NCBI RefSeq assembly: GCF_902713615.1
Contig: NC_052158.1
Span: forward strand, 13,326,546 to 13,390,545
Length of the DNA: 64,000 nucleotides
Direction of reading: 5' to 3'
Origin: Scyliorhinus canicula
Taxonomy: Eukaryota
Both the position numbers and the translations under genes were made by a program. The notes below the pieces were generated by a model. It was not told the DNA's origin. It was given only the letters and a program-made list of their open reading frames with translations, and searched no databases. Below are positions 1 through 64,000 of this stretch, piece by piece; the first letter of the stretch is position 1, and every line of letters starts with the position of its first letter.

Positions 1-362
1 CTTTCTCCTGACATGGATGGGTGATATTCGAACACAAGGGCAACGCTTATCTATAATGCTGATTTGGCAAAAATCACATTTAGTCGGTAGAGTAATATGT
101 GGTTTGCGCGTAATCTTGCCCTTTTGTTATGTGCAAAATACTTGTATTTAAGAGGAGCCAGCGTATTTTAGACACCCCTCACCTCCTTTATAGAGAAGCT
201 GAGTACAGTAATGGCTGGATGGTTGATGTGGTGATAGGTGGTTGGGTTCAATATGTCCTCATTTGGTTTGAGGAAAGCGCGCAGTTACAGCTAATTATGG
301 TGGTTTCATATAGTGAATCATGAGAATCCGTACTTATCCCCTATGAAGGCCCGGACAGATCA

Positions 363-727
363 TAGGGTAGCACGGTAGCAGGGGCAGCACGGTAACGTAG
401 TGCTTAGTACTATGGCTTCACAGCACCAGGGTCCCAGATTCGATTCCTGGCTTGGGTCACTGTGCGGAGTCTGCACGTTCTCCCTGTGTTTGCATGGGTT
501 TCGTCCGGGTGCTCCGGTCTCCTCCCACATGTCCTGAAAGACATGCTATTTGGTAATTTAGACATTCTGAATTCTCCCTCTGTGCACCGGAACAGGCGCC
601 GGAATGTGGCGACTAGGGGATTTTCACAGTAACTAGGAAACAGAGCAGCGCTGTCTCAACATAGGCAACTTCGGTTTCACAGTAACTTCATTGCAGTGTT
701 AATGTCAGTCTACTTGTGACAATAAAT
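363..727 (+). mobile_element. V-SINE (HE1-like) with 'type B' 3' tail
   Basis: tRNA-derived head (ggcagcacggtaacgtagtgcttag...gattcgattcc), V-domain core (gggtttcgtccgggtgctccgg), tail gaacaggcgccggaatgtggcgactaggg. Confidence 0.85.
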
Positions 728-2683
728 ATTATTCTATTATATGTATCCTGGAGATGATTGGGTTCCTTGTAATTCTTCATTGCCCTTGGCATTTTTGACC
801 TGATGGATTGGGGGTAATGAGCGGTAGTGTATGCATGGCTGTGGGCAGTTAATTCTTACGTGAGTTGTTCAAGTGAGTGTCTGTATACTATGCCTCTGCA
901 TTGTTGGAACCCTTCTTCCGGGTCGAGGTAGGCTTGATGGGGGAGTTAATCACCCTCGACCAAGAGGTTTCCTGAGTGCGTTCCTCGTTGTACTGGACGC
1001 AATGTCTTTGCCTATGTTGAGACAGCGCTGCTTTGTTTCCTAGTATCCCCCTTGCTATAGAATACAGTGTTGTTCTGTCTAATAATCCTTAGTTAATTAG
1101 TGTTGCTCCCCTAGAGGGGATTTTAAAAATCTGTATCTGGGTGAGCAGTGTGTCGATATTGGTCCTGTTTTGGTCTTTTGGGTTAAAGGGAGGCCATCTA
1201 ATAATATGGCGGTAGCCGTGGGGGGACTGGGGGGGGGGGGCGGTGGACGACATGGGCCCACCCCCATGTCGCCCAATTAATGGGTGTCATGGATTTTTCT
1301 TCTCTTTGATAGCGGGGTATCCTTAGTTGAGGTCGATGTGACGTTTCTAGTCTGTGGGAGGGAAGGAGGGGCTGATGCGCTGCCTCAGCTGTGGTTAGTG
1401 TGAACTAGGGCCAATAGGTTTTAAGTTCTGATGTGTGCTGGGTGACGTCTAAATGCAAGAATGCGTTGGACTAGGCCACGTCTGGTACAATGATTGAAAC
1501 CACATTCTCCCTTTTGCTTGGGACGTCCCTTCTAGAAAGCACTCATTTGAGACGTCCCGAGAGGCGAAGTCTTGATGTGATTTTGTTACCCTTGGTTTAC
1601 AGATTCTTAGGTGAACGGGGGCGTGAGGTTGGATCATGTCCTGTACTGTGATTGGTATCCTGTTGCCCTCCTTATGTTTGGGATGTTCCTTCCTTTGCAC
1701 GAGATGTCTTTCTTCTTCATTGACATATGGAGTCAGAGAGGTCATTGATATGATGGAGTGTGTGTGCCTGAGGAAGATAGACCGACAGCTGTGCCCTGGT
1801 CCTTTATATCCTGAGACCTGGTAGTTTTCATTTTCTTTATCCTGCCTGGTTTAGCTTGCTGGGAGGTGCTGACCGCAATGACTATAATCCGGATCGGTTG
1901 TGTGAATGTTTACCAGTTCTCTCTGTATAAGTATGAATAATGACAGTTCTGCACTGTGCCTCGCATTGGAGTTTTGTTGCGTCTTGTGGTATATGTAAAA
2001 TGTCCTTTTGGAACTGGTGTGCTATTTTCATTTCCTTTGTCATGTTTCATTTTCCTCATGGTGGGTTTAACGAATCCAAGATTGGCTCCTGAAAGTTACA
2101 GACAGATTTTATATTGAAAAGCAAGAGTTTACAGTATATTATTAGTCCTTCTGGTGTTGCTGGCGTTGAGGGAGATAGGGGGCTGGATTTCCTAGTCCCT
2201 CATCCGCGTGTTGTCTTCTCCTCCCGCTTGTCATTGGGGGTTTCCATTGAAGCCACTGGGCATTTCGGCCCAGCGTGGCCATGCCACCCAGTTTATATCA
2301 TTAAGCTAGTCCCACTTGCCTGCATTTGGCACATATCCGTCTATACCCACCCTGCCCATGTAACTGTCTAACTGTTTTTTGAAGGCAAGCCCATGGGCAG
2401 CGGTGCGTTGCAGGTGGGAAACGTGAATCACAACTGGGGAATTCCAGCGGTTCTGGTGCGCTCCGGAACATGGCGCTAAGATCTTAGCCTGAATTCCCAT
2501 GGTATTTGTGAGCAATCTCTGCATGGGAAGGGGTGCACAATTTTATCCATGGTCTTATTCTTCTCTCCCTGCAACTCTGGTGGCGCGTATACGGGCACCA
2601 AGTTAGTCCCGATGTTGTGCTCCTTGTTGTTTATTGTTTATTGTTGCCATATTGTTTTGCTCCTGACCCCTTCTGTATCAATG

Positions 2684-2995
2684 TATGGAGTCATAGATGG
2701 TTACAGCATGGAAACAGGCATTTCGGCCCAGCGTGCCCATGCCACCCAGTTTATATCATTAAGCTAGTCCCACTTGCCTGCATTTGGCACATATCCGTCT
2801 ATACCCACCCTGCCCATGTAACTGTCTAACTGTTTTTTGAAGGAAAACATTGTACCCGCCTCTACCACTGCCTCTGGCAACTCGTTCCAGATGTTCACCA
2901 CGCTGTGTGTGAAAAAAGGTCCCCTCTGATCTCTTTTGTATCTCTCGCCTCTCATCTTAAACCTATCCCCTCTAGTTCTAGACTCCTCTACCTTT
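2684..2995 (-). mobile_element. CR1/HER1-type LINE 3' fragment
   Basis: Reverse frame FFTHSVVNIWNELPEAVVEAGTMFSFKKQLDSYM, typical of the CR1 ORF2 C-terminus. Confidence 0.85.
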
Positions 2996-3639
2996 GATGA
3001 GCTGTACTATTCCTACGGTTTTGTTGCGTTATTTGTTGCAATGGGAAAAGAACTTCAATAGCAATACTTGAAAAAAAATTATAACATTTCTTTCCTCATT
3101 TGCCATAAAAGCATTCGAAAATTTTAGAGCCCGTCGCAAAATTGATGTTGCGGATCAGACCGCGCACGCTAGGAATATTGGAGCAGTAAACAAGTGGCAC
3201 TTTTGTAAAGCACTGTCAATTGAAATTAGGTCATTGGATATTTTGTAAGTCGCTTTTCGCCAGTGGCGTCCTGTTTGCCGGCAGAGTGTGACTGACACTC
3301 TCAACATCCGCCACCGCTGCAGTTGCTGTGTTTTGTTAGATTGCCCAATAGGTGTAAGAATTTACAGGAAATTTTTAAACCTCTCCGTTATTCCAATTAA
3401 TAGGATAATGATCTTTTACTGATACGTGAAGGAAAACTATTTTGAAACAGGTTTTTAGCAACTCGTATTGTCTAATTCATAGATCAGCATGTATTTCAAG
3501 GCAATCTACCATAGCATTGATCATTCAATTAATGTAGCAAATTCAAACTCTCTGCTACTGTTAATTGATATGTTTTCCTGCTGCCAATAGTTTCTGACAT
3601 TTCCTCTGGTTTTATCACCTATTAACTCATTTATCCCTC

Positions 3640-3960
3640 ATAATTTTAGACACGTTAATCATGTCCCCCCTCAGTCTCCTCTGCTCCAAGGTAAGCAATC
3701 CGAGTCTATACAATCACTCTTCATAGCTAAAACTCTCAAACGCAGGCAACATCCTGGTAACTTTCCTTAGCATCCTTTCTAGTGCTATCACATGCCTCCT
3801 ATAATGTGGATTCCAGAACTGCACACGATACTCTAGCTTTGGCCTAACAACGTTTTATATAGTTCCATCATAACCTCTCTGCTCTTAAATTCTATGCCTC
3901 AGCTAATAATGGAAACTATATGATAGACCATCTTAACCACTGTATCTACCTGCCCTTCCA
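3640..3960 (-). mobile_element. CR1 LINE ORF2 fragment
   Basis: Matches other CR1 copies in the window (ccagaactgcacacgatactc motif region). Confidence 0.7.
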
Positions 3961-4039
3961 CAGTGATCAGTGCACCCTCCATGCTTCCCAGGGTCCTGCC
4001 ATTTATCATGCATTCCCTTGCCCGATTGGAAGAGAGCAC

Positions 4040-4148
4040 GGAACCTTTCCTCGGTGTCCCAGCTGATATTTACCTCTCAATCAACATCACAACGACCGAC
4101 TATCTGTCCATTGTCCCACTTCTGCTTGTGGCAGCTTGCAGTGCGTAT
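4040..4148 (+). mobile_element. DeuSINE (SacSINE1/AmnSINE1-like) 3' fragment
   Basis: ttcctcggtgtcccagctgatatttacctctcaatcaacatcac resembles the remembered DeuSINE consensus; a related copy lies at ~26915-27050. Confidence 0.55.
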
Positions 4149-4149
4149 T

Positions 4150-4491
4150 TGGGCGTCACGGTGGCACAGTGATGAGCGCTGTTGCCTGTAGCGCCAGCGA
4201 CCGGGGTTTGATTCCAACCTTTGGTGACTATGGATTTTCCACATTCTCCCCGCGTCTGTGTGGGATTCCTCCGGATGCTCTGGTTTCCTCCCACGGTAAA
4301 AAGGTGTGCAGATTAGGTGGGAAGAGCCATGTTAAATTGCGCCTTGGTGTCCAAAAGTTTAATGGTTAGCTGGGGTTATGGGTTTACATGGATAGGACAG
4401 GCGAGTAGGCCTAGGTGGGGTGCTTTGTCGGAGGGTTTGTCCAGACACGATGGGCCGAATGGTCTTCTTCTGCACTCTACGGATTCTATGG
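4150..4491 (+). mobile_element. V-SINE (HE1-like) with CR1-derived tail
   Basis: Head, V core and tail gatgggccgaatggtcttcttctgcactctacggattctatg. Confidence 0.85.
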
Positions 4492-4807
4492 AACAAAACG
4501 TGACTGGTTAACCGGAAAATCTCGTCTAATATGACTCTTCATCAGAACCGGAGAGCTGCCCATCTTTCGGCGATACATTCACTAATTTGTAGCGTGGCCT
4601 GTAACCTGATCTCCAAAATATCTTTCTCTGTCCTCTTACCCATGGAAGCAAGACACATATTCATTTGTGTCGAGGTGGCAATGCTAATTAGCTACGCTTG
4701 ACTTCCTATCCCTTTCATATTAAAAGTACATTGACAGTTTAAAGCGCAACTGTTCACAAAGCTGTGCCAACAATGCATTCCTGTCTTTTGTGGTTATCAA
4801 GGTCTCT

Positions 4808-4958
4808 CCATTGGCTGAGGCTATTCATGAAGGCCCGCCTTCCCAACATTGTCCTTAGCCTGAGGCGCAGTGATCCTCAGGTTTAATCACCACCAGTCAG
4901 CTTTCCCCCTCAAAGGGGAAAGCAGTCTATGGCCATCCGGCGCTATGGCAATTTTTCT
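4808..4958 (+). mobile_element. Short interspersed repeat (SINE-like), partial copy
   Basis: Homologous to the reverse copy at 53683-53876 (ccctcaaaggggaaagcagtctatgg). Confidence 0.6.
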
Positions 4959-5599
4959 TATTTTTACCATTGAGAACTCAAAAACCGTGGACATTGTCTT
5001 CTTCATTGTGGCTGCGTCAAAATCCCGAACTTCCATGCTAATAGCACTTTGAATGTATCTACACTATGCACTGCAGCAGTTTAAGAAGTTGACACTCTGA
5101 CGGCTTGTCAAGGCAATTAGGATGGACAATAAAGACGCTTGCTTAGCTAATGATGTCCGCATCCCACAAAAGAAGAAAAACAAACTTGTGCATTGTCGAA
5201 AAAGGTAGAAATTGCTGAAGTTTTACGTTTTGCTGTCTTTAGGCCAATTCACAAGAATACCAATGGTAACAACATTTTATACTACATGGGAAGAATGTGC
5301 CGATTGGCAAGTGGAATCTTATTGTTAGAATGCACCTATTTTGCAATAAAAAAATCAAGGCTTTCTTTGATATCTTACAATTAATCGGGGCATCCATCAG
5401 ACAGACCCCAGACCAGCTCACATGACCCCTTTGCAGCTAAATTCAAAGCTACAGTTATGAAGTGCAGTAACTTTATCTATCTTATAATTGTACACAGTCA
5501 TAACTGCAGTATTTTATGATGGGGAGGATTGAGGGAGTCAGCAGGTGAATTACACTACGCAACACTTCTAGTGTCTGATCTGGTGTTGCAGCCACGGTA

Positions 5600-7860
5600 G
5601 TTACAATTTTATGTATTTACCGGATGTGGGCGTTACTGGTTAGCCCAGCATTTAATGCCCATTCCTAGTTGCCATCTTGAATCACTGCAGTTCCTGAGGT
5701 ATAGGTACACCCACAGTGCTGTTAGGGAGGGAGTTCCAGTATTTTGACACAGCGACAGTGAAGGAATGGCGAAATATTTCCAAGTCAGGGTGGTGAGTGA
5801 CTTGGCGATGGTACTCCAGATGCTTGGGTTCCCAGGTATATGCTGCTCTTGACTTTCTAGGTGGTAGTGGTCGTGGGATTGGAAGGTGCTGTTTAAGAAA
5901 CCATGCAGAGTTACTGCAGTGCTCCTTGTAGATGGTACACACGGCTGCCTCTGTTCATCGGTGATGGAGGGTTTGCATGTTTGTGGAAGGGGGAGAAATC
6001 AAGCGGGATGCTTTGCCCTGGATGGTGTCGAACTTCTTGATTGTTGTTGGAGTTGCACTCTTCCAGGCAGTGGAAATTATTCCATGTCACACCTGACTTG
6101 TGCCTTGTAGTTGGTGGTCTGAGGAGTCGTGAATGATCCTGAATATTGTGCAGTCATTGGCAAACATCACTACTTCTGTCCTTATGATGAAAGTCGAGTT
6201 CAGTTTCTGGCCAATGGTGTCCCCGGGATGTTGATGCTGAGGGATAAAGCTGTGGTAAGGGGCTGTTTAGCTCACAGGGCTAATTGCTGGCTTTGAAAGC
6301 AGACCAAGGCAAGCCAGCAGCACGGTTCGATTCCCGTAACAGCCTCCCCGAACAGGCGCCGGAATGTGGCGACTAGGGGCTTTTCACAGTAACTTCATTT
6401 GAAGCCTGCTCGTGACAATAAGCGATTTTCATTTCATAATGTCATAGACCATTGAGTGTCAAGTGTAGATGGTGAGATTATCTCTTGTTGGAGATGGTCA
6501 TTGGTGGTACTTGAGTGGTGTGAATATTACTTGCTACCTAGCAACTGACCTTTTCCCGTTTATTGCTTATTGACATGGAATGCTTCAAATTCTGAAGAAT
6601 TCAGAGAGTGATACTAACACTACAATCATCAGCAAATATTTTCATTTTTGGCCTTGTGATGAAGGTCATAAGGTCATTCTGACCTTATGATAAATCAGCT
6701 GAAGATGTTTCAGGAATTACTGGGGCAATGTTTCTTGACTGAGACGATTCACCTCGAACAACTCAGCCATCTTCTTTTGTGCTCGGCATGACTCAAACAA
6801 GTGGAGGCTTACCCTTGATTCCGACTTACACCAGTTTTGCGAGGGCTCCTTGAAGGGCTCGGTCAAATCTGTCTTAATTTCAAGGACAGTCACTGTCACC
6901 TCACCCTTTGATTCCGTTCTTTTGACGATGGTTGGCCCATGGCTGTATTAGGGTCAATGACACTGGCGGAACCAAATCTGAGCATTGGTAAGCTGGTTAT
7001 TGCTGCGTAAACTGCCGTCGATATCACTGTCGAGAAACGTCCAATCACTTTGCTGATGTTTGAGAGTAGATGGGGCGGTAATTCATTCAAATGGATTTGT
7101 CTCTGCTTTGTGACAAAAAATGTGAAGCATTGTTCAACATTCGGTGTAGATGCCAATGTTGTTGCTGTACCGAACAGCTTGGCTGAGGGGCATGGCTTGT
7201 TCCAGAGCATAGGTTTTAGGTACGATTGCCGGGACGATGTCAGGGTTCAGTCCGTTTGTTGTATTCAGTGCCTTTAGCTGATATATTATTTCACTTAGAC
7301 TGAATCAAATTGGCTGAAGCCTAAGGGCCTCAGGAGGAAGCGGAGATGGAGTATCAATTGGTACTTCCGGCGGAAGATGGCTGAAAATGCTTCAGCCTTG
7401 TCTTTTGCAATGATGTGCTGGGCTCCCCCATCAGTAAAGTTGGGATACTTTCTGAGTTTCGTCCTATTGTTAGTTGTATAATTTTCCACCGCCATTCATG
7501 ACAGGTTGTAGATGGACTGCAGAGCTTTTATCCAATCCATTGGTTGTGGTTTACTTTAGCTCTACCAACAAATGCTGCTTCTGCTTTTTGGCAAACGGCC
7601 CTGTGTTGTAGTTTCAGCACATTGCCCTTTCACTTTTAGGTATGCCTCATTCTGCTCCTGTCATGACCTCTTGACTGAACCAGGGTTGACACCTTGGCTT
7701 GATGGTAATGGTAGATTGGGTGATATGCTGGGCCATAAATTTGCAGATAGTGGTTGAATACGATTCTGCTACTGTTGATGGCCTACAGTGCCTCGTTGAA
7801 GCTCAGCTTTGAGTTGCTAGATCTGTTGTGATTGCATCATATTTAGCACGATGGTAAATC
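5600..7860 (-). mobile_element. L2/CR1-clade LINE, 5'-truncated, interrupted by a SINE
   Basis: Reverse strand carries a degenerate RT region (FADD at ~6620-6640) continuing to the 3' end at ~5600; same family as 7870-8845. Confidence 0.75.
6259..6437 (+). mobile_element. Short ~180-bp tRNA-SINE sharing the type B tail
   Basis: Head ggggctgtttagctcacagggctaa...ggttcgattcccg, tail ending (catttc)n. Confidence 0.85.
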
Positions 7861-7869
7861 TACAAAGAC

Positions 7870-8845
7870 AACACCTGAGGGAAGTTCCGAGGCCCAACCA
7901 TATTCAGCTGCTTCATCAATGACCTCTCTTGCATCTTAAGGCCAGAGGTGGGGATGTTTGCGGATGACTACAGACTGTTCAGCACCATTCGTGTGGTTCC
8001 TCAGATAATGAAGCAGTCTAAATCCAACAAGAACTGGACAATATCCAGGCTTGGCCTGATAAGTGGCGTTACATTTGCGCCACTCAAGTGTCAGGCAATC
8101 ACCATCTCCTACAAGAGAGGTTCTAACTACCACACCTTGAGATTTAATGACATTGCCATCGCTGAATACCCCACAATCATCATCCTGGGGTTACCGTTGA
8201 TCAGAAACTGAACTGGACTAGCTACATTAATACTGCGGCTACCAGGGCAGTTCAAAGGCTTGGAATCCTACGGCGAGTAACTCAACACCTGAACCCCAAA
8301 GACCTGTCCACCATCTGGGAGGCACAAGTAAGGAGTGTAATGGAATACTTTCCAGTTGCCTGGATAACTGGAGCTCTAACAACACTCAAGAAGCTCGACA
8401 CCATCCAGGGCAAAGCAGCCCTCTTGATTGCTCTCCCTTCCACAAACATTCAAACCCTCCACCACCGACAAACAGACAGAAGCAGCCGTGTGTACTATCT
8501 ACAAGATTCACTGCAGGAACTCACCAAGGTTCCTTAGACAACACCTTCCAAACTCACGACCACTATCATCCAGAAGGACAAGAGCAGCAGATACCTGGGA
8601 ACCCCAGCAACTGGAGGTTTCCCTCCAAGTCACTCAGCACCCTGAATAGAAATATATCGCCGTTCCTTTGATGTCGCTGGGGCAACATCCTGGAACTCCC
8701 TCCCTAATAGCACAGTGGCTGTACCTACACCACATCGACTGCAAAGTTTCGAGAAGGCACTGTCACCATTTGAAGAGCAACTAGGGATGGGCAATAAATG
8801 CTGGCTAACCAGCGACGCCAGCATCCAGTAAATAAATGAAATGAA
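7870..8845 (+). mobile_element. L2/CR1-clade LINE 3' part (RT C-terminus)
   Basis: GMFADD RT motif; VMEYFPVAW and TLKKLDTIQGKAA; ends taaataaatgaaatgaaa. Confidence 0.8.
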
Positions 8846-9029
8846 AACACCATGGGCAGCATACTCATTGTGAAAACAGGACATAGTTTTCAGAATGATT
8901 GTGCGGTAGCCACTTTTACCAATACTGAAATGAACAGACGCAATCAAGAGAAGTAGTTTGACGAGGACTATGTCTAGCAAATTTCCCCCCTTGTTGGTTC
9001 CCTTAGCACGTGCTGCAACTCTGGTTTGG

Positions 9030-9450
9030 CATTTATGTCCTTCAGAAGCCCATCATCTCGGCCAGTGATGCTACCGACACACTACTGGCGATGGTCATTG
9101 AAGCCTCTACCCAGAGTACATTGAGCTCTTGGCCCCCTCAGTGCTGTTCAACATAGAGAGAGCTGATTAATCAGCTGAGGGTGAACAGTAAGTGGTAACT
9201 AGCAGGAGGTTTTCTTGTCCATGCGGAACCTGACGCCCTGAGACTGTCATGGGATAGGAACCGTTGCTGAGGACTCCCTCCAAACTCTCTCCAAACTCCC
9301 GGCTCTGCTGGGTCGATCCGGCAGCTTGCGCAGGAATGGTTTTAGCGGTGTCTGGGACATTGTCAGTAAGATATGATTCTGTGAGGGCGACAATTTCAGG
9401 CTGTGAGACAGCTCTTCCACATTTAGGACAAACCCCCTGACGGCGTAAGG
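9030..9450 (-). mobile_element. Degenerate LINE fragment (L2/CR1 clade, upstream ORF2 part)
   Basis: By-eye similarity to the family only. Confidence 0.4.
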
Positions 9451-10404
9451 ATGATTTTTCCAGGTGATTGGAAACGATTCCAGGTGAGTGTTTTATCTCA
9501 AAGTATACTTAGTGCAGAATTCAGAATGTCGTTGTGTGTGAGATATTCGGAATTTGCTAACAATTGGCAAAATAAATTACTCTGTGGCTGCACATTTCGT
9601 GGTGAGCCATCGGGAATACCATTTCAAAAGGAATTTCATCAGTTGCATCAGCAAATTAGAGGGCTTTCATCGCACATGGAGATGAGTTTAACTTACCGTG
9701 GGTAGAATTGCTGTTCCTTGTTGTGGAACAACAGATTAATTGCAGTTCATTGAGGTCGGTTAAAAATGTCACGACTTTTCTCCAGTAACATCCTGTTGTT
9801 ATGTGAATAGTCGAAGTGAGACCACGAAGTTAGTAGTTTTGTGTGGTATCATGAAATCGCTGACACATTTGGGAGAACTGGACGGTAGCCCCCTGATATT
9901 GCAGAATATTTGAAAGGTAATTTACAAGGTGACGGGGCGGTGGGGTGGTGGTGGTGGGGGGTGGGGGTGGGGGGGGGGGGGGAGTGGGGGTTGTTGAAGA
10001 AAATAACGTTTCTACACACACGTGAGGACAGTGTCAGAATCTTTCATCTGGCAAATCTTATTCAAGGGATAAAACACTGTTCTCAGATCAACTGTTGAAC
10101 CTTATTTTTGTGTACAATTAAGCGTGCAGTGATACTGCAGTTGCCATTAACAGGATGTTGTACTGTCCTGTGTGGAGGCTTCCAGGTCGAATGCCTCACG
10201 GCTCACGGATCTGCACAAGCACACTTTCAGATCGTTGCAAACCTGTGCTGCTGTGAAGTTTATATTTTCTTATTTACTGAGAACAAGCATAGATGTATAT
10301 AGATGCATGGCTTACATTAACAGGGAGCGGAAATGTTTAAAGACGCCTTTCTTTAAATGTGTCAATTGCATAAGGCAGGGAAGTGTGACTACACTGAGCT
10401 ACAT

Positions 10405-10813
10405 GGGGCGGCACGCTGGCACAGGTTCAATTCAGGCCGTCTCTTATGAATTTTGTACGTTCACCCCACATCTGCATGGGTTTCCTCCGGGTGCTTGGTT
10501 TCCTCCACAGTCCAAAGATGTGCAGGTTATGTGGATTGGCGACGCTAAATTGGCCGTTAGTGTCCAAAATGTTAGGTGGGCTTATTGGGTTACCGTGATA
10601 GGGTAGGCGTGCGCCTGGACCTGGCTGAGGTGCTCTTTCAGAGGGTCGGTGCAAACCCCATGGGCCAAATTGATCCTTTTGCACTATCGGGATTCTCTGA
10701 CTCTATCGAGGATAGGGTGGCGGTGTGGGCTGAAGTAGGGTGCTCTTTCCAAGGGGCCGTGCAGACATGATACGCCTAATGGCCTCCTTCTGCACTGTAA
10801 ATTTTATGATTCT
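10405..10813 (+). mobile_element. V-SINE with tandemly duplicated CR1-type tail
   Basis: The gatagggt...gggtgctcttt...gcac...gattct segment occurs twice (10600-10705, 10710-10813). Confidence 0.8.
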
Positions 10814-10999
10814 AATAAACAAGGACAGGGATATCAAAATCTTACTCAAATGCAGATATCTGAGATACCAAAGAGATACCATGGGTAATGGATTTTTCAG
10901 TTATCAACACAATCTCAGTTTGTCCAATTTTTAGACAGCCTGAGGTTATCCTCCGTTGAGCGGAACTCATTATAGTTCAAAGTATTGAAGACGCTATCA

Positions 11000-12960
11000 A
11001 TCGATTCCACGAGGAGAATTGCAAGGAAAGAGTAACTGAATAGTAACTTTCAAAATTGCACATAGTTGTCAGGGCAATTAAATACCTTTACCACAGGGTT
11101 GCTACAGGTGCACGATGGTTCGAATGGCCTCCTGGTCTCTACGATTCTGTCTTGCTATGCTGAAGACAATTTCTGGTGGCTTGTTTATTCAAGTATTTTG
11201 TATTGAACCACCATTTCTTTCAGAAGTCTTTATACACATCAACTACTTTCATCGATCCTATGTTAGTTTATCCAAAAGCCCAATTAAGTTAGGCAGACAG
11301 TGCGTATGAATCCGATTTCATTTTGGTTCAGACTGCATATAGCAAGGCACCAGAATTTCTCAGCAAACAATGCCGCCAAATTTGCCCTTAATGGTAAAAT
11401 GATTCAGATCAGAACGAGACCATTCAATCCAGCGTGATTATGCCAGCTCTATAAAACTTTAGTACCGTTAAACTCACAGCTCTCTGTTTTTCCCCATATC
11501 CCTCCATTTTCCCATTAGTACTAACCAAATTCTTGTGCAACTTATTCCTGAATCCACTTTCATCAAGCCTCGAAGCAGATGAAAAGAAATCCCTCCATGA
11601 AATAAGTTCTCCCCCTCTCACCTCTGACATTTTTGTCAATACCTCAAATCAAAATCACTGATTGCTAGCCATTGTGCCCTTGGATACATTTTCTACGCAT
11701 TTATAGCATTAAAACATTTACAGATTTCAAACACTTCAATTCCATCTTTTCACACTGTTCTGTGCTCTAAGGAACATAGAGACATGGGACTTAAGAGCAG
11801 GAGTAGTCCATTCGGCTCCTAGAGCCCGCTACACCATTCAATGGGGATCGAGTGGAGGTGTGGGTATAGTGTGGAGGTATGGACTTGGATAGGGCCAGTG
11901 CAGACTCGATGGGGCCGAGTGGCCTCCTTCTGCACTGTAAGTTCTATGAGTTAATCAGATCATACTTCTACTTTCCTATCTGAACCCCTTAACCCTTTCA
12001 CTCATTTGGCCGTCAAACATCGGCCTAACCCAACCTTAAATAAATCCAACATCTCGAAATCCATTGATTTCTGGGGAAGAAAATTCCACAGACATGATCC
12101 TGTGAGAGGAAATACATCTCCCTATCTCCATCTTAAAAAGGAGATGCGAGAAGGATGTCTCCGCTAGTGGAGGTGTCCAGAACCCAGAGCTCACAATCTG
12201 AGGATACGGCTCAACCATTTACAAGAGAGATGATGAGAAGTTTCTTCACCCAGAGAGTGGTCGGCCTACTACATGAAGTAGTTGAAGGCAAAACACTGTA
12301 TATTTTCAAGAAGGAGTTAGATATAGCACATAGGGCGAAGGGTATCAAAGGATATGGGAGGAGGCGGGAGCAGATATTGAGCTGGATTATCATGTTGATT
12401 TGCGTAGGCAGGCTCGAAGGGCCGAAAGGCCTCCTCCTGCTCCTATGCTCCTATTCTCTATGTTCATATAGACCACCTTATCATTAAACTGATTCCGATA
12501 GTCCTTGTTATCCCAAAAAGGCAACATCCTCAGTGACTACCTTATCAGGTCCCTTCAGGATCATATACCCTTCAATGAGATCACCTCTCATCCTCTGAAC
12601 TCCAGTGGACATGGGCAAACTCTATACAACCTTTCTTCATAAGACAAGCCTTTCATCCGAGGAGTCTGTCGAGTTGAACCTTCTCTGAACTGCTTAAAAA
12701 TAAATGTTACCTCTTTCAAACAAGGAGAGAAAAACTGTGCAGAGTAGTCCAGTTGTAGTCGTACCAATGCCCTTTGCAAATATATTAAAATGCCATTATA
12801 TATTTCATTCCTTTTGACCCTAAGGAGTACGATGTCAATTTCTCTGGGCGCCCTAAGTAAGTGAAGCCCGTCATCCCACGTACTTCGACATGCAATCAGA
12901 GGCCTTGACATTGTTCCTAGAAATATATTGTACAAAATTCAACACATTACTGCAGCTGAG
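11000..12960. mobile_element. Cluster of CR1 fragments in both orientations plus an isolated HE1 tail (11840-11950)
   Basis: + strand FFTQRVVGLL at 12240-12270; - strand LQRALVRLQLDYSAQFFSP; CR1 tail motifs. Confidence 0.7.
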
Positions 12961-13049
12961 GCCTAAACCAATGACTGATAAACATTTTGCACAACCGGCT
13001 TGCTTTTTATTTTAGTTCAGCTATTTCTACAGTTAAGGGTTCCCTTTTT

Positions 13050-14520
13050 TTAACAGATTCTCAACTTCGCAGAATTGTTACGGTGCAGAAGGCCATTTGG
13101 CCGTCGTGTTTGCAGCTGCTTCCAAACGAACATCATGGCTTAGTGCTATTCTCCCGTTTTCCGCCCAGAACCCTGCACATTCTTTCTATTCAAGTAATCA
13201 TCTAATGTCCCCCTGAATGCCTCTATTGAACCTGCATCCACCACACCTCCAGGCAGCACATGGCAGATTCGAACCACTCACCATGTGGAAAAAAATCTCA
13301 TCACATTTGCTTCTTTTGCAAATCACTTTTAATCTGTGCCGTCTCGTTCTTGATCCTTTTACCAGGTGGAACATGTTCTCCCTTTCTACTCTATACAGCC
13401 CCCCTCATGGTTTTGAACACCTCAAGCGAATCTCCCCTCAACCTTCTTTTCTGAAAGGAGAACAGTCCCAACTTATCTAACGTATGGAATGATCTGTCCG
13501 GTCTAGACTATATGCAAAACAATACTTCTCACTGCACCTCGGTACACATGACAATAAATCCAATTCAATTCAATTAACTGAAAGTTCGCATCTCTGGGGC
13601 TATTCTTATCAACGTCTTATGAATTCTCTCAATGAATGAAATGAAATGAAAATCGCTTATTGTCACGAGTAGGCTTCAATGAAGTTACTGTGAAAAGCCC
13701 CTAGTCGTCACATTCCGGCGCCTGTCCGGGGAGGCTGGTGCGGGAATCGAACCGTGCTGCTGGCCTGCCTTGGTCTGCTTTAAAAGCCAACGATTTAGCC
13801 GAGTGAGCTAAACCAGCCCCTGGAGGATGCGTTTCCATCCTCCCTATCGTGTGCGATCCCAAACTGCACACAATATTTCAGCTGAGGCCTAATTAGTGCC
13901 TTGTAAAAATTCATCACGGGGTCTTTATGCTTGTACTCAAGCCCATATTTACTAAGTCCAGAGTACTATGTGGTTTATGAACTGCTCTCGCCACCTGTAC
14001 TGCCACATTTAATGACTTATGCACATATACATCCAGGGCATTCAGTTCCGTGACCACTTTAAGGATTGTAATCCTTATTTTACAATGGTTATCCATGTCC
14101 TTTCTACCATGATGCAGCACCTCACCGTTCTCTGCATTGGACTTCATCTGCCATCTATCTGCCCACTCTGCCAACTTGTCTATCTCCTTTTGAGGTCGTA
14201 CAGTATCCTCTTCACAGTTTACAATACTTCGAAGTTCTGCGTCATCCATAAACTTTGAAATGTTCCCCTGCACACTAAAATCTAGATCATTAGTATATAA
14301 GCAGGAAATGGAAGGGTCTCAATGCAGACCCCTGGGTGACGCTACAAGAAAGATTTCCCCAGCCCGAAAAATATGAACTGACCATTATTTTCTGCTTTGT
14401 ATTATTCAGCCAATTTTCTATTCACGTTGCTCCTGTCCTTTTTATTCCGTGAGCTCCGACTCTTCTCACAAGTCTGTTGAGTGGCACTGTCTCGAATACC
14501 TTCTGAAAGTCATCCGCCTT
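13050..14520 (-). mobile_element. CR1 LINE fragment with nested Rex1-type tail (13480-13575) and SINE
   Basis: Reverse ORF ISKFMDDAELRSIVNCEED...LAEWADRWQMK (CR1 RT end). Confidence 0.8.
13631..13820 (-). mobile_element. Short ~190-bp tRNA-SINE (type B tail)
   Basis: Reverse complement of the family at 6259 and 49237. Confidence 0.85.
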
Positions 14521-14859
14521 TGCGACATCTCACTCAATATCGTTGGTTAACAAAAAGCGATTGCTCCTGGAGTTAAAATTAATATTTACCCGGTACAAAT
14601 TTCAAAATTCATGCTGAGAATATGGATGGCGCAGGGTCGACCAGAACTTTTAGCCCATTCCTAATGGCCTTTGCCTTTTATTTGCTTCTTGTCCATCGTG
14701 CTGTGGCGAGTCTAACAACTAAACATACAAATGATTCTTTGCCGCGGCACAGGGGAGTGGACTGGCATCTCACAAGATAATGTGTGCTGCTTTTGCCAAA
14801 CAAATAAACGGAATCAATAAACCGAGGGATCAATTGAAAGTCAGTCCCCTGAAGGGACA

Positions 14860-15240
14860 CTGCATCAAAGTAAACAGATTCGCCAAGGAAACTTAAAACA
14901 TCAAAGCAAAATTTGGTAGGAGGGGGTCAATAAAACACCCGTACTCCAGGCACGGAAAGCCTCGATCAAGTCGGTGCACACTCCGTGCTCCCTTCCCAGT
15001 CACACTTGGCAACAAACACAGCCGCAGAAGAGGGGTAGATATTCGGTGTGGACGGCGCCCTCTACCGTCCGCTACCTGGACCGATACAAGACGATGTCTG
15101 TGGCCTTCTCCGGCCAAGGTAGTGCAAGCGGAAATTGTCCCAAACACTCGGAACTCCATCTTGTGGCGAATCAGCGCAGTTCTTTCATAACAATTGATGT
15201 AACTGGAGACTGAACCGAATCTTTTTGTGGTGTACAATGT
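14860..15240 (-). mobile_element. Tx1-like (L1 clade) ORF2 C-terminal relic
   Basis: Reverse frames give LYRSR*RTVEGAVHTEYLPLF..REH and GCFIDP, resembling Tx1-type C-termini. Confidence 0.5.
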
Positions 15241-16429
15241 TCCCACATGAAAGAATAACCATTTTCCATTCGTGCTATGAAGGCGGTAAAACACATTCAG
15301 TGTTATAAATAAATGTTTTACTGAACTGTCCGCAATTTGTTCAGAAAATTATTTAATTAAAGGGTTGGAAGGTTCGAGTTAAGGGCACTTTCTTCGGCAG
15401 TGTTTGTAATAAGTACTTGTATTACAATGGCTTAAATTCGATTTATTATTATAATTATTATTAAGGCCATTGAAGAAATATTTTGATGCCACAATGGATT
15501 CTGGATTGAGGAAGGCACGAGGCGAAGCTGAGGCTAAGAGTTGCACAGATCAGGTAATATTGTAGCAAGTACTTGCCTCGGCTAATAGAATCTGAAATAA
15601 ATCCAGGTTAATGTTTCAGATTAAAATTGGAATGGCAGCTTCACCTCGCCCAACTGCCCACAATGTCAAGGTTACCATCCAGATGTAATGTTTTAACTCT
15701 AAGTTCAAAACCTTCATTAGAACTTCATATGGGACAAAGGATAGAATATATCCGGCAGCGTCCAATTCCCAAACAGATTTCCGCTGTGGCCGCATTTGAA
15801 TCCCTCAGACGTCCTGTGACCCCAAGTGAAAATTAAAGCGAGGAATGTTCAGGGCTGTTGAGTGGGGAATGATTAACAGCAAGGAGCTGGTTGGAGTCAT
15901 GTTGAGCGGGGGTTTGGCGGGGAGGTGCTTGACTGGCGATAAGGGATGGTGGTGGTGATCGAGAGTTGATAAGCGGGCGTGGAAGGGGGCGCTACAACAG
16001 TATCCGAAGGGAGGTGGTTAGAGAATTGTTAAGCGAGGTGGTTGACTCGGGAGGGGGCGGGGCGGGGGAGGGACGGCGGGTGTTATTTGAGAGTTGGGCA
16101 CTGGGTTGTATTTGTTGCCTGGGGGAGAGGATTTAAAATGCTTCAAAAATTAAGACCTTTTTGGCAGGCTGTGGTTAGAGCAACGATAGGGCCACGAAGG
16201 ATCTACGAATAAGCCACGCTCAATATAGAAAAAGAACTACGAACATTGAAAGGGCCGTGCAACCGTCAAAACTGAATCAGAGCTTCACGCTCGCCATTTT
16301 TGAATCTAGGCCCAGCGGAACCAGAGAGGCTTAAAAGAACAACGCCACCTGCAGGTTCCCTTCCATGCTACACTAATTCCTGGCTTGCAAATACATGGAC
16401 AAACAATCATTTTGTTTTCAAAATTCTTG

Positions 16430-18880
16430 CACGTGACGTGGGCATCATTGACAAGGTCAGTCACTTGTTGCTCATCCCTTTGCCCTCGAACTGAGTGTCT
16501 TGCTAGGCTATTTCATGGAGAAGTGAAGTGTCAGCCTGGGATCACATGCAGGCCAGGCCAGGTAAAGACGGCAGATTTCCTTCCCTAAATTACATTAATT
16601 AATGGAACATTTAAAAAAAATCTTTTTATTCTCCTCATTTTCAAAATTTCAACAATAAAGTGCCAAAGAAAAAACAACCCAAAACAAATACAATAACAAT
16701 GTTTGACACCAAAACCGCACCCTGCTCAATATAGAGACCAAAACATCCACCCATACATTCCAGGTAAAAAAAAAATACAAATTAACAATCAATCACTTCA
16801 TCTGAGACTTCACCTGCCCGAGAGTCAAAGAAACCTAAGTAGCCCACCCGCCCGAACCCCGCCAAGCCGTGTCACAGGATGGAGAAGCTGACCTCTACCC
16901 CAATATGACCAAACTCCGGGCAATCAGTGAGGCAAAGGCTAAGATCTGCCCCACACCCGCCCGCCGCTTGAGCCGGTCTGAACCCCCGAAAAAGACGCCT
17001 TGGTGCCCTGGTTCCAAGTTCACGAGCACTACCCCCGAGAAGACCCTGAAAATCTCCCCCCAACAAACCCCTCACATTCCACGTAACTACCCTAACCGGG
17101 GGTCTCTCACCCCTCCTCCCCTCCTATCCATCATTCTCGTAGCTCCAGGCCCACTGGGCTTGGCCCGCCCCGTCCCATTCTTACCATCGAGCCCCTCCCC
17201 CCTCCCAGTGTCTTCCCATCCACTTGCTTTAGAAACCCCTCACTCACTCTCCCATCTTTTCTCACCTCCAAGACCCATCAAAGCCTGTTCTACTACGCTC
17301 TGGTGGCAGCAGCGCCTCCCCTCACCACACTCCGTTCACTGGCCAGCTTGAGCTAGCTAGTGTGGAGGACACTGCCCAGGCCTCACTCCCCTTTAATCCC
17401 GTCCCCCCTATCCGGTCAAAGGCAAACAAAGAAGGCCCCCTCAACCCACAATTCCAGTGTAAACACATGGACCCCAAAGAACCATCATCGCAAAAGAAAT
17501 TCCCAACTCTTACCGTGTCCAAACGGGCAACTTCACCTCATTTAGCACACATACCAACATGCAGTGAAAAATAGAGTTACATACAACCCCCCCACCCCCC
17601 CCCCCCCCCCACCCTCAGTCGAAGTCCAATCCTCAGTCCCATTTCTCACTTCTGCACCAGTCTTTCTGCCTTAACAAACGCCTCCACTGCTTCTACTGTC
17701 TCAAAATAAAAGTCTTTGGAGTTGTCAGTCACCCTTAAATTAGCTGGGTACACTACGCCAAACCATGCACCACTATTATTCATTGCTGACTTCATTCAGC
17801 CGAAGGCCGCCCGCCTCCTTGCCAACTCCACAGTAAAGTCCTGGTATATACGTATACCAGCTCCAGCCCACTGCAACTCCCGTTTCTGCATTGCCCAACA
17901 CAGGACCTTCTCTTTCACGCAGTACCTACGGAAACAAATAATCACTGCTCTTGACGGCTGTTTTGCCTTCGGTTTAGGCCTCCATGCCCCAGGAGACCGA
18001 TCCAGTTCGTACCGAGAGGGATATCCCCCTCCCCCAACAGCTCCGCCAACATCTTGGCAACATACTCCATCGACCATGGGTCCTCTGCTCCTTCGAGCAG
18101 GCCCACGATCCTCAGACTTTGCCACCCTGATCTGTTTACCATATCCTCCACTTTGGCTCGCAGACCCTTGTTGGCCTCCACCACCCTCTGCAGCTCCTCA
18201 CCCATCGAGGTGATTTGATCACTGTGAAGCAAGAAGGCTTCTTCCACTCACTTCAATTTCTCACGGTGCTTCTGCACCTCGGCTGATGTCCTGGACACTG
18301 CCACCCTCACCATGGCAATCGCCTCCTCCACCAGCACCTTCAATAATGTTGCCATCATCTTCTTCGTCATCACCTCCATATGCTTTGCAGACTGTTTTTC
18401 ATATTCCATAACCATCGCCTTGGTCATCTTTTCTGCTGTATGCGGTGCGGCCCCACCCAGTGACACAGCCTTCACCATTCTTCCAGTTGCCGAGCTGACC
18501 CTTCTACTCGATGGAGAACCTTCACTCGCCCCCTTCTTCACGTCAGCTTTCCTTTGGGTTCTGGCAATCATTCTTCCTTATGTCTTCCTGCACGTATTTA
18601 ACAAAAAATTGCCCCTGTGACCGGGTATTAAATTCTAAAAAATCAAGCCTCGAGAAGGAGCCATACAAAGTGCGAAATCTTCCTATGTGCCGCCACAGGA
18701 AGTCCCTAGTGAATGGAATTTTACGACAATTGGTGATAGCTTCCCGGTCACCATTATTGAGATGAACGTTCAACTGCAGAGTTTTTATTAATTTGAATAT
18801 AAATTCCACCACTTTCGGCGATGGGATTTGAAAGCGTCTGCCAGGGTGTTAGTGGATTAGTGTTCCGGTAATATTACCTT
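16430..18880 (-). mobile_element. tRNA-SINE with L2-type tail, split by an L1 insertion (parts 16430-16600 and 18707-18880)
   Basis: The two halves join into the family seen at 60918-61200 and 46670-46890. Confidence 0.65.
16609..18706 (-). mobile_element. L1-clade element, 5'-intact, ORF1 retained (disrupted), ORF2 almost wholly deleted
   Basis: ORF1 motifs LRIVGLLEG and IRIYQDFTVELARRRAAF. The ORF2 start VTWNVRGL is fused directly to the ORF2 C-terminus LAFASLIAR. A-rich 3' end; degenerate TSD ta(a/g)t(t/g)aatggaa. Confidence 0.8.
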
Positions 18881-19394
18881 TCGACACATCCAGCAGTGGT
18901 TCAATGAGCCGGCTCAGCATGACTTTCTCAAGGGGAATTTTGGATGCACAATCAAAACTGGACAGACCACACATCCCATACATGGATGAAATAAATAATG
19001 TTTGATGTGTGGATGATCTGCCTTTCGAGTAGACAGTTTTGTCCTGTACTCTGTCGGACCTCTTGAGCCATGTTTAGGTTGCGCACTTATCCAGGGAAGT
19101 GGTCAATATTCCGTCACCCTCTGAGATGGAACATGGGTTGCGGGGTGTCCGGAGATGACTTAGAGAGAACAGGATTCCCATCCTCGGAACATCTTTTGCA
19201 GACACTCCATTTAAACCGCTGGTCCTATTGAGTTTCTGGCCAGTGGCAACCCCCACAATGTTGCCGATGATGAATTCAACGACGATAATGCTTTTGGACG
19301 TGAACAAGAAGACCCTCTCTTGGAGATGGTCAATAATCCTGGACCAAAGCAACTAATATTTGGAAAATGGACTAATGTTCATAGTCTTTGAAAG

Positions 19395-19720
19395 CCACAG
19401 ATTTGTTTCAGTACTGGTGCGATGTCAGGTACATAGATCATACGATCCAATGTCTCGTCCGGATTGTTGCAAAGAGCATATCCAGTTGGCTGCTCACAAT
19501 GGGCAAAGTACTGGTCCTACTCAACCAGCACGTGCTTGAAAAACTCAGGACATTATATCTGACCTCAGATGTCATTCTGTGATTAGACAACATTTGCAAA
19601 ACAATCACGAGTGTGCTAAGGAGCACACTGATAACCTTTAAGATTATCAATCAGCTTCACAGTTATGCTCGCTAGAGGTTCCATATACAAATGTGCAGTC
19701 TCTGGAGGGAAATGAATCAT
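19395..19720 (+). mobile_element. Penelope-like element GIY-YIG endonuclease relic
   Basis: Frameshifted FQYWCDVRYIDHT...GPTQPARA*KTQ...RCHSVIRQHLQNNHECAK resembles vertebrate Penelope endonucleases. Confidence 0.6.
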
Positions 19721-19904
19721 GTCAAAATATTGCGCTTTTGAAAAATTAAAGATAAGCATGAGGCATGCACGTTCTCAATGGCAACAGCACTACTATTCAG
19801 AATCGACATGCCAATAAATCTGTACCATTTTCTTTTTTTCCTTCACAATTAAGTTTAGTTCTCTAATTAACTGTGAACTTGATGCATGCTACAAAGGATT
19901 ACAC

Positions 19905-20280
19905 AGAACATAGAACATAGAACAGTACAGCACAGAACAGGCCCTTCGGCCCTCAATGTTGTGCCGAGCCATGATCACCCTACTCAAACTCACGTATCCA
20001 CCCTATACCCGTAACCCAACAACCCCCCCCCCCCCCTTAACCTTACTTTTTATTAGGACACTACGGGCAATTTAGCATGGCCAATCCACCTAACCCGCAC
20101 ATCTTTGGACTGTGGGAGGAAACCGGAGCACCCGGAGGAAACCCACGCACACAGGGGGAGGACGTGCAGACTCCACACAGAGAGTGACCCAGCCGGGAAT
20201 CGAACCTGGGACCCTGGAGCTGTGAAGCATTTATGCTAACCACCATGCTACCCTGCTGCCCCTTGCTACCCTGCTGCCCC
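19905..20280 (-). mobile_element. Full-length V-SINE with duplicated head
   Basis: (gaacata)n tail, well-preserved core, tgctaccctgctgcccc present twice. Confidence 0.9.
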
Positions 20281-20589
20281 ATATTTAGTTCAACCTGAGA
20301 ATGAGAATGTTGTGCGTGGGAAATATTTTTCCCACAATGTCAACTAGTCTCTCTTAAATGTGGATGAGACTACACTTACTGCATCAAACTTTGGCATTGG
20401 AAGATCCGTGGAATTCAGATGGATAAGAATCAAAGACAGTAACATCACCAAAGCAAGAAGGTGCCAGAGCGTGGGTACTCTCTGCGAGCCCTCTCACACA
20501 GATCCTCTTCCTACATCTCTTATAACAGTACTAACCTCTTAAAACTGAATTCTAATACTATCTCTAGCCTTTCTCTTTTATTTAGGTTT

Positions 20590-20690
20590 GCCCTATGTTT
20601 TTTCATGTATGGAACGATCGGTCTGGACTGTATGCAGAACAATACTTTTCACTGCACCTCTGTATACGTGACAATAAACAAATCCTAGTC
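20590..20690 (+). mobile_element. Rex1-type LINE 3' tail fragment
   Basis: Same as the 3' terminus of 25505-26620 (atacttttcactg..cctc..tac.cgtgacaataaacaaatcc). Confidence 0.65.
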
Positions 20691-21171
20691 AATCCAATTC
20701 GCTCTCTCACAATTCTGTGCAATAACAATGTCTGTAATTTACACTCCTTTTGTAGTCAAACAGTTAGAACCACTATTGTCTGCTCTCCATTAGAAAAACG
20801 TTCCAAGTATATTCCTAAAGTTGTATCATTCAGCACCAAATTGGCCGTTATGATTCTGCTATACTTCAGTGAATGGATGCCCAGTGCTAAAGACCCTATT
20901 CTCGTCAACTAAGAAATCATTTATCTTATACAATATGGTGTACCCTAAAAGGGAGAATGTAAACCTGCAGGGGGAACATTTAAGAACATAAGAACTAGGA
21001 GCAGGAGTTTGTAGAACTGCAGCATAGGCACCAATAAAAATACAAACACAGATACTTTGGAACCGGTGACCTGAAAACAAAGTGTACCTCATGGATACAG
21101 TTCTTTGTATTTCATAATGAGATTACTGTAGATCTGATGATATGTAGTTTTGAAATCATATATATTTGGCT

Positions 21172-21395
21172 TGTCTGGTGCAGCACAGTGGGTTAGCGCT
21201 GCGGCCACATTGTGCCCAGGTCCCAGGTTCGATCTCGGCTCTGGGTCACTGTTCGTGTGGTTTGCACATTCTCCCAGTGTTTGGGTGGGTTTCACCCCCA
21301 CAACCCAAAAATGTGCAAGTCAGGTGGATTGTGGATTGGCCACGCTAGATTGCCCCTAAATTTGGAAAAAATTAACCGGGTACTCTTAAAAAAAT
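21172..21395 (+). mobile_element. V-SINE, short 'type C' A-rich end
   Basis: Head, core, then aattgcccctaaatttggaaaaa...gggtactctt. Confidence 0.8.
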
Positions 21396-22829
21396 ATTTG
21401 GCTTGTCCGGAAATATGTACGATTTCCATATGTAGTATAGTTTGCCGTGGGATGCTGCATTTTTCCACCTATGCTGATGAGTGAAAGGCAAAAAGCTTCG
21501 ACAATATGTATTTTGTTTTCAGCAATACTCGAGTATTGTACTACCAAATAACAATTAATGACTGTTCGGGTAAAGAATAATAAAGGGTGAATTAAGTTGA
21601 ATGCGCAATGAGGTTGAAGAATTAATAATAAATTAATAGGGAAGGGTTCACAAATGTCTTTGTTGAAAAAGTCAGCCCCTGCCTTGTTAAAAGGTCAGCA
21701 TATCTCATTACGTCAAGAATCAGCATCTAGCCAATCGCAGCTGACCCTCGTAACACTTAAATCTACTTCAATGGACTCTCCAGCTGCACATTCTGCATTA
21801 GCTAACCTCGGTAGCAATGACGGAGACTTTGAGTCAGATAGCATGGACAGTTGCCTGAGTACCCATGGAAAAGTGCGCGCGCGCGTGTGTGTGTGTGTGA
21901 GGAGGGGGGGGGGGGGTGGCGTTATACCAAGATAAGCCAGAAGACTCTGGAAAGGGCGGAGGCCTAAATACATGGCTAGTACAAGATGTACCGGTTTTGG
22001 TAAACAATCTATGTGTAACGTCAGATCGAAATTTAAACAATGACTGTGCATGTGTTAAAATGCCATCAATGTGTACCACCTTTCTGTCAACAACAGTGTT
22101 GGTTCAGCGAGCTTGCTTCTTGACCTACCTCTCCTTGCAAATACCTAAATAAACCTGATCTGAGACTCCTGTGAATCGTTCCCTGGTAGAAGTTGGCTAC
22201 AACAGATTGGCGAGCGATAATAAGGCAAATATGATTGGACTAATTTAGGAATTAAATTGGTCAGAGCCCCCAACATCAACATTGACAAATGGAATGATGA
22301 AGACACAATACATTTATTTTACTCACATCTTGGGAAATTCTAAAATTGGAGAAATCTTCCACAGCCGAGTCAAACAACAAACCGACACAGGCATACTGGC
22401 GGAATGATACCTTCCAACTTCTGTTACATACACTTTCATCCCCATCCATGATATGTCTTCTCCCACTGGTATCCAGACCAAACACAGCTAACCACAGAGT
22501 AGCATGCATTTTGGAGGCAATAGCGCTGCAAGTCGTTAACATTGATTCTTGGCACCATGACACCTCTAGGCATCAGGTTCAGCATGGTCAGAGTGACGTT
22601 TTATGTTGTATAGCCGAATAAGGTTCAGTTGGCTCTCAGCGTTTCCTCACCGCCAATATTGGACAGACTCTGTCAAACGTGACACAGTTATGCGTCTCTC
22701 GCATCCAGACAAAGGAGCCGCATTTACAGAATTGATATTATTTATTTGGCTAAGTTACATAGCGATAGGCGACGGTTTGCACGTCGGCGTCATCTCCACA
22801 TTAAACGTCAACTGACGTGGTAGACCCGA

Positions 22830-23350
22830 CCGTATTTTTGCAGAGGAAGGCAGTGGGCTGCGAAGGTACAGGATTCATGCGTCTCTGTGATCTCTCCCCT
22901 GCCAGATACACATCCTTTTGTCTCTCCCTTTACAATGCCGCTCCAGACGTCATGGCCACCAGTGACAGTCTCTCATTTGTTAGAACGCATGGGCCCACCT
23001 TCATATCTCACTCAACGGTCTTCTTGTAGCAGAGGATGTCTGGAAGGCTGTGATTCAGTAGCCAGTTCAAATATGTGGTCATCGTCCTCCCGGCGTGCCT
23101 GAGTCAGTGTAGATATTGTTGACAATGGGTGTACGCTGTTGACATTGTCCGGCTCCCAAAACTCTGCGTAGGTAACCTGGAACTGCTAAGCGATGCCGAG
23201 GATACATCTGAAGCAGCGAGGGTACAAACGATTCAGCCATTTATCCTGTCGACCACATGTTGTCCAGGTCTCATCGCTGCAGAGTGCGCTGAGGAGGCAG
23301 GTTTGATCGACGTGCAGTCTGCTGCTCTAGGTCACGTTTCAGTTGCTCTC
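22830..23350 (-). mobile_element. RTE-clade LINE relic
   Basis: Reverse frame resembles the RTE CVLSTLLYGSEAWTTY...LRCLRRILGI region. Confidence 0.6.
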
Positions 23351-25504
23351 TCCACTCCTACTCAGCTTCGGAATAAACAGACGAACCTTTTGCAATGCAC
23401 ATGCTGAATTCAGCGTCAAGGCGCAGATTGATGGTGATTGTAAAACTTAGATCTAGATATGTGAAACTATAAGTAACTTTCAGCGTCAGATAATAAATGC
23501 TGGTCGATGGCGATATGGCAACTTTCTGCTTGAGTTGAGAGGCAGATCGAGAGAAAACATTTCCTGTCCATCGTATATTTGTGTGTGTGGAGTTGGGGGA
23601 GGTGGTCGTGGGGGGATGTGGGAAGAGGTTTTTTTTTATCAGCATGAGCAGCGTATTCCTTGCAGAGAAACATGCATCCTGTTCACACGTTTCCTTTGAA
23701 TTATTTCCCTGCCAGATGAACGTGCAATGTATTATTTTCAACACTCAGAAAGCCTCTTGCAGGGAACCCGTGTCCATGTTCAGTCAATCACATTTGTAGT
23801 GCAAATATTAGTGACCTGGTTGAAGTCACCGGTCTGTCCCATAATTCTGATGAGGCAATTTGTCGATTAGAAAGTTGGCACCATCCACCTTTTTATTTGT
23901 TTTGTTTATTTTCTAAATCCTGCTACACATTTCCATCCACTTGCTGAGTAGAAACATGGATCTCCAAGCACCCAGTGAAGCACGTGAACGGTGACGGGTC
24001 AGCACCTCACTCGTTGGGTGCAATCTAATTGGGGTTGGGCCGTGGATGATCAGTGGGACACGATGGTCCCTCTCATGGTCAGCGACAGGCCAAAGAACCC
24101 GATGTCTAGCCAATGATAGTGGGCTTGTCAATCATAGCTTCTGTCTTCCGCGTTGTTTTAACGATCTCCGGGGAGAATTGAGTGCCCTCTATAGGACGAC
24201 ATACTCTGAAAAATATGTGAGGACCCTGGGCTGCCAAGAATCTTTGGCGCACTGGTCCATTTCGAAGTCCTTTTGAAAGCGTTTCCAGTCGGCATGGGCG
24301 AAAGCTGTTTTTGTATTGGGAGTTTCGAAATGGAAATCTCTTTCCATCTGTCCTTGGATGATAGTAAGGATAGCAAAGCGCCAGAATAAATAATTCAGAA
24401 GAACACAGCGAAAATCTGCAAGGGTGAGATTTATATTTGCACAGAAGTCAGTACTTACTGCACAGGAATTGCAGACATGAGGACAGAAACTGAACTTACC
24501 AAAGGGGCTGTCATCAAACCGGCTCCTCTTTGTACATTCCATCCGGTATTCGATTTCACTGACCACAGAATAACAATATTGGGCGGACCATAACACGGCC
24601 GTCCAATGCGACAACACCCCCTTTGTGAGGGCGCCTCGTACCTGTAGTATTGAATCGTGCAGCAGTGCTTCAGAAAATTGTACTTCCACCTGTGAGTTAT
24701 TGCCTGTTAATAACTTAGCAACTGCAAGCCAATTTCACAGGTGGAAGTACAATTTTCTGAAGCACTGCTACACGATTCAACATTTCCTGACTAGAGAATA
24801 TGATCAATAACTTGCCGTTGTTTAGCACTGGACCACTTTCACCTCCATCAGGGAGCATATCGTAGAAAGAAAATTCGAAGGTCAGGACTAGCTCTGAATT
24901 CTTCGCCTTCTCAAATCAACAGACAAAAGGATCAATCAAAGGATGAAATTAAGTATACCTATTGGCTCACAAACCAGGGAACGGTTAAAGGTACAGATAT
25001 GACCATGATACTCTGACTTCGCCATTTCATCAATCATATTAAAATGAAATATCGTTCTACCAATTTACAGCGAGCGTGTGATACCAACAACCTTAACCCA
25101 CATTTAATATAGGTTGCCCAATAAACTGGCATGTCACGTAAATCATGAGAAAATCCGCAAAGTTGGTCCTGATGATTGACACAATATTTTCAGTCAGTTC
25201 ATTGCTGATCTAGCCTACGGAGCTACCTGAGGAAAAGTTGATATGCTGAAGGGATAAGTTCGTTTCCGGGACACGAAGGCAAAACGTTAAGCTATCTCTC
25301 CAACACAGAAATCAAGGAGTTGCTGTCAATTGGATGGCACGTTAAACCGAAGCCCCATTTGAGTTCTCAAGTGGACGTGTAATAACCAATATTTAGAATC
25401 ATAGAATTATAGAATCGGTGCAGAGAAAAAGAAAGCCATTCGGCCCATCGAGTCTGTACCGATCCTTTGAAAGACCACGATATCGAGTGCCAATCCCCTT
25501 TCTA

Positions 25505-26620
25505 TTTGGATTGGATTTATTTATTGTCACGTGTAACGAGGTACAGTGAAAAGTATTTTTCTGCAAACAGCTCAACAGATCATTCAGTACATGGAAGAAA
25601 AGGGAATTAAACAAAATTCAAGAAAATACATGAGAATACCTAATAGGGCAACACAAGATATACAATGTAACTACATAAGCATTGGAATCGGTTGAAGCAT
25701 ACAGGGTGTAGTGTTGATGAGGTCAGTCAATAAGAGGGTCATTTAGGAGTCTGGTGACAGTGGGGAAGAAGCTGTTTTTGAGTCTGTTCGTGCGTGTTCT
25801 CAGACTTCTGAATCTCCTGCCCGATGGAAGAAGTTGGAAAAGTGTGTAAGCCGGGTGGGAGGGATCCTTGATTATGCTCCCCGCTTTCCCCAGGCAGCGG
25901 GAGGTGTAGATGGAGTCCATGGATGGGAGGCAGGTTCGTGTAATGGACTGGGCTGTATTCATGACTCTCTGAAGTTCCTTGCGGTCCTGGGCCGAGCAGT
26001 TGCCATACCAGGCTGTGATGCAGCCCGATAGGATTCTTTCTTTGTGCATCTGTAAAAGTTGGTAAGGGTTAATGTGCACATGCCGAATTTCCTTAGTTTC
26101 CTGAGGAAGTATAGGCGCTGTTGTGCTTTCTTGTTGTTAGTGTCGACGTGAGTGGACCAGGACAGATTTTTGGTGATGTGCACCCCTAGGAATTTGAAAC
26201 TGTTAACCATCTCCACCTCGGCCCCGTTGATGCTGACAGGGGTGTGTACAGTACTTTGCTTCCTACATGCAGCTCTTTAGTTTTGCTGGCATTGACGGAG
26301 AGATTGTTGTCGTTACACCACTCCACTAGGTTCTCTATCTCCCTCCTGTATTCGGACTCGTCGTTATTCGAGATCCGGCCCACTATGGTCGTATCATCAG
26401 CAAACGTGTAGATGGAGTTGGAACCAAGTTTTGCCATGCAGTCGTGTGTGTACAAGGAGTAGAGTAGGATGCTAAGTACGCAGCCTTGAGGGGCACCGGT
26501 ATTGAGGACTATTGTGGAGGAGGTGTTGGTGTTCATTCTTACTGACTGTGGTCTGTTGGTCAGAAAGTCAAGGATCCAGTTGCAGCGTGGAGAGCCAAGT
26601 CCTAGGTTTTGGAGCTTTGC
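25505..26620 (-). mobile_element. Rex1/Babar LINE, 5'-truncated
   Basis: Reverse ORFs: [21 protein letters not shown] and ILSGCITAWYGNCSAQDRKELQRV...LLPSGRRFRSLRTRTNRLKNSFFP. Confidence 0.9.
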
Positions 26621-26639
26621 CAAGTCCTAGGTATTGTTT

Positions 26640-26850
26640 ATCCTAAGGGGCAATTTTGCATGGCCAATTCACCTATGCAACACATCTTTGTACTGTGGGA
26701 GGAAACCTGAGCACCCGGGGGAACTAGAGCACCTAGAGGAAACCCACGCAGACACTGGCTAACTCCACACAGTCACCCGAGACTGGGATCGAACCCGGGA
26801 TCCTGGCGCTGTGAGGCAGCAGTACTAACCACTGTGCCACCATGCCATCC
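26640..26850 (-). mobile_element. V-SINE (partial)
   Basis: Reverse head and core motifs. Confidence 0.8.
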
Positions 26851-27239
26851 TAGAAGCACGAAGCAGAGGTGTGGAGGCACGTGTGGAGGCTGGGAGGGAC
26901 GTCGTGGCCATTTGGTCTCCCTCAATGTACGTTAAAAGACATTACCAAGTCATTATCACATTTATATTCTTGGGAACTTACTGTGCGAAGATTGGCTGCC
27001 CCAGTTTCCTACACTGCAGCAGTACATTTCTGAGGGCATTCGCTGTACAGAAAACGAGTTGAATAGTTTACTGATCCGCCTCTCATTATTCTTTATTCCT
27101 TTGTCCGCTATGCTAACTGAGATTTTGGCTCATTCATCTGTCCTCACAAGATACGTCTATATAAAGATTCCGTTTTGAAGTCAAGACCATGGTTAAATAG
27201 CATCAGAGCAGCAACTGAACACAGCCCTTTTCACTGTAG

Positions 27240-30140
27240 ATAGGAGTTATGCAGAATATGGGGATCCACCAAAGTTGGAAAAGGGAGAGGAACTACAGGC
27301 GAGCTCCGGATTAGATTAACAAGATCTTTGAGGAATTCTACAAGAGGTTGTACAGGTCAGAGCCACCTGAGGGAGACTGGGTGATGCAGGAATTTCTAGG
27401 TGGACTGGAGTATCCGAGGTTAGGGGAGGGGACAAGGCGACATTAGAAGGGGTAATAATGGAGTAGGTAAAGATGCGATTGGGATGATATAGTCGGGAAG
27501 GTAGCAGGGCCGGATGGGTTTCCAGTGGAACATCATAAAAAATTCAAGGATAACCTGGCACCCCAGGTGGTGGAGATGTTTGAGGAGGTGATAGGGAAGG
27601 CTGTGTTACCACAAACTTTGGAGCAGGCATCGATTTCCCTGCTGCTTAAAAAAGATAAGGATCCGATGGAGTGTGGGTCGTTTGGGCCCATATCATTTTA
27701 AATCATGGACGCCAAGGTATTGGCAAAGGTACAGCAGATAGGCAGAGGAGTGCTTCTCCAAGGTGACAGGTGATCAGGGTTTGTGAGCGGGATGCAGCTC
27801 TTCTCGATCGTTAGATGAGATTGGATGTGTTTATGGCACCGGCAGAGGGGAAGAAAACAGAGGTCGTAGTGGCAGTAGTAGTGGCAGTGGACACCGAGAA
27901 AGCGTTGACTGGGTAGAATGGGGGTACTTGATGACAGTTCTGGAAAGGTTTGGGATTGGTCCAGGATTAGTGGACTGGGTAAAGCTCCTGTATAAGGAGC
28001 CGAGGGCGAGTGTCCGCACAAATAGCATCAGCTTGAGATACTTTTCTCTCCGCTGTGGGACTAAACAGGGATGTCCTATGTCCCCACTGCTGTTTGCACT
28101 CGCAATTGAGTGGTTGGCCATCGCGTTAAGACGTTTGGCGTATGGAAAGGGATAGCGCAGGGATGGTGGTAGAGCACAGAGTATCATTATATGCCGATGA
28201 CGTGTTATATGTGTTGAAACCAAGTGTGTCATTCGGGGGAATATTGGAGCTGCTTCCGGTGTTTGGGTCTTTCTCGGGGTACAATTTAAATCTAGACAAG
28301 TCTGAGTACTTTGTGGCTCCTCGGCCGGGGGTGGGGTGGGGGGGGGGGTGCTGCCATTCCGTAGGGCAGGCACTCACTTTAGGTACCTGGGGCTGCAGGT
28401 TGCTCGGGATTGGGGAGGGGGCTCCGTAGGTACAACATTTCTGCTTTGGTGGGGGGGGGGGGGGGGGTTGAAAGCTGATCTGGCAAAATTGGATGGTTTC
28501 CCTCTGTCACTGGTTGATCGGGTACAGGTGGTTAAAATTATCATGTTGCCCCGATTTCTGTTTATTTTCCAATGCCTGCCGATTTTTCTGCCAACGGTAT
28601 TTTTTTTAGAGAGTTTGAAGGAATTATTACCTCGTTCATATGGGGAGGCAAGTTGGCCAGAATTAGAAAGGTGGTGCTAGAGGGGAAGGCAGGCAGGGCG
28701 TTTGGGTCTTCCGAACCTGATGTATTATTACTGGGTGGCGAATGTGGAGAATGTCCAGAGCTGGGTCAGAGGGGTTGATTCCCAGTGGGTCAGAATGGAG
28801 GATAGTTTGGGTAGGGGGTCGGGATTGAAGGCGCTTGCGACAGCACTGCTCCCGATGGCCCCAGGGAGATACTCAGGGAGTCCAGTCGTAATAGCTTTGT
28901 TGAGCATATGAAGGCAGTTTCGACAGCAGTTCAGGTTAGGGGCAGGGTAAAGGAAATGCCGATTCGGGGGGAACCATAGATTTGAGCCAGGGAAGTGGGA
29001 TGGAAATTTTCAGAAATTGGAGGAGAAGGTGATTAAAACACGAAAAGATTCGTTTCTTGTGGGTCGGTTTGCAGTATTGAAGAAGCTGGGAATGAAGTTT
29101 GGGCTGGAGCAGGGGGAAATGTTTAGGTACATGCAGGTTCGATATTTTGCTGAGAAGGAGATACAGAGCTTCCTGGTGGAGCCGGCCTCCACATTGCGGA
29201 GGAGGTGCTGACAACAGGGGGAACTGGAGAAGGGGGTAGTGTCGTTGGTTTGTGGGGCTATTTTGGAAGAGGAGAACACACCGCTGGAAAGGATAAAGGC
29301 AAAGTGGGAGGAGGAGTTGGGAAAGGGTATGGAGGAGGGCTTCTGGTGTGAGGTGCTCCAGACTGAAGCCTCGTGCACAAGATTGTGGCTGATACAGTTG
29401 AAAGTGGTGGACAGAGCACACCTTACAAGGGCGGGGATGAGGCGGCTCTTTGATTTTGTAGAAAATGTGTGTGAATGTTGCGGGGGTGAGGGGGGCGGGG
29501 TGGGGGAGCAGATCACATTCCTATGTTTTGGTCCTTTCCGAAGCTGGGGAATTACTGGAAGGAGGTTTTTAGGGTAATCTCTAAAGTGGTGCCCGTGAAA
29601 CTGGACGGGGCCCTCGGGAAGCGATATTCGTGGTATTGGACCAGCCGGGTTGGAAACAGGTTCAGAGGCAGATGTTGTAGCCTTCGCACCGTTGATCGCC
29701 CAAAGGTGGATCCTGTTGTGATGGAGAGCAACCTCTTCACCCTGTGCCCTGACGTGGCGGGGGGGACCTGCTGGAATTCTTAACTGTTGAGATTGTTACG
29801 TTTGAACTGAGGGTAAGGATAGGGTTCTACAATTAATGGGCGTTATTCATTGTGCACTTTCAAGAATTGGATAACATCGAACACTAGTGGGGGGGGGGGG
29901 GGGTTGGGAGCGTTGGGGCGAGGGGGACTGTATGTGTTAATGGTGATAATGAGTATTTCCTGATTGTTTTTTGTTATTTGTTTGTGTTAACATGCGGGCT
30001 GCTGTTTGGAGCTTTGGTGGGAGGATGGGATAGTTATGGGATTGATATTGTATTCGTTACTGCTTATAGTTTATCGTTGGCGAGTGTAAATGAGGGAGAA
30101 AAGGTGAAAAAGGAGGAGAAAAAATATTTATTAAAAAAAA
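27240..30140 (+). mobile_element. L1-clade LINE, 5'-truncated ORF2 with RT, ending in poly(A)
   Basis: GTKQGCPMSPLLFALAIE, RVSLYADD, PLSLVDRVQVVKIIMLPRFLFIFQ, GLPNLMYYYW; poly(A) at ~30131-30142. Confidence 0.9.
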
Positions 30141-30142
30141 AA

Positions 30143-30400
30143 CACTGCAATGAAGTTCCTGTAAAAGTTCCCTAGTCGCCACACTCCGACGCCTGTTCAG
30201 AATGTCCAAATCACAGAACAAGCACTTATTTCAGGCCTTGTGGGAGGAAACTGGAGCACCCGGATGAAACCCACACAGACACAGAGGGCACGGGGGAGGG
30301 ACGTGCAGACTTTGCACAGACAGTGACCCAACCGGGAATCGAAGCCGGGTCCACGATGCTGTGAAGAAGAGTGCCAAATTCTGGGCTACTGTGCCGCCCT
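30143..30400 (-). mobile_element. V-SINE with type B tail
   Basis: Reverse tail ccctagtcgccacactccgacgcctgttc plus core. Confidence 0.8.
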
Positions 30401-31965
30401 GACATTTCCAGAGCCAGATTAATACATTCCAGGCTGCTGAGGGAGGCAAGGGATGAAATACCGGGGCGCTGTCAATAAATTTTGAATTCCCCTCTGGCAA
30501 GAGGAAAGGGGCCGGAGGACTGGAGGACAACGAGTGTGGTACCATTGTTCAAGAAAGGAGGAAGGGATGAAGCAGGAAACTGCAGACCAGTCAGTTTGAC
30601 ATCAGTGGTGGGGAAAGTATAAGAAGAAATTCTGACAGACCGAATTAAATTGCAATTGAGAGTCAGGGATTAATCAATCAACATGGTTTTCTTAAGGCTA
30701 AGTGAAGTCTGACCAACTTGATTGATATTTTCGAAGATGTGACCAGGTACCTGGATGAGGGCAATGAATTTGTGGTAGTCTACATTGACTTCAGCAAGGC
30801 TTTTGATCAGGTCCCATCTCGGAGACGGAGAGCGAAGGTAAGAGCTCATGGGATCGAGGGAAATTTGAGAAATGGGGTTCAGAATTGGTAAAGTGACAGT
30901 CAGCAGAGAGTGATGATCTGGCGGTCATTTCTTTTCACCGGAAACCGGTGTCCCGTAGTGTCCTGCAGTGATTAGTGTCGGGGTATTTGCTGTTTATGGT
31001 TTATATATCTGATTTAGACTTGAATGTCGGAAGGTTGATCAGTTAATTCGCAGATGACAACAAAATTGACGTGGTGGCAAATAGTGAGGAGGATTGCCTT
31101 CAATTACAGAAGGATTTAAAGGGCTTGTCAGATTGGTTGATCACTGGCAAATGGAATTCAATCAAGATAGGTGTGCGGTGATGCACTTGGGCAGGACAAA
31201 TAAGACAAAGCAATAATGATAAACCACCTGACCCTGGGACGCATCGAGGGTCAGAGGGACCGTGGTGTGTATGCACACGAATCACTAAACGTTACAGGAC
31301 AATTGGAAACAGTAGTTAAAAAGGCATATGGTATACTTGTCTATATTAGCTGAGGCACATAGTTTAACAGCAGGAGGTTGTGCTGGAACTTTATAAAACG
31401 TCGGTTAGGCCACAGCACAAAAGTGTGTAAAGTTCTGCAATCCACATTACAGGAGAGGTGTCATATCAGTTGAAAGTGTGCAGAGCAGACTGACCAGGTT
31501 GTTCGCTGGGCTGGAGAGGTTTAACTACGAAGAGAGATTGGATATAGACTCGGGTTAGTTTCCTTGGAGCAGAGGAGACTGAGGCGAGACATGATGGAAA
31601 TGTCTAAAATTATAAGGTGCTTAATACAAGTAGACAAAATAAAGTTTTCCTTTGGTGGAGCGGTCAATGACCAGGGGGAATCAATTTAATGTACCGGGCA
31701 GGAGATTTAATGGGGATGTGAGGAAAGTATTTTTCACTCGGAGGGTTGTGGGAGTCTGGAACTCACTGGCTGAAATGGTGGTCGAGGAACAGACTCTCAG
31801 AACGTTGAAGAGGTATTTCAACGTATGCCTGCAATGCCAAATTATACAAGGCGATGGGCCAGGTGCCGGGAAATGGGATTAGAATACTTAGGTGGTTAGA
31901 TTTGACGGTGCAGAGGCGAAGGGCCGAACAGCCTTTTCCGTACTATAGACGTTTATGACTCTGAC
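30400..31965 (+). mobile_element. CR1 LINE (RT to 3' end), degenerate
   Basis: FKKGGRDEAGNCRPVSLTSVVGK, FADD-like region, FFTRRVVGVWNSL. Confidence 0.85.
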
Positions 31966-33009
31966 ATGAACGTAAATTCTGCAATGCTTCAATGAGAGCG
32001 TTAGATGCCTTTGTCACAATTTCTTCGTTATGCCCTTGGATGTGAGCTATTTGAGTTTAGAGAACAAGACCTGGGAGGGGGGGGGGGCACAGTTTTCGGC
32101 AATCTGGATACCATGTCCAGTCAGTAAAGTTTATTTTACAGGAATGTTGTCCAGTATTGCTATTCAACCAGGTTCGCTACTTCCTGTCGGCGAAATGGGT
32201 GACTGTAGGAAGTCTCAAAATAGCCTCAACATCCACAGTAGGGTCAGGAGAAAGGGAAAGGGGAAGAGGGCATTCAGATATATGCGGTCACAGAACCGAT
32301 GCATATTGCTGATTAATTTCAATTTCAAAAAGTGATGTACATAGGATCAACGCTGCCCTTAAATTGGCTGATCATCTTTCCTTCTCTAGCTTGTTGAACA
32401 ATACATTTGCAAAGGAATCTAGGCCTTGCTTCCATATAAAATATATTTCCTGTGCTTGAGGACGCAGCCCGTAAGTATTAGGCTCCCCGAATTCGGTCGC
32501 TGGACCGCCTCGCATGCGCTGCACAATGACTCGGACGTATGGACGCAAGGGCATGCGCGCTGCAAACACACGTCGTTTAAAGTCCTTGCCCGCTTTTGTT
32601 TTGACAGATTGACCTCAGGCGCTGCGCTGAACAAAAAAATCCAGGGACAGCGCTGACTCAGTCGACTTTTTACTTTTTACACCATTTTATTCACACTTTT
32701 TTTCTTCCGTCGAGGATCATCGAGCAGAGGCACGAAACATCGGGAACGCTTTGTTGGTGGATTAATGTTTTATATTATTAGTGTTCAGCGGTTATCAATA
32801 TGTATAAATGCAAATAAAGTAAAAGGAAGACATATTTTTAAACTTTAGGTTGCCATGAGGCTATTAATTGCACTAAAAATATACTTTACTGCATAAAGTA
32901 GCTTTGGAGCCAAGGAAAGTGAAATAAATATATTTTAGTCTTTGGTTTGTCATGAGGATGTTATCCAGAGAAAGGAACTATAGCGGATAGAATACAGTGA
33001 TCACTCGCT

Positions 33010-33470
33010 AATGAGTATGATTGTCCACCTAAGACATTTTGTGTTAGCGGTCATGAGTTCTCTCGGTCCTTGCATGGCTGATGAGGTTGATCCGAGAGCT
33101 GCACCTTCAATCTTTCACTTGGCTCCTTTCCTGGGCTTCCTCTTGCCTTCAGATATTCTCGAAGGATTGTGTCTCTTCAACCAGGAAGTTCCTCCAAATG
33201 AGTCTCTTCAGGGCAAAGGTCTCCCAGGCACTGACGTCTATATTCCATTCCTTAAGGCAAGCCTTCAAAGTGTCTTTGAAGAATGTCATTTCTCCTTCTC
33301 TTGTTCGGTACTCTTCCTTGAGCTGGGTGAAGAAGATCTTTGGCAGTCGGGTCTCTGGGAGGCCAAGCAGAGTAGCTATCGGATGATCATTGCCCCGAAA
33401 TCGGTGCTGTTGACTACTTCAGGAATACTAATGTTAACACGCCTGTCATCCCAGCTGATCCCACACCAAA
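33010..33470 (-). mobile_element. RTE-clade LINE 3' end
   Basis: Reverse PETRLPKIFFTQL...FKDTLKACLKEWNIDVSAWETFA. Confidence 0.7.
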
Positions 33471-33924
33471 GTACACTTGAATGTTCCAATATATTTTAAG
33501 CTGTGCTGTTTAAGAGTCTCCCTGACCATCTCCTTACAAGGCCCAAAGATTATTACAAATGCTTAAACAAAATTTAATGCCTAAGTTGACGTATACCAGT
33601 CTCCTGTAAGCTAATGTGAAATATCTCTCCAACAAGTATTGCAGAATGCAGTGCAGATTCAAAATGTGTAGTCACGCTTCATCTCCGTTGTGGGATCACA
33701 CTCATAACTTGGCATCTTAAAATGCTTGAACTTCTTTTGAGACTTCGACGTAGGCACAGGGATCATGAGAGTGGAGTCAGTCATCATCTCTGCCTGGCAA
33801 GGAAGCAACTAAATTATCCACCCCTAAGAGTGTACAGATAAAGAGATGCCTGATGAGATGTGTGTAACGATGCTGTGCTACATCAGCTGCTGCTTTTGGA
33901 ATTTGAGCTTGTAACATAAACAGT

Positions 33925-35516
33925 TACAGTTCCTGGCCTTGATGGTATGCATCCCAGAGTGCTAAAAGGGATGGCTAGGGAAATTGCAAATGCACTCGTG
34001 ATAATTTCCCAAAATTCACTGGGGTGGTCCCGGTGGATTGGAAATTAGCAAACGTGACAACACTGTTTAAAGAAGGAGGTAGGCAGAGAGCGGGCAATTA
34101 TAGGACAGTGAGCTTAACTTCGGTAGTAGGGATGATGCTGGAATCTATCATGAAGGAAGAAATAGTGAGGCATCTGGATAGAAATTGTCCCATTGGGCAG
34201 ACGCAGCATGGGTTCATAAAGGGCAGGTCGTGCCTAACTAATTTAGTGGAATTTTTTGAGGACATTACCAGTGCAGTAGATAACGGGGAGCCAATGGATG
34301 TGGTATATCTGGATTTCCAGAAAGCCTTTGACAAGATGCCACACAAAAGGTTGCAGCATAAGATAAAGATGCGTGGCATTAAGAGTAAAGTAGTAGCATG
34401 GATAGAGGATTGGTTAATTAATAGAAAGCAAAGAGTGGGGATTAATGGGATGTTTCTCTGGTTGGCAATCAGTAGCTAGTGGTGTCCCTGGGAATCCGTG
34501 TTGGGCTCACAATTGTTCACAATTTATAGAAATGATTTAGAGTTGGGGACCAAGTGCAATGTGTCCACGTTTGGAGACGACACTAAGATGAGTGGTAAAG
34601 CGAAAAGTGCAGAGGATACTGGAAGTCTGCAGAGGGATTTGGATCGGTTAAGTGAATGGGCTAGGGTCTGGCAGATGGAACACAATGTTGACAAATATGA
34701 GGTAATCCATTTTGGTAGGAATAACAGCAAACGGGATTATTATTTAAATGATAAAATATTAAAGCATGCTGCTGTGCAGAGAGACCTGGGTGTGCTAGTG
34801 CAGGTGTCACAGAAAGTTGGTTTACAGGTGCAACAGGTGATTAAGAAGGCGAATGGAATTTTGTCCTTCATTCCTAGAGGGATGGAGTTTAAGACAAGGG
34901 AGGTTATGCTGCAATTGGATAAGGTGTTAGTGAGGCCACACCTGGAGTATTATGTTCAGTTTTGGTCTCCTTACTTGATCAAGGACGTACTGGCACTGGA
35001 GGGTGTGCAGAGGAGATTCACTAGGTTAATCCCAGAGCTGAAGGGGTTGGATTACGAGGAGAGTTGAGTAGACTGGGACTGTACTCGTTGGAATTTAGAA
35101 GGATGAAGAGGGATCTTATAGAAATATAAAATTATGAAGGGAATAGATAGGATAGATGTGGGCACGTTGTTTCCACTGGCGGGTGAAAGCAGAACTAGGG
35201 GGCATAGCCTCAAAATAAGGGGAAGTAGATTTAGGACTGGGTTTAGGAGGAACTTCTTCACCCAAAGGGTTGTGAATCAATGGAATTCCTTGCCCATTGA
35301 AGCAGTTGAGGCTCCTTCATTAAATGTTTTTAAGGTAAAGATAGATAGTTTTTTGAAGAATAAAGGGATGAAGGGTTATGGAGTTCGGACCGGAAAGTGG
35401 AGCTGAGTCCACAAAAGATCAGCCATGATCTCATTGAATGGTGGAGCAGGCTCGAGGGGCCAGATGGCCCACTCCTGCTCCTTGTTCTTATGTTCTTATG
35501 TTCTTATGTTCTTATA
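33925..35516 (+). mobile_element. CR1 LINE, 5'-truncated, relatively young
   Basis: ORFs with NYRTVSLTSVVG, VYLDFQKAFDKMPH, FGDDTK; (ttcttatg)n 3' microsatellite. Confidence 0.92.
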
Positions 35517-35604
35517 TGTCAAAACCCACCTCCTCCTCCCAATCCTGACCCATTCTTCCCTTCCTACCTCCCTTCCCTCCCCTCTCTTTCATCACTCCAC
35601 TCCC

Positions 35605-36477
35605 TGTAGCCACCTGAGGTGGCCACGTCCTGATTACAAAATGGACACTTGCAGATAATGAAGGGAAAATTGGACAATGCTAAGAAAGCAAGAAGATGCA
35701 AGGTTTGTCTGTGGATTGAAGTTTGCAGCACGTAGACAAGACCGATACTGCAAAGCCATTAGCATACTAATGAGCTATCTCTGGGGATGAAAGAGAAACA
35801 TTTAAGCAAACGATACCAAAGCAGACACCCCAACGCCAGAGGAGACTAAAACAAAAGCAGGCCAACGATCACCTAGGGCCCGCTCACCGATCAGGCAGCC
35901 ACCCCTTTATTGGAGAAAATCAATACCGATGATTAAGATATGGTCCAATTAATTGGAGCCACGTTCAAGGCCGCCCAGAAGCGCGCGAAGCCCCTTTGGG
36001 GTATAAGTGGAAGCCCCCAAGAGAGAATCGTTCTTCTTGCCCTTGGCTCTCAGCAGCGAGAGACCTGCCTAGCAACTGCACCAGACAAGTAAGTCCAAAG
36101 TCAACGCACGCTACAAGATTGATGCTCCTAGCTACTATTCTATACAGGCTTGATGCCAGCAGCCTCAGAATCGGACAACGGCCATTGTTCCTCTGACTGA
36201 GTGGGCACCCGAAGCTAAGTATAGGCTTTTAGTAGTAGTGATAGTTTAGTTAGTAGAGTTTGTGCATGAGTATAATTGACTGTGTAGATAAATGAGTATT
36301 GATTTTGAACTTACTAACTGCTGTATCGAGTCTTTGATCAGTATTCGGTTTTGAACCTTGTGGCGGTATAGGAAAGATATCTGGTGACTCTTGAGTAAAC
36401 ATAAATAGAATTAAGGATGGCGACCATATTATCCACCATAAATAGAGCCAAATAAGGAGAGAGCATGACGAGCAACA
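35605..36477 (+). mobile_element. Solo LTR (873 bp), TG...CA, 4-bp TSD TCCC
   Basis: tccc|TGTAGCC...GAGCAACA|tccc; internal CCAAT (~35945), TATAA (36002-36006) and donor-like CAA|GTAAGT (36089). Orientation inferred from the TATA. Confidence 0.75.
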
Positions 36478-36657
36478 TCCCCTCTTCCCTTCCTCCGCTT
36501 CACCCTCTGTACAGCCTCCCCTGCCCCCTCTTTCATCTCTCGCCACCCTCTGTTCCCTCGCTCCCACCCACCCCTTTACAAGTAGACAGAAGCGTTGTGT
36601 TCATGTGGAACAATATATTTTATTGACCATTCTGTTTTAGTGATTATGTATATTTTA

Positions 36658-36810
36658 TTTTGGTCACTGTCCGTGTGGAGTTTTCACATTCTCCCCGTGT
36701 CTGCGTGGGGTTCACCCCCACAACACAAAGATGTGCAGGATCGGTAGATTGGCCACTCTAAATTGCAGCTTAATTGGAAAAAATTATTGGGTACTCTAAA
36801 TTTATTTTTA
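36658..36810 (+). mobile_element. V-SINE, 5'-truncated, type C end
   Basis: Core plus aattggaaaaaattattgggtactctaaattt. Confidence 0.75.
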
Positions 36811-36831
36811 AAATATATATTTTATTTCAAG

Positions 36832-36992
36832 AAATTTACAAACGTTGAGGGAGTTTTGTTTCATTGTGCAGCTGATAAAGTTAAACGAGAATTTAATATT
36901 AATTGTTTTCAAAATTTACAAACGTTGAGATAGTCTTACTTCATTGTGCAGCCAATAATGTTAAACGATAATTTAATATTAATTATTTTCAA
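36832..36992. repeat. Two tandem 80-bp AT-rich units
   Basis: aaatttacaaacgttgag...ttcattgtgcagc...ttaaacga.aatttaatattaatt repeated at 36832 and 36912. Confidence 0.85.
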
Positions 36993-37704
36993 AGTTTCGT
37001 ATTTATTAAATAATTCTTATTAATAAATACTTTCCATTAAACTATATAAACTTAATTTAAACTTATCAACATAATTGAGGTAGAAAAAGTGATGAAACAC
37101 AAATAAAAACAATAATCAGATGTTACAAAACACACATCAAGCCACACACTTCATGCACAAATCATCAGTGACGTCAAACATATGTTCAGGCGATGCCACT
37201 GATGCAGCAAGCTCCGCACCTCCTGAAGGCCCTGTGTGCTCTTCTTCAAACACTTCAGTCAAGGCATCGGAGGGCATCCCCTCTTCTCTCACCCTGACAA
37301 TAAGTTTCAAAATTCAACATAGCAGCCGGCTGAAAGTTCTCCCCCTCTTTAATCGCACTATCTTCCTCAACGTCACAGTCTACATCCGAAATTTCAATCT
37401 GGTGAAAGGCCGCAATCTCCTCTGTTGCAGCTTGAGCACTGCATTGCGGCGATGTACTCGCTTCCGTCAGATCTCTCGCAGGTGTCTCTGCTGCTGCGTG
37501 AGAGTCATCTCCATTCTCTACTATCACCATGCCATCCGCAAAACACAAAGAAAACACAATTACATTTGCATCAAATTAACTCATCCAGCTGCTCACCACC
37601 ACACCTACTGACATATCTTTAAGTTCTATTATCATTTAGCTGAATCCAGCAGTTGATGTTCTCACAGGGGGGCATCTACACCGTTATGTTCCGCATAGAA
37701 TCAC

Positions 37705-37985
37705 AAAATCCCGACCATGTAGAAATGTGCAGCGACCAGCTGAAAGAGGACCTTACCTAAATCCACTCCTTCATCCTATTATCCCTTAACCCCACCTAAG
37801 CTGTACATCTTTGGATACTGAGAGGAATTTAGCATGGCCAATCCTCCTAACCTGCATATTTATATCCAGTGGGAGCAAACCGGAGCACATTAAGGAAATT
37901 CACGCAGACACAAGGAGGAAATATAAACGCCCCACAGTTACCCGGGTCCCTACTGCTGTGAGGCAGCATTGCTAACCATTGTGAC
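37705..37985 (-). mobile_element. V-SINE (degenerate)
   Basis: Reverse core ggagcaaaccggagcac...gaaattcacgcagacac. Confidence 0.7.
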
Positions 37986-38135
37986 GGTGACGGGAAAACC
38001 CGGCTGAAAGGATGCCCAAAAGGTCGGAGGGCAGCGATCGCGACAGTCAGCGGCGATCACCCGCGTGGAGCCTCTGACCGAAACATCTCTTTCAATGGCA
38101 AATGGTCCAAGGCGGTCCCAGCGCATTTACGATAG

Positions 38136-38157
38136 TATAAAAATGCCACCCGGAAAT
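38136..38157 (+). promoter_or_regulatory. Putative core promoter: TATAAAAA (38136-38143) plus ETS-like CCGGAAAT (~38150-38157)
   Basis: Motifs lie ~120 nt upstream of a strong donor AAG|GTAAGG at 38258/38259; position fits a TSS near 38165. Inference. Confidence 0.45.
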
Positions 38158-38164
38158 GGTACAG

Positions 38165-38258
38165 GACAGAGGTTGTCTGCTACATGCACAGCACTGACTG
38201 GTCAATATCATGCCTCTGAGATCAATCGAAGGCTGTTTGAGGCAGTTTCAATCAGAAG
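38165..38258 (+). other. Putative exon 1 (5' UTR, possibly coding from ATG 38210)
   Basis: Donor AAG|gtaagg. ATG at 38210 reads open (MPLRSIEGCLRQFQSEG) and splices in frame to the exon 2 ATG. The 5' boundary is approximate. Confidence 0.5.
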
Positions 38259-38800
38259 GTAAGGGTTTTACTCTCTATGGGATTGTGAAGCGCACAGTAA
38301 TATAGCAGTTATTCCAATTTCGTAGTCTCCATCCACTTGTCTTGATAAATCCAACGCCACGAAGAAGTACTCTGTACAGAAAGCGCTTTGACAAGTCGAG
38401 TGGGTCCGTGGGCTGGAATATGAAGGCCAGTGTCTCGTTATTCTTTATTGCGTTCTCCGCTATGTTAACTGAGATTTTTAACTCACGGCTTCTCATGGTA
38501 CAATTTAAGATTATTTTCTGAAGCCGAGGCCGCGGTGAAATTCCGTGAGGGCTTATAACTGAACACTACATTTTCCAGAGTGTTTCATCCTAACTCAATG
38601 GCATTCGATCCTCAACTGATTTCAAATAAGAAATCGATTGGATTTGCAAGCAGTCATCCTCCACTGCTACAATCCCACGACCTCTTGCTGAAAGGGCAAA
38701 TGGACCAAATTTAACGGCGTCATCTGCTTTCTTTTTCCTAACGTTGAATGAATGGCTCTGAATAATGTTATAAAATAAGTACTTCTCCTTTTCTCCACAG

Positions 38801-38857
38801 GCAACCGCGTAGCTATGCTATGGAATAGTGTCATTTGGGCATTGCTGATGTTCCCTC
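38801..38857 (+). CDS. NCR3: Exon 2: signal peptide MLWNSVIWALLMFP (ATG 38815)
   Basis: Polypyrimidine acceptor acttctccttttctccacag|; donor C|gtaagt; phase 1 joins the V exon as Arg. Confidence 0.8.
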
Positions 38858-41800
38858 GTAAGTAATCTGCACCCGAGCTCTCTCGTTAGTCTATCAATAA
38901 GCACACACACACACACATGTACATATCCACATAGATACTTTTTATCGAGGTATATATACACACACATATACATATCTACACATAACTTCTGAAGAGGCAT
39001 GCATAAACGTATATGGACATAAATTAAATATTTATAGTGCCCATACACACGCTTCAATTAGCGATATACATACATAGGCAAAGACAGACAGACACACACG
39101 CACACACACACACACATGGTGGATGCGTAGATTCTGATACGCTGGCGACAGGGCCGGTGCTAGGAATTGCGGGCCCAATTAGAAAAGTGATGGCGGCCCC
39201 TACTCTACAAAAGTAAAAATTTATGTATGTTTATATTTCGTGTAGTATGCTGGTCTTTAACCAAAACAAAACATTAAATGCTTGATATACTAAAATTTTG
39301 AAACTTACTTACCCGGGCGGAAGGATTTGGCGGCGCAGGGCTGAAGGATTTGTCCCCAAAAGTAAAAACCACCCTATAGTTCCTCTTAGAATACAGAAAA
39401 GGCTTCAAACGGTAACTCTGTCGCCGCTGGCGCGGCCCCCTTAAGGTGTGGGGCCCAATTTGATGAAATTGGTCAAATAGGCTTAAAACCGGCCCTGGCT
39501 GGCGAGGTTCCTACATTACGAACACGGATTAAACGCCTCACGGCCGCTGGCGAAATTCACGTTCAGTAATGTAATAAAATAGACTTTTTTAAAGCCACAA
39601 TGAAAAACTAGTGTCAGGGATAGTGGCTATGAAATCATAACAGACTTTCTGGTTCACTGAATCTGGCCTACATGTGGCACCAGATCCACAGCAAAGGGGG
39701 TTTACTTTTAAGTGCCCTCAAACGCAATTTGGGATGACAGTAGACGCTGGCGTTGTCCGTGCCGCCTACGAAAATAATAATCTAAGCGTAGGTGTGGTCA
39801 AACCGATGTTTTATTTTATTGGGTCTTTGGCACAATAAAGCACTTCCAAAACACGGTGGTAACATTAACTGCTAAAGAATTGAAAGCAATTCTCGGAAGT
39901 GCTGTTGCAAATGATGCTGTCATTTATGCTCTGGAGGGCTGGAGAAGGCAATTCAAAGCTTTCCAGAAAGCATCCTTGGTCCATATAGTATGCGCCATTA
40001 TAGTTTCGGAATAGATAAGCGTCTGCAACCTATCACAGTCAGGAATGCGAGGGACCTAAGAGCCAGGTTATTTCAGGAGCGATGGCAGTGTAATTAATTC
40101 TCGTTGGGCTCCAGCGACGTTGGGCTCCAGCGACGTTGCCGATCAGACACATGAGAATTCAACAGAAAATCATTTCCTAACTTGCGCTTGCCTCCATGCG
40201 ACCAAGGGTCTCATTATGCAGATGCAAACGGCCTCTTCGCCTATACTTATTTGATGCTCGATGACATCTGAATATTTAAAAAGAGGCAGACGGAGAAATA
40301 TGGGGCAAGTGTGATTTTGTTCACTGACATTGACAGGAACCCAGAATGGTTACAGCTCAAAATCGGCCATTCGGTCCATTGACTCTATGGCCCCCTGAAG
40401 GAGTAACACACTGAATGCGATTCGCCTACCTTCTCTCCAGAATCCATCACATTCTTGGATTTCAGATATCAACCCGAAAGTCCTTTGAATTCCTCGATAG
40501 AACCTGCCTCCACTATACCCTCACGCCACGGATTGCAGACTTTCAATATCTGCTGCCTGAAAAAAAATCCTCATGTTTCCATTCCTTCTTTTGCCGATTA
40601 CCTTAATCTGTGCCCTCTGGTTCTCTGGTCTATTTTCATAACTGAAGCACCTCAAGTTCGTGAATATTTTCTGCACTCTCTTCAATCCTTCAAATCCTTA
40701 CCAAAATCTTGTGACCAGAACTGGACACAATACTCCAGTTGAGGCCAAACTATTGTTCTATATATGTTTGACATAACCTCCTTCCTTTTGTACTCTGTGA
40801 GCCATTAATAATGGTGCAGCTCTAGGGGCTGCACGTGGCGCAGTGGTTAGCAGTGGGACTGCGGCGCTGAGGACCCGGGTTTGAATCTCGTCCCTGGATC
40901 ACTGTCGGGGTGGGGTACACCCCCGCAACCCAAATATGTGCAGGTTAGGTGAATTGGCCACGCCAAATTGCTCCATAATTGGAAAAAATATAATTGTTGT
41001 ATTTTTGAATAGCAGTTCTATAATCCCGTCCTGCCATCTTCAAGGACTAATGTGCATACACATCTCTGTTGCTGCAGTTGTATCCTTTATTTTATCTCCT
41101 CTCATCATATTATTTCTGGGCGGCACGGTTGGCACAGCAGCAGGCTACCTCACAGCGCCAGGGACCGGGTTCACCTCCCACCTTGGACTCTCTGTTTCTG
41201 CATGGTTTCCTCCGGGTGCTCTGGTCCCGCCCACAGTCCAAAGATGTGCAATTTGGTGGATTGGCTAAATTGTCCCATAGTTTCCAAAGGTTAGGTGGGG
41301 TTACGGGGATAGAACGGGGCAGTGCACCCATATGGTGTCAGCAGACTCCTTCTGCACCGTAGGGATACTATGGTTTCTACCGGAGCGAATCACTTCACAA
41401 GTCTCTGCATTTAATTTAGATTCTCCGGTCCGCTAGCCGCGTGATTCTCGGCGGCGACAGTCCCGCCGTTTGTCCCATTGATGCCACCCAAGCTGCCGGG
41501 AAACCTGAGTGTGGGGAGGTGCTGCGAGTGGGAAAACTGAATCCTGCTGACCGCTTACTGTTTCTACTTATCGATTTTGTTGACATATAAGTTGCCCCTT
41601 ATATGCAAAAGAAAAGTCTGGCTAAAAAAACAGCGTACCACTAATGCGCATTAGCAACTCACCGGCCTGAGTGAAAACCTGGAATTGAGTTTGGTCGTTA
41701 TTGAAGAAAACGCCCGACTTCCGTCCAATTTGGTTTATAATTTATCGCGATGTTTATGCTCCCATCGGCAAGTTGGTAACTTAGCCATCCGAATTCGTAT

Positions 41801-44800
41801 CAGACATAATTAGCATCATACTGCAATATTCACGCTTCTGACTCGCTGGCGATAACAAAGTGTAGCATATTTGAAATCAGCGAATTATTCAGCAGCGACG
41901 CTGTCAGTTCAGACACGATAATATATTCCCATCCAATGATGGACAGCTGCAGACACGCTGTTCCTTTTGATTGGTGGTGCAGACGAAGGGGTAGAAAGCA
42001 AGCTGCCATATAGCATATCGTGAGATTGACTAAATTCTGAATTCAAGCTACAAAATCCTGGGTGGACTCAGTTTTCAGGCAGCACTAGTGTAAACCCTGG
42101 CGAAAAACGCAAACTGTAAGTATTTCAACTCTAGCAAACTGAGGCGTTATACGCTATGACGCCGAACTGCGTGTTGCTATTTGCAGCATCTGCAATCATC
42201 TGTAATTCTGAGCAAATGTTTTTGGGTGCAATTCTCTGGAACTCAAAGAAGAACAATGTAGTGGGGCCTTGGATATTAATGAGGTTGTTTTATGCTTACA
42301 GGAGTTACGGACTCGAGTGTTACAGTCAAGCAAACACCGATTTCGACCCGCGTTGCAGAAGGCGACACCTTACACCTGCATTGTAGTTTTAGTGTGAGTG
42401 CGGCCGAGTCAGGAAATACGTCCATCGGTTCACTTATTTGGTATAAAGATTCCGTGAACAATATAATTAATAGAAACTGCACAGAATATATGGGACGTGT
42501 TCAGCAATCCGATGTGTCTTTCTTCCGGAAATTTAAAAACGCATCCATATCAATAACCAACATGAATCTCAACGAATCAGGAAGGTATTACTGCGAGGTG
42601 GAACTTAACATCGGTGGAAAGGGGACAGGAGAAGGAACAAATGTCACAGTGAAGCGTGAGTTGGCATTATCGTATAGTTTGCACCTGCAGATTCATTCTG
42701 CTTCCAAAAAGATACTTAAGTGGAAACTGGGGATAATTAAACCGCCGGCACATTGAAATTTCCCTGTTGAAACTTGTCCAAACAAATTGTAAACTGACAG
42801 AATCGAATACTGTCCGAGTATTACACTCTGTCCAAATTTATTGCGCTTTTACAATAGTAGAGAACAATTCCAGGCCCGGTGTAGATCAGGCTTTGACAGA
42901 ATCGGAGAATGGTTACAGCTCAGAAGGAGATTATTCTGGCCACCGTGCCTGTGCAAACCCACTCTGTAATCTCACTGCAAGAGCTTGCCACAGTCCCGGG
43001 AACTTTCCTGAAATTGTATGGCATTTCGTTGTTCACATTAGTTCCTTCTCTTTTAAACCCAGGATGTTCTGTCTCCACTACACTCTGATACAGTGCATTC
43101 CATATCCCAAGTTCTTACTGCGTAAAATGCGTGTCCAAAATTCTATGATCTATGATTAACCTAGGACAAAAGTTCGGCACAATATCGTAGGCTGAAGGGC
43201 CTGTTCTGTGCTGTATTTCTCTATCTAAGGATCAAAGACTAAATCTACGCGTGGAGGTAGAGGGCCTGGCGACCGAACACACTAATACCATTCTTTCCCA
43301 TATGCCCTGTTGGCTGTTTTACAAATCACCTTAAATCTGTGTACTCTGGTTCACGACCCTAACATACTAGGGAAGAGATTCATTCTTCCTACACTGTCCG
43401 GACCCTCATGATTTTGGACAGATCATACAATCGAACCTGGAGATACTTTTCCAAGTAGTATCCGCATCTTCTCTAAAGCCTTGACATCCTTGTAAAAGTA
43501 TGGCACACAGAATTGGGAACAATGTCCCAGTCGAGGCCGGAATCGAGTTTTATAAGTGTTCATCATATTCATCAAAGCTTCATTGATTCATTACTGAGTA
43601 CCTCCATTTATAAAGCCCAGGATCCCACATACTTTTTAAACCACTTCGTCAAGGCGCCTTTCTAATTCCAACGATTTCTGCACACACAACGTATATATTC
43701 CCTGCCGCTCTGTGCTTCTGTAACTTCCTTAAAATTTCGACCTTGATTTTATACAGTCTGTCCTAGTTCCCGTCTAAGATGTATCGATTCACATTCCTCG
43801 GCATTACATTTCACGTGCTCTGTGTCTGCCGTTTCCATCAGCCTGTTTATGTCATCTTGAAGTCTATCACGAACCTCCTTATAGTTCGCAACGTTTGGTG
43901 TCATGTTAACTTCTGTTGGTGTCTATGTGACAAGACAAAAATTATCCTCATTCTGATGCCAGACCTTCATCGAGTCGAAAAAGGTCGTTTGTCGCTTATT
44001 CCCCTATTTGTCATTTAGCCATTCCTTACATTTGTCCTTTGATCACACAATCGTGAACCTTGACACGTTAAATACATGTGGTATATTATTAAACAGCGTT
44101 TGGAAGTGGAAGTCCTGTACTGCATCTATCACTTTACCCTCATATTTTTGTATGTTTTATCACTTTACCCTCATGACCCATCTGAAAATAGATTCTTAAG
44201 ATAGTTAAACACGACTTGACTTGAATAAATGCATGCTGGTTTTCCCTCATAAATCTACACCTGTGGAAGCGACTGGGTCTGTTCCCGGTTATTACCTCGA
44301 AAGATTTGACATCACCAATGTTAAATTGACTGCTCATTTTCTTTTCTTAACGCTACAACACTTGTAGCTCTCCCATTCTCTCAAATGTATTTAAAGAAGA
44401 TGAAACAATTGTGGACAATGCCACGGCAAGTTTCTCCCATGCATCCTGAAACTTCCAGGGATGCATATCATTCGTTATATGGACTTTTGAACTTTATGTA
44501 CAGTCGGTCTTTCGAATACCTCCAGTTATCATTTTTTGACCATATCCAGAGTCTCCGGAAGGGCTCCAAAGGCGCTTTCTTCTAAAAGGAAACAAAGTTC
44601 CACAGCGAGGGCGTTTAGCCGCATGTTTCCAGGCGCCCCGACTCGCCTTGTACAAATGGTCTGAATGGGGAACGCACGTCCGAAACCGCACATGGTTTAG
44701 CGAGAGGCCTCCGAAGCGATCGCCGACCTCCCCACAGCCCGAATGCACTATGGGAGGGGCCAGGGATCCTCCCCGCACCCATAACACCCAAACAGGGCAC

Positions 44801-47800
44801 CCCCAGCCCGATCACGCGCTTGTGCAAAACTGCCAGGTTGGCACCACCACATTGGCATTGCCCGTGCCAGCTGGCGGTGTCGTATTTGCACATTGGCAGT
44901 TCCAGGCTGTCACCCTGGCGGTACCGTCAAGGTGCCAGACTGGCGCTCTCAGGGTGCGCAGATGGCATGGCCAGGATGCCGGGATGGCTACAGCAGTCCC
45001 AGTGCAGCACCCTGCCCAAAGGGAAAGTAGCTGGGGACCGCAGACCCCCCCCCCCCCCCCCCCCCCCCCCCCCGCCACCCCTCCTCCGCCACCACCACCG
45101 CACAATGGTTGCGTTTACAACGCAACGTCTTGCGAGTTCGCGTTGGACCTCCCACACGAGGCGTTGCGAGCTGTGCAGATTCCGGGAGCCGGGTCTATCG
45201 GCTTTTATCGCCCATGCTACCAAAGTTCCATGGGCGCGATTCAATGGCCAGGCTGCGCCCATGCTGCACCATGGGCCATTGAATCGTTCCCATGGGACTT
45301 TGGCATCATCGTATCCTTGTGAATAAAGCATACAAAGCACTAATTTATGCCTGAGCCCCATGTCCCATAGCTCCTTGCGTAGATTACGTCTTTGGTCCTT
45401 AATCTGTCCAGCCCTTTACCTTCTCCCCATTTTCTATTTAAATGCATGTAAACGTGTGGATTCCCTTCATGTTAGCTGTCAACCTTTTCTTCTGGATTCT
45501 CTTTTCGTCGTTGTTTTACTTTTCATCCCCACTCTGTTTTTTCTACTTTCAGCCTGGTTTCTATTTGCACTGACAATAAACTTTAAATGAACGATCATAA
45601 TTTACGCTTCATCTCTCATCTTCTGTTGAGCTCTAACGTTGTTTGCCCTGTTGTTCCACTTGTGAGAATGCACCTCTATTGTACTCAAGTGGCGTAGATT
45701 AATTCACAGGATTGGTAAGGGGGAAGCTACAGGACGTTTAGCCAGCAAACAATGAAGGAACAACAATATATTTGCATGTTGCTTGGCTTGGAGGGAAACT
45801 TCCAGTTGGTGCTGTTCCCATCTCGCACAATGGTCATGGAAGAACATTTCAACTGCTGCACACCACAACCTCAACTCAGACCACAGGTACCCACAACAGC
45901 CATCTGAATGCACGCCCCTTCAGTCGAGCCAGAACGACTGTATACCAAGCCATGAAAGATCCTCGATGCATTGGCCACTTGGTATATGACTTGCCACCTT
46001 GCCGTCCGTCATGCATGCCGAGGACAGCAAGCCAGTGTCACGTAAATTATTTCCCGAAATGACACCCACAGAGCAGAACCTTCCCCTTATTGCGCGCCCA
46101 TGGGAGTTTGTAATGGAGGACACCATGAGTAACATGTGCAACAGTTTGCTTTAACAAATTGTTTCCAGAGGGAAAACAGAAAGGTTATGCAGGTCGGATT
46201 TCGGGAGGTAAAGTAGCTTGAATCACGTGTTGGGCATAAATAGCAGCATACTCCAAGTTGCCCGAAAGGCCTGTTTCTGTGATGTACATCGTAAGTAATT
46301 AAAATGTACCATCTTTGACGTACATTTCCCCTTCTAAAAACTGCAGTTACCAAAATTTAATGGAAAGCATGACGCCTGCAGCTACTTGTCATCAGAAGGA
46401 AATTAATATGAAAGAGAAATGATCCAAAAATCACATGTACTAGTGCTCAAGCTCCAGGACACGTTTCAAATAATGGTGCAGTTGAGAATTTTAGCTTAAA
46501 ATAGTTTATCTTTGTCTATATCAATTCCATACCGTTTTACAGACTTTTAATCCGCTCGGCTGATTTACTGATAGTCGGGAAATTTACATTCAGTAATTAT
46601 ATTCAGGAGGAAAACAAAATAGTATCAGTTTTGAATGCAACCACATCATTGATACAATAATCTATCTGGGTTGGTAATGTGATTTAGGGAAGGAAGCCTT
46701 CAATCCTGACCTGGCTTGAGTCGATATGTGACTCCCGGCAATGATGTGCAGACTTACTGAAATGTGCTTGCCTCTTAACTGTCCTCTGCAAAAGCCGAAT
46801 GTACTATTCAATTATAATGAAGATAGCTTGACATTTCAAGAGCAACTAGGAATGGACAACACATTCTAGCCTAGTCTGTAATACCCAACTGTGTGAGTGC
46901 CACACCCGAAAATTCAGAATTGAATGTCAAGTACTTAATTGTCCCGTAAACATCAGTAACTGCATGCGTCGAATCTTTTGGGGAATAAAGCAATCAACGA
47001 GAGTAACCCACTTTTGTAAAGTTTCAGACGCTGCAGTTTGCAACCAGTTCACGTCACCTTGCTGAAATCATGTGGGTAGACTTCCGAATCGAAGCTATTA
47101 TAAGTTCATGTTACATTCGTCATCAATACCCAGCTGCTCTAACATACAGACGAACATAACGAATTAAGAAGAGGAAAAGGCCGTTCAGTCCCTTTCCCCT
47201 CATGGCGGGCGGATGGGATGGTGACCCCAAATCCACATTCCGCCTGTCACCAGCAACCACTGACTCCTTCGTTAATCGCAATCACGGTGCAGTGGAACGG
47301 GTGACTTCGGTATATTCATTTCTTAAATAAGCGTTATTAAATAAGTGACAGAAAGTGAATTATCTTCATGATCCCTCCTTCATTATGTATTGCCACATGA
47401 CTACAGTTGACAATACTTGTCACTGAGGAGCCAGCATCCCAAGAATATAAATTAGACAAGTCAGGACAGAATGGGGGCATTCTTGTTGTGCGGGGCTTTA
47501 CCATATCTTTCGTTTTATACACGTCTGATATCAAGATGTTAGATGGGCAGAATAGGCAAACAAAATGACGAACCATACGTTCCTCTACCTCGAACAGCAA
47601 GAAACACGACAGCAGGGACATAGATTGCCATTTGCTGTGGCAACCATTCTTATGTTTGGGAAAATCATTCTTTAATGTTGGGTGCGGCAATCAGAATTCG
47701 AGGCACCTTCAGATATGTCAAAATACTGAGAGCAAGCAAAAAACTTACTAGAAATCCAGGCTCCGGCTGCCGTAAAACCTATAATTTATTTGTGTTCCTA

Positions 47801-50800
47801 ACGTTATTCCTAAGCAAATAGACAGTAGAGTGGAGCGAGAGTGAGATGCACAGAACTGGGGACTCCACACCCCATCACACCGCGCACCCAGCCACAGGAT
47901 CCCCAAAGGAATCTTGTATTCACCGAAGTGGCACTTTCTGCTCACCATGTCCCTGCTATTCTGCATCAATGTTCTTGTCTCACAACCTAAGTTGTTGTTT
48001 TTCTCAACTGAAAGATATGGCCAACAATAGCAATCAGCAAAACACAAACGAGGGTGTGGCACGCTATTCTTCCCTTATCTTCTCACAATCTTGGTGCTCT
48101 GTCTTGCACCGAGGGGCTGGAACGTGTCGGCGGTTTTTCAACTGCAGCAGAAAACCAAGGCTTCATGAGAAGCACAGAGGAAGATGGAAATAAAACATTT
48201 TGTTTTGCTTACTCTCTAAAGGTCATGGCCATTCTGATGTGACAGTCCCACCGAGACAAAGGAACAACAATCTGCTTATGTTCTCAGTGCTGGTGTTTGT
48301 GCTGCTCGCCCTCATCGTAATTATATTAACCTATACTCTGCACCGTTGCAGACCTCCAGGTAATTATCCCAAAGTCGATTTTTTAAACAACCTGGAGCGA
48401 AATAAGGCACACCTACTTTTTTTTAAATTGCAGACTATGAATTGCTATTTGTCTGAAGATTAACATCTATCTATGGCATACATTGTAATACACCTACAGT
48501 AACACGGAAATAATCAGCATTATTGATAATCACAATAACGTCGGCATTACCATTATTATTCGTAACTTCCAAAAATTATTTAATAAGGTCACAACATTAA
48601 TTTTACGAATGTAGTTTATATTTTGCCATTTTCAAGCTGTAAATATAATGGTTCGTGTCCTAGGTATATTATAATTCATAGGAAATATGGCCATTCGGCC
48701 GAACCAGTCCATGCCAGTTTTATACTCCACTAAAGTCTCCACCCAACTTTTCTCATCTAAATCACCTATCATTCTAATCACCAATCCTCCCTCATGCTTG
48801 TCTACAATATCCTTACAGAAAACTATACCATTCACGACGGTCATTCCTTGTGGTAGTTAGTCACACCGTCCTACCCGATTTTCAGTAAAAAGGTTTCTTC
48901 TCATTTCCAGATTTGCTGCTCATTATCTTGTACGAATGGCTTCTATTTTTGCACTTCCCCACAAGACGAAAGATCATGTCCGTATTCACGTCTTCAAATT
49001 ATTGTCACCTCTATTGGCTTCAACTGACGAAACAGACAAATCAATCGTAATTTGGATCATACTCAATACACATTTTGTGAAATACTGATCTAACTACAGG
49101 CTGGCTTTGGAGGGTTTGTTATGCGTCTCTGAGTTCTAAAGTCAGGGTCTCTGCTCCTAGAATTTTGATATCCAGGGAAATCTCGGAAGCTTCTTCTTTT
49201 ATGAAGTATTAGTTATTTTTCATAGTAAACAAACCAGGGGCTGGTTTACCTCACTCAGCTAAATCACTGGCTTTTAAAACAGACCAAGCATGTCAGCAGC
49301 ACTGTTCGATTCCCGTACCAGCCGCGCCAGAATGTGGCGACTAGGGGCTTTTCACAGTAACTTAATTGAAGCCTACTCGTAACAATAAGCGTTTTTCATT
49401 TCATTTCATTTCCGACCCAAGCATCAGGTGCCCTCGGAGAGTTTGTTTTCGCTGTTTCAACACGAAATATTATCAGTGAAGAATCCAGATATTCAAATTG
49501 TTGGTCTTCCTTTTCCCACGAAACTAATTACGCTGAATTCCTTCTTTTCACACACAAGTATCTTTCCCTCTTTACTGTCATGCCTCAAGGTCCCACTATG
49601 GCCCTTTCCCTGCCTCAACAAAATCTACCAAAATTTTATATTCCTCTTTTCGCCACTAAACCATCGTTTTCTAAGAGTGCATGGAACCCATCTGTCAATC
49701 CTTTCCTGAGGTGCACATCCATGGAGATCTGGTATCATCCATGTAACTCTTCCCTGCCTCCACTCCAGTGTCTCAGTGTCATTCTTATAACATGTTGACC
49801 AGAACTGCACGCAGTATACAAAGTGCAATGGAAGTGCAAAATTCAGTACAGATTTGGCAACATTTCCGACTTTCCATTCTCTCCCACTAGAAATGGAAAC
49901 CAGTGTCTAACTGGTTTTGCTAACCCGTGGCACAATATTCAGTGAATTCTGTGGGCTCCATTTGTTCCTGTACCCCAGTTAAATTTGACCCTTACAAGTA
50001 AAAGGTGATTTCCCTGTTCTTCCTACTAACATATACTATTTCACATTTTTTTGTGCTGAAATAAATTTGCCCACTATTTTGCCTATTCTGCAACTTTATT
50101 ACAAATCGAGTAATTTGTAGGCGATCTCCTGAGTATTAGCTATCCCCGTTGCATTTCTCTATTCGGTGATTTGTAAACGACAACTTTAAAAAAATGTTTT
50201 TATTGGCATTTTCAATTTTTCAGAGTAAAACATTTGTGTTCGATATTTACAATTTATACAGTTTTTTATGTACATACATCTTCCTTGCTCTCTCTCTCTC
50301 TCCCCCCCCCCTTCCTGTCCCCTCCTTGGTATCCCTCTCTTCCACCCTATCTCTGAGCGCCTGTTCCCCCTCATTTTCCCCTTCCCCAGACTGCCCATAA
50401 CTTTCCTCCTTCGCAGTGTTGATACGGGGATTCTTGGATTGTTAAACACCCCCCTCCCCTCCCCCCACACCCCACACACAAACGCCATGATCATTTTATC
50501 TATGCTATGGATTAAGGCCTTGGGGATGAAGATCCATATGAATCTGAACAGGAAGAGGAACCTGGACAGTACGTTCATTTTGATCATCCACACCCTTCGC
50601 GCCAGTGAGAGGGGGAACATATCCCATCTCCGTAGGTCCTTTTTAACGTCCTCCACCAGACTGGTCAGAATCCACTTGTGGATCCATGACCAGTCGTGGG
50701 CTATCTGGGTCCCCAGATAGTGAAATTTCCTTTAGACTAGTTCCTCCAGCTCTGTTCCGCCACAATTTGGATTCACCGGGAATTCCTTGTTCTTGCCCAT

Positions 50801-53800
50801 GGACGGTTTGTAGCCTAAGAAGGCCCTGACCGCTTTCAGCAGCTGCATGATTGCGCTCAAACCTAACTCTGGTTCCAAGAGGAGCACGTCATCCCGTCCA
50901 GCTTTTGGCATCTCACATAGCGATCACCAGGGGTTCAATTGCTGGGGCAAACAGGACGGGGACAGAGGGCATCCCGGCCATGTGCCTCTGTGCAGGTGAA
51001 AGTATTCAGAGCTAGTGGTGTTGGTCCGAACGCTCGCCTTGGGGGTGTTTTACATGATTTTCACCCAGGTGAACCCTGCTCCTAGTCCAAACCGCTCCAG
51101 TACTTCAAAGAGAAACTTCCACTCGACTCTGTCGAAGTCCTTTTCTGCATCTAGGGAGTCAATGACCTCTTGTGTTCTCTCCAGGGGTGGGAGGAGGGTT
51201 ATTATTACATTCATCAGCCACCTGATGTTCGACGTTAGCTGCCTACCCTTGACAAAGCCCGTGTGGTCCTCTACCACAATGTCTAGTATACAGATCTCCA
51301 GTTAGGATTTTCGCGGGTACCTTCATGTCTTCAGTAAATGGGTCTGTACGACCTGCATTCCGTGGTGTTTTGTCTTTTTTGGGTATCAGCGATATTGTGG
51401 CCTGTGTTAGCAGAGGAGGCAGGGTGCCCCTCCCTAGTGGGTCTGTGAACATATCCCTTAGGTGTGGTCCCAGGTCCGGCGCAAATATTTTATAGAGGTC
51501 CACCGGGAACCCATCAGATCCTGGTGCCTTCCCGGCCTGCATGGGGCTGATGCAGTCCATGATTTATCTCAGACCTGTTAGTGCTTCCAGTCCCCCCCTC
51601 CTCCCGCCGGCCCTCCCCCACAAGAGGCATATCCAGTCCATCGAGGGACTGTTTCATCCCCGCGCCCCCGTCGGGGAGCTTGGAGGTGTACAGCCTTCGG
51701 TAGAAGATGTGAAATGCCCGGTTGACCACTTTGGGTTCAGTTACCAGTCTGCCTCTGCTATTTCTACCTGTGCTATCTCCCTCGTGGCTGCCTGCTTTCT
51801 CAGCTGGTGAGTCAGTAGGCGGCCAGCTTTTTCTCCGTGTTTGTAGAAGGTCCCCTGTGTCTGGCAGAGTTGGTGCACTGCTTTCCTGATGTGTAGCAGG
51901 TATTTTTTTTGCAGTTTTTTTGTCTCCGCCAGCAGCTCTACGGTCGGGGCCTGGGAGTACCTTCTGTCAACCACAAGGATGGAGTCGATGAGTTGCTGCC
52001 TGGCTGCCCACTCTTCCCTTTCTACGAGCGTTATAGGCTATAATTTCTCCCCTTTTCATGGCCTGCAGTGCCTCCCAGTGCCCGTCTCCAACCTACATCC
52101 ATGTAGTGTGGGGCATGTTTGAAGATGACTGTCACGGAATATTCCGCTCTTACTATTCCTCATTTCCCCACTGGAAAGAAGTCGATCCGGATGCATACCT
52201 TGTGGACCAGTGAGAAGAATAAGAATTCCCTCTCACCAGGGTGCAGGAACCGCCATGGGCCCCGTCCCCATCTGTTCCATGAATGTTCCCAGCTCCCTAG
52301 CCATGCTTGTCTTTTTTCCCGTTCTGGGGTTTGATGGGTCAGTCAGCGGGTCCTGAATGCAGTTAAAGTCGCCCCCCGCCCCCCAACATGATCAGTTAGC
52401 ATGTGTCAATGTCCGGCATTTCCGCCATGGTCTTCTTTAAAACGTCTGTGTCATCCCAGTTGGGCATGTAAACATCTCAGGCACCGCTGAACAATATGTA
52501 CTGTCCCCTTCTGTCCGCAACCATCTTCGTCCTCTTGATAATCAGCGTGGCTACTCCCCTAGCCCTTGTTCCGGAACATGAATGGTGCGTCTGTCCCACC
52601 CAGCCTTTTCTTACCCGCAGTCGGTCCTTCCCCCTCATTTGATTCTCCTGCATGTGGGCCTTTATACTACTTAAGTGCGTGAACACTCTGGATCATTTGC
52701 CTGCACCGTTAAGAACCTTACCATTGTAGATGATGATCCTGACGGGGGGTTTCTGTTGCCGTTCCTGCGGGGTCGCAGGACGCGCCCCTGCACTCCGGGT
52801 TTTCCCATTGTGCAGGGGGCACCCAACATCGCCGCCAACTATATGTCCGCCACGTGGTGTGCTTCTGCACTCCGGGATTTCCCTTTATTTAAGGACTTTC
52901 CAAAGTAGCTGCTTGCGGCGCCATCTTGTTTCTTCGGCCTGCTCTCTGCCTGCCAAAGACAATCCCGGTGCCGACTCTTTTTCCGTCCTGTTTCCCACAT
53001 ATTCTTTGTTCGCTCCCAGCATCTCCCCTTGCCCCCCATCCCCCCACCCTCTCCTCCCCGTTCTCCCACCTTGCTCCCCCCCCCCCCCCCCCCCCCTCAG
53101 GCCAGGAGCTCCCGCCATGCTGGAGAGAAAACTGCCTGTTTTCCCGTGCTAGCCCTCCCCGGTAGTAGGTCCACCCCAGGGCTGTTCGACTACAACTATT
53201 AATGTGATTGATCCGTTATATTGCGTTAAATGTAATCGCCGACTGTTGCGATTCATTATTCCCGCCAGTGGAACACTTCAGCCCGTGGGTGTCCCGGCGG
53301 CGTGAGGTGACTTCACTGGGAAAACCCGCTGACAAGCGGCGGAAAAACAGAATCCTGGCACCAGTGAACGGTGAGCCGCGAAGAAACAAGCAGCTGGGGA
53401 ACCATAGATACAACCCATTGTGCGAATGTAGGGTTGGGCGTGAAAAATGGGACCCTGGGAAGCTGAGAGAGCAGCCTGAACCTCTGAATCTTTAATCCTA
53501 CTTAGCACCAAGTAGCAATAAAATCAGTTTGGCGCTTCTATCATTGTAAACATATCCAATGTACTTCATAGGAGTCATTAGACAAAATTTTATAACGAAT
53601 CGCAGAGGGACGTGTTAAGCCCGTTGGCAGCTGCTGTGGAGTGAAGTAGAGGGGAAACCAGAAGAACAGAACAGCAGCAAAGTATAAGGCAAAGTTGCCA
53701 TAGTCCCAGATGACCATAGGCTGTTTTCCCCTTTGAAGGGGAGAGCTAATTTAACCTGAACATCATCACACCTCAGGGGCAAGGTTAAGAGGGCGGGACT

Positions 53801-56800
53801 TGGCGAATAATCTCATCCCGTGCTGTTGGCCACGCGTTGCATCACGAACCAGCGGCCTAGCCAAGTGCACTAAACAGGCCACGTAGCAAAGTCGAACACC
53901 ATCAGAACTACAAGAGCGCAAAATCATCTGTGCTGCACTGCATTCAAGTAGATGTTATTTTTTAAAAAATCATAACATTACAGGGTCATGATAGAAATTG
54001 CAGGTTATTGAAACCTAGTAAACCTCAGTGTTTCAAATGTCAGTCATTTTCTCCAGTGCCAAGCTTGTTCTTGAACGTTCCAATGTTTTTTTTAAAGTTG
54101 CATTATAAGATTATTAACGATAAACTGCGAATAATATGATTTGTAAAGTAAAAGGGCCAGTTAATGAAGAAATATATTCCGTTCTTAAAGTTTTTCTATA
54201 GTTTTGACGGTCGTATTTGGATTGTTAGTTTTGTTTTAGTTTAAACAGATCTAATAGATTTTAAAATTTTTACAGCTCAAGCAACTGGAGCCCAAACTGT
54301 AAACGAGGTATGCACCATAATTTATTGAACACTCTTGATTTGCACTATTATGGATTACCATTGTAGCGGTGTCTTCTTCAGTAATATGATTCACGTTGCA
54401 CGAAGCCACAGGATCAGAACCACTGAATCACAGAAAATACAGTGCAGAAAAGGTCCTTCGGCCCATCGAATCTGCACTGACACATGAAATATACCTGACC
54501 TACCTACTCATCCTATGTGCCAGCATCTGGTACGTAGAATATCACGATGTGCCATGAGCTCATCCAGGTACGTTGTAAAGGATGTGAGGCAATCCGCCAC
54601 TACCACCCTCCCAAGCAGTGCATTCCAGACCGCCAGCACACTCTGGGTAAAGAGATTTTTCCTCACATCCCCTGAAACGAAGTGGAAGCCCGGTTTGTGA
54701 GCTGGAGCGGCGGCTGGGGGCACTGTGGAGCATCAGAGAGGCGGAGAGTGCCATGGATGGCACAAGTAGAGAGGTGGTCACACCGCAGGCTCAGAGTCTG
54801 CAGGCAGGAATAGAATGGATAACCACAAGGCAAAGCAAGAGAGCTAGTCAGACAGTGCATGAATCTCCTGTGGCCATTTCCCTGCAAAACAAATATACTG
54901 CTTTGGATACGGTTGTGGGAAATGACTTCATGGGAAAGCAGCAGCAGCAAATCCGTTGTACCACGGATGGTTCTGCTGCTGATGGGAGGTGCAAAACGTG
55001 TGTGAATGCAATAGATATAGGGAATTTGATTGTAAGGTGATTTGATTGTAACAGGAATGGATAGACATTTCTGTGTCTGCAAATGAGACGACAGAATGAT
55101 ATGTTGCATTCCTGCTGCTCGGGTCAAGGATATCTAGGAGTGGTTACAGAAGATTCTGGAGGGAGAGATGGAACAGCCAGTGGTCGTGATGCTCGTCGGC
55201 ACCTACGACATTGGGGAAAAAAGTGATGAGGTCCTAAAAGCAGATAGCGGGAGTTAGGAAGTACATTGAGAAGTCGTACGGGGAAGGTAGTGGTCTTATG
55301 TTTACTACCAGTGCCATGTGCCAGTCTGGGTAGAAATAGCACGATACATCGGATGAATACATGGCTGAAGAGATGGTGTGAGGGGGAGGATTTCAGATTC
55401 CTGGGGCATTGGGACCAGTTCTGGGGTAGATTGGACCAGTACAAACTGGATGGCTTACACCTAGTCACGACCTGGACTGATGTCCCAGCGGGAGCATTTG
55501 CTCGAGTGGTTGGGGAGGGTTTAATCTTACGATGGGAATCCATACAAGGACTCAGAGGAGGAGGAAAGTAGAACAAAAACAAAATACAGAAAGTGGAATA
55601 AAAACAAATGATTGGCAGATAAAGCAAGGGCCAGATTCAAACAGAACCACAATGAAAAATATTGGGAGCGAGACATGTAATGTTAAAAGACATGGTAAAA
55701 GGCTTTGTACCTTTACTGTGGGCAGCACGGTAGCACAGTGTGTAGCACTGTTACTTCAAAACTCCAGGGTCTCAGGTTCAGTTCCTGGCTTCGGTCACTG
55801 TCTGTGCGGAGACTGCATGTTCTCCCTGTGTCTGCGTGGCTTTCCTCCGGGTGCTCGGTTTCCTCCTACAAGTCCCGAAAGACGTTCTGTTGGTAATTTG
55901 GACATTCTGATTTTCTTCCCGTGTAACTGAACAGGCGTCGAAATGTGACGACTAGGGGCTTTTCACAGTAACTTCATTGCAGTGTTAATGTAATCCTACT
56001 TGTGACGATAAAGAATATTATTATTAAAGTTTTTGAAATTATAAATGCGTTGAGCATTCACAATAAAGTAGATGAACTCACAACGCAAATAGATGTAAAT
56101 GGATATGATATAATCGAGATTATGGTTGCAGGGTGACCAGAGACGGAAACTGAATGTCCTGGGGTATTCAGTATTTAGGAAGGACAGATAAGAAGGTAAA
56201 GACATGGATTGGCAGTCCTACTTAAAGAGTAAATTGACGTAATATTGAGGAAGGATATTAGTGTTGACAATGTGGAATCTGTATGGGTAGAGTGAGAAAC
56301 ACCAGAGGGCAAACAACATTGGTGGGTATTATATGTTCACCCCAAACTGCAGTGATGACGTTGGGAATAGCATTAAATAGGAAATGAGTATTTTAATCTG
56401 CTTATAGATTTGGAAAATCAAATTAACCACAAAGCCATAGAGATAAAATTCCTGGAGTGAATATGGGACGGTTTTCTGGACAAACATGTTGAGGAGCCAA
56501 CTAGAGAACAGGCCATCCTAGACCGGAAAGTGTGCATTGAGAACAGAGTAATTGGTAATCTAGCTGAGCGAGACAACTTGGGGATGACGAATGTTTCATG
56601 AAAGAATTTTTCATCAAAATAGTGTGTGAAGTAGCTGATTCTGAGACTCGGGTTCCGAATCTGAATAAATTTAACTACGATGATATGAGGCATAAATTGG
56701 CTTTTGTTCGATTGGGGAATGGTACTTGAAGGGATGACACTGGCTAGGCAATGGGAAACATTCAAGGAGAGCAGAGGGGAACTGCAACAATTGTTTATTG

Positions 56801-58755
56801 CTGTCTCGTGCAAACGTAAAATGGGCAAGATGGGCAATCCATGGCTTACAAGAGAAATTAGAGATGGCATTTGATCCAAGGAAGAAGCATATAAGCTGGC
56901 CAAGAAAAACAACAGGTCTGAGGATTGCGAGCAGTTTAGATTTCAGCAAAGAAGGATCATGGTGTTGACTAAGAAAAGGAAAATAGAGTATGAACGTAAG
57001 CTTGAAAACAAAATGGAAACTGATTGCAAAGGTTTCTATAGGTACATTAACAGAAAAAGAGTATTGAAAATACATATATTTTTGTCTGTACCGAGGTACA
57101 GTAAAAAGTATTATTCTGCGTACACTTCAGACAGATTATTCCATATATGAAAAGAAAATATCTTGAGAAAACATAAAATACACTATGTAAATACATAGAC
57201 ACAGACATCGGGTGAAGCATACAGGAGTGCAGTACTACTCAGTAGAGAAGATGTCTGAAGCGATCAGATCAGTACATAAGAGGGACGTTTTGGAGTCTGG
57301 TAACAGTGGGAACGACACTGTTTTTGAATCTGTTAGTGCATGTTCTCAGACGTTTGTATCTCCTTCCCGATTGAATAAGTTGGAAGAGGGAATAAGTCGT
57401 GGGAGGGGTTGATTATGCTGCCCGCTTCCCCAAGGCAGCGGCAGGTGTGGGCAGAATCAATGGATGGGAGGCGGGTTCCTTTGATAGCCTGGGCGGTATT
57501 CACGACTCTCTATAGTTTTAGTTCGTTCTTGGGCCAAGCTGTTGCCATACCAAGCTGTGATGAAGCCAGATAGGGTGCTTTCTATGGTGCATCTGTAAAC
57601 GTTCGTAAGAAAAAATATGGACATGCCGAATTTCCTGAGTTTTATGAAAAAGTATAGCTGCTGCTGTTTCTGGGTCGTAGTGTCGACGGGCTGGAGCAGG
57701 ACAGGTTGTTACTGATGTGCACGCCTGGGAATTTTAAGTTTGCAGTATCTCCACCTCGGCCCCATTGATGCAGACAGGGGTATGTACGATACTTTGCTCC
57801 CTGAACTCAATGGCTAACTATTTAGATTTACTGACATTGAGGGAGAGATTCTTGTCGTTACAACACTCCTCTAGGCTTTCTATCTCCCTCCTGTATTCTG
57901 ACTCAACATTGTTCGAGATCCGACCTACTATGATCATGATCTCAGAAAATCGGTAGATGGAGTTGGAGCCACATTTTGCCACCCAGTTGTGTGTGGAGGG
58001 AATATAGTAGGGGGCTAAGTATGGGCCCAGTATTGAGGACTATCTTGGAGGAGATGTTGTTTATCCTTACTGATGGTGGTCTATGGGTCAGAAAGGCAAG
58101 GAGAGTTGCAGAGTGAGGAGCCAAGTCTTAGATTTTGGACATTTGATACGAGCTTCTTAAATTGGGCCATGTTGTGGTCACTTTCACTAAAACGCTCCCC
58201 CACCCCGACCTCAATAAATTTCGGCTTCATTCCCAAGAATTACGTCCAGCACTGCTCCGCCCCTTGTTGGACCCTCTGCATGTTGACCTAAAAAGTTATC
58301 ATGTGTACATTGCGGGATTTCCCATTGCCACTACCCCACACCATCGGAAAACCCGAGGGAGGAGGTGTGCTGCCGGTGGGAACAGAGAATCTCAACGGCC
58401 TGCAACATTTTGCTTATTTCTGAAGCTAGGTGTTGTGCTGCGCCTTTCTAAATGTTGAAAAAAATTATCTGTTTCATTTAAGGAGGAAGACACGTCGGAC
58501 ACTCTTATTTATACAGACCTTAACATCAGCCATGCCCGAGCTGAACGGATTGCGTTCGAGAGGGCGAGGCCACGCAAACAGCGTAAACATCGAACAGCGA
58601 GTGGATCGGTGCCACTTCCAGACGGACGTGCAGAACCGATTATATACGCGGCACTGCACCACACAGGTTGCGATAAGGAACTGGTTCAGTTCGGGCCCAT
58701 GCAGAGCGTCGGAAGGAGTGAAGAGGAAACCATATACTCGACAGTGCGAGTGTAG
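38815..58755 (+). CDS. NCR3: NKp30/NCR3-family single VJ-type Ig-domain receptor, ITIM/ITSM-bearing; join(38815..38857,42302..42655,48222..48359,54276..54307,58483..58755), 279 aa
   Basis: Manual splicing: five coding exons, all GT-AG, junction phases 1,1,1,0, total 840 nt ending TAG at 58753-58755. Architecture is signal peptide, V domain, TM, long tail. V-domain motifs (IGSLIWYKD, NCTEYMGRV, YYCEVELNIGGKGTGEGTNVTV) align by eye with human NKp30 (IGSVTWFRD, NGTPEFRGRL, YVCRVEVLGLGVGTGNGTRLVV). The symbol means family member, not proven 1:1 orthologue. Confidence 0.85.
38900..39118. repeat. (CA)n/(TA)n microsatellite patches in intron 2
   Basis: Direct reading. Confidence 0.8.
39149..39497. 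mobile_element. hAT-superfamily MITE (Tip100-like TIR CAGGGCCGGT), 349 bp
   Basis: Perfect 10-bp TIRs and a perfect 8-bp TSD GCTGGCGA (39141-39148, 39498-39505). Confidence 0.9.
40330..40800 (-). mobile_element. CR1 3' fragment
   Basis: ccagaactggacacaatactccag and CR1 tail motifs. Confidence 0.7.
40825..41375 (+). mobile_element. Two V-SINEs (40825-41000 type C end; 41117-41375 CR1 tail)
   Basis: Heads, cores and tails read directly. Confidence 0.8.
42302..42655 (+). CDS. NCR3: Exon 3: VJ-type Ig V domain
   Basis: Acceptor tatgcttacag|, donor AAGC|gtgagt, 354 nt phase 1-1. Canonical B-strand Cys, C-strand Trp, ExGxYYC and J-like GxGTxVTV. Confidence 0.95.
43140..44200 (-). mobile_element. 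CR1 fragments in intron 3
   Basis: CR1 tail (43140-43225, apparently + strand) and reverse RT-end motifs. Confidence 0.65.
44590..45310. mobile_element. GC-rich non-autonomous DNA-transposon-like element with terminal hairpin
   Basis: GC/CpG-rich island within AT-rich intron, poly-C run and an inverted repeat at 45214-45309; family not identified. Confidence 0.4.
48222..48359 (+). CDS. NCR3: Exon 4: stalk plus transmembrane helix LLMFSVLVFVLLALIVIILTYTL plus HRCRPP
   Basis: Acceptor ttgcttactctctaaag|, donor CCAG|gtaatt, 138 nt phase 1-1; 23-aa hydrophobic run (48272-48340) followed by basic stop-transfer residues. Confidence 0.85.
48640..50180 (-). mobile_element. CR1 fragments with a nested short SINE (49237-49412, +)
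   Basis: Reverse VYCVQFWSTCYKND CR1 motif; SINE ends (tttca)n. Confidence 0.75.
50185..53180 (-). mobile_element. L1-clade element, 5' end present, multiply internally deleted, antisense in intron 4
   Basis: ORF1 start (MAGAPG...), EN motif RVRKGWVGQTHHSCSGTRARGVA, RT GFVKGRQLTSNIR / SLDAEKDFDRVEW, and PLSLARRV...RFLFLF; A-rich 3' end. Confidence 0.85.
53683..53876 (-). mobile_element. tRNA-SINE-like repeat (same family as 4808-4958)
   Basis: Mutual similarity. Confidence 0.6.
54276..54307 (+). CDS. NCR3: Exon 5: 32-nt cytoplasmic mini-exon (A)QATGAQTVNE
   Basis: Acceptor aaaatttttacag|, donor GAG|gtatgc; converts phase 1 to phase 0 exactly as needed to link exons 4 and 6. Confidence 0.7.
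54410..54680 (-). mobile_element. CR1 3' end
   Basis: Reverse RKNLFTQSVLAVWNAL. Confidence 0.8.
54690..57070 (+). mobile_element. CR1 LINE 5' part: ORF1 with SGNH-esterase domain plus ORF2 endonuclease, interrupted by a V-SINE (55718-56015)
   Basis: SPVAISLQNKYTALDTV; NTWLKRWCEGEDFRFLGHWDQFWGR...DGLHL; LN..SIHNKVDELTTQID..GYDII. Confidence 0.85.
57070..58150 (-). mobile_element. Rex1/Babar LINE, second copy
   Basis: Collinear with 25505-26620, with internal deletions. Confidence 0.85.
58483..58755 (+). CDS. NCR3: Exon 6: cytoplasmic tail with ITIM LIYTDL, ITIM IIYAAL and ITSM TIYSTV, then stop
   Basis: Acceptor gtttcatttaag|; phase-0 frame open for 90 codons (EEDTSDTLIYTDL...EPIIYAAL...EETIYSTVRV*). 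Confidence 0.85.
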   Translation, partial: EEDTSDTLIYTDLNISHARAERIAFERARPRKQRKHRTASGSVPLPDGRAEPIIYAALHHTGCDKELVQFGPMQSVGRSEEETIYSTVRV

Positions 58756-58844
58756 TGTTTGTTGCAAAATGCCGTGTTTTTTTCAATTGAAGGCATGCTA
58801 TTAATTTTAACCACGCGGTTATTACGTTTAACCAAAGTTTCTTT

Positions 58845-60570
58845 CAGACCATAAGATGGTCCTAGGCCCATTTGGCCCATCGAGTCTGCTCCGTCGTTCT
58901 ATAATGGCTGATATGTTCCTCATCCCCATTCTCTTGCCTTTTCCCAATAACCCATGATCTACATATTAATCAAGAACTCCCCTTATTAATCAAGAAACCA
59001 GAATTGTGCTTGAGGTGCTGTTACCTACAGGGCTACTGAACTGCAACTAGAAGCAGGAGCAGGCAATTTAGACTCTCGAGTATGCTCCACCATTAAATAC
59101 GTTCAGGGTGATCTCATCGTGGCCTTACCTCCATTGTCCTGCTAGTTCTCTGTAACCTTTCAACCTATTACCAATCAAAGATCTGTCTAACTCTTCCTTA
59201 AATTTACTCATTGTCCCTGCATCCACCACACACTGGGGTAGCGAATTCTACAGATTCACAACCATTTGAGAGAAGTAGTTCCTCCTCATCTCTGTTTTAA
59301 ACTTCCTTCCCCTTATCTCGATACTGTGAATTCTTATTCCAGTATGTCCCACAAGAGTAAAAATCCACTCCACATCTACTGTATCTGTACCTTTTATCGT
59401 CTTACACACCTGAATTTGATCTCCCCTCATTCCTCTCAACTCTAGATAGTATGTGCCTAAACTGCTCAACCCCTCTTCATAGGACAAACACCTCAACTCT
59501 GGAATCAACCCTTCTCTGAACTGCCTCCAATGCCACTATATCTTTCCACCAATTTGGGGGCAGCACGGTAGCACAAGTGGCTAGCACTGTGGCTTCACAG
59601 CACCAGGTTCCCAGGTTCGATTCCCCACTGGGTCACTGACTGTGCGGAGTGTGCATGTTCTCCCCGTGTCTGCGTGGGTTTCCTCCGGATGCTCCGGTTT
59701 CCTCCCACAGTCGTGCAGGTTAGGTGGATTTGCCATGCTAAATTGCGCTTAGTGTCCAAAAGGTTAGGTGGGGTTATTGGGTTACGGGGATAGGGTGGAG
59801 GTGAGGGCTTAAGTGGGTCGGTGCAAATTCGATGGGCCGAATGGCCTCCTTCTGCACTGTATGTTCTATGTTTAAAGGGAGCAAAACTGTGCACAATACT
59901 CCAGGCGCGCTTTAACCAATGCCTTGTATAGTTACAACAAGATCCCTTTACCTTTATGTTCCATTCCCTCAACTATAAATACCTACATTCCATTCACTTT
60001 CTTTGTTATCTGCTGTACTGTCATGCTAGTTTTCTGCAACTCATGTGGGAGGACACCCAGATCCCTCTGTACCAGAGCACCCTGAAGTTCTTACCCACTT
60101 CCATAATAAGTTGCCTTCCTATTTTACAGACCAAAATTCATGACCTCACACTTATCCACATTAAACTCCGTCTACCACATTTTGGCCCATTCTCCTAACC
60201 TCATTGCAACTTACTGTGCCACCTATTTCAGTGTAATCTCAAAATGTGGCTATAGGACCTTCTATCCCTGTATCCAGGTCGTTAATATATATTGTAAAAG
60301 TTGGGACCCAAGGCACCCCACTAGTTGCATCTCATCATTCAAAAAGGACACATTTATCTGGACTCTCTTTTGTAAGTGATCCGGTCTTTTATCCAAGCTA
60401 ATAAATTACCTCGAACCCCAATTGTGTCGTAACCTTCAGTGCAGCACCTTATTAAACATCTTCGGAAGTCGAGATGTACTACATGCACAGGATCCCCATC
60501 GTCCAATTTGCTTGTTATATCTTCAAGAACTCCAGCAAATTAGTCAAAAATGATCCTCTCTTAGTATTCA
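58845..60570 (-). mobile_element. CR1 fragments with a nested V-SINE (59556-59872, +)
   Basis: Reverse ORF IPELRCLSYEEGL...EMRRNYFSQMVVNL. Confidence 0.8.
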
Positions 60571-60917
60571 ATGTCCGTTAGAATGAGGACCAAGTAACAT
60601 TTTTTATGATATTGTTACGCTGGCATTATTCCATCTTGAAGACTAATCACATGAACATTCTGTAAATCAAACTATAATAAACATTTTTCGGTGAAGGAAT
60701 GTTGACAAAAAGGGAAATATTCCAACAGGACTTTAATGAATTCAAATCGTTGCGTGATTTCAATGCAATAATTTGAAAGCACGTTGAACTGCCGCTAAAT
60801 ATCCTTCACTTGTATCTCTTCCCTGGATTAAATCAACATCTCCTGTTCTGTTTGTGATTCTTTATTGATGTTCCTTCAAATGTGTGTAATTTATCCAAGA
60901 GGGATTGCAAGGGCGAT

Positions 60918-61200
60918 GTAGCATCCTGGTAATGTCACTGAGTTAATAATCGCTCGGAGCAAATGCTTCCATAGCAAGGCGTACAAACTAAATTCACTGG
61001 AAAGAAATCTGAGATTGGAATTGAAAGGAAATCTTCGGAGGCTGTTAGGGGTCGGGTAGCACGGAATCCGCCCTGCCCGCCCTGCTCTACATGTGACTCC
61101 ATTGCTGTGCCCCAGCAAGCATCTCAGTTCAAAGGCAACGGGGATGGGCAACAGATGGTGTTCGTGCTGGAGATGTACACAACCCACGAAAAATAAATTT
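60918..61200 (+). mobile_element. tRNA-SINE with L2-type tail
   Basis: ggtaatgtcactgag head; tail cagttcaaaggcaacggggatgggcaa shared with the L2-like LINE 3' end at ~8770-8810. Confidence 0.6.
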
Positions 61201-61789
61201 TAAAAAATCAATCAAGTTCTGGAATAATCAGTAACTTCCTGTCCGCTTTTGGATTTAAATTGATTCTACGTACGAGCAGACAGAAATGTCAGCGCACAGA
61301 CATGCCCGCTGTAAGGGTATTTAAACTCTCGGTCTAGTTTTTGCACCTGATTTCCTTCCACCGCTGCGCTAAACCTCCTGTATTCCAAATACAGGGACAG
61401 TGCTGACTTGGCCGTCTGCCCAGATGTTAGGCGCTCACTAACGAAATAGAACTGTATCCCACAGCAAGGGCGTAAACCACGTGTTTCCTGGCGCTTACAC
61501 CTACAAGGAACACAACTGTATCTAACGTGACTATGGTGAGATAAGGGGACTCAGCGGTGAATGCACGGCTGAGGCCGCATGTACACCGTGATTTAACGGC
61601 CACGTCACACTGGAATGAGAGCGCGACAGGGCTGCAAGATTGTGGGAGCGGCCAAAGACGAGAAGTACGCTACGTGCCGATTGGTTTGCAATGTACCAGG
61701 CCCGCTACCATTGGTTAAATCAGGACCCGCCATGGCGTAGCGAGAATCCAATAATAACCACTCACGAACAATCTTCATACAATTAATGG

Positions 61790-63300
61790 GAACGACTCTC
61801 TATCTAACAGCCTCCAATGACCTAACTGCTTCCCCGATATATGGTGACACCGGTAAGGGTCCGTACGCCTTTTTCAAAACGTGAAGCTGGCGCAATGGCT
61901 GCTGTTGGGAACTGAGGATGTGAGTAGTCACAGTAGCAAAGACTGAGCCCAGGGATACTGAGGTTGTTGCCCAGTTGCTCATTGGTATGAGAGCCCCTGT
62001 GCAGGGCTGCCTCGGTCGTGCTAGCCCACCATCGGTGTGAGGTAGGGACGATCAGCCCTGGGCTGGTGGGATGGGTGTCTCAATGGATGCGGGTCCGCCA
62101 TGCCATCCCCTGGACCGTGTATACCAATAACGGGGTCAACCCCAGCTCCTGCCTGTCTGTCCCACCGATTACCCATAATTCCCATTGACCGTGGAGGTCT
62201 CCAGTCGCGCAGCTGAAGCCAAATGCTAATAGGGAATTGCCAATCGTAGTTGAGTGAGGACATGACAGCTTCCAAGCCAATTCCCATGGGTAGGTGTGCC
62301 ATGTAGCATATGGATGTTATTGCCTGGCACCCCAATCAGGCGTTGCTGCCTTCACAATGTGCCTGAACACTGCTAGAAGAAACAACACCGATATAGCAAC
62401 CAACGTCGAATACCCAGGGGCTGGACCCCAGCATCAGGGACAAGTCCACGACCAGAGGGTGGGTGTGTACACCGGGGAGGGGACGGGAGCCCGGTCCAGA
62501 TAACGTTGCATGCGGGTGCCTATGGTACAGTGTATAGGCTCTGGTGAACAGGTATGGGCATGTTGGATGGTAGAGATGTAAGGGGACTAGAATGGGAGCC
62601 ACAGGGGAACGAAAGGCCCAGGATGGAAGACACCACTGGTTGTTAGTCTCAACCCCTCTTCAATTCCTTTCAGATGTTACATGGGTTGAATGATATCGTG
62701 GACCCCGGGGAGGTTGCCCTCGTGATGCTGCTGGCAGGCCAGGTGGCAAGACGCCAGAGAAGGCAGAGACAGCAGCAGCGACAGAGGCCCATGTACATGG
62801 CCCCACCTAACACCCCGGGGGCCCGGCTGCCCATCAGGCCAGTGAGGGACACACAGGGGGAGGCCAGCGATGGTCCGAGATGTACAGGTATCGCTCCGCC
62901 TCAACAAGGGGATGCTGTGCCACCTGGTTTGGCAGGGGTGCTCGATGAGGTGCGTGAGTGAGACACTCTGGATTCTGTACTCTCCTTCCTCTCTTTATGC
63001 TTCGCCTCCATGTGCTCCTCTGTACGATGTTCGAAGGGATTGGTGCCTCGTGGATGCTTTTTCTGCAGGTTGTGTGTTCTAAGGCAAGCAATCCCCATTT
63101 GTCGGTGGGGATGTTACATTTATTTAGGGAGGCGTTCGGAGTGTCCTTTCAGAATTTCCCCTGCCCTTCCAGTGATTGCTTGCCATTGTGGAGCTCTGGG
63201 TAGAACACTCGTTTCAGGGGTCTTGTGTGGTGCATGTGGTTAATGTGGCCCATTGAAGCTGATCGAGTGTGACGAGTGCCGTCACAGTACAGGGGATATT
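61790..63300 (+). mobile_element. PIF/Harbinger-like transposon relic
   Basis: Frameshifted DIVDPGEVALVMLLAGQVARRQRRQ, SLRLNKGMLCHL and SFQG (~63210) resemble the HARBI1/Harbinger transposase N-terminus. Boundaries approximate. Confidence 0.5.
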
Positions 63301-63409
63301 GGCCTGCAACGCCTATCCTGGAAATGGATATGCTGGATTTTGTAGAGGCAGCATTGTTGATATCTCGCCAACAATTTAAGGCGTTGCTCTACATTGTCGC
63401 TTTTTCTTA

Positions 63410-64000
63410 TGCATACAGTAGGGCAGGGACCATGGCTGCTCTATAGACCGAGCTTGGTGCTGGTTTTGACCTCTCGGATTTCGAATATTCTGTTCTTCAG
63501 GCGTCCGAAGACTGCACAGGTGCATTGGAGTCGATATTAGATTTCGTCATCAATGCCTGTTTGCAGCGAGTGGAAGCATCCATGGTAGGGAAATGATCAA
63601 TATTGTCCAAGGCCTCACCGTGGCTCTTGATGGTTGGAGGGCAGTTTTGTTTGTCAGGTGGGCTGGCAGAGGACCTTTGTTTTCCAGATGTTTAGTCTGA
63701 TGCCATTCTGTCCTATGCCTCGGTAAACGCATCGCTGTTGGCTTGTAGCGTGGCCTCTGAACGTGCGGACACACATGCAATATTTCTAATAATAATAATC
63801 GCTTATTGTCACAAGTAGGCTTCAATGAAGTTACTGTGAAAAGCCCCTTCTCGCCACATTCCGACCCCTGTTCAAGGAGGCCGGTACGGGAATTGAACCC
63901 GCGCTGCTGGTATTGTTCTGACAGAGTTTGGGGTCATCCTGATTCTAGCCTGGATGCGTCGGAAGTTGAACAGTTTCCCGCTTCTCCGGTAGGGTAGTGT
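63410..64000 (-). mobile_element. RTE LINE fragment with a nested short SINE (63788-63920, -)
   Basis: Reverse DEI*YRLQCTCAVFGRLKNRIFE...TKLGL resembles the RTE RT C-terminus. Confidence 0.75.

Follow-up and report, generated by a model that had tools for sequence, protein, structure and literature searches.

A transcribed NKp30 (NCR3)-like gene of probable inhibitory type in the catshark Scyliorhinus canicula

The stretch of Scyliorhinus canicula DNA analysed here (64 kb, hereafter the window) contains a single gene and transposon debris. The gene comprises five coding exons on the + strand, which encode a protein of 279 aa. A signal peptide precedes its single V domain, in which the J motif is joined in the germline; an uncharged membrane anchor and a tail of 103 aa follow. 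The exons and the features adjoining or contained in them are as follows.

38815-38857, + strand: coding exon 1 (43 nt, phase 0->1), with the start codon and the signal peptide (starting MLWN); donor GTAAGT
42302-42655, + strand: coding exon 2 (354 nt, phase 1->1), V-set Ig domain (Pfam V-set, E 5e-12)
42616-42654, + strand: J-like motif GKGTGEGTNVTVK, joined in the germline, at the 3' end of exon 2; read directly from the sequence
48222-48359, + strand: coding exon 3 (138 nt, phase 1->1), short stalk, anchor and basic stop-transfer HRCR
54276-54307, + strand: coding exon 4 (32 nt, phase 1->0), cytoplasmic micro-exon AQATGAQTVNE
58483-58755, + strand: coding exon 5 (273 nt), 90 aa of the cytoplasmic tail and the stop codon TAG (58753-58755)
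58756-59097, + strand: 3' untranslated region, with its predicted end at the first poly(A) signal picked up by a scan (ATTAAA, 59092-59097)

The initial annotation had described five phase-matched GT-AG exons encoding 279 aa; the exon coordinates yielded the identical protein, and coordinates, splice sites and phases were all reproduced. All four introns are bounded by GT..AG with matching phases across the exons, and the reading frame of 840 nt is open through the five exons with every splice site canonical. Homologues support the individual exons. The N-terminal MLWN is common to a bamboo shark protein (XP_043533738.1, P0006) and a stingray protein (P0017). In the bamboo shark genomic locus (L001), exon 1 has a counterpart at 9552-9593, exon 3 aligns with the TM exon at 16610-16747 and the order of the exons is the same; an exact-pattern search of this locus did not recover the small exons of the bamboo shark protein. 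Blocks of 11 aa corresponding to the micro-exon occupy the equivalent position in a horn shark protein (XP_067865303.1, P0002) and in the bamboo shark protein, and the horn shark tail, searched against the window by tblastn, matched within exon 5 (E 6e-12). Exon 4 ranked 9th among 616 candidates in a de novo ranking by splice-site scores, and its choice was made by homology and RNA, not by that score. Its omission would break the frame, as the phase is 1 before it and 0 after it. A direct splice from exon 3 to exon 5 was considered and rejected: it causes a frameshift with a stop after 13 codons, leaves a motif-free product and is absent from the RNA contigs. Likewise, an alternative acceptor for exon 2 at 42305 was discarded, as the Arg-Val/Ile encoded from 42302 is kept in the homologues. 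A search of the 64-kb window for paralogues revealed no further V, TM or tail exon, and Rfam and tandem-repeat scans gave nothing relevant.

Two junctions, those flanking the micro-exon, had been regarded as doubtful, and both were seen in spliced RNA contigs. A contig of run X1 splices 48359 -> 54276 with 0 mismatches (listed as 48356->54273, GT..AG, cut +3), and a contig of run X3 splices 54307 -> 58483, again with 0 mismatches (listed as 54305->58481, GT..AG, cut +2). Because spliced contigs cover both junctions of exon 4, the membrane exon is linked to the tail exon. The contigs of X1 and X3 are collinear from the tail exon to beyond 58900. Junctions 1->2 and 2->3 are predicted from homology: the horn shark and bamboo shark proteins align with the catshark protein from end to end without a gap. 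The RNA support is thin and consists of single contigs with word depths of 2.4 and 4.0 from runs whose kind is only guessed; it comes as separate contigs, no single molecule being seen across exons 1 to 5. Transcripts were detected at a very low level, and in just four runs that all belong to one study. In the runs of this study words of the V exon and the tail exon occurred together (0.91 and 0.83 in X1; 0.34 and 0.61 in X3). They occurred in none of the 17 other runs of the species with Logan contigs, and one oligo-dT RNA run contained no reads for the gene.

The anchor and the tail of the protein carry the following features.

48272-48340, + strand: transmembrane helix LLMFSVLVFVLLALIVIILTYTL (aa 150-172), without Lys, Arg, Asp or Glu
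58504-58521, + strand: ITIM 1, LIYTDL (Tyr199); the pattern [VIT]xY[AST]xL[NRKH][IV] recurs here in elasmobranch relatives
58639-58656, + strand: ITIM 2, IIYAAL (Tyr244), aligned with the conserved EExVVYAxV block of relatives
58729-58746, + strand: ITSM, TIYSTV (Tyr274), 30 residues past Tyr244 and 5 before the C-terminus

All three tail tyrosines lie in [SIVLT]xYxx[ILV] motifs; when the tail was shuffled, only 30 of 200,000 permutations contained three of them. The protein thus shows the sequence marks of ITIM/ITSM receptors, namely an uncharged anchor and at least one (S/I/V/L)xYxx(I/V/L) motif in the tail, and the inhibitory machinery proposed in the initial annotation is supported by the uncharged anchor, two ITIMs and one ITSM. 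The family alignment shows the tail motifs to be conserved in sharks as well as rays. The C-terminal motif is the most conserved of them and reads TVYAAVRV in horn shark, IVYATVRL in bamboo shark and FVYAAVNV in stingray. In the horn shark, the closest relative, two of the three tail tyrosines are replaced (His, Ser) and the C-terminal motif alone is left, and thus not all three motifs need be functional.

PD-1, BTLA, SIRP-alpha and PECAM-1 share with this protein the uncharged anchor and a tail in which an ITSM follows an ITIM some 20-30 residues on; they differ in belonging to other ectodomain families, and C domains are missing here. The first motif, LIYTDLNI, resembles ITYADLNL, a motif of SIRP-alpha. 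PD-1 and BTLA, whose ITIM-ITSM pair is spaced about 30 residues apart, are inhibitory. Nevertheless, the tail might not be purely inhibitory: the C-terminal TxYxxV could be a switch motif for adaptors of the SAP/EAT-2 type, as in 2B4/SLAM, giving the receptor a co-stimulatory or dual function. TIYSTV matches the consensus of an ITSM, no other motif is retained in all close relatives, and the look-alikes of the tail proposed by a language model are adaptors of mixed sign (HGAL, SIT/TRAT1, LST1), all scoring <0.9 and thus leads only. Against this, two classical ITIMs accompany the ITSM in the PD-1/BTLA arrangement, and many relatives have [IV]VYA[AT]V as their terminal motif, which is an ITIM rather than an ITSM. 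We therefore consider a switch function unlikely and prefer to read the tail as inhibitory.

The V domain encoded by exon 2 has the two canonical cysteines and five N-glycosylation sequons. Exon 2 is the sole V exon of the window and displays the V-type single-exon VJ architecture of the NKp30/NCR3 family. Since V and J share one exon, rearrangement is unnecessary; neither a split by recombination signals nor a second V or C exon is present in the window. The G-x-G-T...V columns of the J-like motif are invariant in the family alignment. In a phmmer search of the PDB with the V exon the best match was human NKp30 (3NOI, E 7e-10), and the next family followed at E 1.5e-6, which is approximately 2000-fold weaker. 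A profile of elasmobranch V domains likewise retrieved NKp30 as the best single-domain chain of the PDB (60 bits), and Foldseek placed 3NOI on top for the predicted fold, although its lead over VNAR and TCR V-alpha was small. NKp30 thus heads the sequence, profile and predicted-fold searches, which bears out the earlier assignment of the ectodomain to the NKp30 type. The catshark domain has 38% identity with each of hamster NCR3 and nurse shark NCR3 (QTT61904.1).

Assignment of V-set domains is difficult, and the domain could in principle belong to a different V-set family (CD28/PD-1/BTLA, SIRP, NITR-like or CAR-like), with 'NCR3-like' being an artefact of automatic naming. The identity to mammalian NCR3 of just 38%, the inconsistent automatic names of the relatives ('SIRP-like', 'pIgR-like', 'IGSF11-like') and the narrow Foldseek margin would fit such a view. 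The agreement of three methods argues against it, as do the gene structure and the tree. Membership in the CD28/CTLA-4/PD-1/BTLA family is contradicted by the stalk RHGHSDVTVPPRQRNNN, which has no cysteine, and by the lack of CD28-family chains among the best 60 PDB sequence matches of the V exon; the stalk cysteine of CD28-type receptors serves dimerisation and is absent in PD-1. SIRPs have a V domain followed by two C1-set domains, whereas no C-domain exon lies between the V and TM exons of this gene, and SIRP-alpha matched the V exon with E 0.0016 only. In the V-domain tree every NCR3-like row splits from SIRP-beta at 100/100, and mammalian NCR3 and the nurse shark NCR3 named by its authors both fall within the relatives; this tree had SIRP as its only outgroup and an ingroup picked by similarity to the query. 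A phylogeny had been proposed as a check; the present one groups the domain with NCR3-like sequences and sets it apart from SIRP-beta, with the comparison to other families confined to SIRP. Altogether, an origin of the V domain in another family appears very improbable, and we retain the NKp30-type assignment.

The closest relatives are the horn shark protein ('NCR3-like', 280 aa; 51% identity, E 2e-73, residues 1-279 versus 1-280) and the bamboo shark protein (LOC122541177, 294 aa; 45% identity, E 1e-79, end-to-end), both of which are automatic gene models named 'NCR3-like' or 'uncharacterized'. They are collinear with the catshark protein from the first to the last residue and share its exon-sized blocks, its uncharged anchor core and the C-terminal motif xVYAxVR[VL]. 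Differences are confined to a few points: the first two tyrosines are lost in the horn shark, and the bamboo shark tail has about 15 additional residues and a degenerate second motif. A single clade of this gene with the two sharks was not rejected (p-AU 0.43), and from their sequences the two proteins are probably orthologues or close paralogues. Word-index protein searches with either of them and with an alignment of 14 sequences returned almost nothing past the queries and no protein of this window. The low expression in a single study, together with the frequency of dead members in NK-receptor clusters, might suggest a weakly transcribed, decaying or redundant copy of a birth-and-death cluster that yields no functional protein, yet the open five-exon frame with canonical splice sites, the correct splicing in RNA and the collinear architecture and conserved motifs in two sharks of different orders (horn and bamboo shark) make this highly unlikely.

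We thus consider it likely, with a probability of roughly 0.7, that the locus is a single gene, intact, spliced and transcribed, whose product is a type I membrane glycoprotein representing an inhibitory form of the elasmobranch NKp30 (NCR3)-like family. Mammalian NKp30 (NCR3; PDB 3NOI, 3PV6, 6YJP) shares with it type I topology, a short stalk and a single V domain whose exon also encodes a J-like GxGT motif, and differs by an Arg in the anchor (seen in P0103) and a short, ITIM-free tail. It activates through CD3-zeta/FcR-gamma and binds B7-H6. The uncharged anchor and the tail of 103 aa in the catshark protein, as opposed to a basic anchor residue and a short tail, place it outside the activating NKp30 type. 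They do not place it outside the wider NCR3-like family, which remains open to this protein because it also holds ITIM-tailed members. From the motifs we infer inhibitory signalling, and by analogy to NKp30 the binding of a B7-H6-like ligand. The non-rearranging V(J) domain would bind a cell-surface ligand, probably of the B7 family as in the NKp30/B7-H6 pair. Src-family kinases would phosphorylate Tyr199, Tyr244 and Tyr274, and the ITIM at Tyr244 and the ITSM at Tyr274 could jointly serve as docking sites for the tandem-SH2 phosphatases SHP-1/SHP-2, possibly also for SHIP; these phosphatases would dampen activating receptors nearby. Pairing with ITAM adaptors (CD3-zeta, FcR-gamma, DAP12) is not expected, as the anchor of the protein is devoid of basic residues.

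Short-tailed relatives with a Lys in the anchor would then be the activating counterparts. Such anchors occur in the stingray protein P0017, in nurse shark NCR3 (P0052) and in P0059, the equivalent residue of mammalian NCR3 (P0103) being Arg. Nurse shark NCR3, deposited by its authors, is one example in elasmobranchs: it is a non-rearranging VJ receptor of the NKp30 type and falls into the same group of the tree, but its anchor contains a Lys and its tail comprises about 7 residues, as in the activating type. Moreover, in one stingray the V domains of a Lys-anchor form and an ITIM form are sisters and are 63% identical. With ITIM-tailed and short-tailed, Lys-anchored forms both present in elasmobranchs, a paired inhibitory/activating NCR3-like family is plausible from these sequences, and the idea of paired forms put forward in the initial annotation gains support. 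Xenopus XMIV and multicopy NKp30 genes as well as teleost NITRs are multigene families of single-exon VJ receptors. The XMIV/NKp30 and NITR families contain both activating members with charged anchors and inhibitory members with ITIMs. They belong to other lineages, and their likeness to the catshark gene is a lead only.

Sharks reportedly possess an NCR3 multigene family, with eight subtypes described in the nurse shark by Kinlein and colleagues in 2021 (Immunogenetics 73:333). GenBank records of the nurse shark family are MT914154-MT914161. The catshark gene is a further member of this published family and not a new kind of receptor. Since the family is published and ITIM-tailed gene models of similar type are already found in the public annotation of several sharks and rays, its novelty is lower than initially estimated, and the advance is incremental. 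Among the papers accessible to a literature search on NKp30 with shark, Xenopus and catshark, none dealt with an ITIM-bearing shark NKp30.

To our knowledge, NKp30 is the one natural-killer receptor traceable across jawed vertebrates, and its only known role in mammals is an activating one. The catshark copy, intact, expressed and with an inhibitory-type tail, has Lys-anchored relatives beside it and offers a concrete gene with which to test whether the old NKp30/B7-H6 axis was a balanced on/off pair, and it may be used to mark NK-like or T cells in shark single-cell data. As the micro-exon is easily missed, gene models may be corrected or added. A further-reaching proposal, which we regard as possible and rather doubtful, is that the ITIM-ITIM-ITSM tail with its 32-nt micro-exon is an ancient partner of the NKp30-type V domain, that ancestral jawed-vertebrate NKp30 was a paired inhibitory/activating system and that amniotes kept the activating gene alone; this proposal may never have been published. 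In sharks and rays the ITIM-ITIM-ITSM tail module accompanies V domains of divergent clades, and ITIM-tailed 'NCR3-like' models are also found in bichir, sturgeon, lungfish and salamanders.

The plus-strand gene at 38815-58755 is best explained as an intact, spliced and transcribed gene for an inhibitory-type NCR3-like membrane receptor, a reading to which we assign a probability of roughly 70%. Rebuilding it from the window reproduced exactly the limits, matching phases and 279-aa product of the initial annotation, with GT..AG boundaries at all four introns. The exons are:

38815-38857, plus strand, exon 1 (43 nt): ATG, signal peptide, donor GTAAGT; phase 0 to 1
42302-42655, plus strand, exon 2 (354 nt): V domain; phase 1 to 1
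48222-48359, plus strand, exon 3 (138 nt): stalk and membrane anchor; phase 1 to 1
54276-54307, plus strand, exon 4 (32 nt): micro-exon; phase 1 to 0
58483-58755, plus strand, exon 5 (273 nt): tail, TAG stop; phase 0 to stop

The 1-1 exon phase is the classical immunoglobulin-superfamily pattern. The V-exon acceptor at 42302-42305 is a tandem CAG|GAG, whose second AG would swap Arg-Val for Leu at the signal-peptide junction; acceptor 42302 is favoured since homologues keep Arg-Val/Ile.

The membrane anchor LLMFSVLVFVLLALIVIILTYTL has no charged residue, and the cytoplasmic part of 103 aa contains exactly three tyrosines, each within a signalling motif:

Y199: ITIM, LIYTDL
Y244: ITIM, IIYAAL
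Y274: ITSM, TIYSTV

Three such motifs arose in just 30 of 200,000 tail shuffles. Across sharks and rays the tail retains a membrane-proximal block [VIT]xY[AST]xL[NRKH][IV], a central block EExVVYAxV and a terminal block xVYAxV, the last a few residues before the C-terminus. By analogy with NKp30, the V(J) domain may bind a B7-H6-like molecule; Src-family kinases would phosphorylate the tail tyrosines, SHP-1 or SHP-2 would dock on the Y244/Y274 pair, whose spacing of 30 residues is that of PD-1, BTLA and PECAM-1, and activating signals nearby would be suppressed. Because the anchor has no basic residue, pairing with CD3-zeta, FcR-gamma or DAP12 is not expected. The terminal motif might instead be of the switch type and bind SAP; it is an ITSM and the only one of the three retained by all close relatives (the first two tail tyrosines are lost in the horn shark), and next to the PD-1-like spacing of the Y244/Y274 pair we regard this alternative as unlikely.

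Exon 2 encodes a V-set domain (Pfam E 5e-12) with both canonical cysteines and five N-glycosylation sequons, and closes with the germline-joined J-like motif GKGTGEGTNVTVK. The closest solved structure is human NKp30 (3NOI, E 7e-10), followed by amphioxus IgVJ-C2 (1.5e-6), the coxsackie-adenovirus receptor (5e-6) and SIRP-alpha (1.6e-3); CD28-family chains were absent from the best 60 PDB matches. Nine elasmobranch V domains combined into a profile again put NKp30 at the top of the single-domain chains, at 60 bits, the rows above it being multi-V constructs with summed domain scores. The AlphaFold model of the domain is of moderate confidence (mean pLDDT 72.7, poor in the C'-C'' region), and a search with this predicted fold likewise places 3NOI first, with VNAR and TCR V-alpha only slightly behind. 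Identity is 38% both to hamster NCR3 and to QTT61904.1, the nurse shark NCR3 sequence deposited by its authors. A maximum-likelihood tree of 36 V domains splits SIRP-beta from all NCR3-like sequences (100/100); having a single outgroup and an ingroup chosen by similarity, it backs family membership without proving it. Horn shark and bamboo shark proteins stand nearest to the catshark protein, and a clade of the three is not rejected (p-AU 0.43). Membership in another V-set family, to which the narrow fold margin might point, is thus unlikely, NKp30 coming first by sequence, profile and predicted fold. The combination envisaged in the initial annotation, an NKp30-like ectodomain on a tail of inhibitory type, is borne out by structure, motifs and resemblance. 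Since the protein has the ectodomain features and lacks the charged anchor and short tail of activating NKp30, we class it with the NCR3-like family, as a member of inhibitory type.

By splice scores alone, the true exon 4 ranked ninth among 616 candidates in an unbiased search; as this is not decisive, outside evidence was required. Reads across all junctions had been proposed as a check, and two junctions were found in contigs assembled from public catshark runs, each in one low-depth contig without mismatches. A 222-nt contig of run X1 (word depth 4.0), aligned to 48308-54307, splices 48359 to 54276 (in the alignment 48356->54273, GT..AG, cut +3, skip 5916), and a 151-nt contig of run X3 (word depth 2.4), aligned to 54200-58900, splices 54307 to 58483 (54305->58481, GT..AG, cut +2, skip 4175). 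With both junctions found, the chain from membrane exon through micro-exon to ITIM exon is real, and the tail exon does not belong to another transcript; other contigs continue from it into the 3' UTR. V-exon words reached 0.91 in X1, 0.38 in X2 and 0.34 in X3, and tail-exon words 0.83 in X1, 0.61 in X3 and 0.21 in X25, these few runs all coming from one study (P1); 17 other Logan-contig runs of the species contained neither. The kind of the X1 and X3 runs is a guess, their patchy coverage and spliced joints being RNA-like, and one oligo-dT RNA run gave zero reads on the receptor exons.

The X3 contig opens at precisely 54276; such a boundary in a de Bruijn assembly may point to two or more upstream contexts, unspliced RNA being one example. 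A 182-nt X1 contig (58127-58308, depth 2.5, 0 mismatches) falls within intron 4, 175 nt ahead of the tail exon; unspliced precursor RNA and an unrecognised exon are both candidate explanations for it. Skipping of exon 4 would join exons 3 and 5 out of frame, with a stop after 13 codons (58519-58521), and the predicted product would be a membrane-anchored form devoid of tyrosine motifs; this joint was absent from the contigs examined.

Junctions 1 to 2 and 2 to 3 are supported by homology. HMMER, run exhaustively with the V exon as query, retrieved 236 proteins at E <= 0.001, the top single-V matches being horn shark XP_067865303.1 (280 aa, V 65% identical), annotated "natural cytotoxicity triggering receptor 3-like", and whitespotted bamboo shark XP_043533738.1 (294 aa, V 57%), annotated "uncharacterized". 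Both align with the 279-aa model end to end, the horn shark protein at 51% identity (E 2e-73) and the bamboo shark protein at 45% (E 1e-79), with no gap at any exon junction, the 11-residue micro-exon block included. The horn shark tail alone matches the window at 58480-58752 (tblastn, E 6e-12), hence the tail is homologous independently of the V domain. In the brownbanded bamboo shark locus BEZZ01000537.1, signal, V, membrane and tail exons follow in identical order across ~16 kb. Beside these alignments, and despite the low contig depth, a decaying copy is unlikely. The public protein chiPu_0012138 (152 aa) is a mis-modelled piece of this counterpart (9552-25712 of that locus), with a spurious first exon fused to the genuine ITIM tail exon; its signal (9552-9593), V (12258-12626) and membrane (16610-16747) exons are unannotated.

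A shark NCR3 family with eight nurse shark subtypes was reportedly described by Kinlein and colleagues in 2021. Close ITIM-tailed relatives are already present in public automatic annotation; the catshark gene is a further member of the published shark family, expected rather than surprising. The most interesting thread is the broad distribution of the inhibitory tail module: ITIM-tailed "NCR3-like" models occur also in bichir, sturgeon, lungfish, axolotl and a newt. The suggested pairing of activating and inhibitory forms is plausible; paired VJ-type families also include Xenopus XMIV and teleost NITR. Short-tailed elasmobranch relatives carry a lysine in the conserved anchor motif G[VL]KLAVF (nurse shark NCR3 QTT61904.1, red stingray P0017 and P0041, skate P0059), and ITIM forms occur in the same group; the 64-kb window holds no activating partner gene. 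The V domains of stingray P0041 (lysine anchor) and P0033 (ITIM) are sisters (98/92 support, 63% identical), and the 27 labelled rows of the tree show at least five switches of tail type, as is expected of a birth-and-death family exchanging signalling modules.

No other cellular genes were recognised across the 64-kb window. Broken LINE reverse-transcriptase frames flank the receptor gene and occupy its third intron:

25723-26623, minus strand: Pfam RVT_1, E 4.4e-15
34024-35067, plus strand: Pfam RVT_1, E 1.6e-13
50186-51560, minus strand: Pfam RVT_1, E 3.5e-4

A tRNA-derived SINE-like repeat with the core GGAATGTGGCGACTAGGGGCTTTTCACAGTAAC lies at 49108-49507 (intron 3) and 55770-56083 (intron 4), with more copies at about 6258-6437, 13635-13823 and 63791-63909; its word depth exceeds 300,000 in RNA-like runs, so that intron depth is uninformative for the receptor gene. 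In intron 2, a poly-C/C-rich low-complexity tract (45045-45093) yields long spurious proline- and glycine-rich reading frames on both strands.

Follow-up and report, generated by a model that had tools for sequence, protein, structure and literature searches.

The last coding exon of an NKp30/NCR3-like receptor gene in Scyliorhinus canicula carries two ITIM-type motifs and one ITSM-type motif

Tyrosine motifs in the terminal exon

An open frame of 90 codons in Scyliorhinus canicula DNA, closed by a TAG stop (58483..58755, forward strand, as are all features of the gene described here), raises the question of whether it is a genuine exon, which receptor it completes and how that receptor might signal. 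We analyzed the whole 64-kb stretch of DNA in which it lies (the window) and found that 58483-58755 is a genuine exon, which completes the coding sequence of an NKp30/NCR3-like receptor gene and encodes its cytoplasmic tail. Translation of this exon (exon 5) yielded only three tyrosines, all of them inside short motifs: LIYTDL (58504..58521; Tyr199 of the 279-aa model described below), IIYAAL (58639..58656; Tyr244) and TIYSTV (58729..58746; Tyr274, 6 residues before the C-terminus). A preliminary description of this DNA had named the same tyrosines and motifs, and its coordinates proved right to the base. LIYTDL and IIYAAL, both C-terminal to the transmembrane (TM) segment in the spliced model, match the ITIM consensus (S/I/V/L)xYxx(I/V/L), and TIYSTV matches the ITSM consensus TxYxx(V/I) as well as the original CD150 form TIYxx(V/I). 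An acidic stretch precedes every motif (EEDTSD, DGRAE and SEEE, respectively); the earlier claim of an ITIM/ITIM/ITSM series with acidic residues upstream was thus borne out.

When the open segments in all six frames of the window were counted, 219 of their 3585 tyrosines (6.1%) fitted the combined pattern. With this rate as the null, the probability that all three exon 5 tyrosines fit by chance was approximately 2.3e-4, and at least three matches were found in only one of 4216 open 90-residue windows, which was the exon 5 tail. It had also been stated that the ORF track misses the frame of the tail, and this was fair: the only ORF in that frame was a 48-aa ORF starting with GTG (58609-58755), which falls under the default cut-off of 60 aa. 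Longer ORFs, all spurious, were seen on the minus strand and, at 58430-58804, in a different frame. A Pfam search of the tail gave no match, and an NCBIfam search returned noise only.

The sequences YTDL, YAAL and YSTV all match YxxPhi as well, and the motifs might chiefly be AP-2 clathrin-adaptor signals for sorting and endocytosis, which would set the surface level of the receptor instead of serving SH2 signaling. However, the residues at position -2 (L, I and T) are those required of ITIMs and ITSMs and are unneeded for AP-2 binding, the stricter ITIM/ITSM pattern is matched by three of three tyrosines, and the acidic flanks are typical of kinase substrates. We consider such a mainly trafficking role improbable.

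Gene model and transcript evidence

The five-exon coding sequence was 840 nt long, open throughout and canonical at all exon borders, and spanned 20 kb. Its 279-aa product is laid out as a type I receptor: the leader is followed by one V domain of VJ type, an uncharged TM segment and a cytoplasmic tail of about 100 residues. The only relative found was a 280-aa protein of the horn shark, Heterodontus francisci, named "natural cytotoxicity triggering receptor 3-like" by NCBI (XP_067865303.1). A protein homology search with the V-exon ORF returned no relatives, and a whole-protein search with XP_067865303.1, again at E up to 10, returned only XP_067865303.1 itself. Because the protein searches gave one relative, cross-species conservation is judged here from one protein.

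Exon 1 (38815..38857) contains the ATG, encodes the signal-peptide leader in 14 codons and one further base, and ends in the phase-1 donor CTC/gtaagt, the best donor among the hydrophobic ATG-started candidates. Its product is equal in length to, and alignable with, the N-terminus of the horn shark protein, with 5 of 14 residues identical. Exon 2 (42302..42655, phase 1 at both ends) encodes a single, germline-joined VJ-type V-set Ig domain with the J-like end GKGTGEGTNVTV. Exon 3 (48222..48359, phase 1 at both ends, with canonical acceptor and donor) encodes a short stalk, the TM segment and an HRCR stop-transfer sequence; the TM segment is a 23-residue helix, LLMFSVLVFVLLALIVIILTYTL, containing no charged residue. 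In tblastn, exon 3 showed 55% identity to residues 134-177 of XP_067865303.1.

Because exon 3, the TM exon, closes in phase 1, an intermediate micro-exon was predicted. A direct join of the exon 3 donor (phase 1) at 48359 to 58483 was rejected: it shifts the frame and reaches a stop after 13 codons, for which reason an exon was sought in between. From the phase needed, the splice sites and the resemblance to RTGTQVV of the horn shark protein, we predicted a 32-nt exon 4 (54276..54307) that encodes AQATGAQTVNE, leads from phase 1 to phase 0 and sets the frame of the tail; with this exon included, the tail is read in the frame given by the preliminary description. Three other acceptors, at 54249, 54258 and 54282, were compatible with the transcript contig described next and yet disfavoured, because the exon starting at 54276 is exactly collinear with XP_067865303.1.

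In a 151-nt cDNA-like public contig from run X2, positions 54305/7 were joined to 58481/3 with GT..AG borders and no mismatches, which is exactly the joint between micro-exon and terminal exon that had been predicted beforehand. The preliminary description had made its reading depend on splicing into 58483, and this acceptor is indeed used, joined to 54307 in a single spliced contig of low depth (2.4) that comes from a run with no recorded library type. The junction between TM exon and micro-exon was not observed in the contigs, and this join is predicted. The V exon was represented with a word share of 0.91 in run X1 and 0.34 in run X2, which belong to the same study. Furthermore, a 480-nt contig of run X1 covered 58554-58990 and extended beyond, and contigs of run X2 covered 58689-58976, including part of the tail and of the 3' UTR. 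The 3' UTR (58756..59110, the end being approximate) is repeat-derived from approximately 58868 onward, and the first poly(A)-signal-like ATTAAA lies at 59092.

If exon 5 belonged to a dead gene or were open by chance, this would agree with the zero exon 5 reads in the raw RNA data of two runs, X4 (single-cell poly(A), 1% read) and X5 (oligo-dT, 32% read), and with the protein searches, which returned no identical protein. Because only these fractions of the two runs were read, the zero counts are no evidence of silence. The contig spliced at the exact acceptor, the five intact exons that are in phase and have canonical sites, the collinear horn shark protein and the presence of both V exon and tail in runs of one study all speak against a chance frame or a dead gene, which we regard as very improbable. 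With regard to MHC linkage, no MHC gene was found within the 64-kb window, the remainder of which consists of repeats.

Ectodomain family and comparison with the horn shark protein

The V exon matched the Pfam V-set family (E 1.3e-11). The domain is encoded in one exon and is of the VJ type, with a J-like G strand of the form GxGTx(V/L)xV. Its top four sequence matches in the PDB were all human NKp30 (3NOI, 3PV6, 6YJP and 9FWW), with E values of 7e-10 to 1e-9 compared with 1.5e-6 for the next family. The match extends over the entire V domain with its GxGTGxGT J-like G strand, and the shark product, like human NKp30, combines one V domain with a stalk and a TM segment. An AlphaFold2 model of the V domain, built from a two-sequence alignment, had a mean pLDDT of 45.7 and was too poor for fold comparison. 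Human NKp30 has an Arg in its TM segment, signals through the ITAM adaptors CD3-zeta and FcR-gamma, and its short tail lacks both ITIM and ITSM. In contrast, the shark receptor combines an uncharged TM segment, lacking the basic residue through which the mammalian activating form pairs with CD3-zeta/FcR-gamma, with tyrosine motifs of its own. Judged from sequence, the uncharged TM segment sets the gene apart from the mammalian mode of signaling, not from the NKp30 ectodomain family.

The 279-aa model and XP_067865303.1 are collinear, interrupted by one gap of one residue, and 51% identical overall. The horn shark protein has the same five-part layout, and its gene has a similar span (approximately 21 kb compared with 20 kb in S. 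canicula). The identity was 65% in the V domain, where the J-like GGKGTGEGT segment is identical, and 36% in the tail, which is the fastest-evolving part. Nevertheless, the tail found its horn shark counterpart in phmmer (E 4.4e-6). The TASGSVxLP island of the tail is conserved, and both proteins end in T-[IV]-Y-x-x-V-R-V-stop, which in the horn shark reads TVYAAVRV-stop. The column of Tyr199 is occupied by His within conserved flanks (T-V-P-H-V-E-L-N-I) and that of Tyr244 by Ser (SVVSTSL). Another difference is that the hydrophobic segment of the horn shark protein has a Lys close to its cytoplasmic end. Conservation of the motifs in related sharks, which the preliminary description had named as a test, was consequently seen in part: in this one relative, a single sequence that may be an ortholog or a paralog, Tyr274 was kept, whereas Tyr199 and Tyr244 were not.

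The His and Ser at the ITIM columns, with the flanks conserved, and the lower identity of the tail than of the V domain are consistent with the two ITIMs being a recent gain of one lineage or paralog, or a variable feature of paired receptors of which some members are inhibitory, free of long-term constraint. The conserved flanks, however, fit a loss of the tyrosines in the horn shark at least as well as a gain, and a recent gain would be compatible with an inhibitory function of the S. canicula gene itself. We therefore hold a recent or variable origin of the ITIMs to be of low probability.

Predicted signaling of the tail

The reading that we prefer, with a probability of about 0.6, is that 58483-58755 is the last exon of a five-exon type I receptor of the NKp30/NCR3 family whose ITIM/ITIM/ITSM tail would recruit SHP-2 or SHP-1 and thereby dampen lymphocyte activation. 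Ligand binding by the V domain would bring the tail near Src-family kinases, and the tail tyrosines would then be phosphorylated. Tyr244 and Tyr274, 30 residues apart, could dock SHP-2 or SHP-1 through its tandem SH2 domains, the ITIM on the N-SH2 and the ITSM on the C-SH2 domain, and activating signals in the same lymphocyte would be dampened. Alternatively, the TIYxxV motif may bind a SAP-like adaptor. We infer phosphorylation, recruitment of a phosphatase or adaptor and the inhibitory outcome from the motifs as read in the DNA. In mammals NKp30 is activating; the product described here is probably an inhibitory relative of it, and an inhibitory or switchable function, as first suggested, is plausible.

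Published specificities are consistent with this mechanism. The N-SH2 domain of SHP-2 prefers (I/L/V)xpY(T/V/A)x(I/V/L) and its C-SH2 domain (T/V/I)xpY(A/s/t/v)x(I/v/l) (PMC12151841); by sequence comparison, motifs 1 and 2 fit the former and motif 3 the latter. The layout resembles that of PD-1 and BTLA, which likewise combine one V-type ectodomain and an uncharged TM segment with a membrane-distal ITIM that precedes an ITSM by 25-30 residues, and for receptors of this type the ITIM/ITSM consensus and the docking logic of SHP-2 have been described (PMC12151841). PD-1 and BTLA differ in their CD28-family ectodomain, and the shark tail has an extra upstream ITIM; moreover, pY-1 of the PD-1 ITSM is Glu, whereas that of the shark tail is Ile, as in CD150. 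Teleost NITRs, which have non-rearranging VJ-type V domains, occur in ITIM-bearing inhibitory forms and in activating forms with a charged TM segment. They are counted among the VJ receptors (PMC11599192). As a family they belong to the bony fishes, and a second Ig domain is usual; the likeness drawn here is one of type.

Mammalian NKp30 is an activating receptor, and of the three motifs the horn shark homolog keeps just the C-terminal one; both points favor a second reading, in which the tail is a SLAM-like co-stimulatory or switch module whose TIYSTV would recruit a SAP/EAT-2-like adaptor and Src kinases, making the receptor activating or bifunctional. The CD150 switch motif is TIYxx(V/I), and its hydrophobic pY-1 is needed for SAP binding (PMC12151841); this residue is hydrophobic in TIYSTV and in TVYAAV of the horn shark protein. 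Furthermore, an sh2d1a-like gene has been reported to be expressed in T cells of the bamboo shark (PMC11372145). On the other hand, two good ITIMs lie upstream, the spacing of 30 residues between ITIM and ITSM is like that in the inhibitory tails of PD-1, BTLA and KIR type, and SLAM receptors usually have several ITSMs and no classical ITIM. We judge a SLAM-like tail to be unlikely, though deserving of somewhat more weight than the trafficking role or the recent origin of the ITIMs. Two features of the tail count against the inhibitory reading that we prefer: two of the three tyrosines are unconserved in the sole relative, with a tail identity of 36%, and all three motifs double as generic YxxPhi sorting signals.

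Kinlein et al. (2021, Immunogenetics 73:333) reportedly described nurse shark NCR3 as a multigene family whose NKp30-like members are non-rearranging and of the VJ type, and that paper probably also discusses ITIM/ITSM tails. No description of a shark NCR3 tail was found in the accessible literature; sequences of the nurse shark family are cited under GenBank MT914154-MT914161 (PMC12227049). Since neither NCR3-like genes of sharks nor ITIM/ITSM tails are new and a close homolog has been annotated by NCBI, a gene of this kind is expected in sharks, and the finding is solid but unsurprising.

To our knowledge, NKp30 is the one natural-killer receptor that can be traced from sharks to humans, and it is activating in mammals. 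The S. canicula gene offers a concrete case for the question of whether primordial NKp30 signaled by inhibition or by a SAP/SHP-2 switch, and for that of the origin of the activating form. A speculative answer, to which we attach little probability, is that ancestral NKp30 was a self-signaling inhibitory or switch receptor with an ITIM-ITSM tail, that sharks have paired forms and that inclusion or skipping of the micro-exon acts as a toggle. If so, the ancestor, with a tail ending in a SLAM-type TIYxxV, would not have been an ITAM-coupled activating receptor, and the paired forms would be the S. canicula gene with three tyrosines and horn-shark-like copies lacking the two ITIM tyrosines. The 32-nt micro-exon would then switch between two isoforms, one with the complete inhibitory tail and a tailless one of 191 residues, since without the micro-exon the frame runs into the early stop described above. 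The same micro-exon illustrates why tails of this kind can be missed or put in the wrong frame by ORF tracks and automated annotation.

Exon structure and splicing of the cytoplasmic tail

Translation of 58483-58755 (+ strand) gave 90 codons followed by a TAG stop, and a pyrimidine-rich tract with an AG lies directly before 58483. As the preliminary description had read from the sequence, the tail contains three tyrosines and no more, one each in LIYTDL (58504-58521, Tyr199), IIYAAL (58639-58656, Tyr244) and TIYSTV (58729-58746, Tyr274), all + strand, with acidic residues upstream of every motif. Its remark that the ORF track misses this frame was fair, because the ORF list holds just a 48-aa GTG ORF (58609-58755) in the tail frame, and the longer, meaningless ORFs over the region occupy a different frame and the opposite strand.

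An exhaustive phmmer search of the 90-residue tail against 1.84 billion representative proteins returned a single match (E 4.4e-6), the 280-aa 'natural cytotoxicity triggering receptor 3-like' protein of the horn shark Heterodontus francisci (XP_067865303.1), with an alignment spanning its last 89 residues. By tblastn, three parts of this protein were placed collinearly on the + strand: residues 12-133 at 42292-42657 (62% identity), 134-177 at 48224-48355 (55%) and 189-280 at 58480-58752 (37%). Upstream of the tail, the open frame at 42283-42753 (+) matched Pfam V-set (E 1.3e-11), and that at 48194-48460 (+) encodes a hydrophobic transmembrane (TM) stretch. Joining the TM exon (end 48359) straight to 58483 produced a frameshift and a stop after 13 codons, and about 11 horn shark residues (RDKRTGTQVVS) were left unplaced; we therefore scanned 48361-58482 for AG...GT intervals with a length of 2 mod 3 that were open in the needed frame. 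The scan yielded a candidate 32-nt micro-exon at 54276-54307 (+; acceptor tttttacag, donor GAG/gtatgc), which encodes AQATGAQTVNE, resembles horn shark RTGTQVV and matches the gap in length.

The resulting model comprises a leader exon (38815-38857; ATG, hydrophobic, donor CTC/gtaagt, ranked by an unbiased scan as the best-spliced candidate), a V exon (42302-42655) and a stalk/TM exon (48222-48359), both with phase-1 borders, the micro-exon, and the tail exon, whose frame as first described requires phase 0 at 58483. The five exons, all on the + strand, sum to 840 nt and encode 279 aa without an internal stop. The TM segment, LLMFSVLVFVLLALIVIILTYTL, is free of charged residues; HRCR follows it.

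Contigs of two sets from one study (X1 and X2) and reads of two raw RNA runs (X4 and X5) were mapped onto 54100-58990. A single low-depth X2 contig (151 nt, depth 2.4, 0 mismatches; library type not on record) joined 54305 to 58481; cut 2 bases rightward, the joint has GT..AG ends and connects 54307, the very donor predicted for the micro-exon, to 58483, the proposed acceptor, in support of splicing into 58483. The contig begins with AG, 2 bases ahead of 54276, which fits an intron acceptor and the TM exon end (…CCAG) alike and leaves the upstream junction undecided. A 480-nt X1 contig (library type not on record) runs from 58554 through the stop to beyond 58990, further X2 contigs cover 58689-58976, and unique intron bins were for the most part empty. 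In runs of the same study, the V exon was present at 0.91 (X1) and 0.34 (X2) of sampled words. No reads fell on the tail exon in X4 (single-cell, 1% read) or X5 (oligo-dT, 32% read). It is formally possible that the joined 54307/58483 form comes from a retrocopy; the tail exon and its frame are supported by the splicing evidence together with homology. The micro-exon setting the tail frame and the transcript support for the acceptor are new here.

Skipping of the micro-exon would give a 191-aa product that ends 13 codons past the TM exon without tyrosine motifs; by this route the gene could naturally alternate between a signalling and a tailless isoform.

Tyrosine motifs and their conservation

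By the consensus definitions in PMC12151841, LIYTDL and IIYAAL fit the ITIM, (S/I/V/L)xYxx(I/V/L), and TIYSTV fits the ITSM, TxYxx(V/I). In an empirical null built from every open segment in six frames of the whole window, 219 of 3585 tyrosines (6.1%) fitted the combined pattern, from which the chance that three of three would fit is about 2.3e-4. At least three matches occurred in one of 4216 open 90-residue windows, namely the tail exon. The motifs might alternatively be simple YxxPhi endocytic signals.

Global alignment of the 279-aa model with the horn shark protein, the one relative that the searches retrieved and compared at the protein level, showed 51% identity with one single-residue gap (leader 36%, V 65%, stalk/TM 53%, micro-exon 36%, tail 36%); the leader is collinear residue for residue with the horn shark N-terminus. 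The expectation that the motifs are conserved in related sharks held for Tyr274, which is retained (TVYAAVRV, then stop), but not for Tyr199, replaced by His (TVPHVELNI), or Tyr244, replaced by Ser (SVVSTSL). That one of the three tyrosines is conserved and the other two are not is also new. In this alignment, the two sharks share the C-terminal switch motif, and the two ITIMs appear either to belong to this gene or lineage alone or to have been lost in the horn shark copy. The ITIMs might be paralog-specific and weakly constrained; the residues flanking both replaced columns are kept.

Also kept, between the Tyr199 and Tyr244 motifs, is an island, TASGSV(P/S)LP (58597-58623; horn shark residues 229-237), in which one residue differs, whereas the rest of the tail is poorly conserved. 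The island may serve an additional function, e.g., in serine phosphorylation or docking.

Receptor family and predicted signalling

When the V exon was searched by phmmer against all PDB sequences, the best four matches were human NKp30 (3NOI, 9FWW, 6YJP and 3PV6; E 7e-10 to 1e-9), aligned over the full length of the domain, J-like GxGTGxGT segment included, followed by amphioxus IgVJ-C2 (1.5e-6) and CAR (5e-6). Because human NKp30 gave the top matches and NCBI names the horn shark protein accordingly, the ectodomain supports membership in the NKp30/NCR3 family. An AlphaFold2 V-domain model from a two-sequence alignment (pLDDT 45.7) was too poor for use. In mammalian NKp30, a TM arginine pairs with CD3-zeta/FcR-gamma, whereas the shark receptor lacks this arginine. 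The horn shark protein, itself without the two ITIM tyrosines, has a lysine, Lys166, either within its hydrophobic segment or on the cytoplasmic border of that segment; the protein could be an activating-type counterpart, or the lysine could be just a stop-transfer residue.

The NCR3-like gene is of an already known type. Shark NCR3 genes reportedly form a multigene family published by Kinlein et al. in 2021, and ITIM/ITSM tails are probably at least discussed in the primary papers. Shark NCR3 accessions MT914154-MT914161 are cited in PMC12227049, and NKp30 is repeatedly cited in the literature as an MHC non-rearranging VJ gene.

LIYTDL and IIYAAL fit the SHP-2 N-SH2 preference, (I/L/V)xpY(T/V/A)x(I/V/L), and TIYSTV fits that of the C-SH2 domain, (T/V/I)xpY(A/s/t/v)x(I/v/l), both from peptide libraries (PMC12151841). 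Tyr244 and Tyr274 are 30 residues apart. TIYSTV has the original CD150 form, TIYxx(V/I), whose hydrophobic pY-1 residue is what permits SAP (SH2D1A) binding (PMC12151841). SHP-1, SHP-2 and SHP-2L have been described in nurse shark (PMC12151841), and an sh2d1a-like transcript in bamboo shark T cells (PMC11372145). A SLAM-like activating role of the tail is an alternative. Judged from the motifs, the product is most likely an inhibitory receptor on which tandem-SH2 phosphatases would dock at Tyr244/Tyr274, and Tyr274 may in addition act as a SAP-dependent switch; we give an inhibitory or switchable function a probability of about 0.6.

Repeats in and around the gene

Outside the receptor gene, most of the window appears to derive from repeats, and no further V-set exon was detected in it. 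Decayed reverse-transcriptase fragments of non-LTR retrotransposons (Pfam RVT_1) lie at 25726-26626 (- strand, E 3.5e-15) and 33979-35064 (+ strand, E 2.2e-13). Intron 4 contains an extremely abundant repeat with many variant letters (55740-56067), over which contig depth sums to about 390,000 in X1 and X2 and raw RNA reads from X4 and X5 number in the hundreds. It is probably a SINE-type element of which many genomic copies are transcribed. The 3'UTR enters a repeat at about 58868 (58868-58990), a point marked by a jump in depth and by the ends of several contig joints, and a tRNA-like SINE head (GGCAGCACGGTAGC...) lies downstream of it near 59560 (59555-59700).
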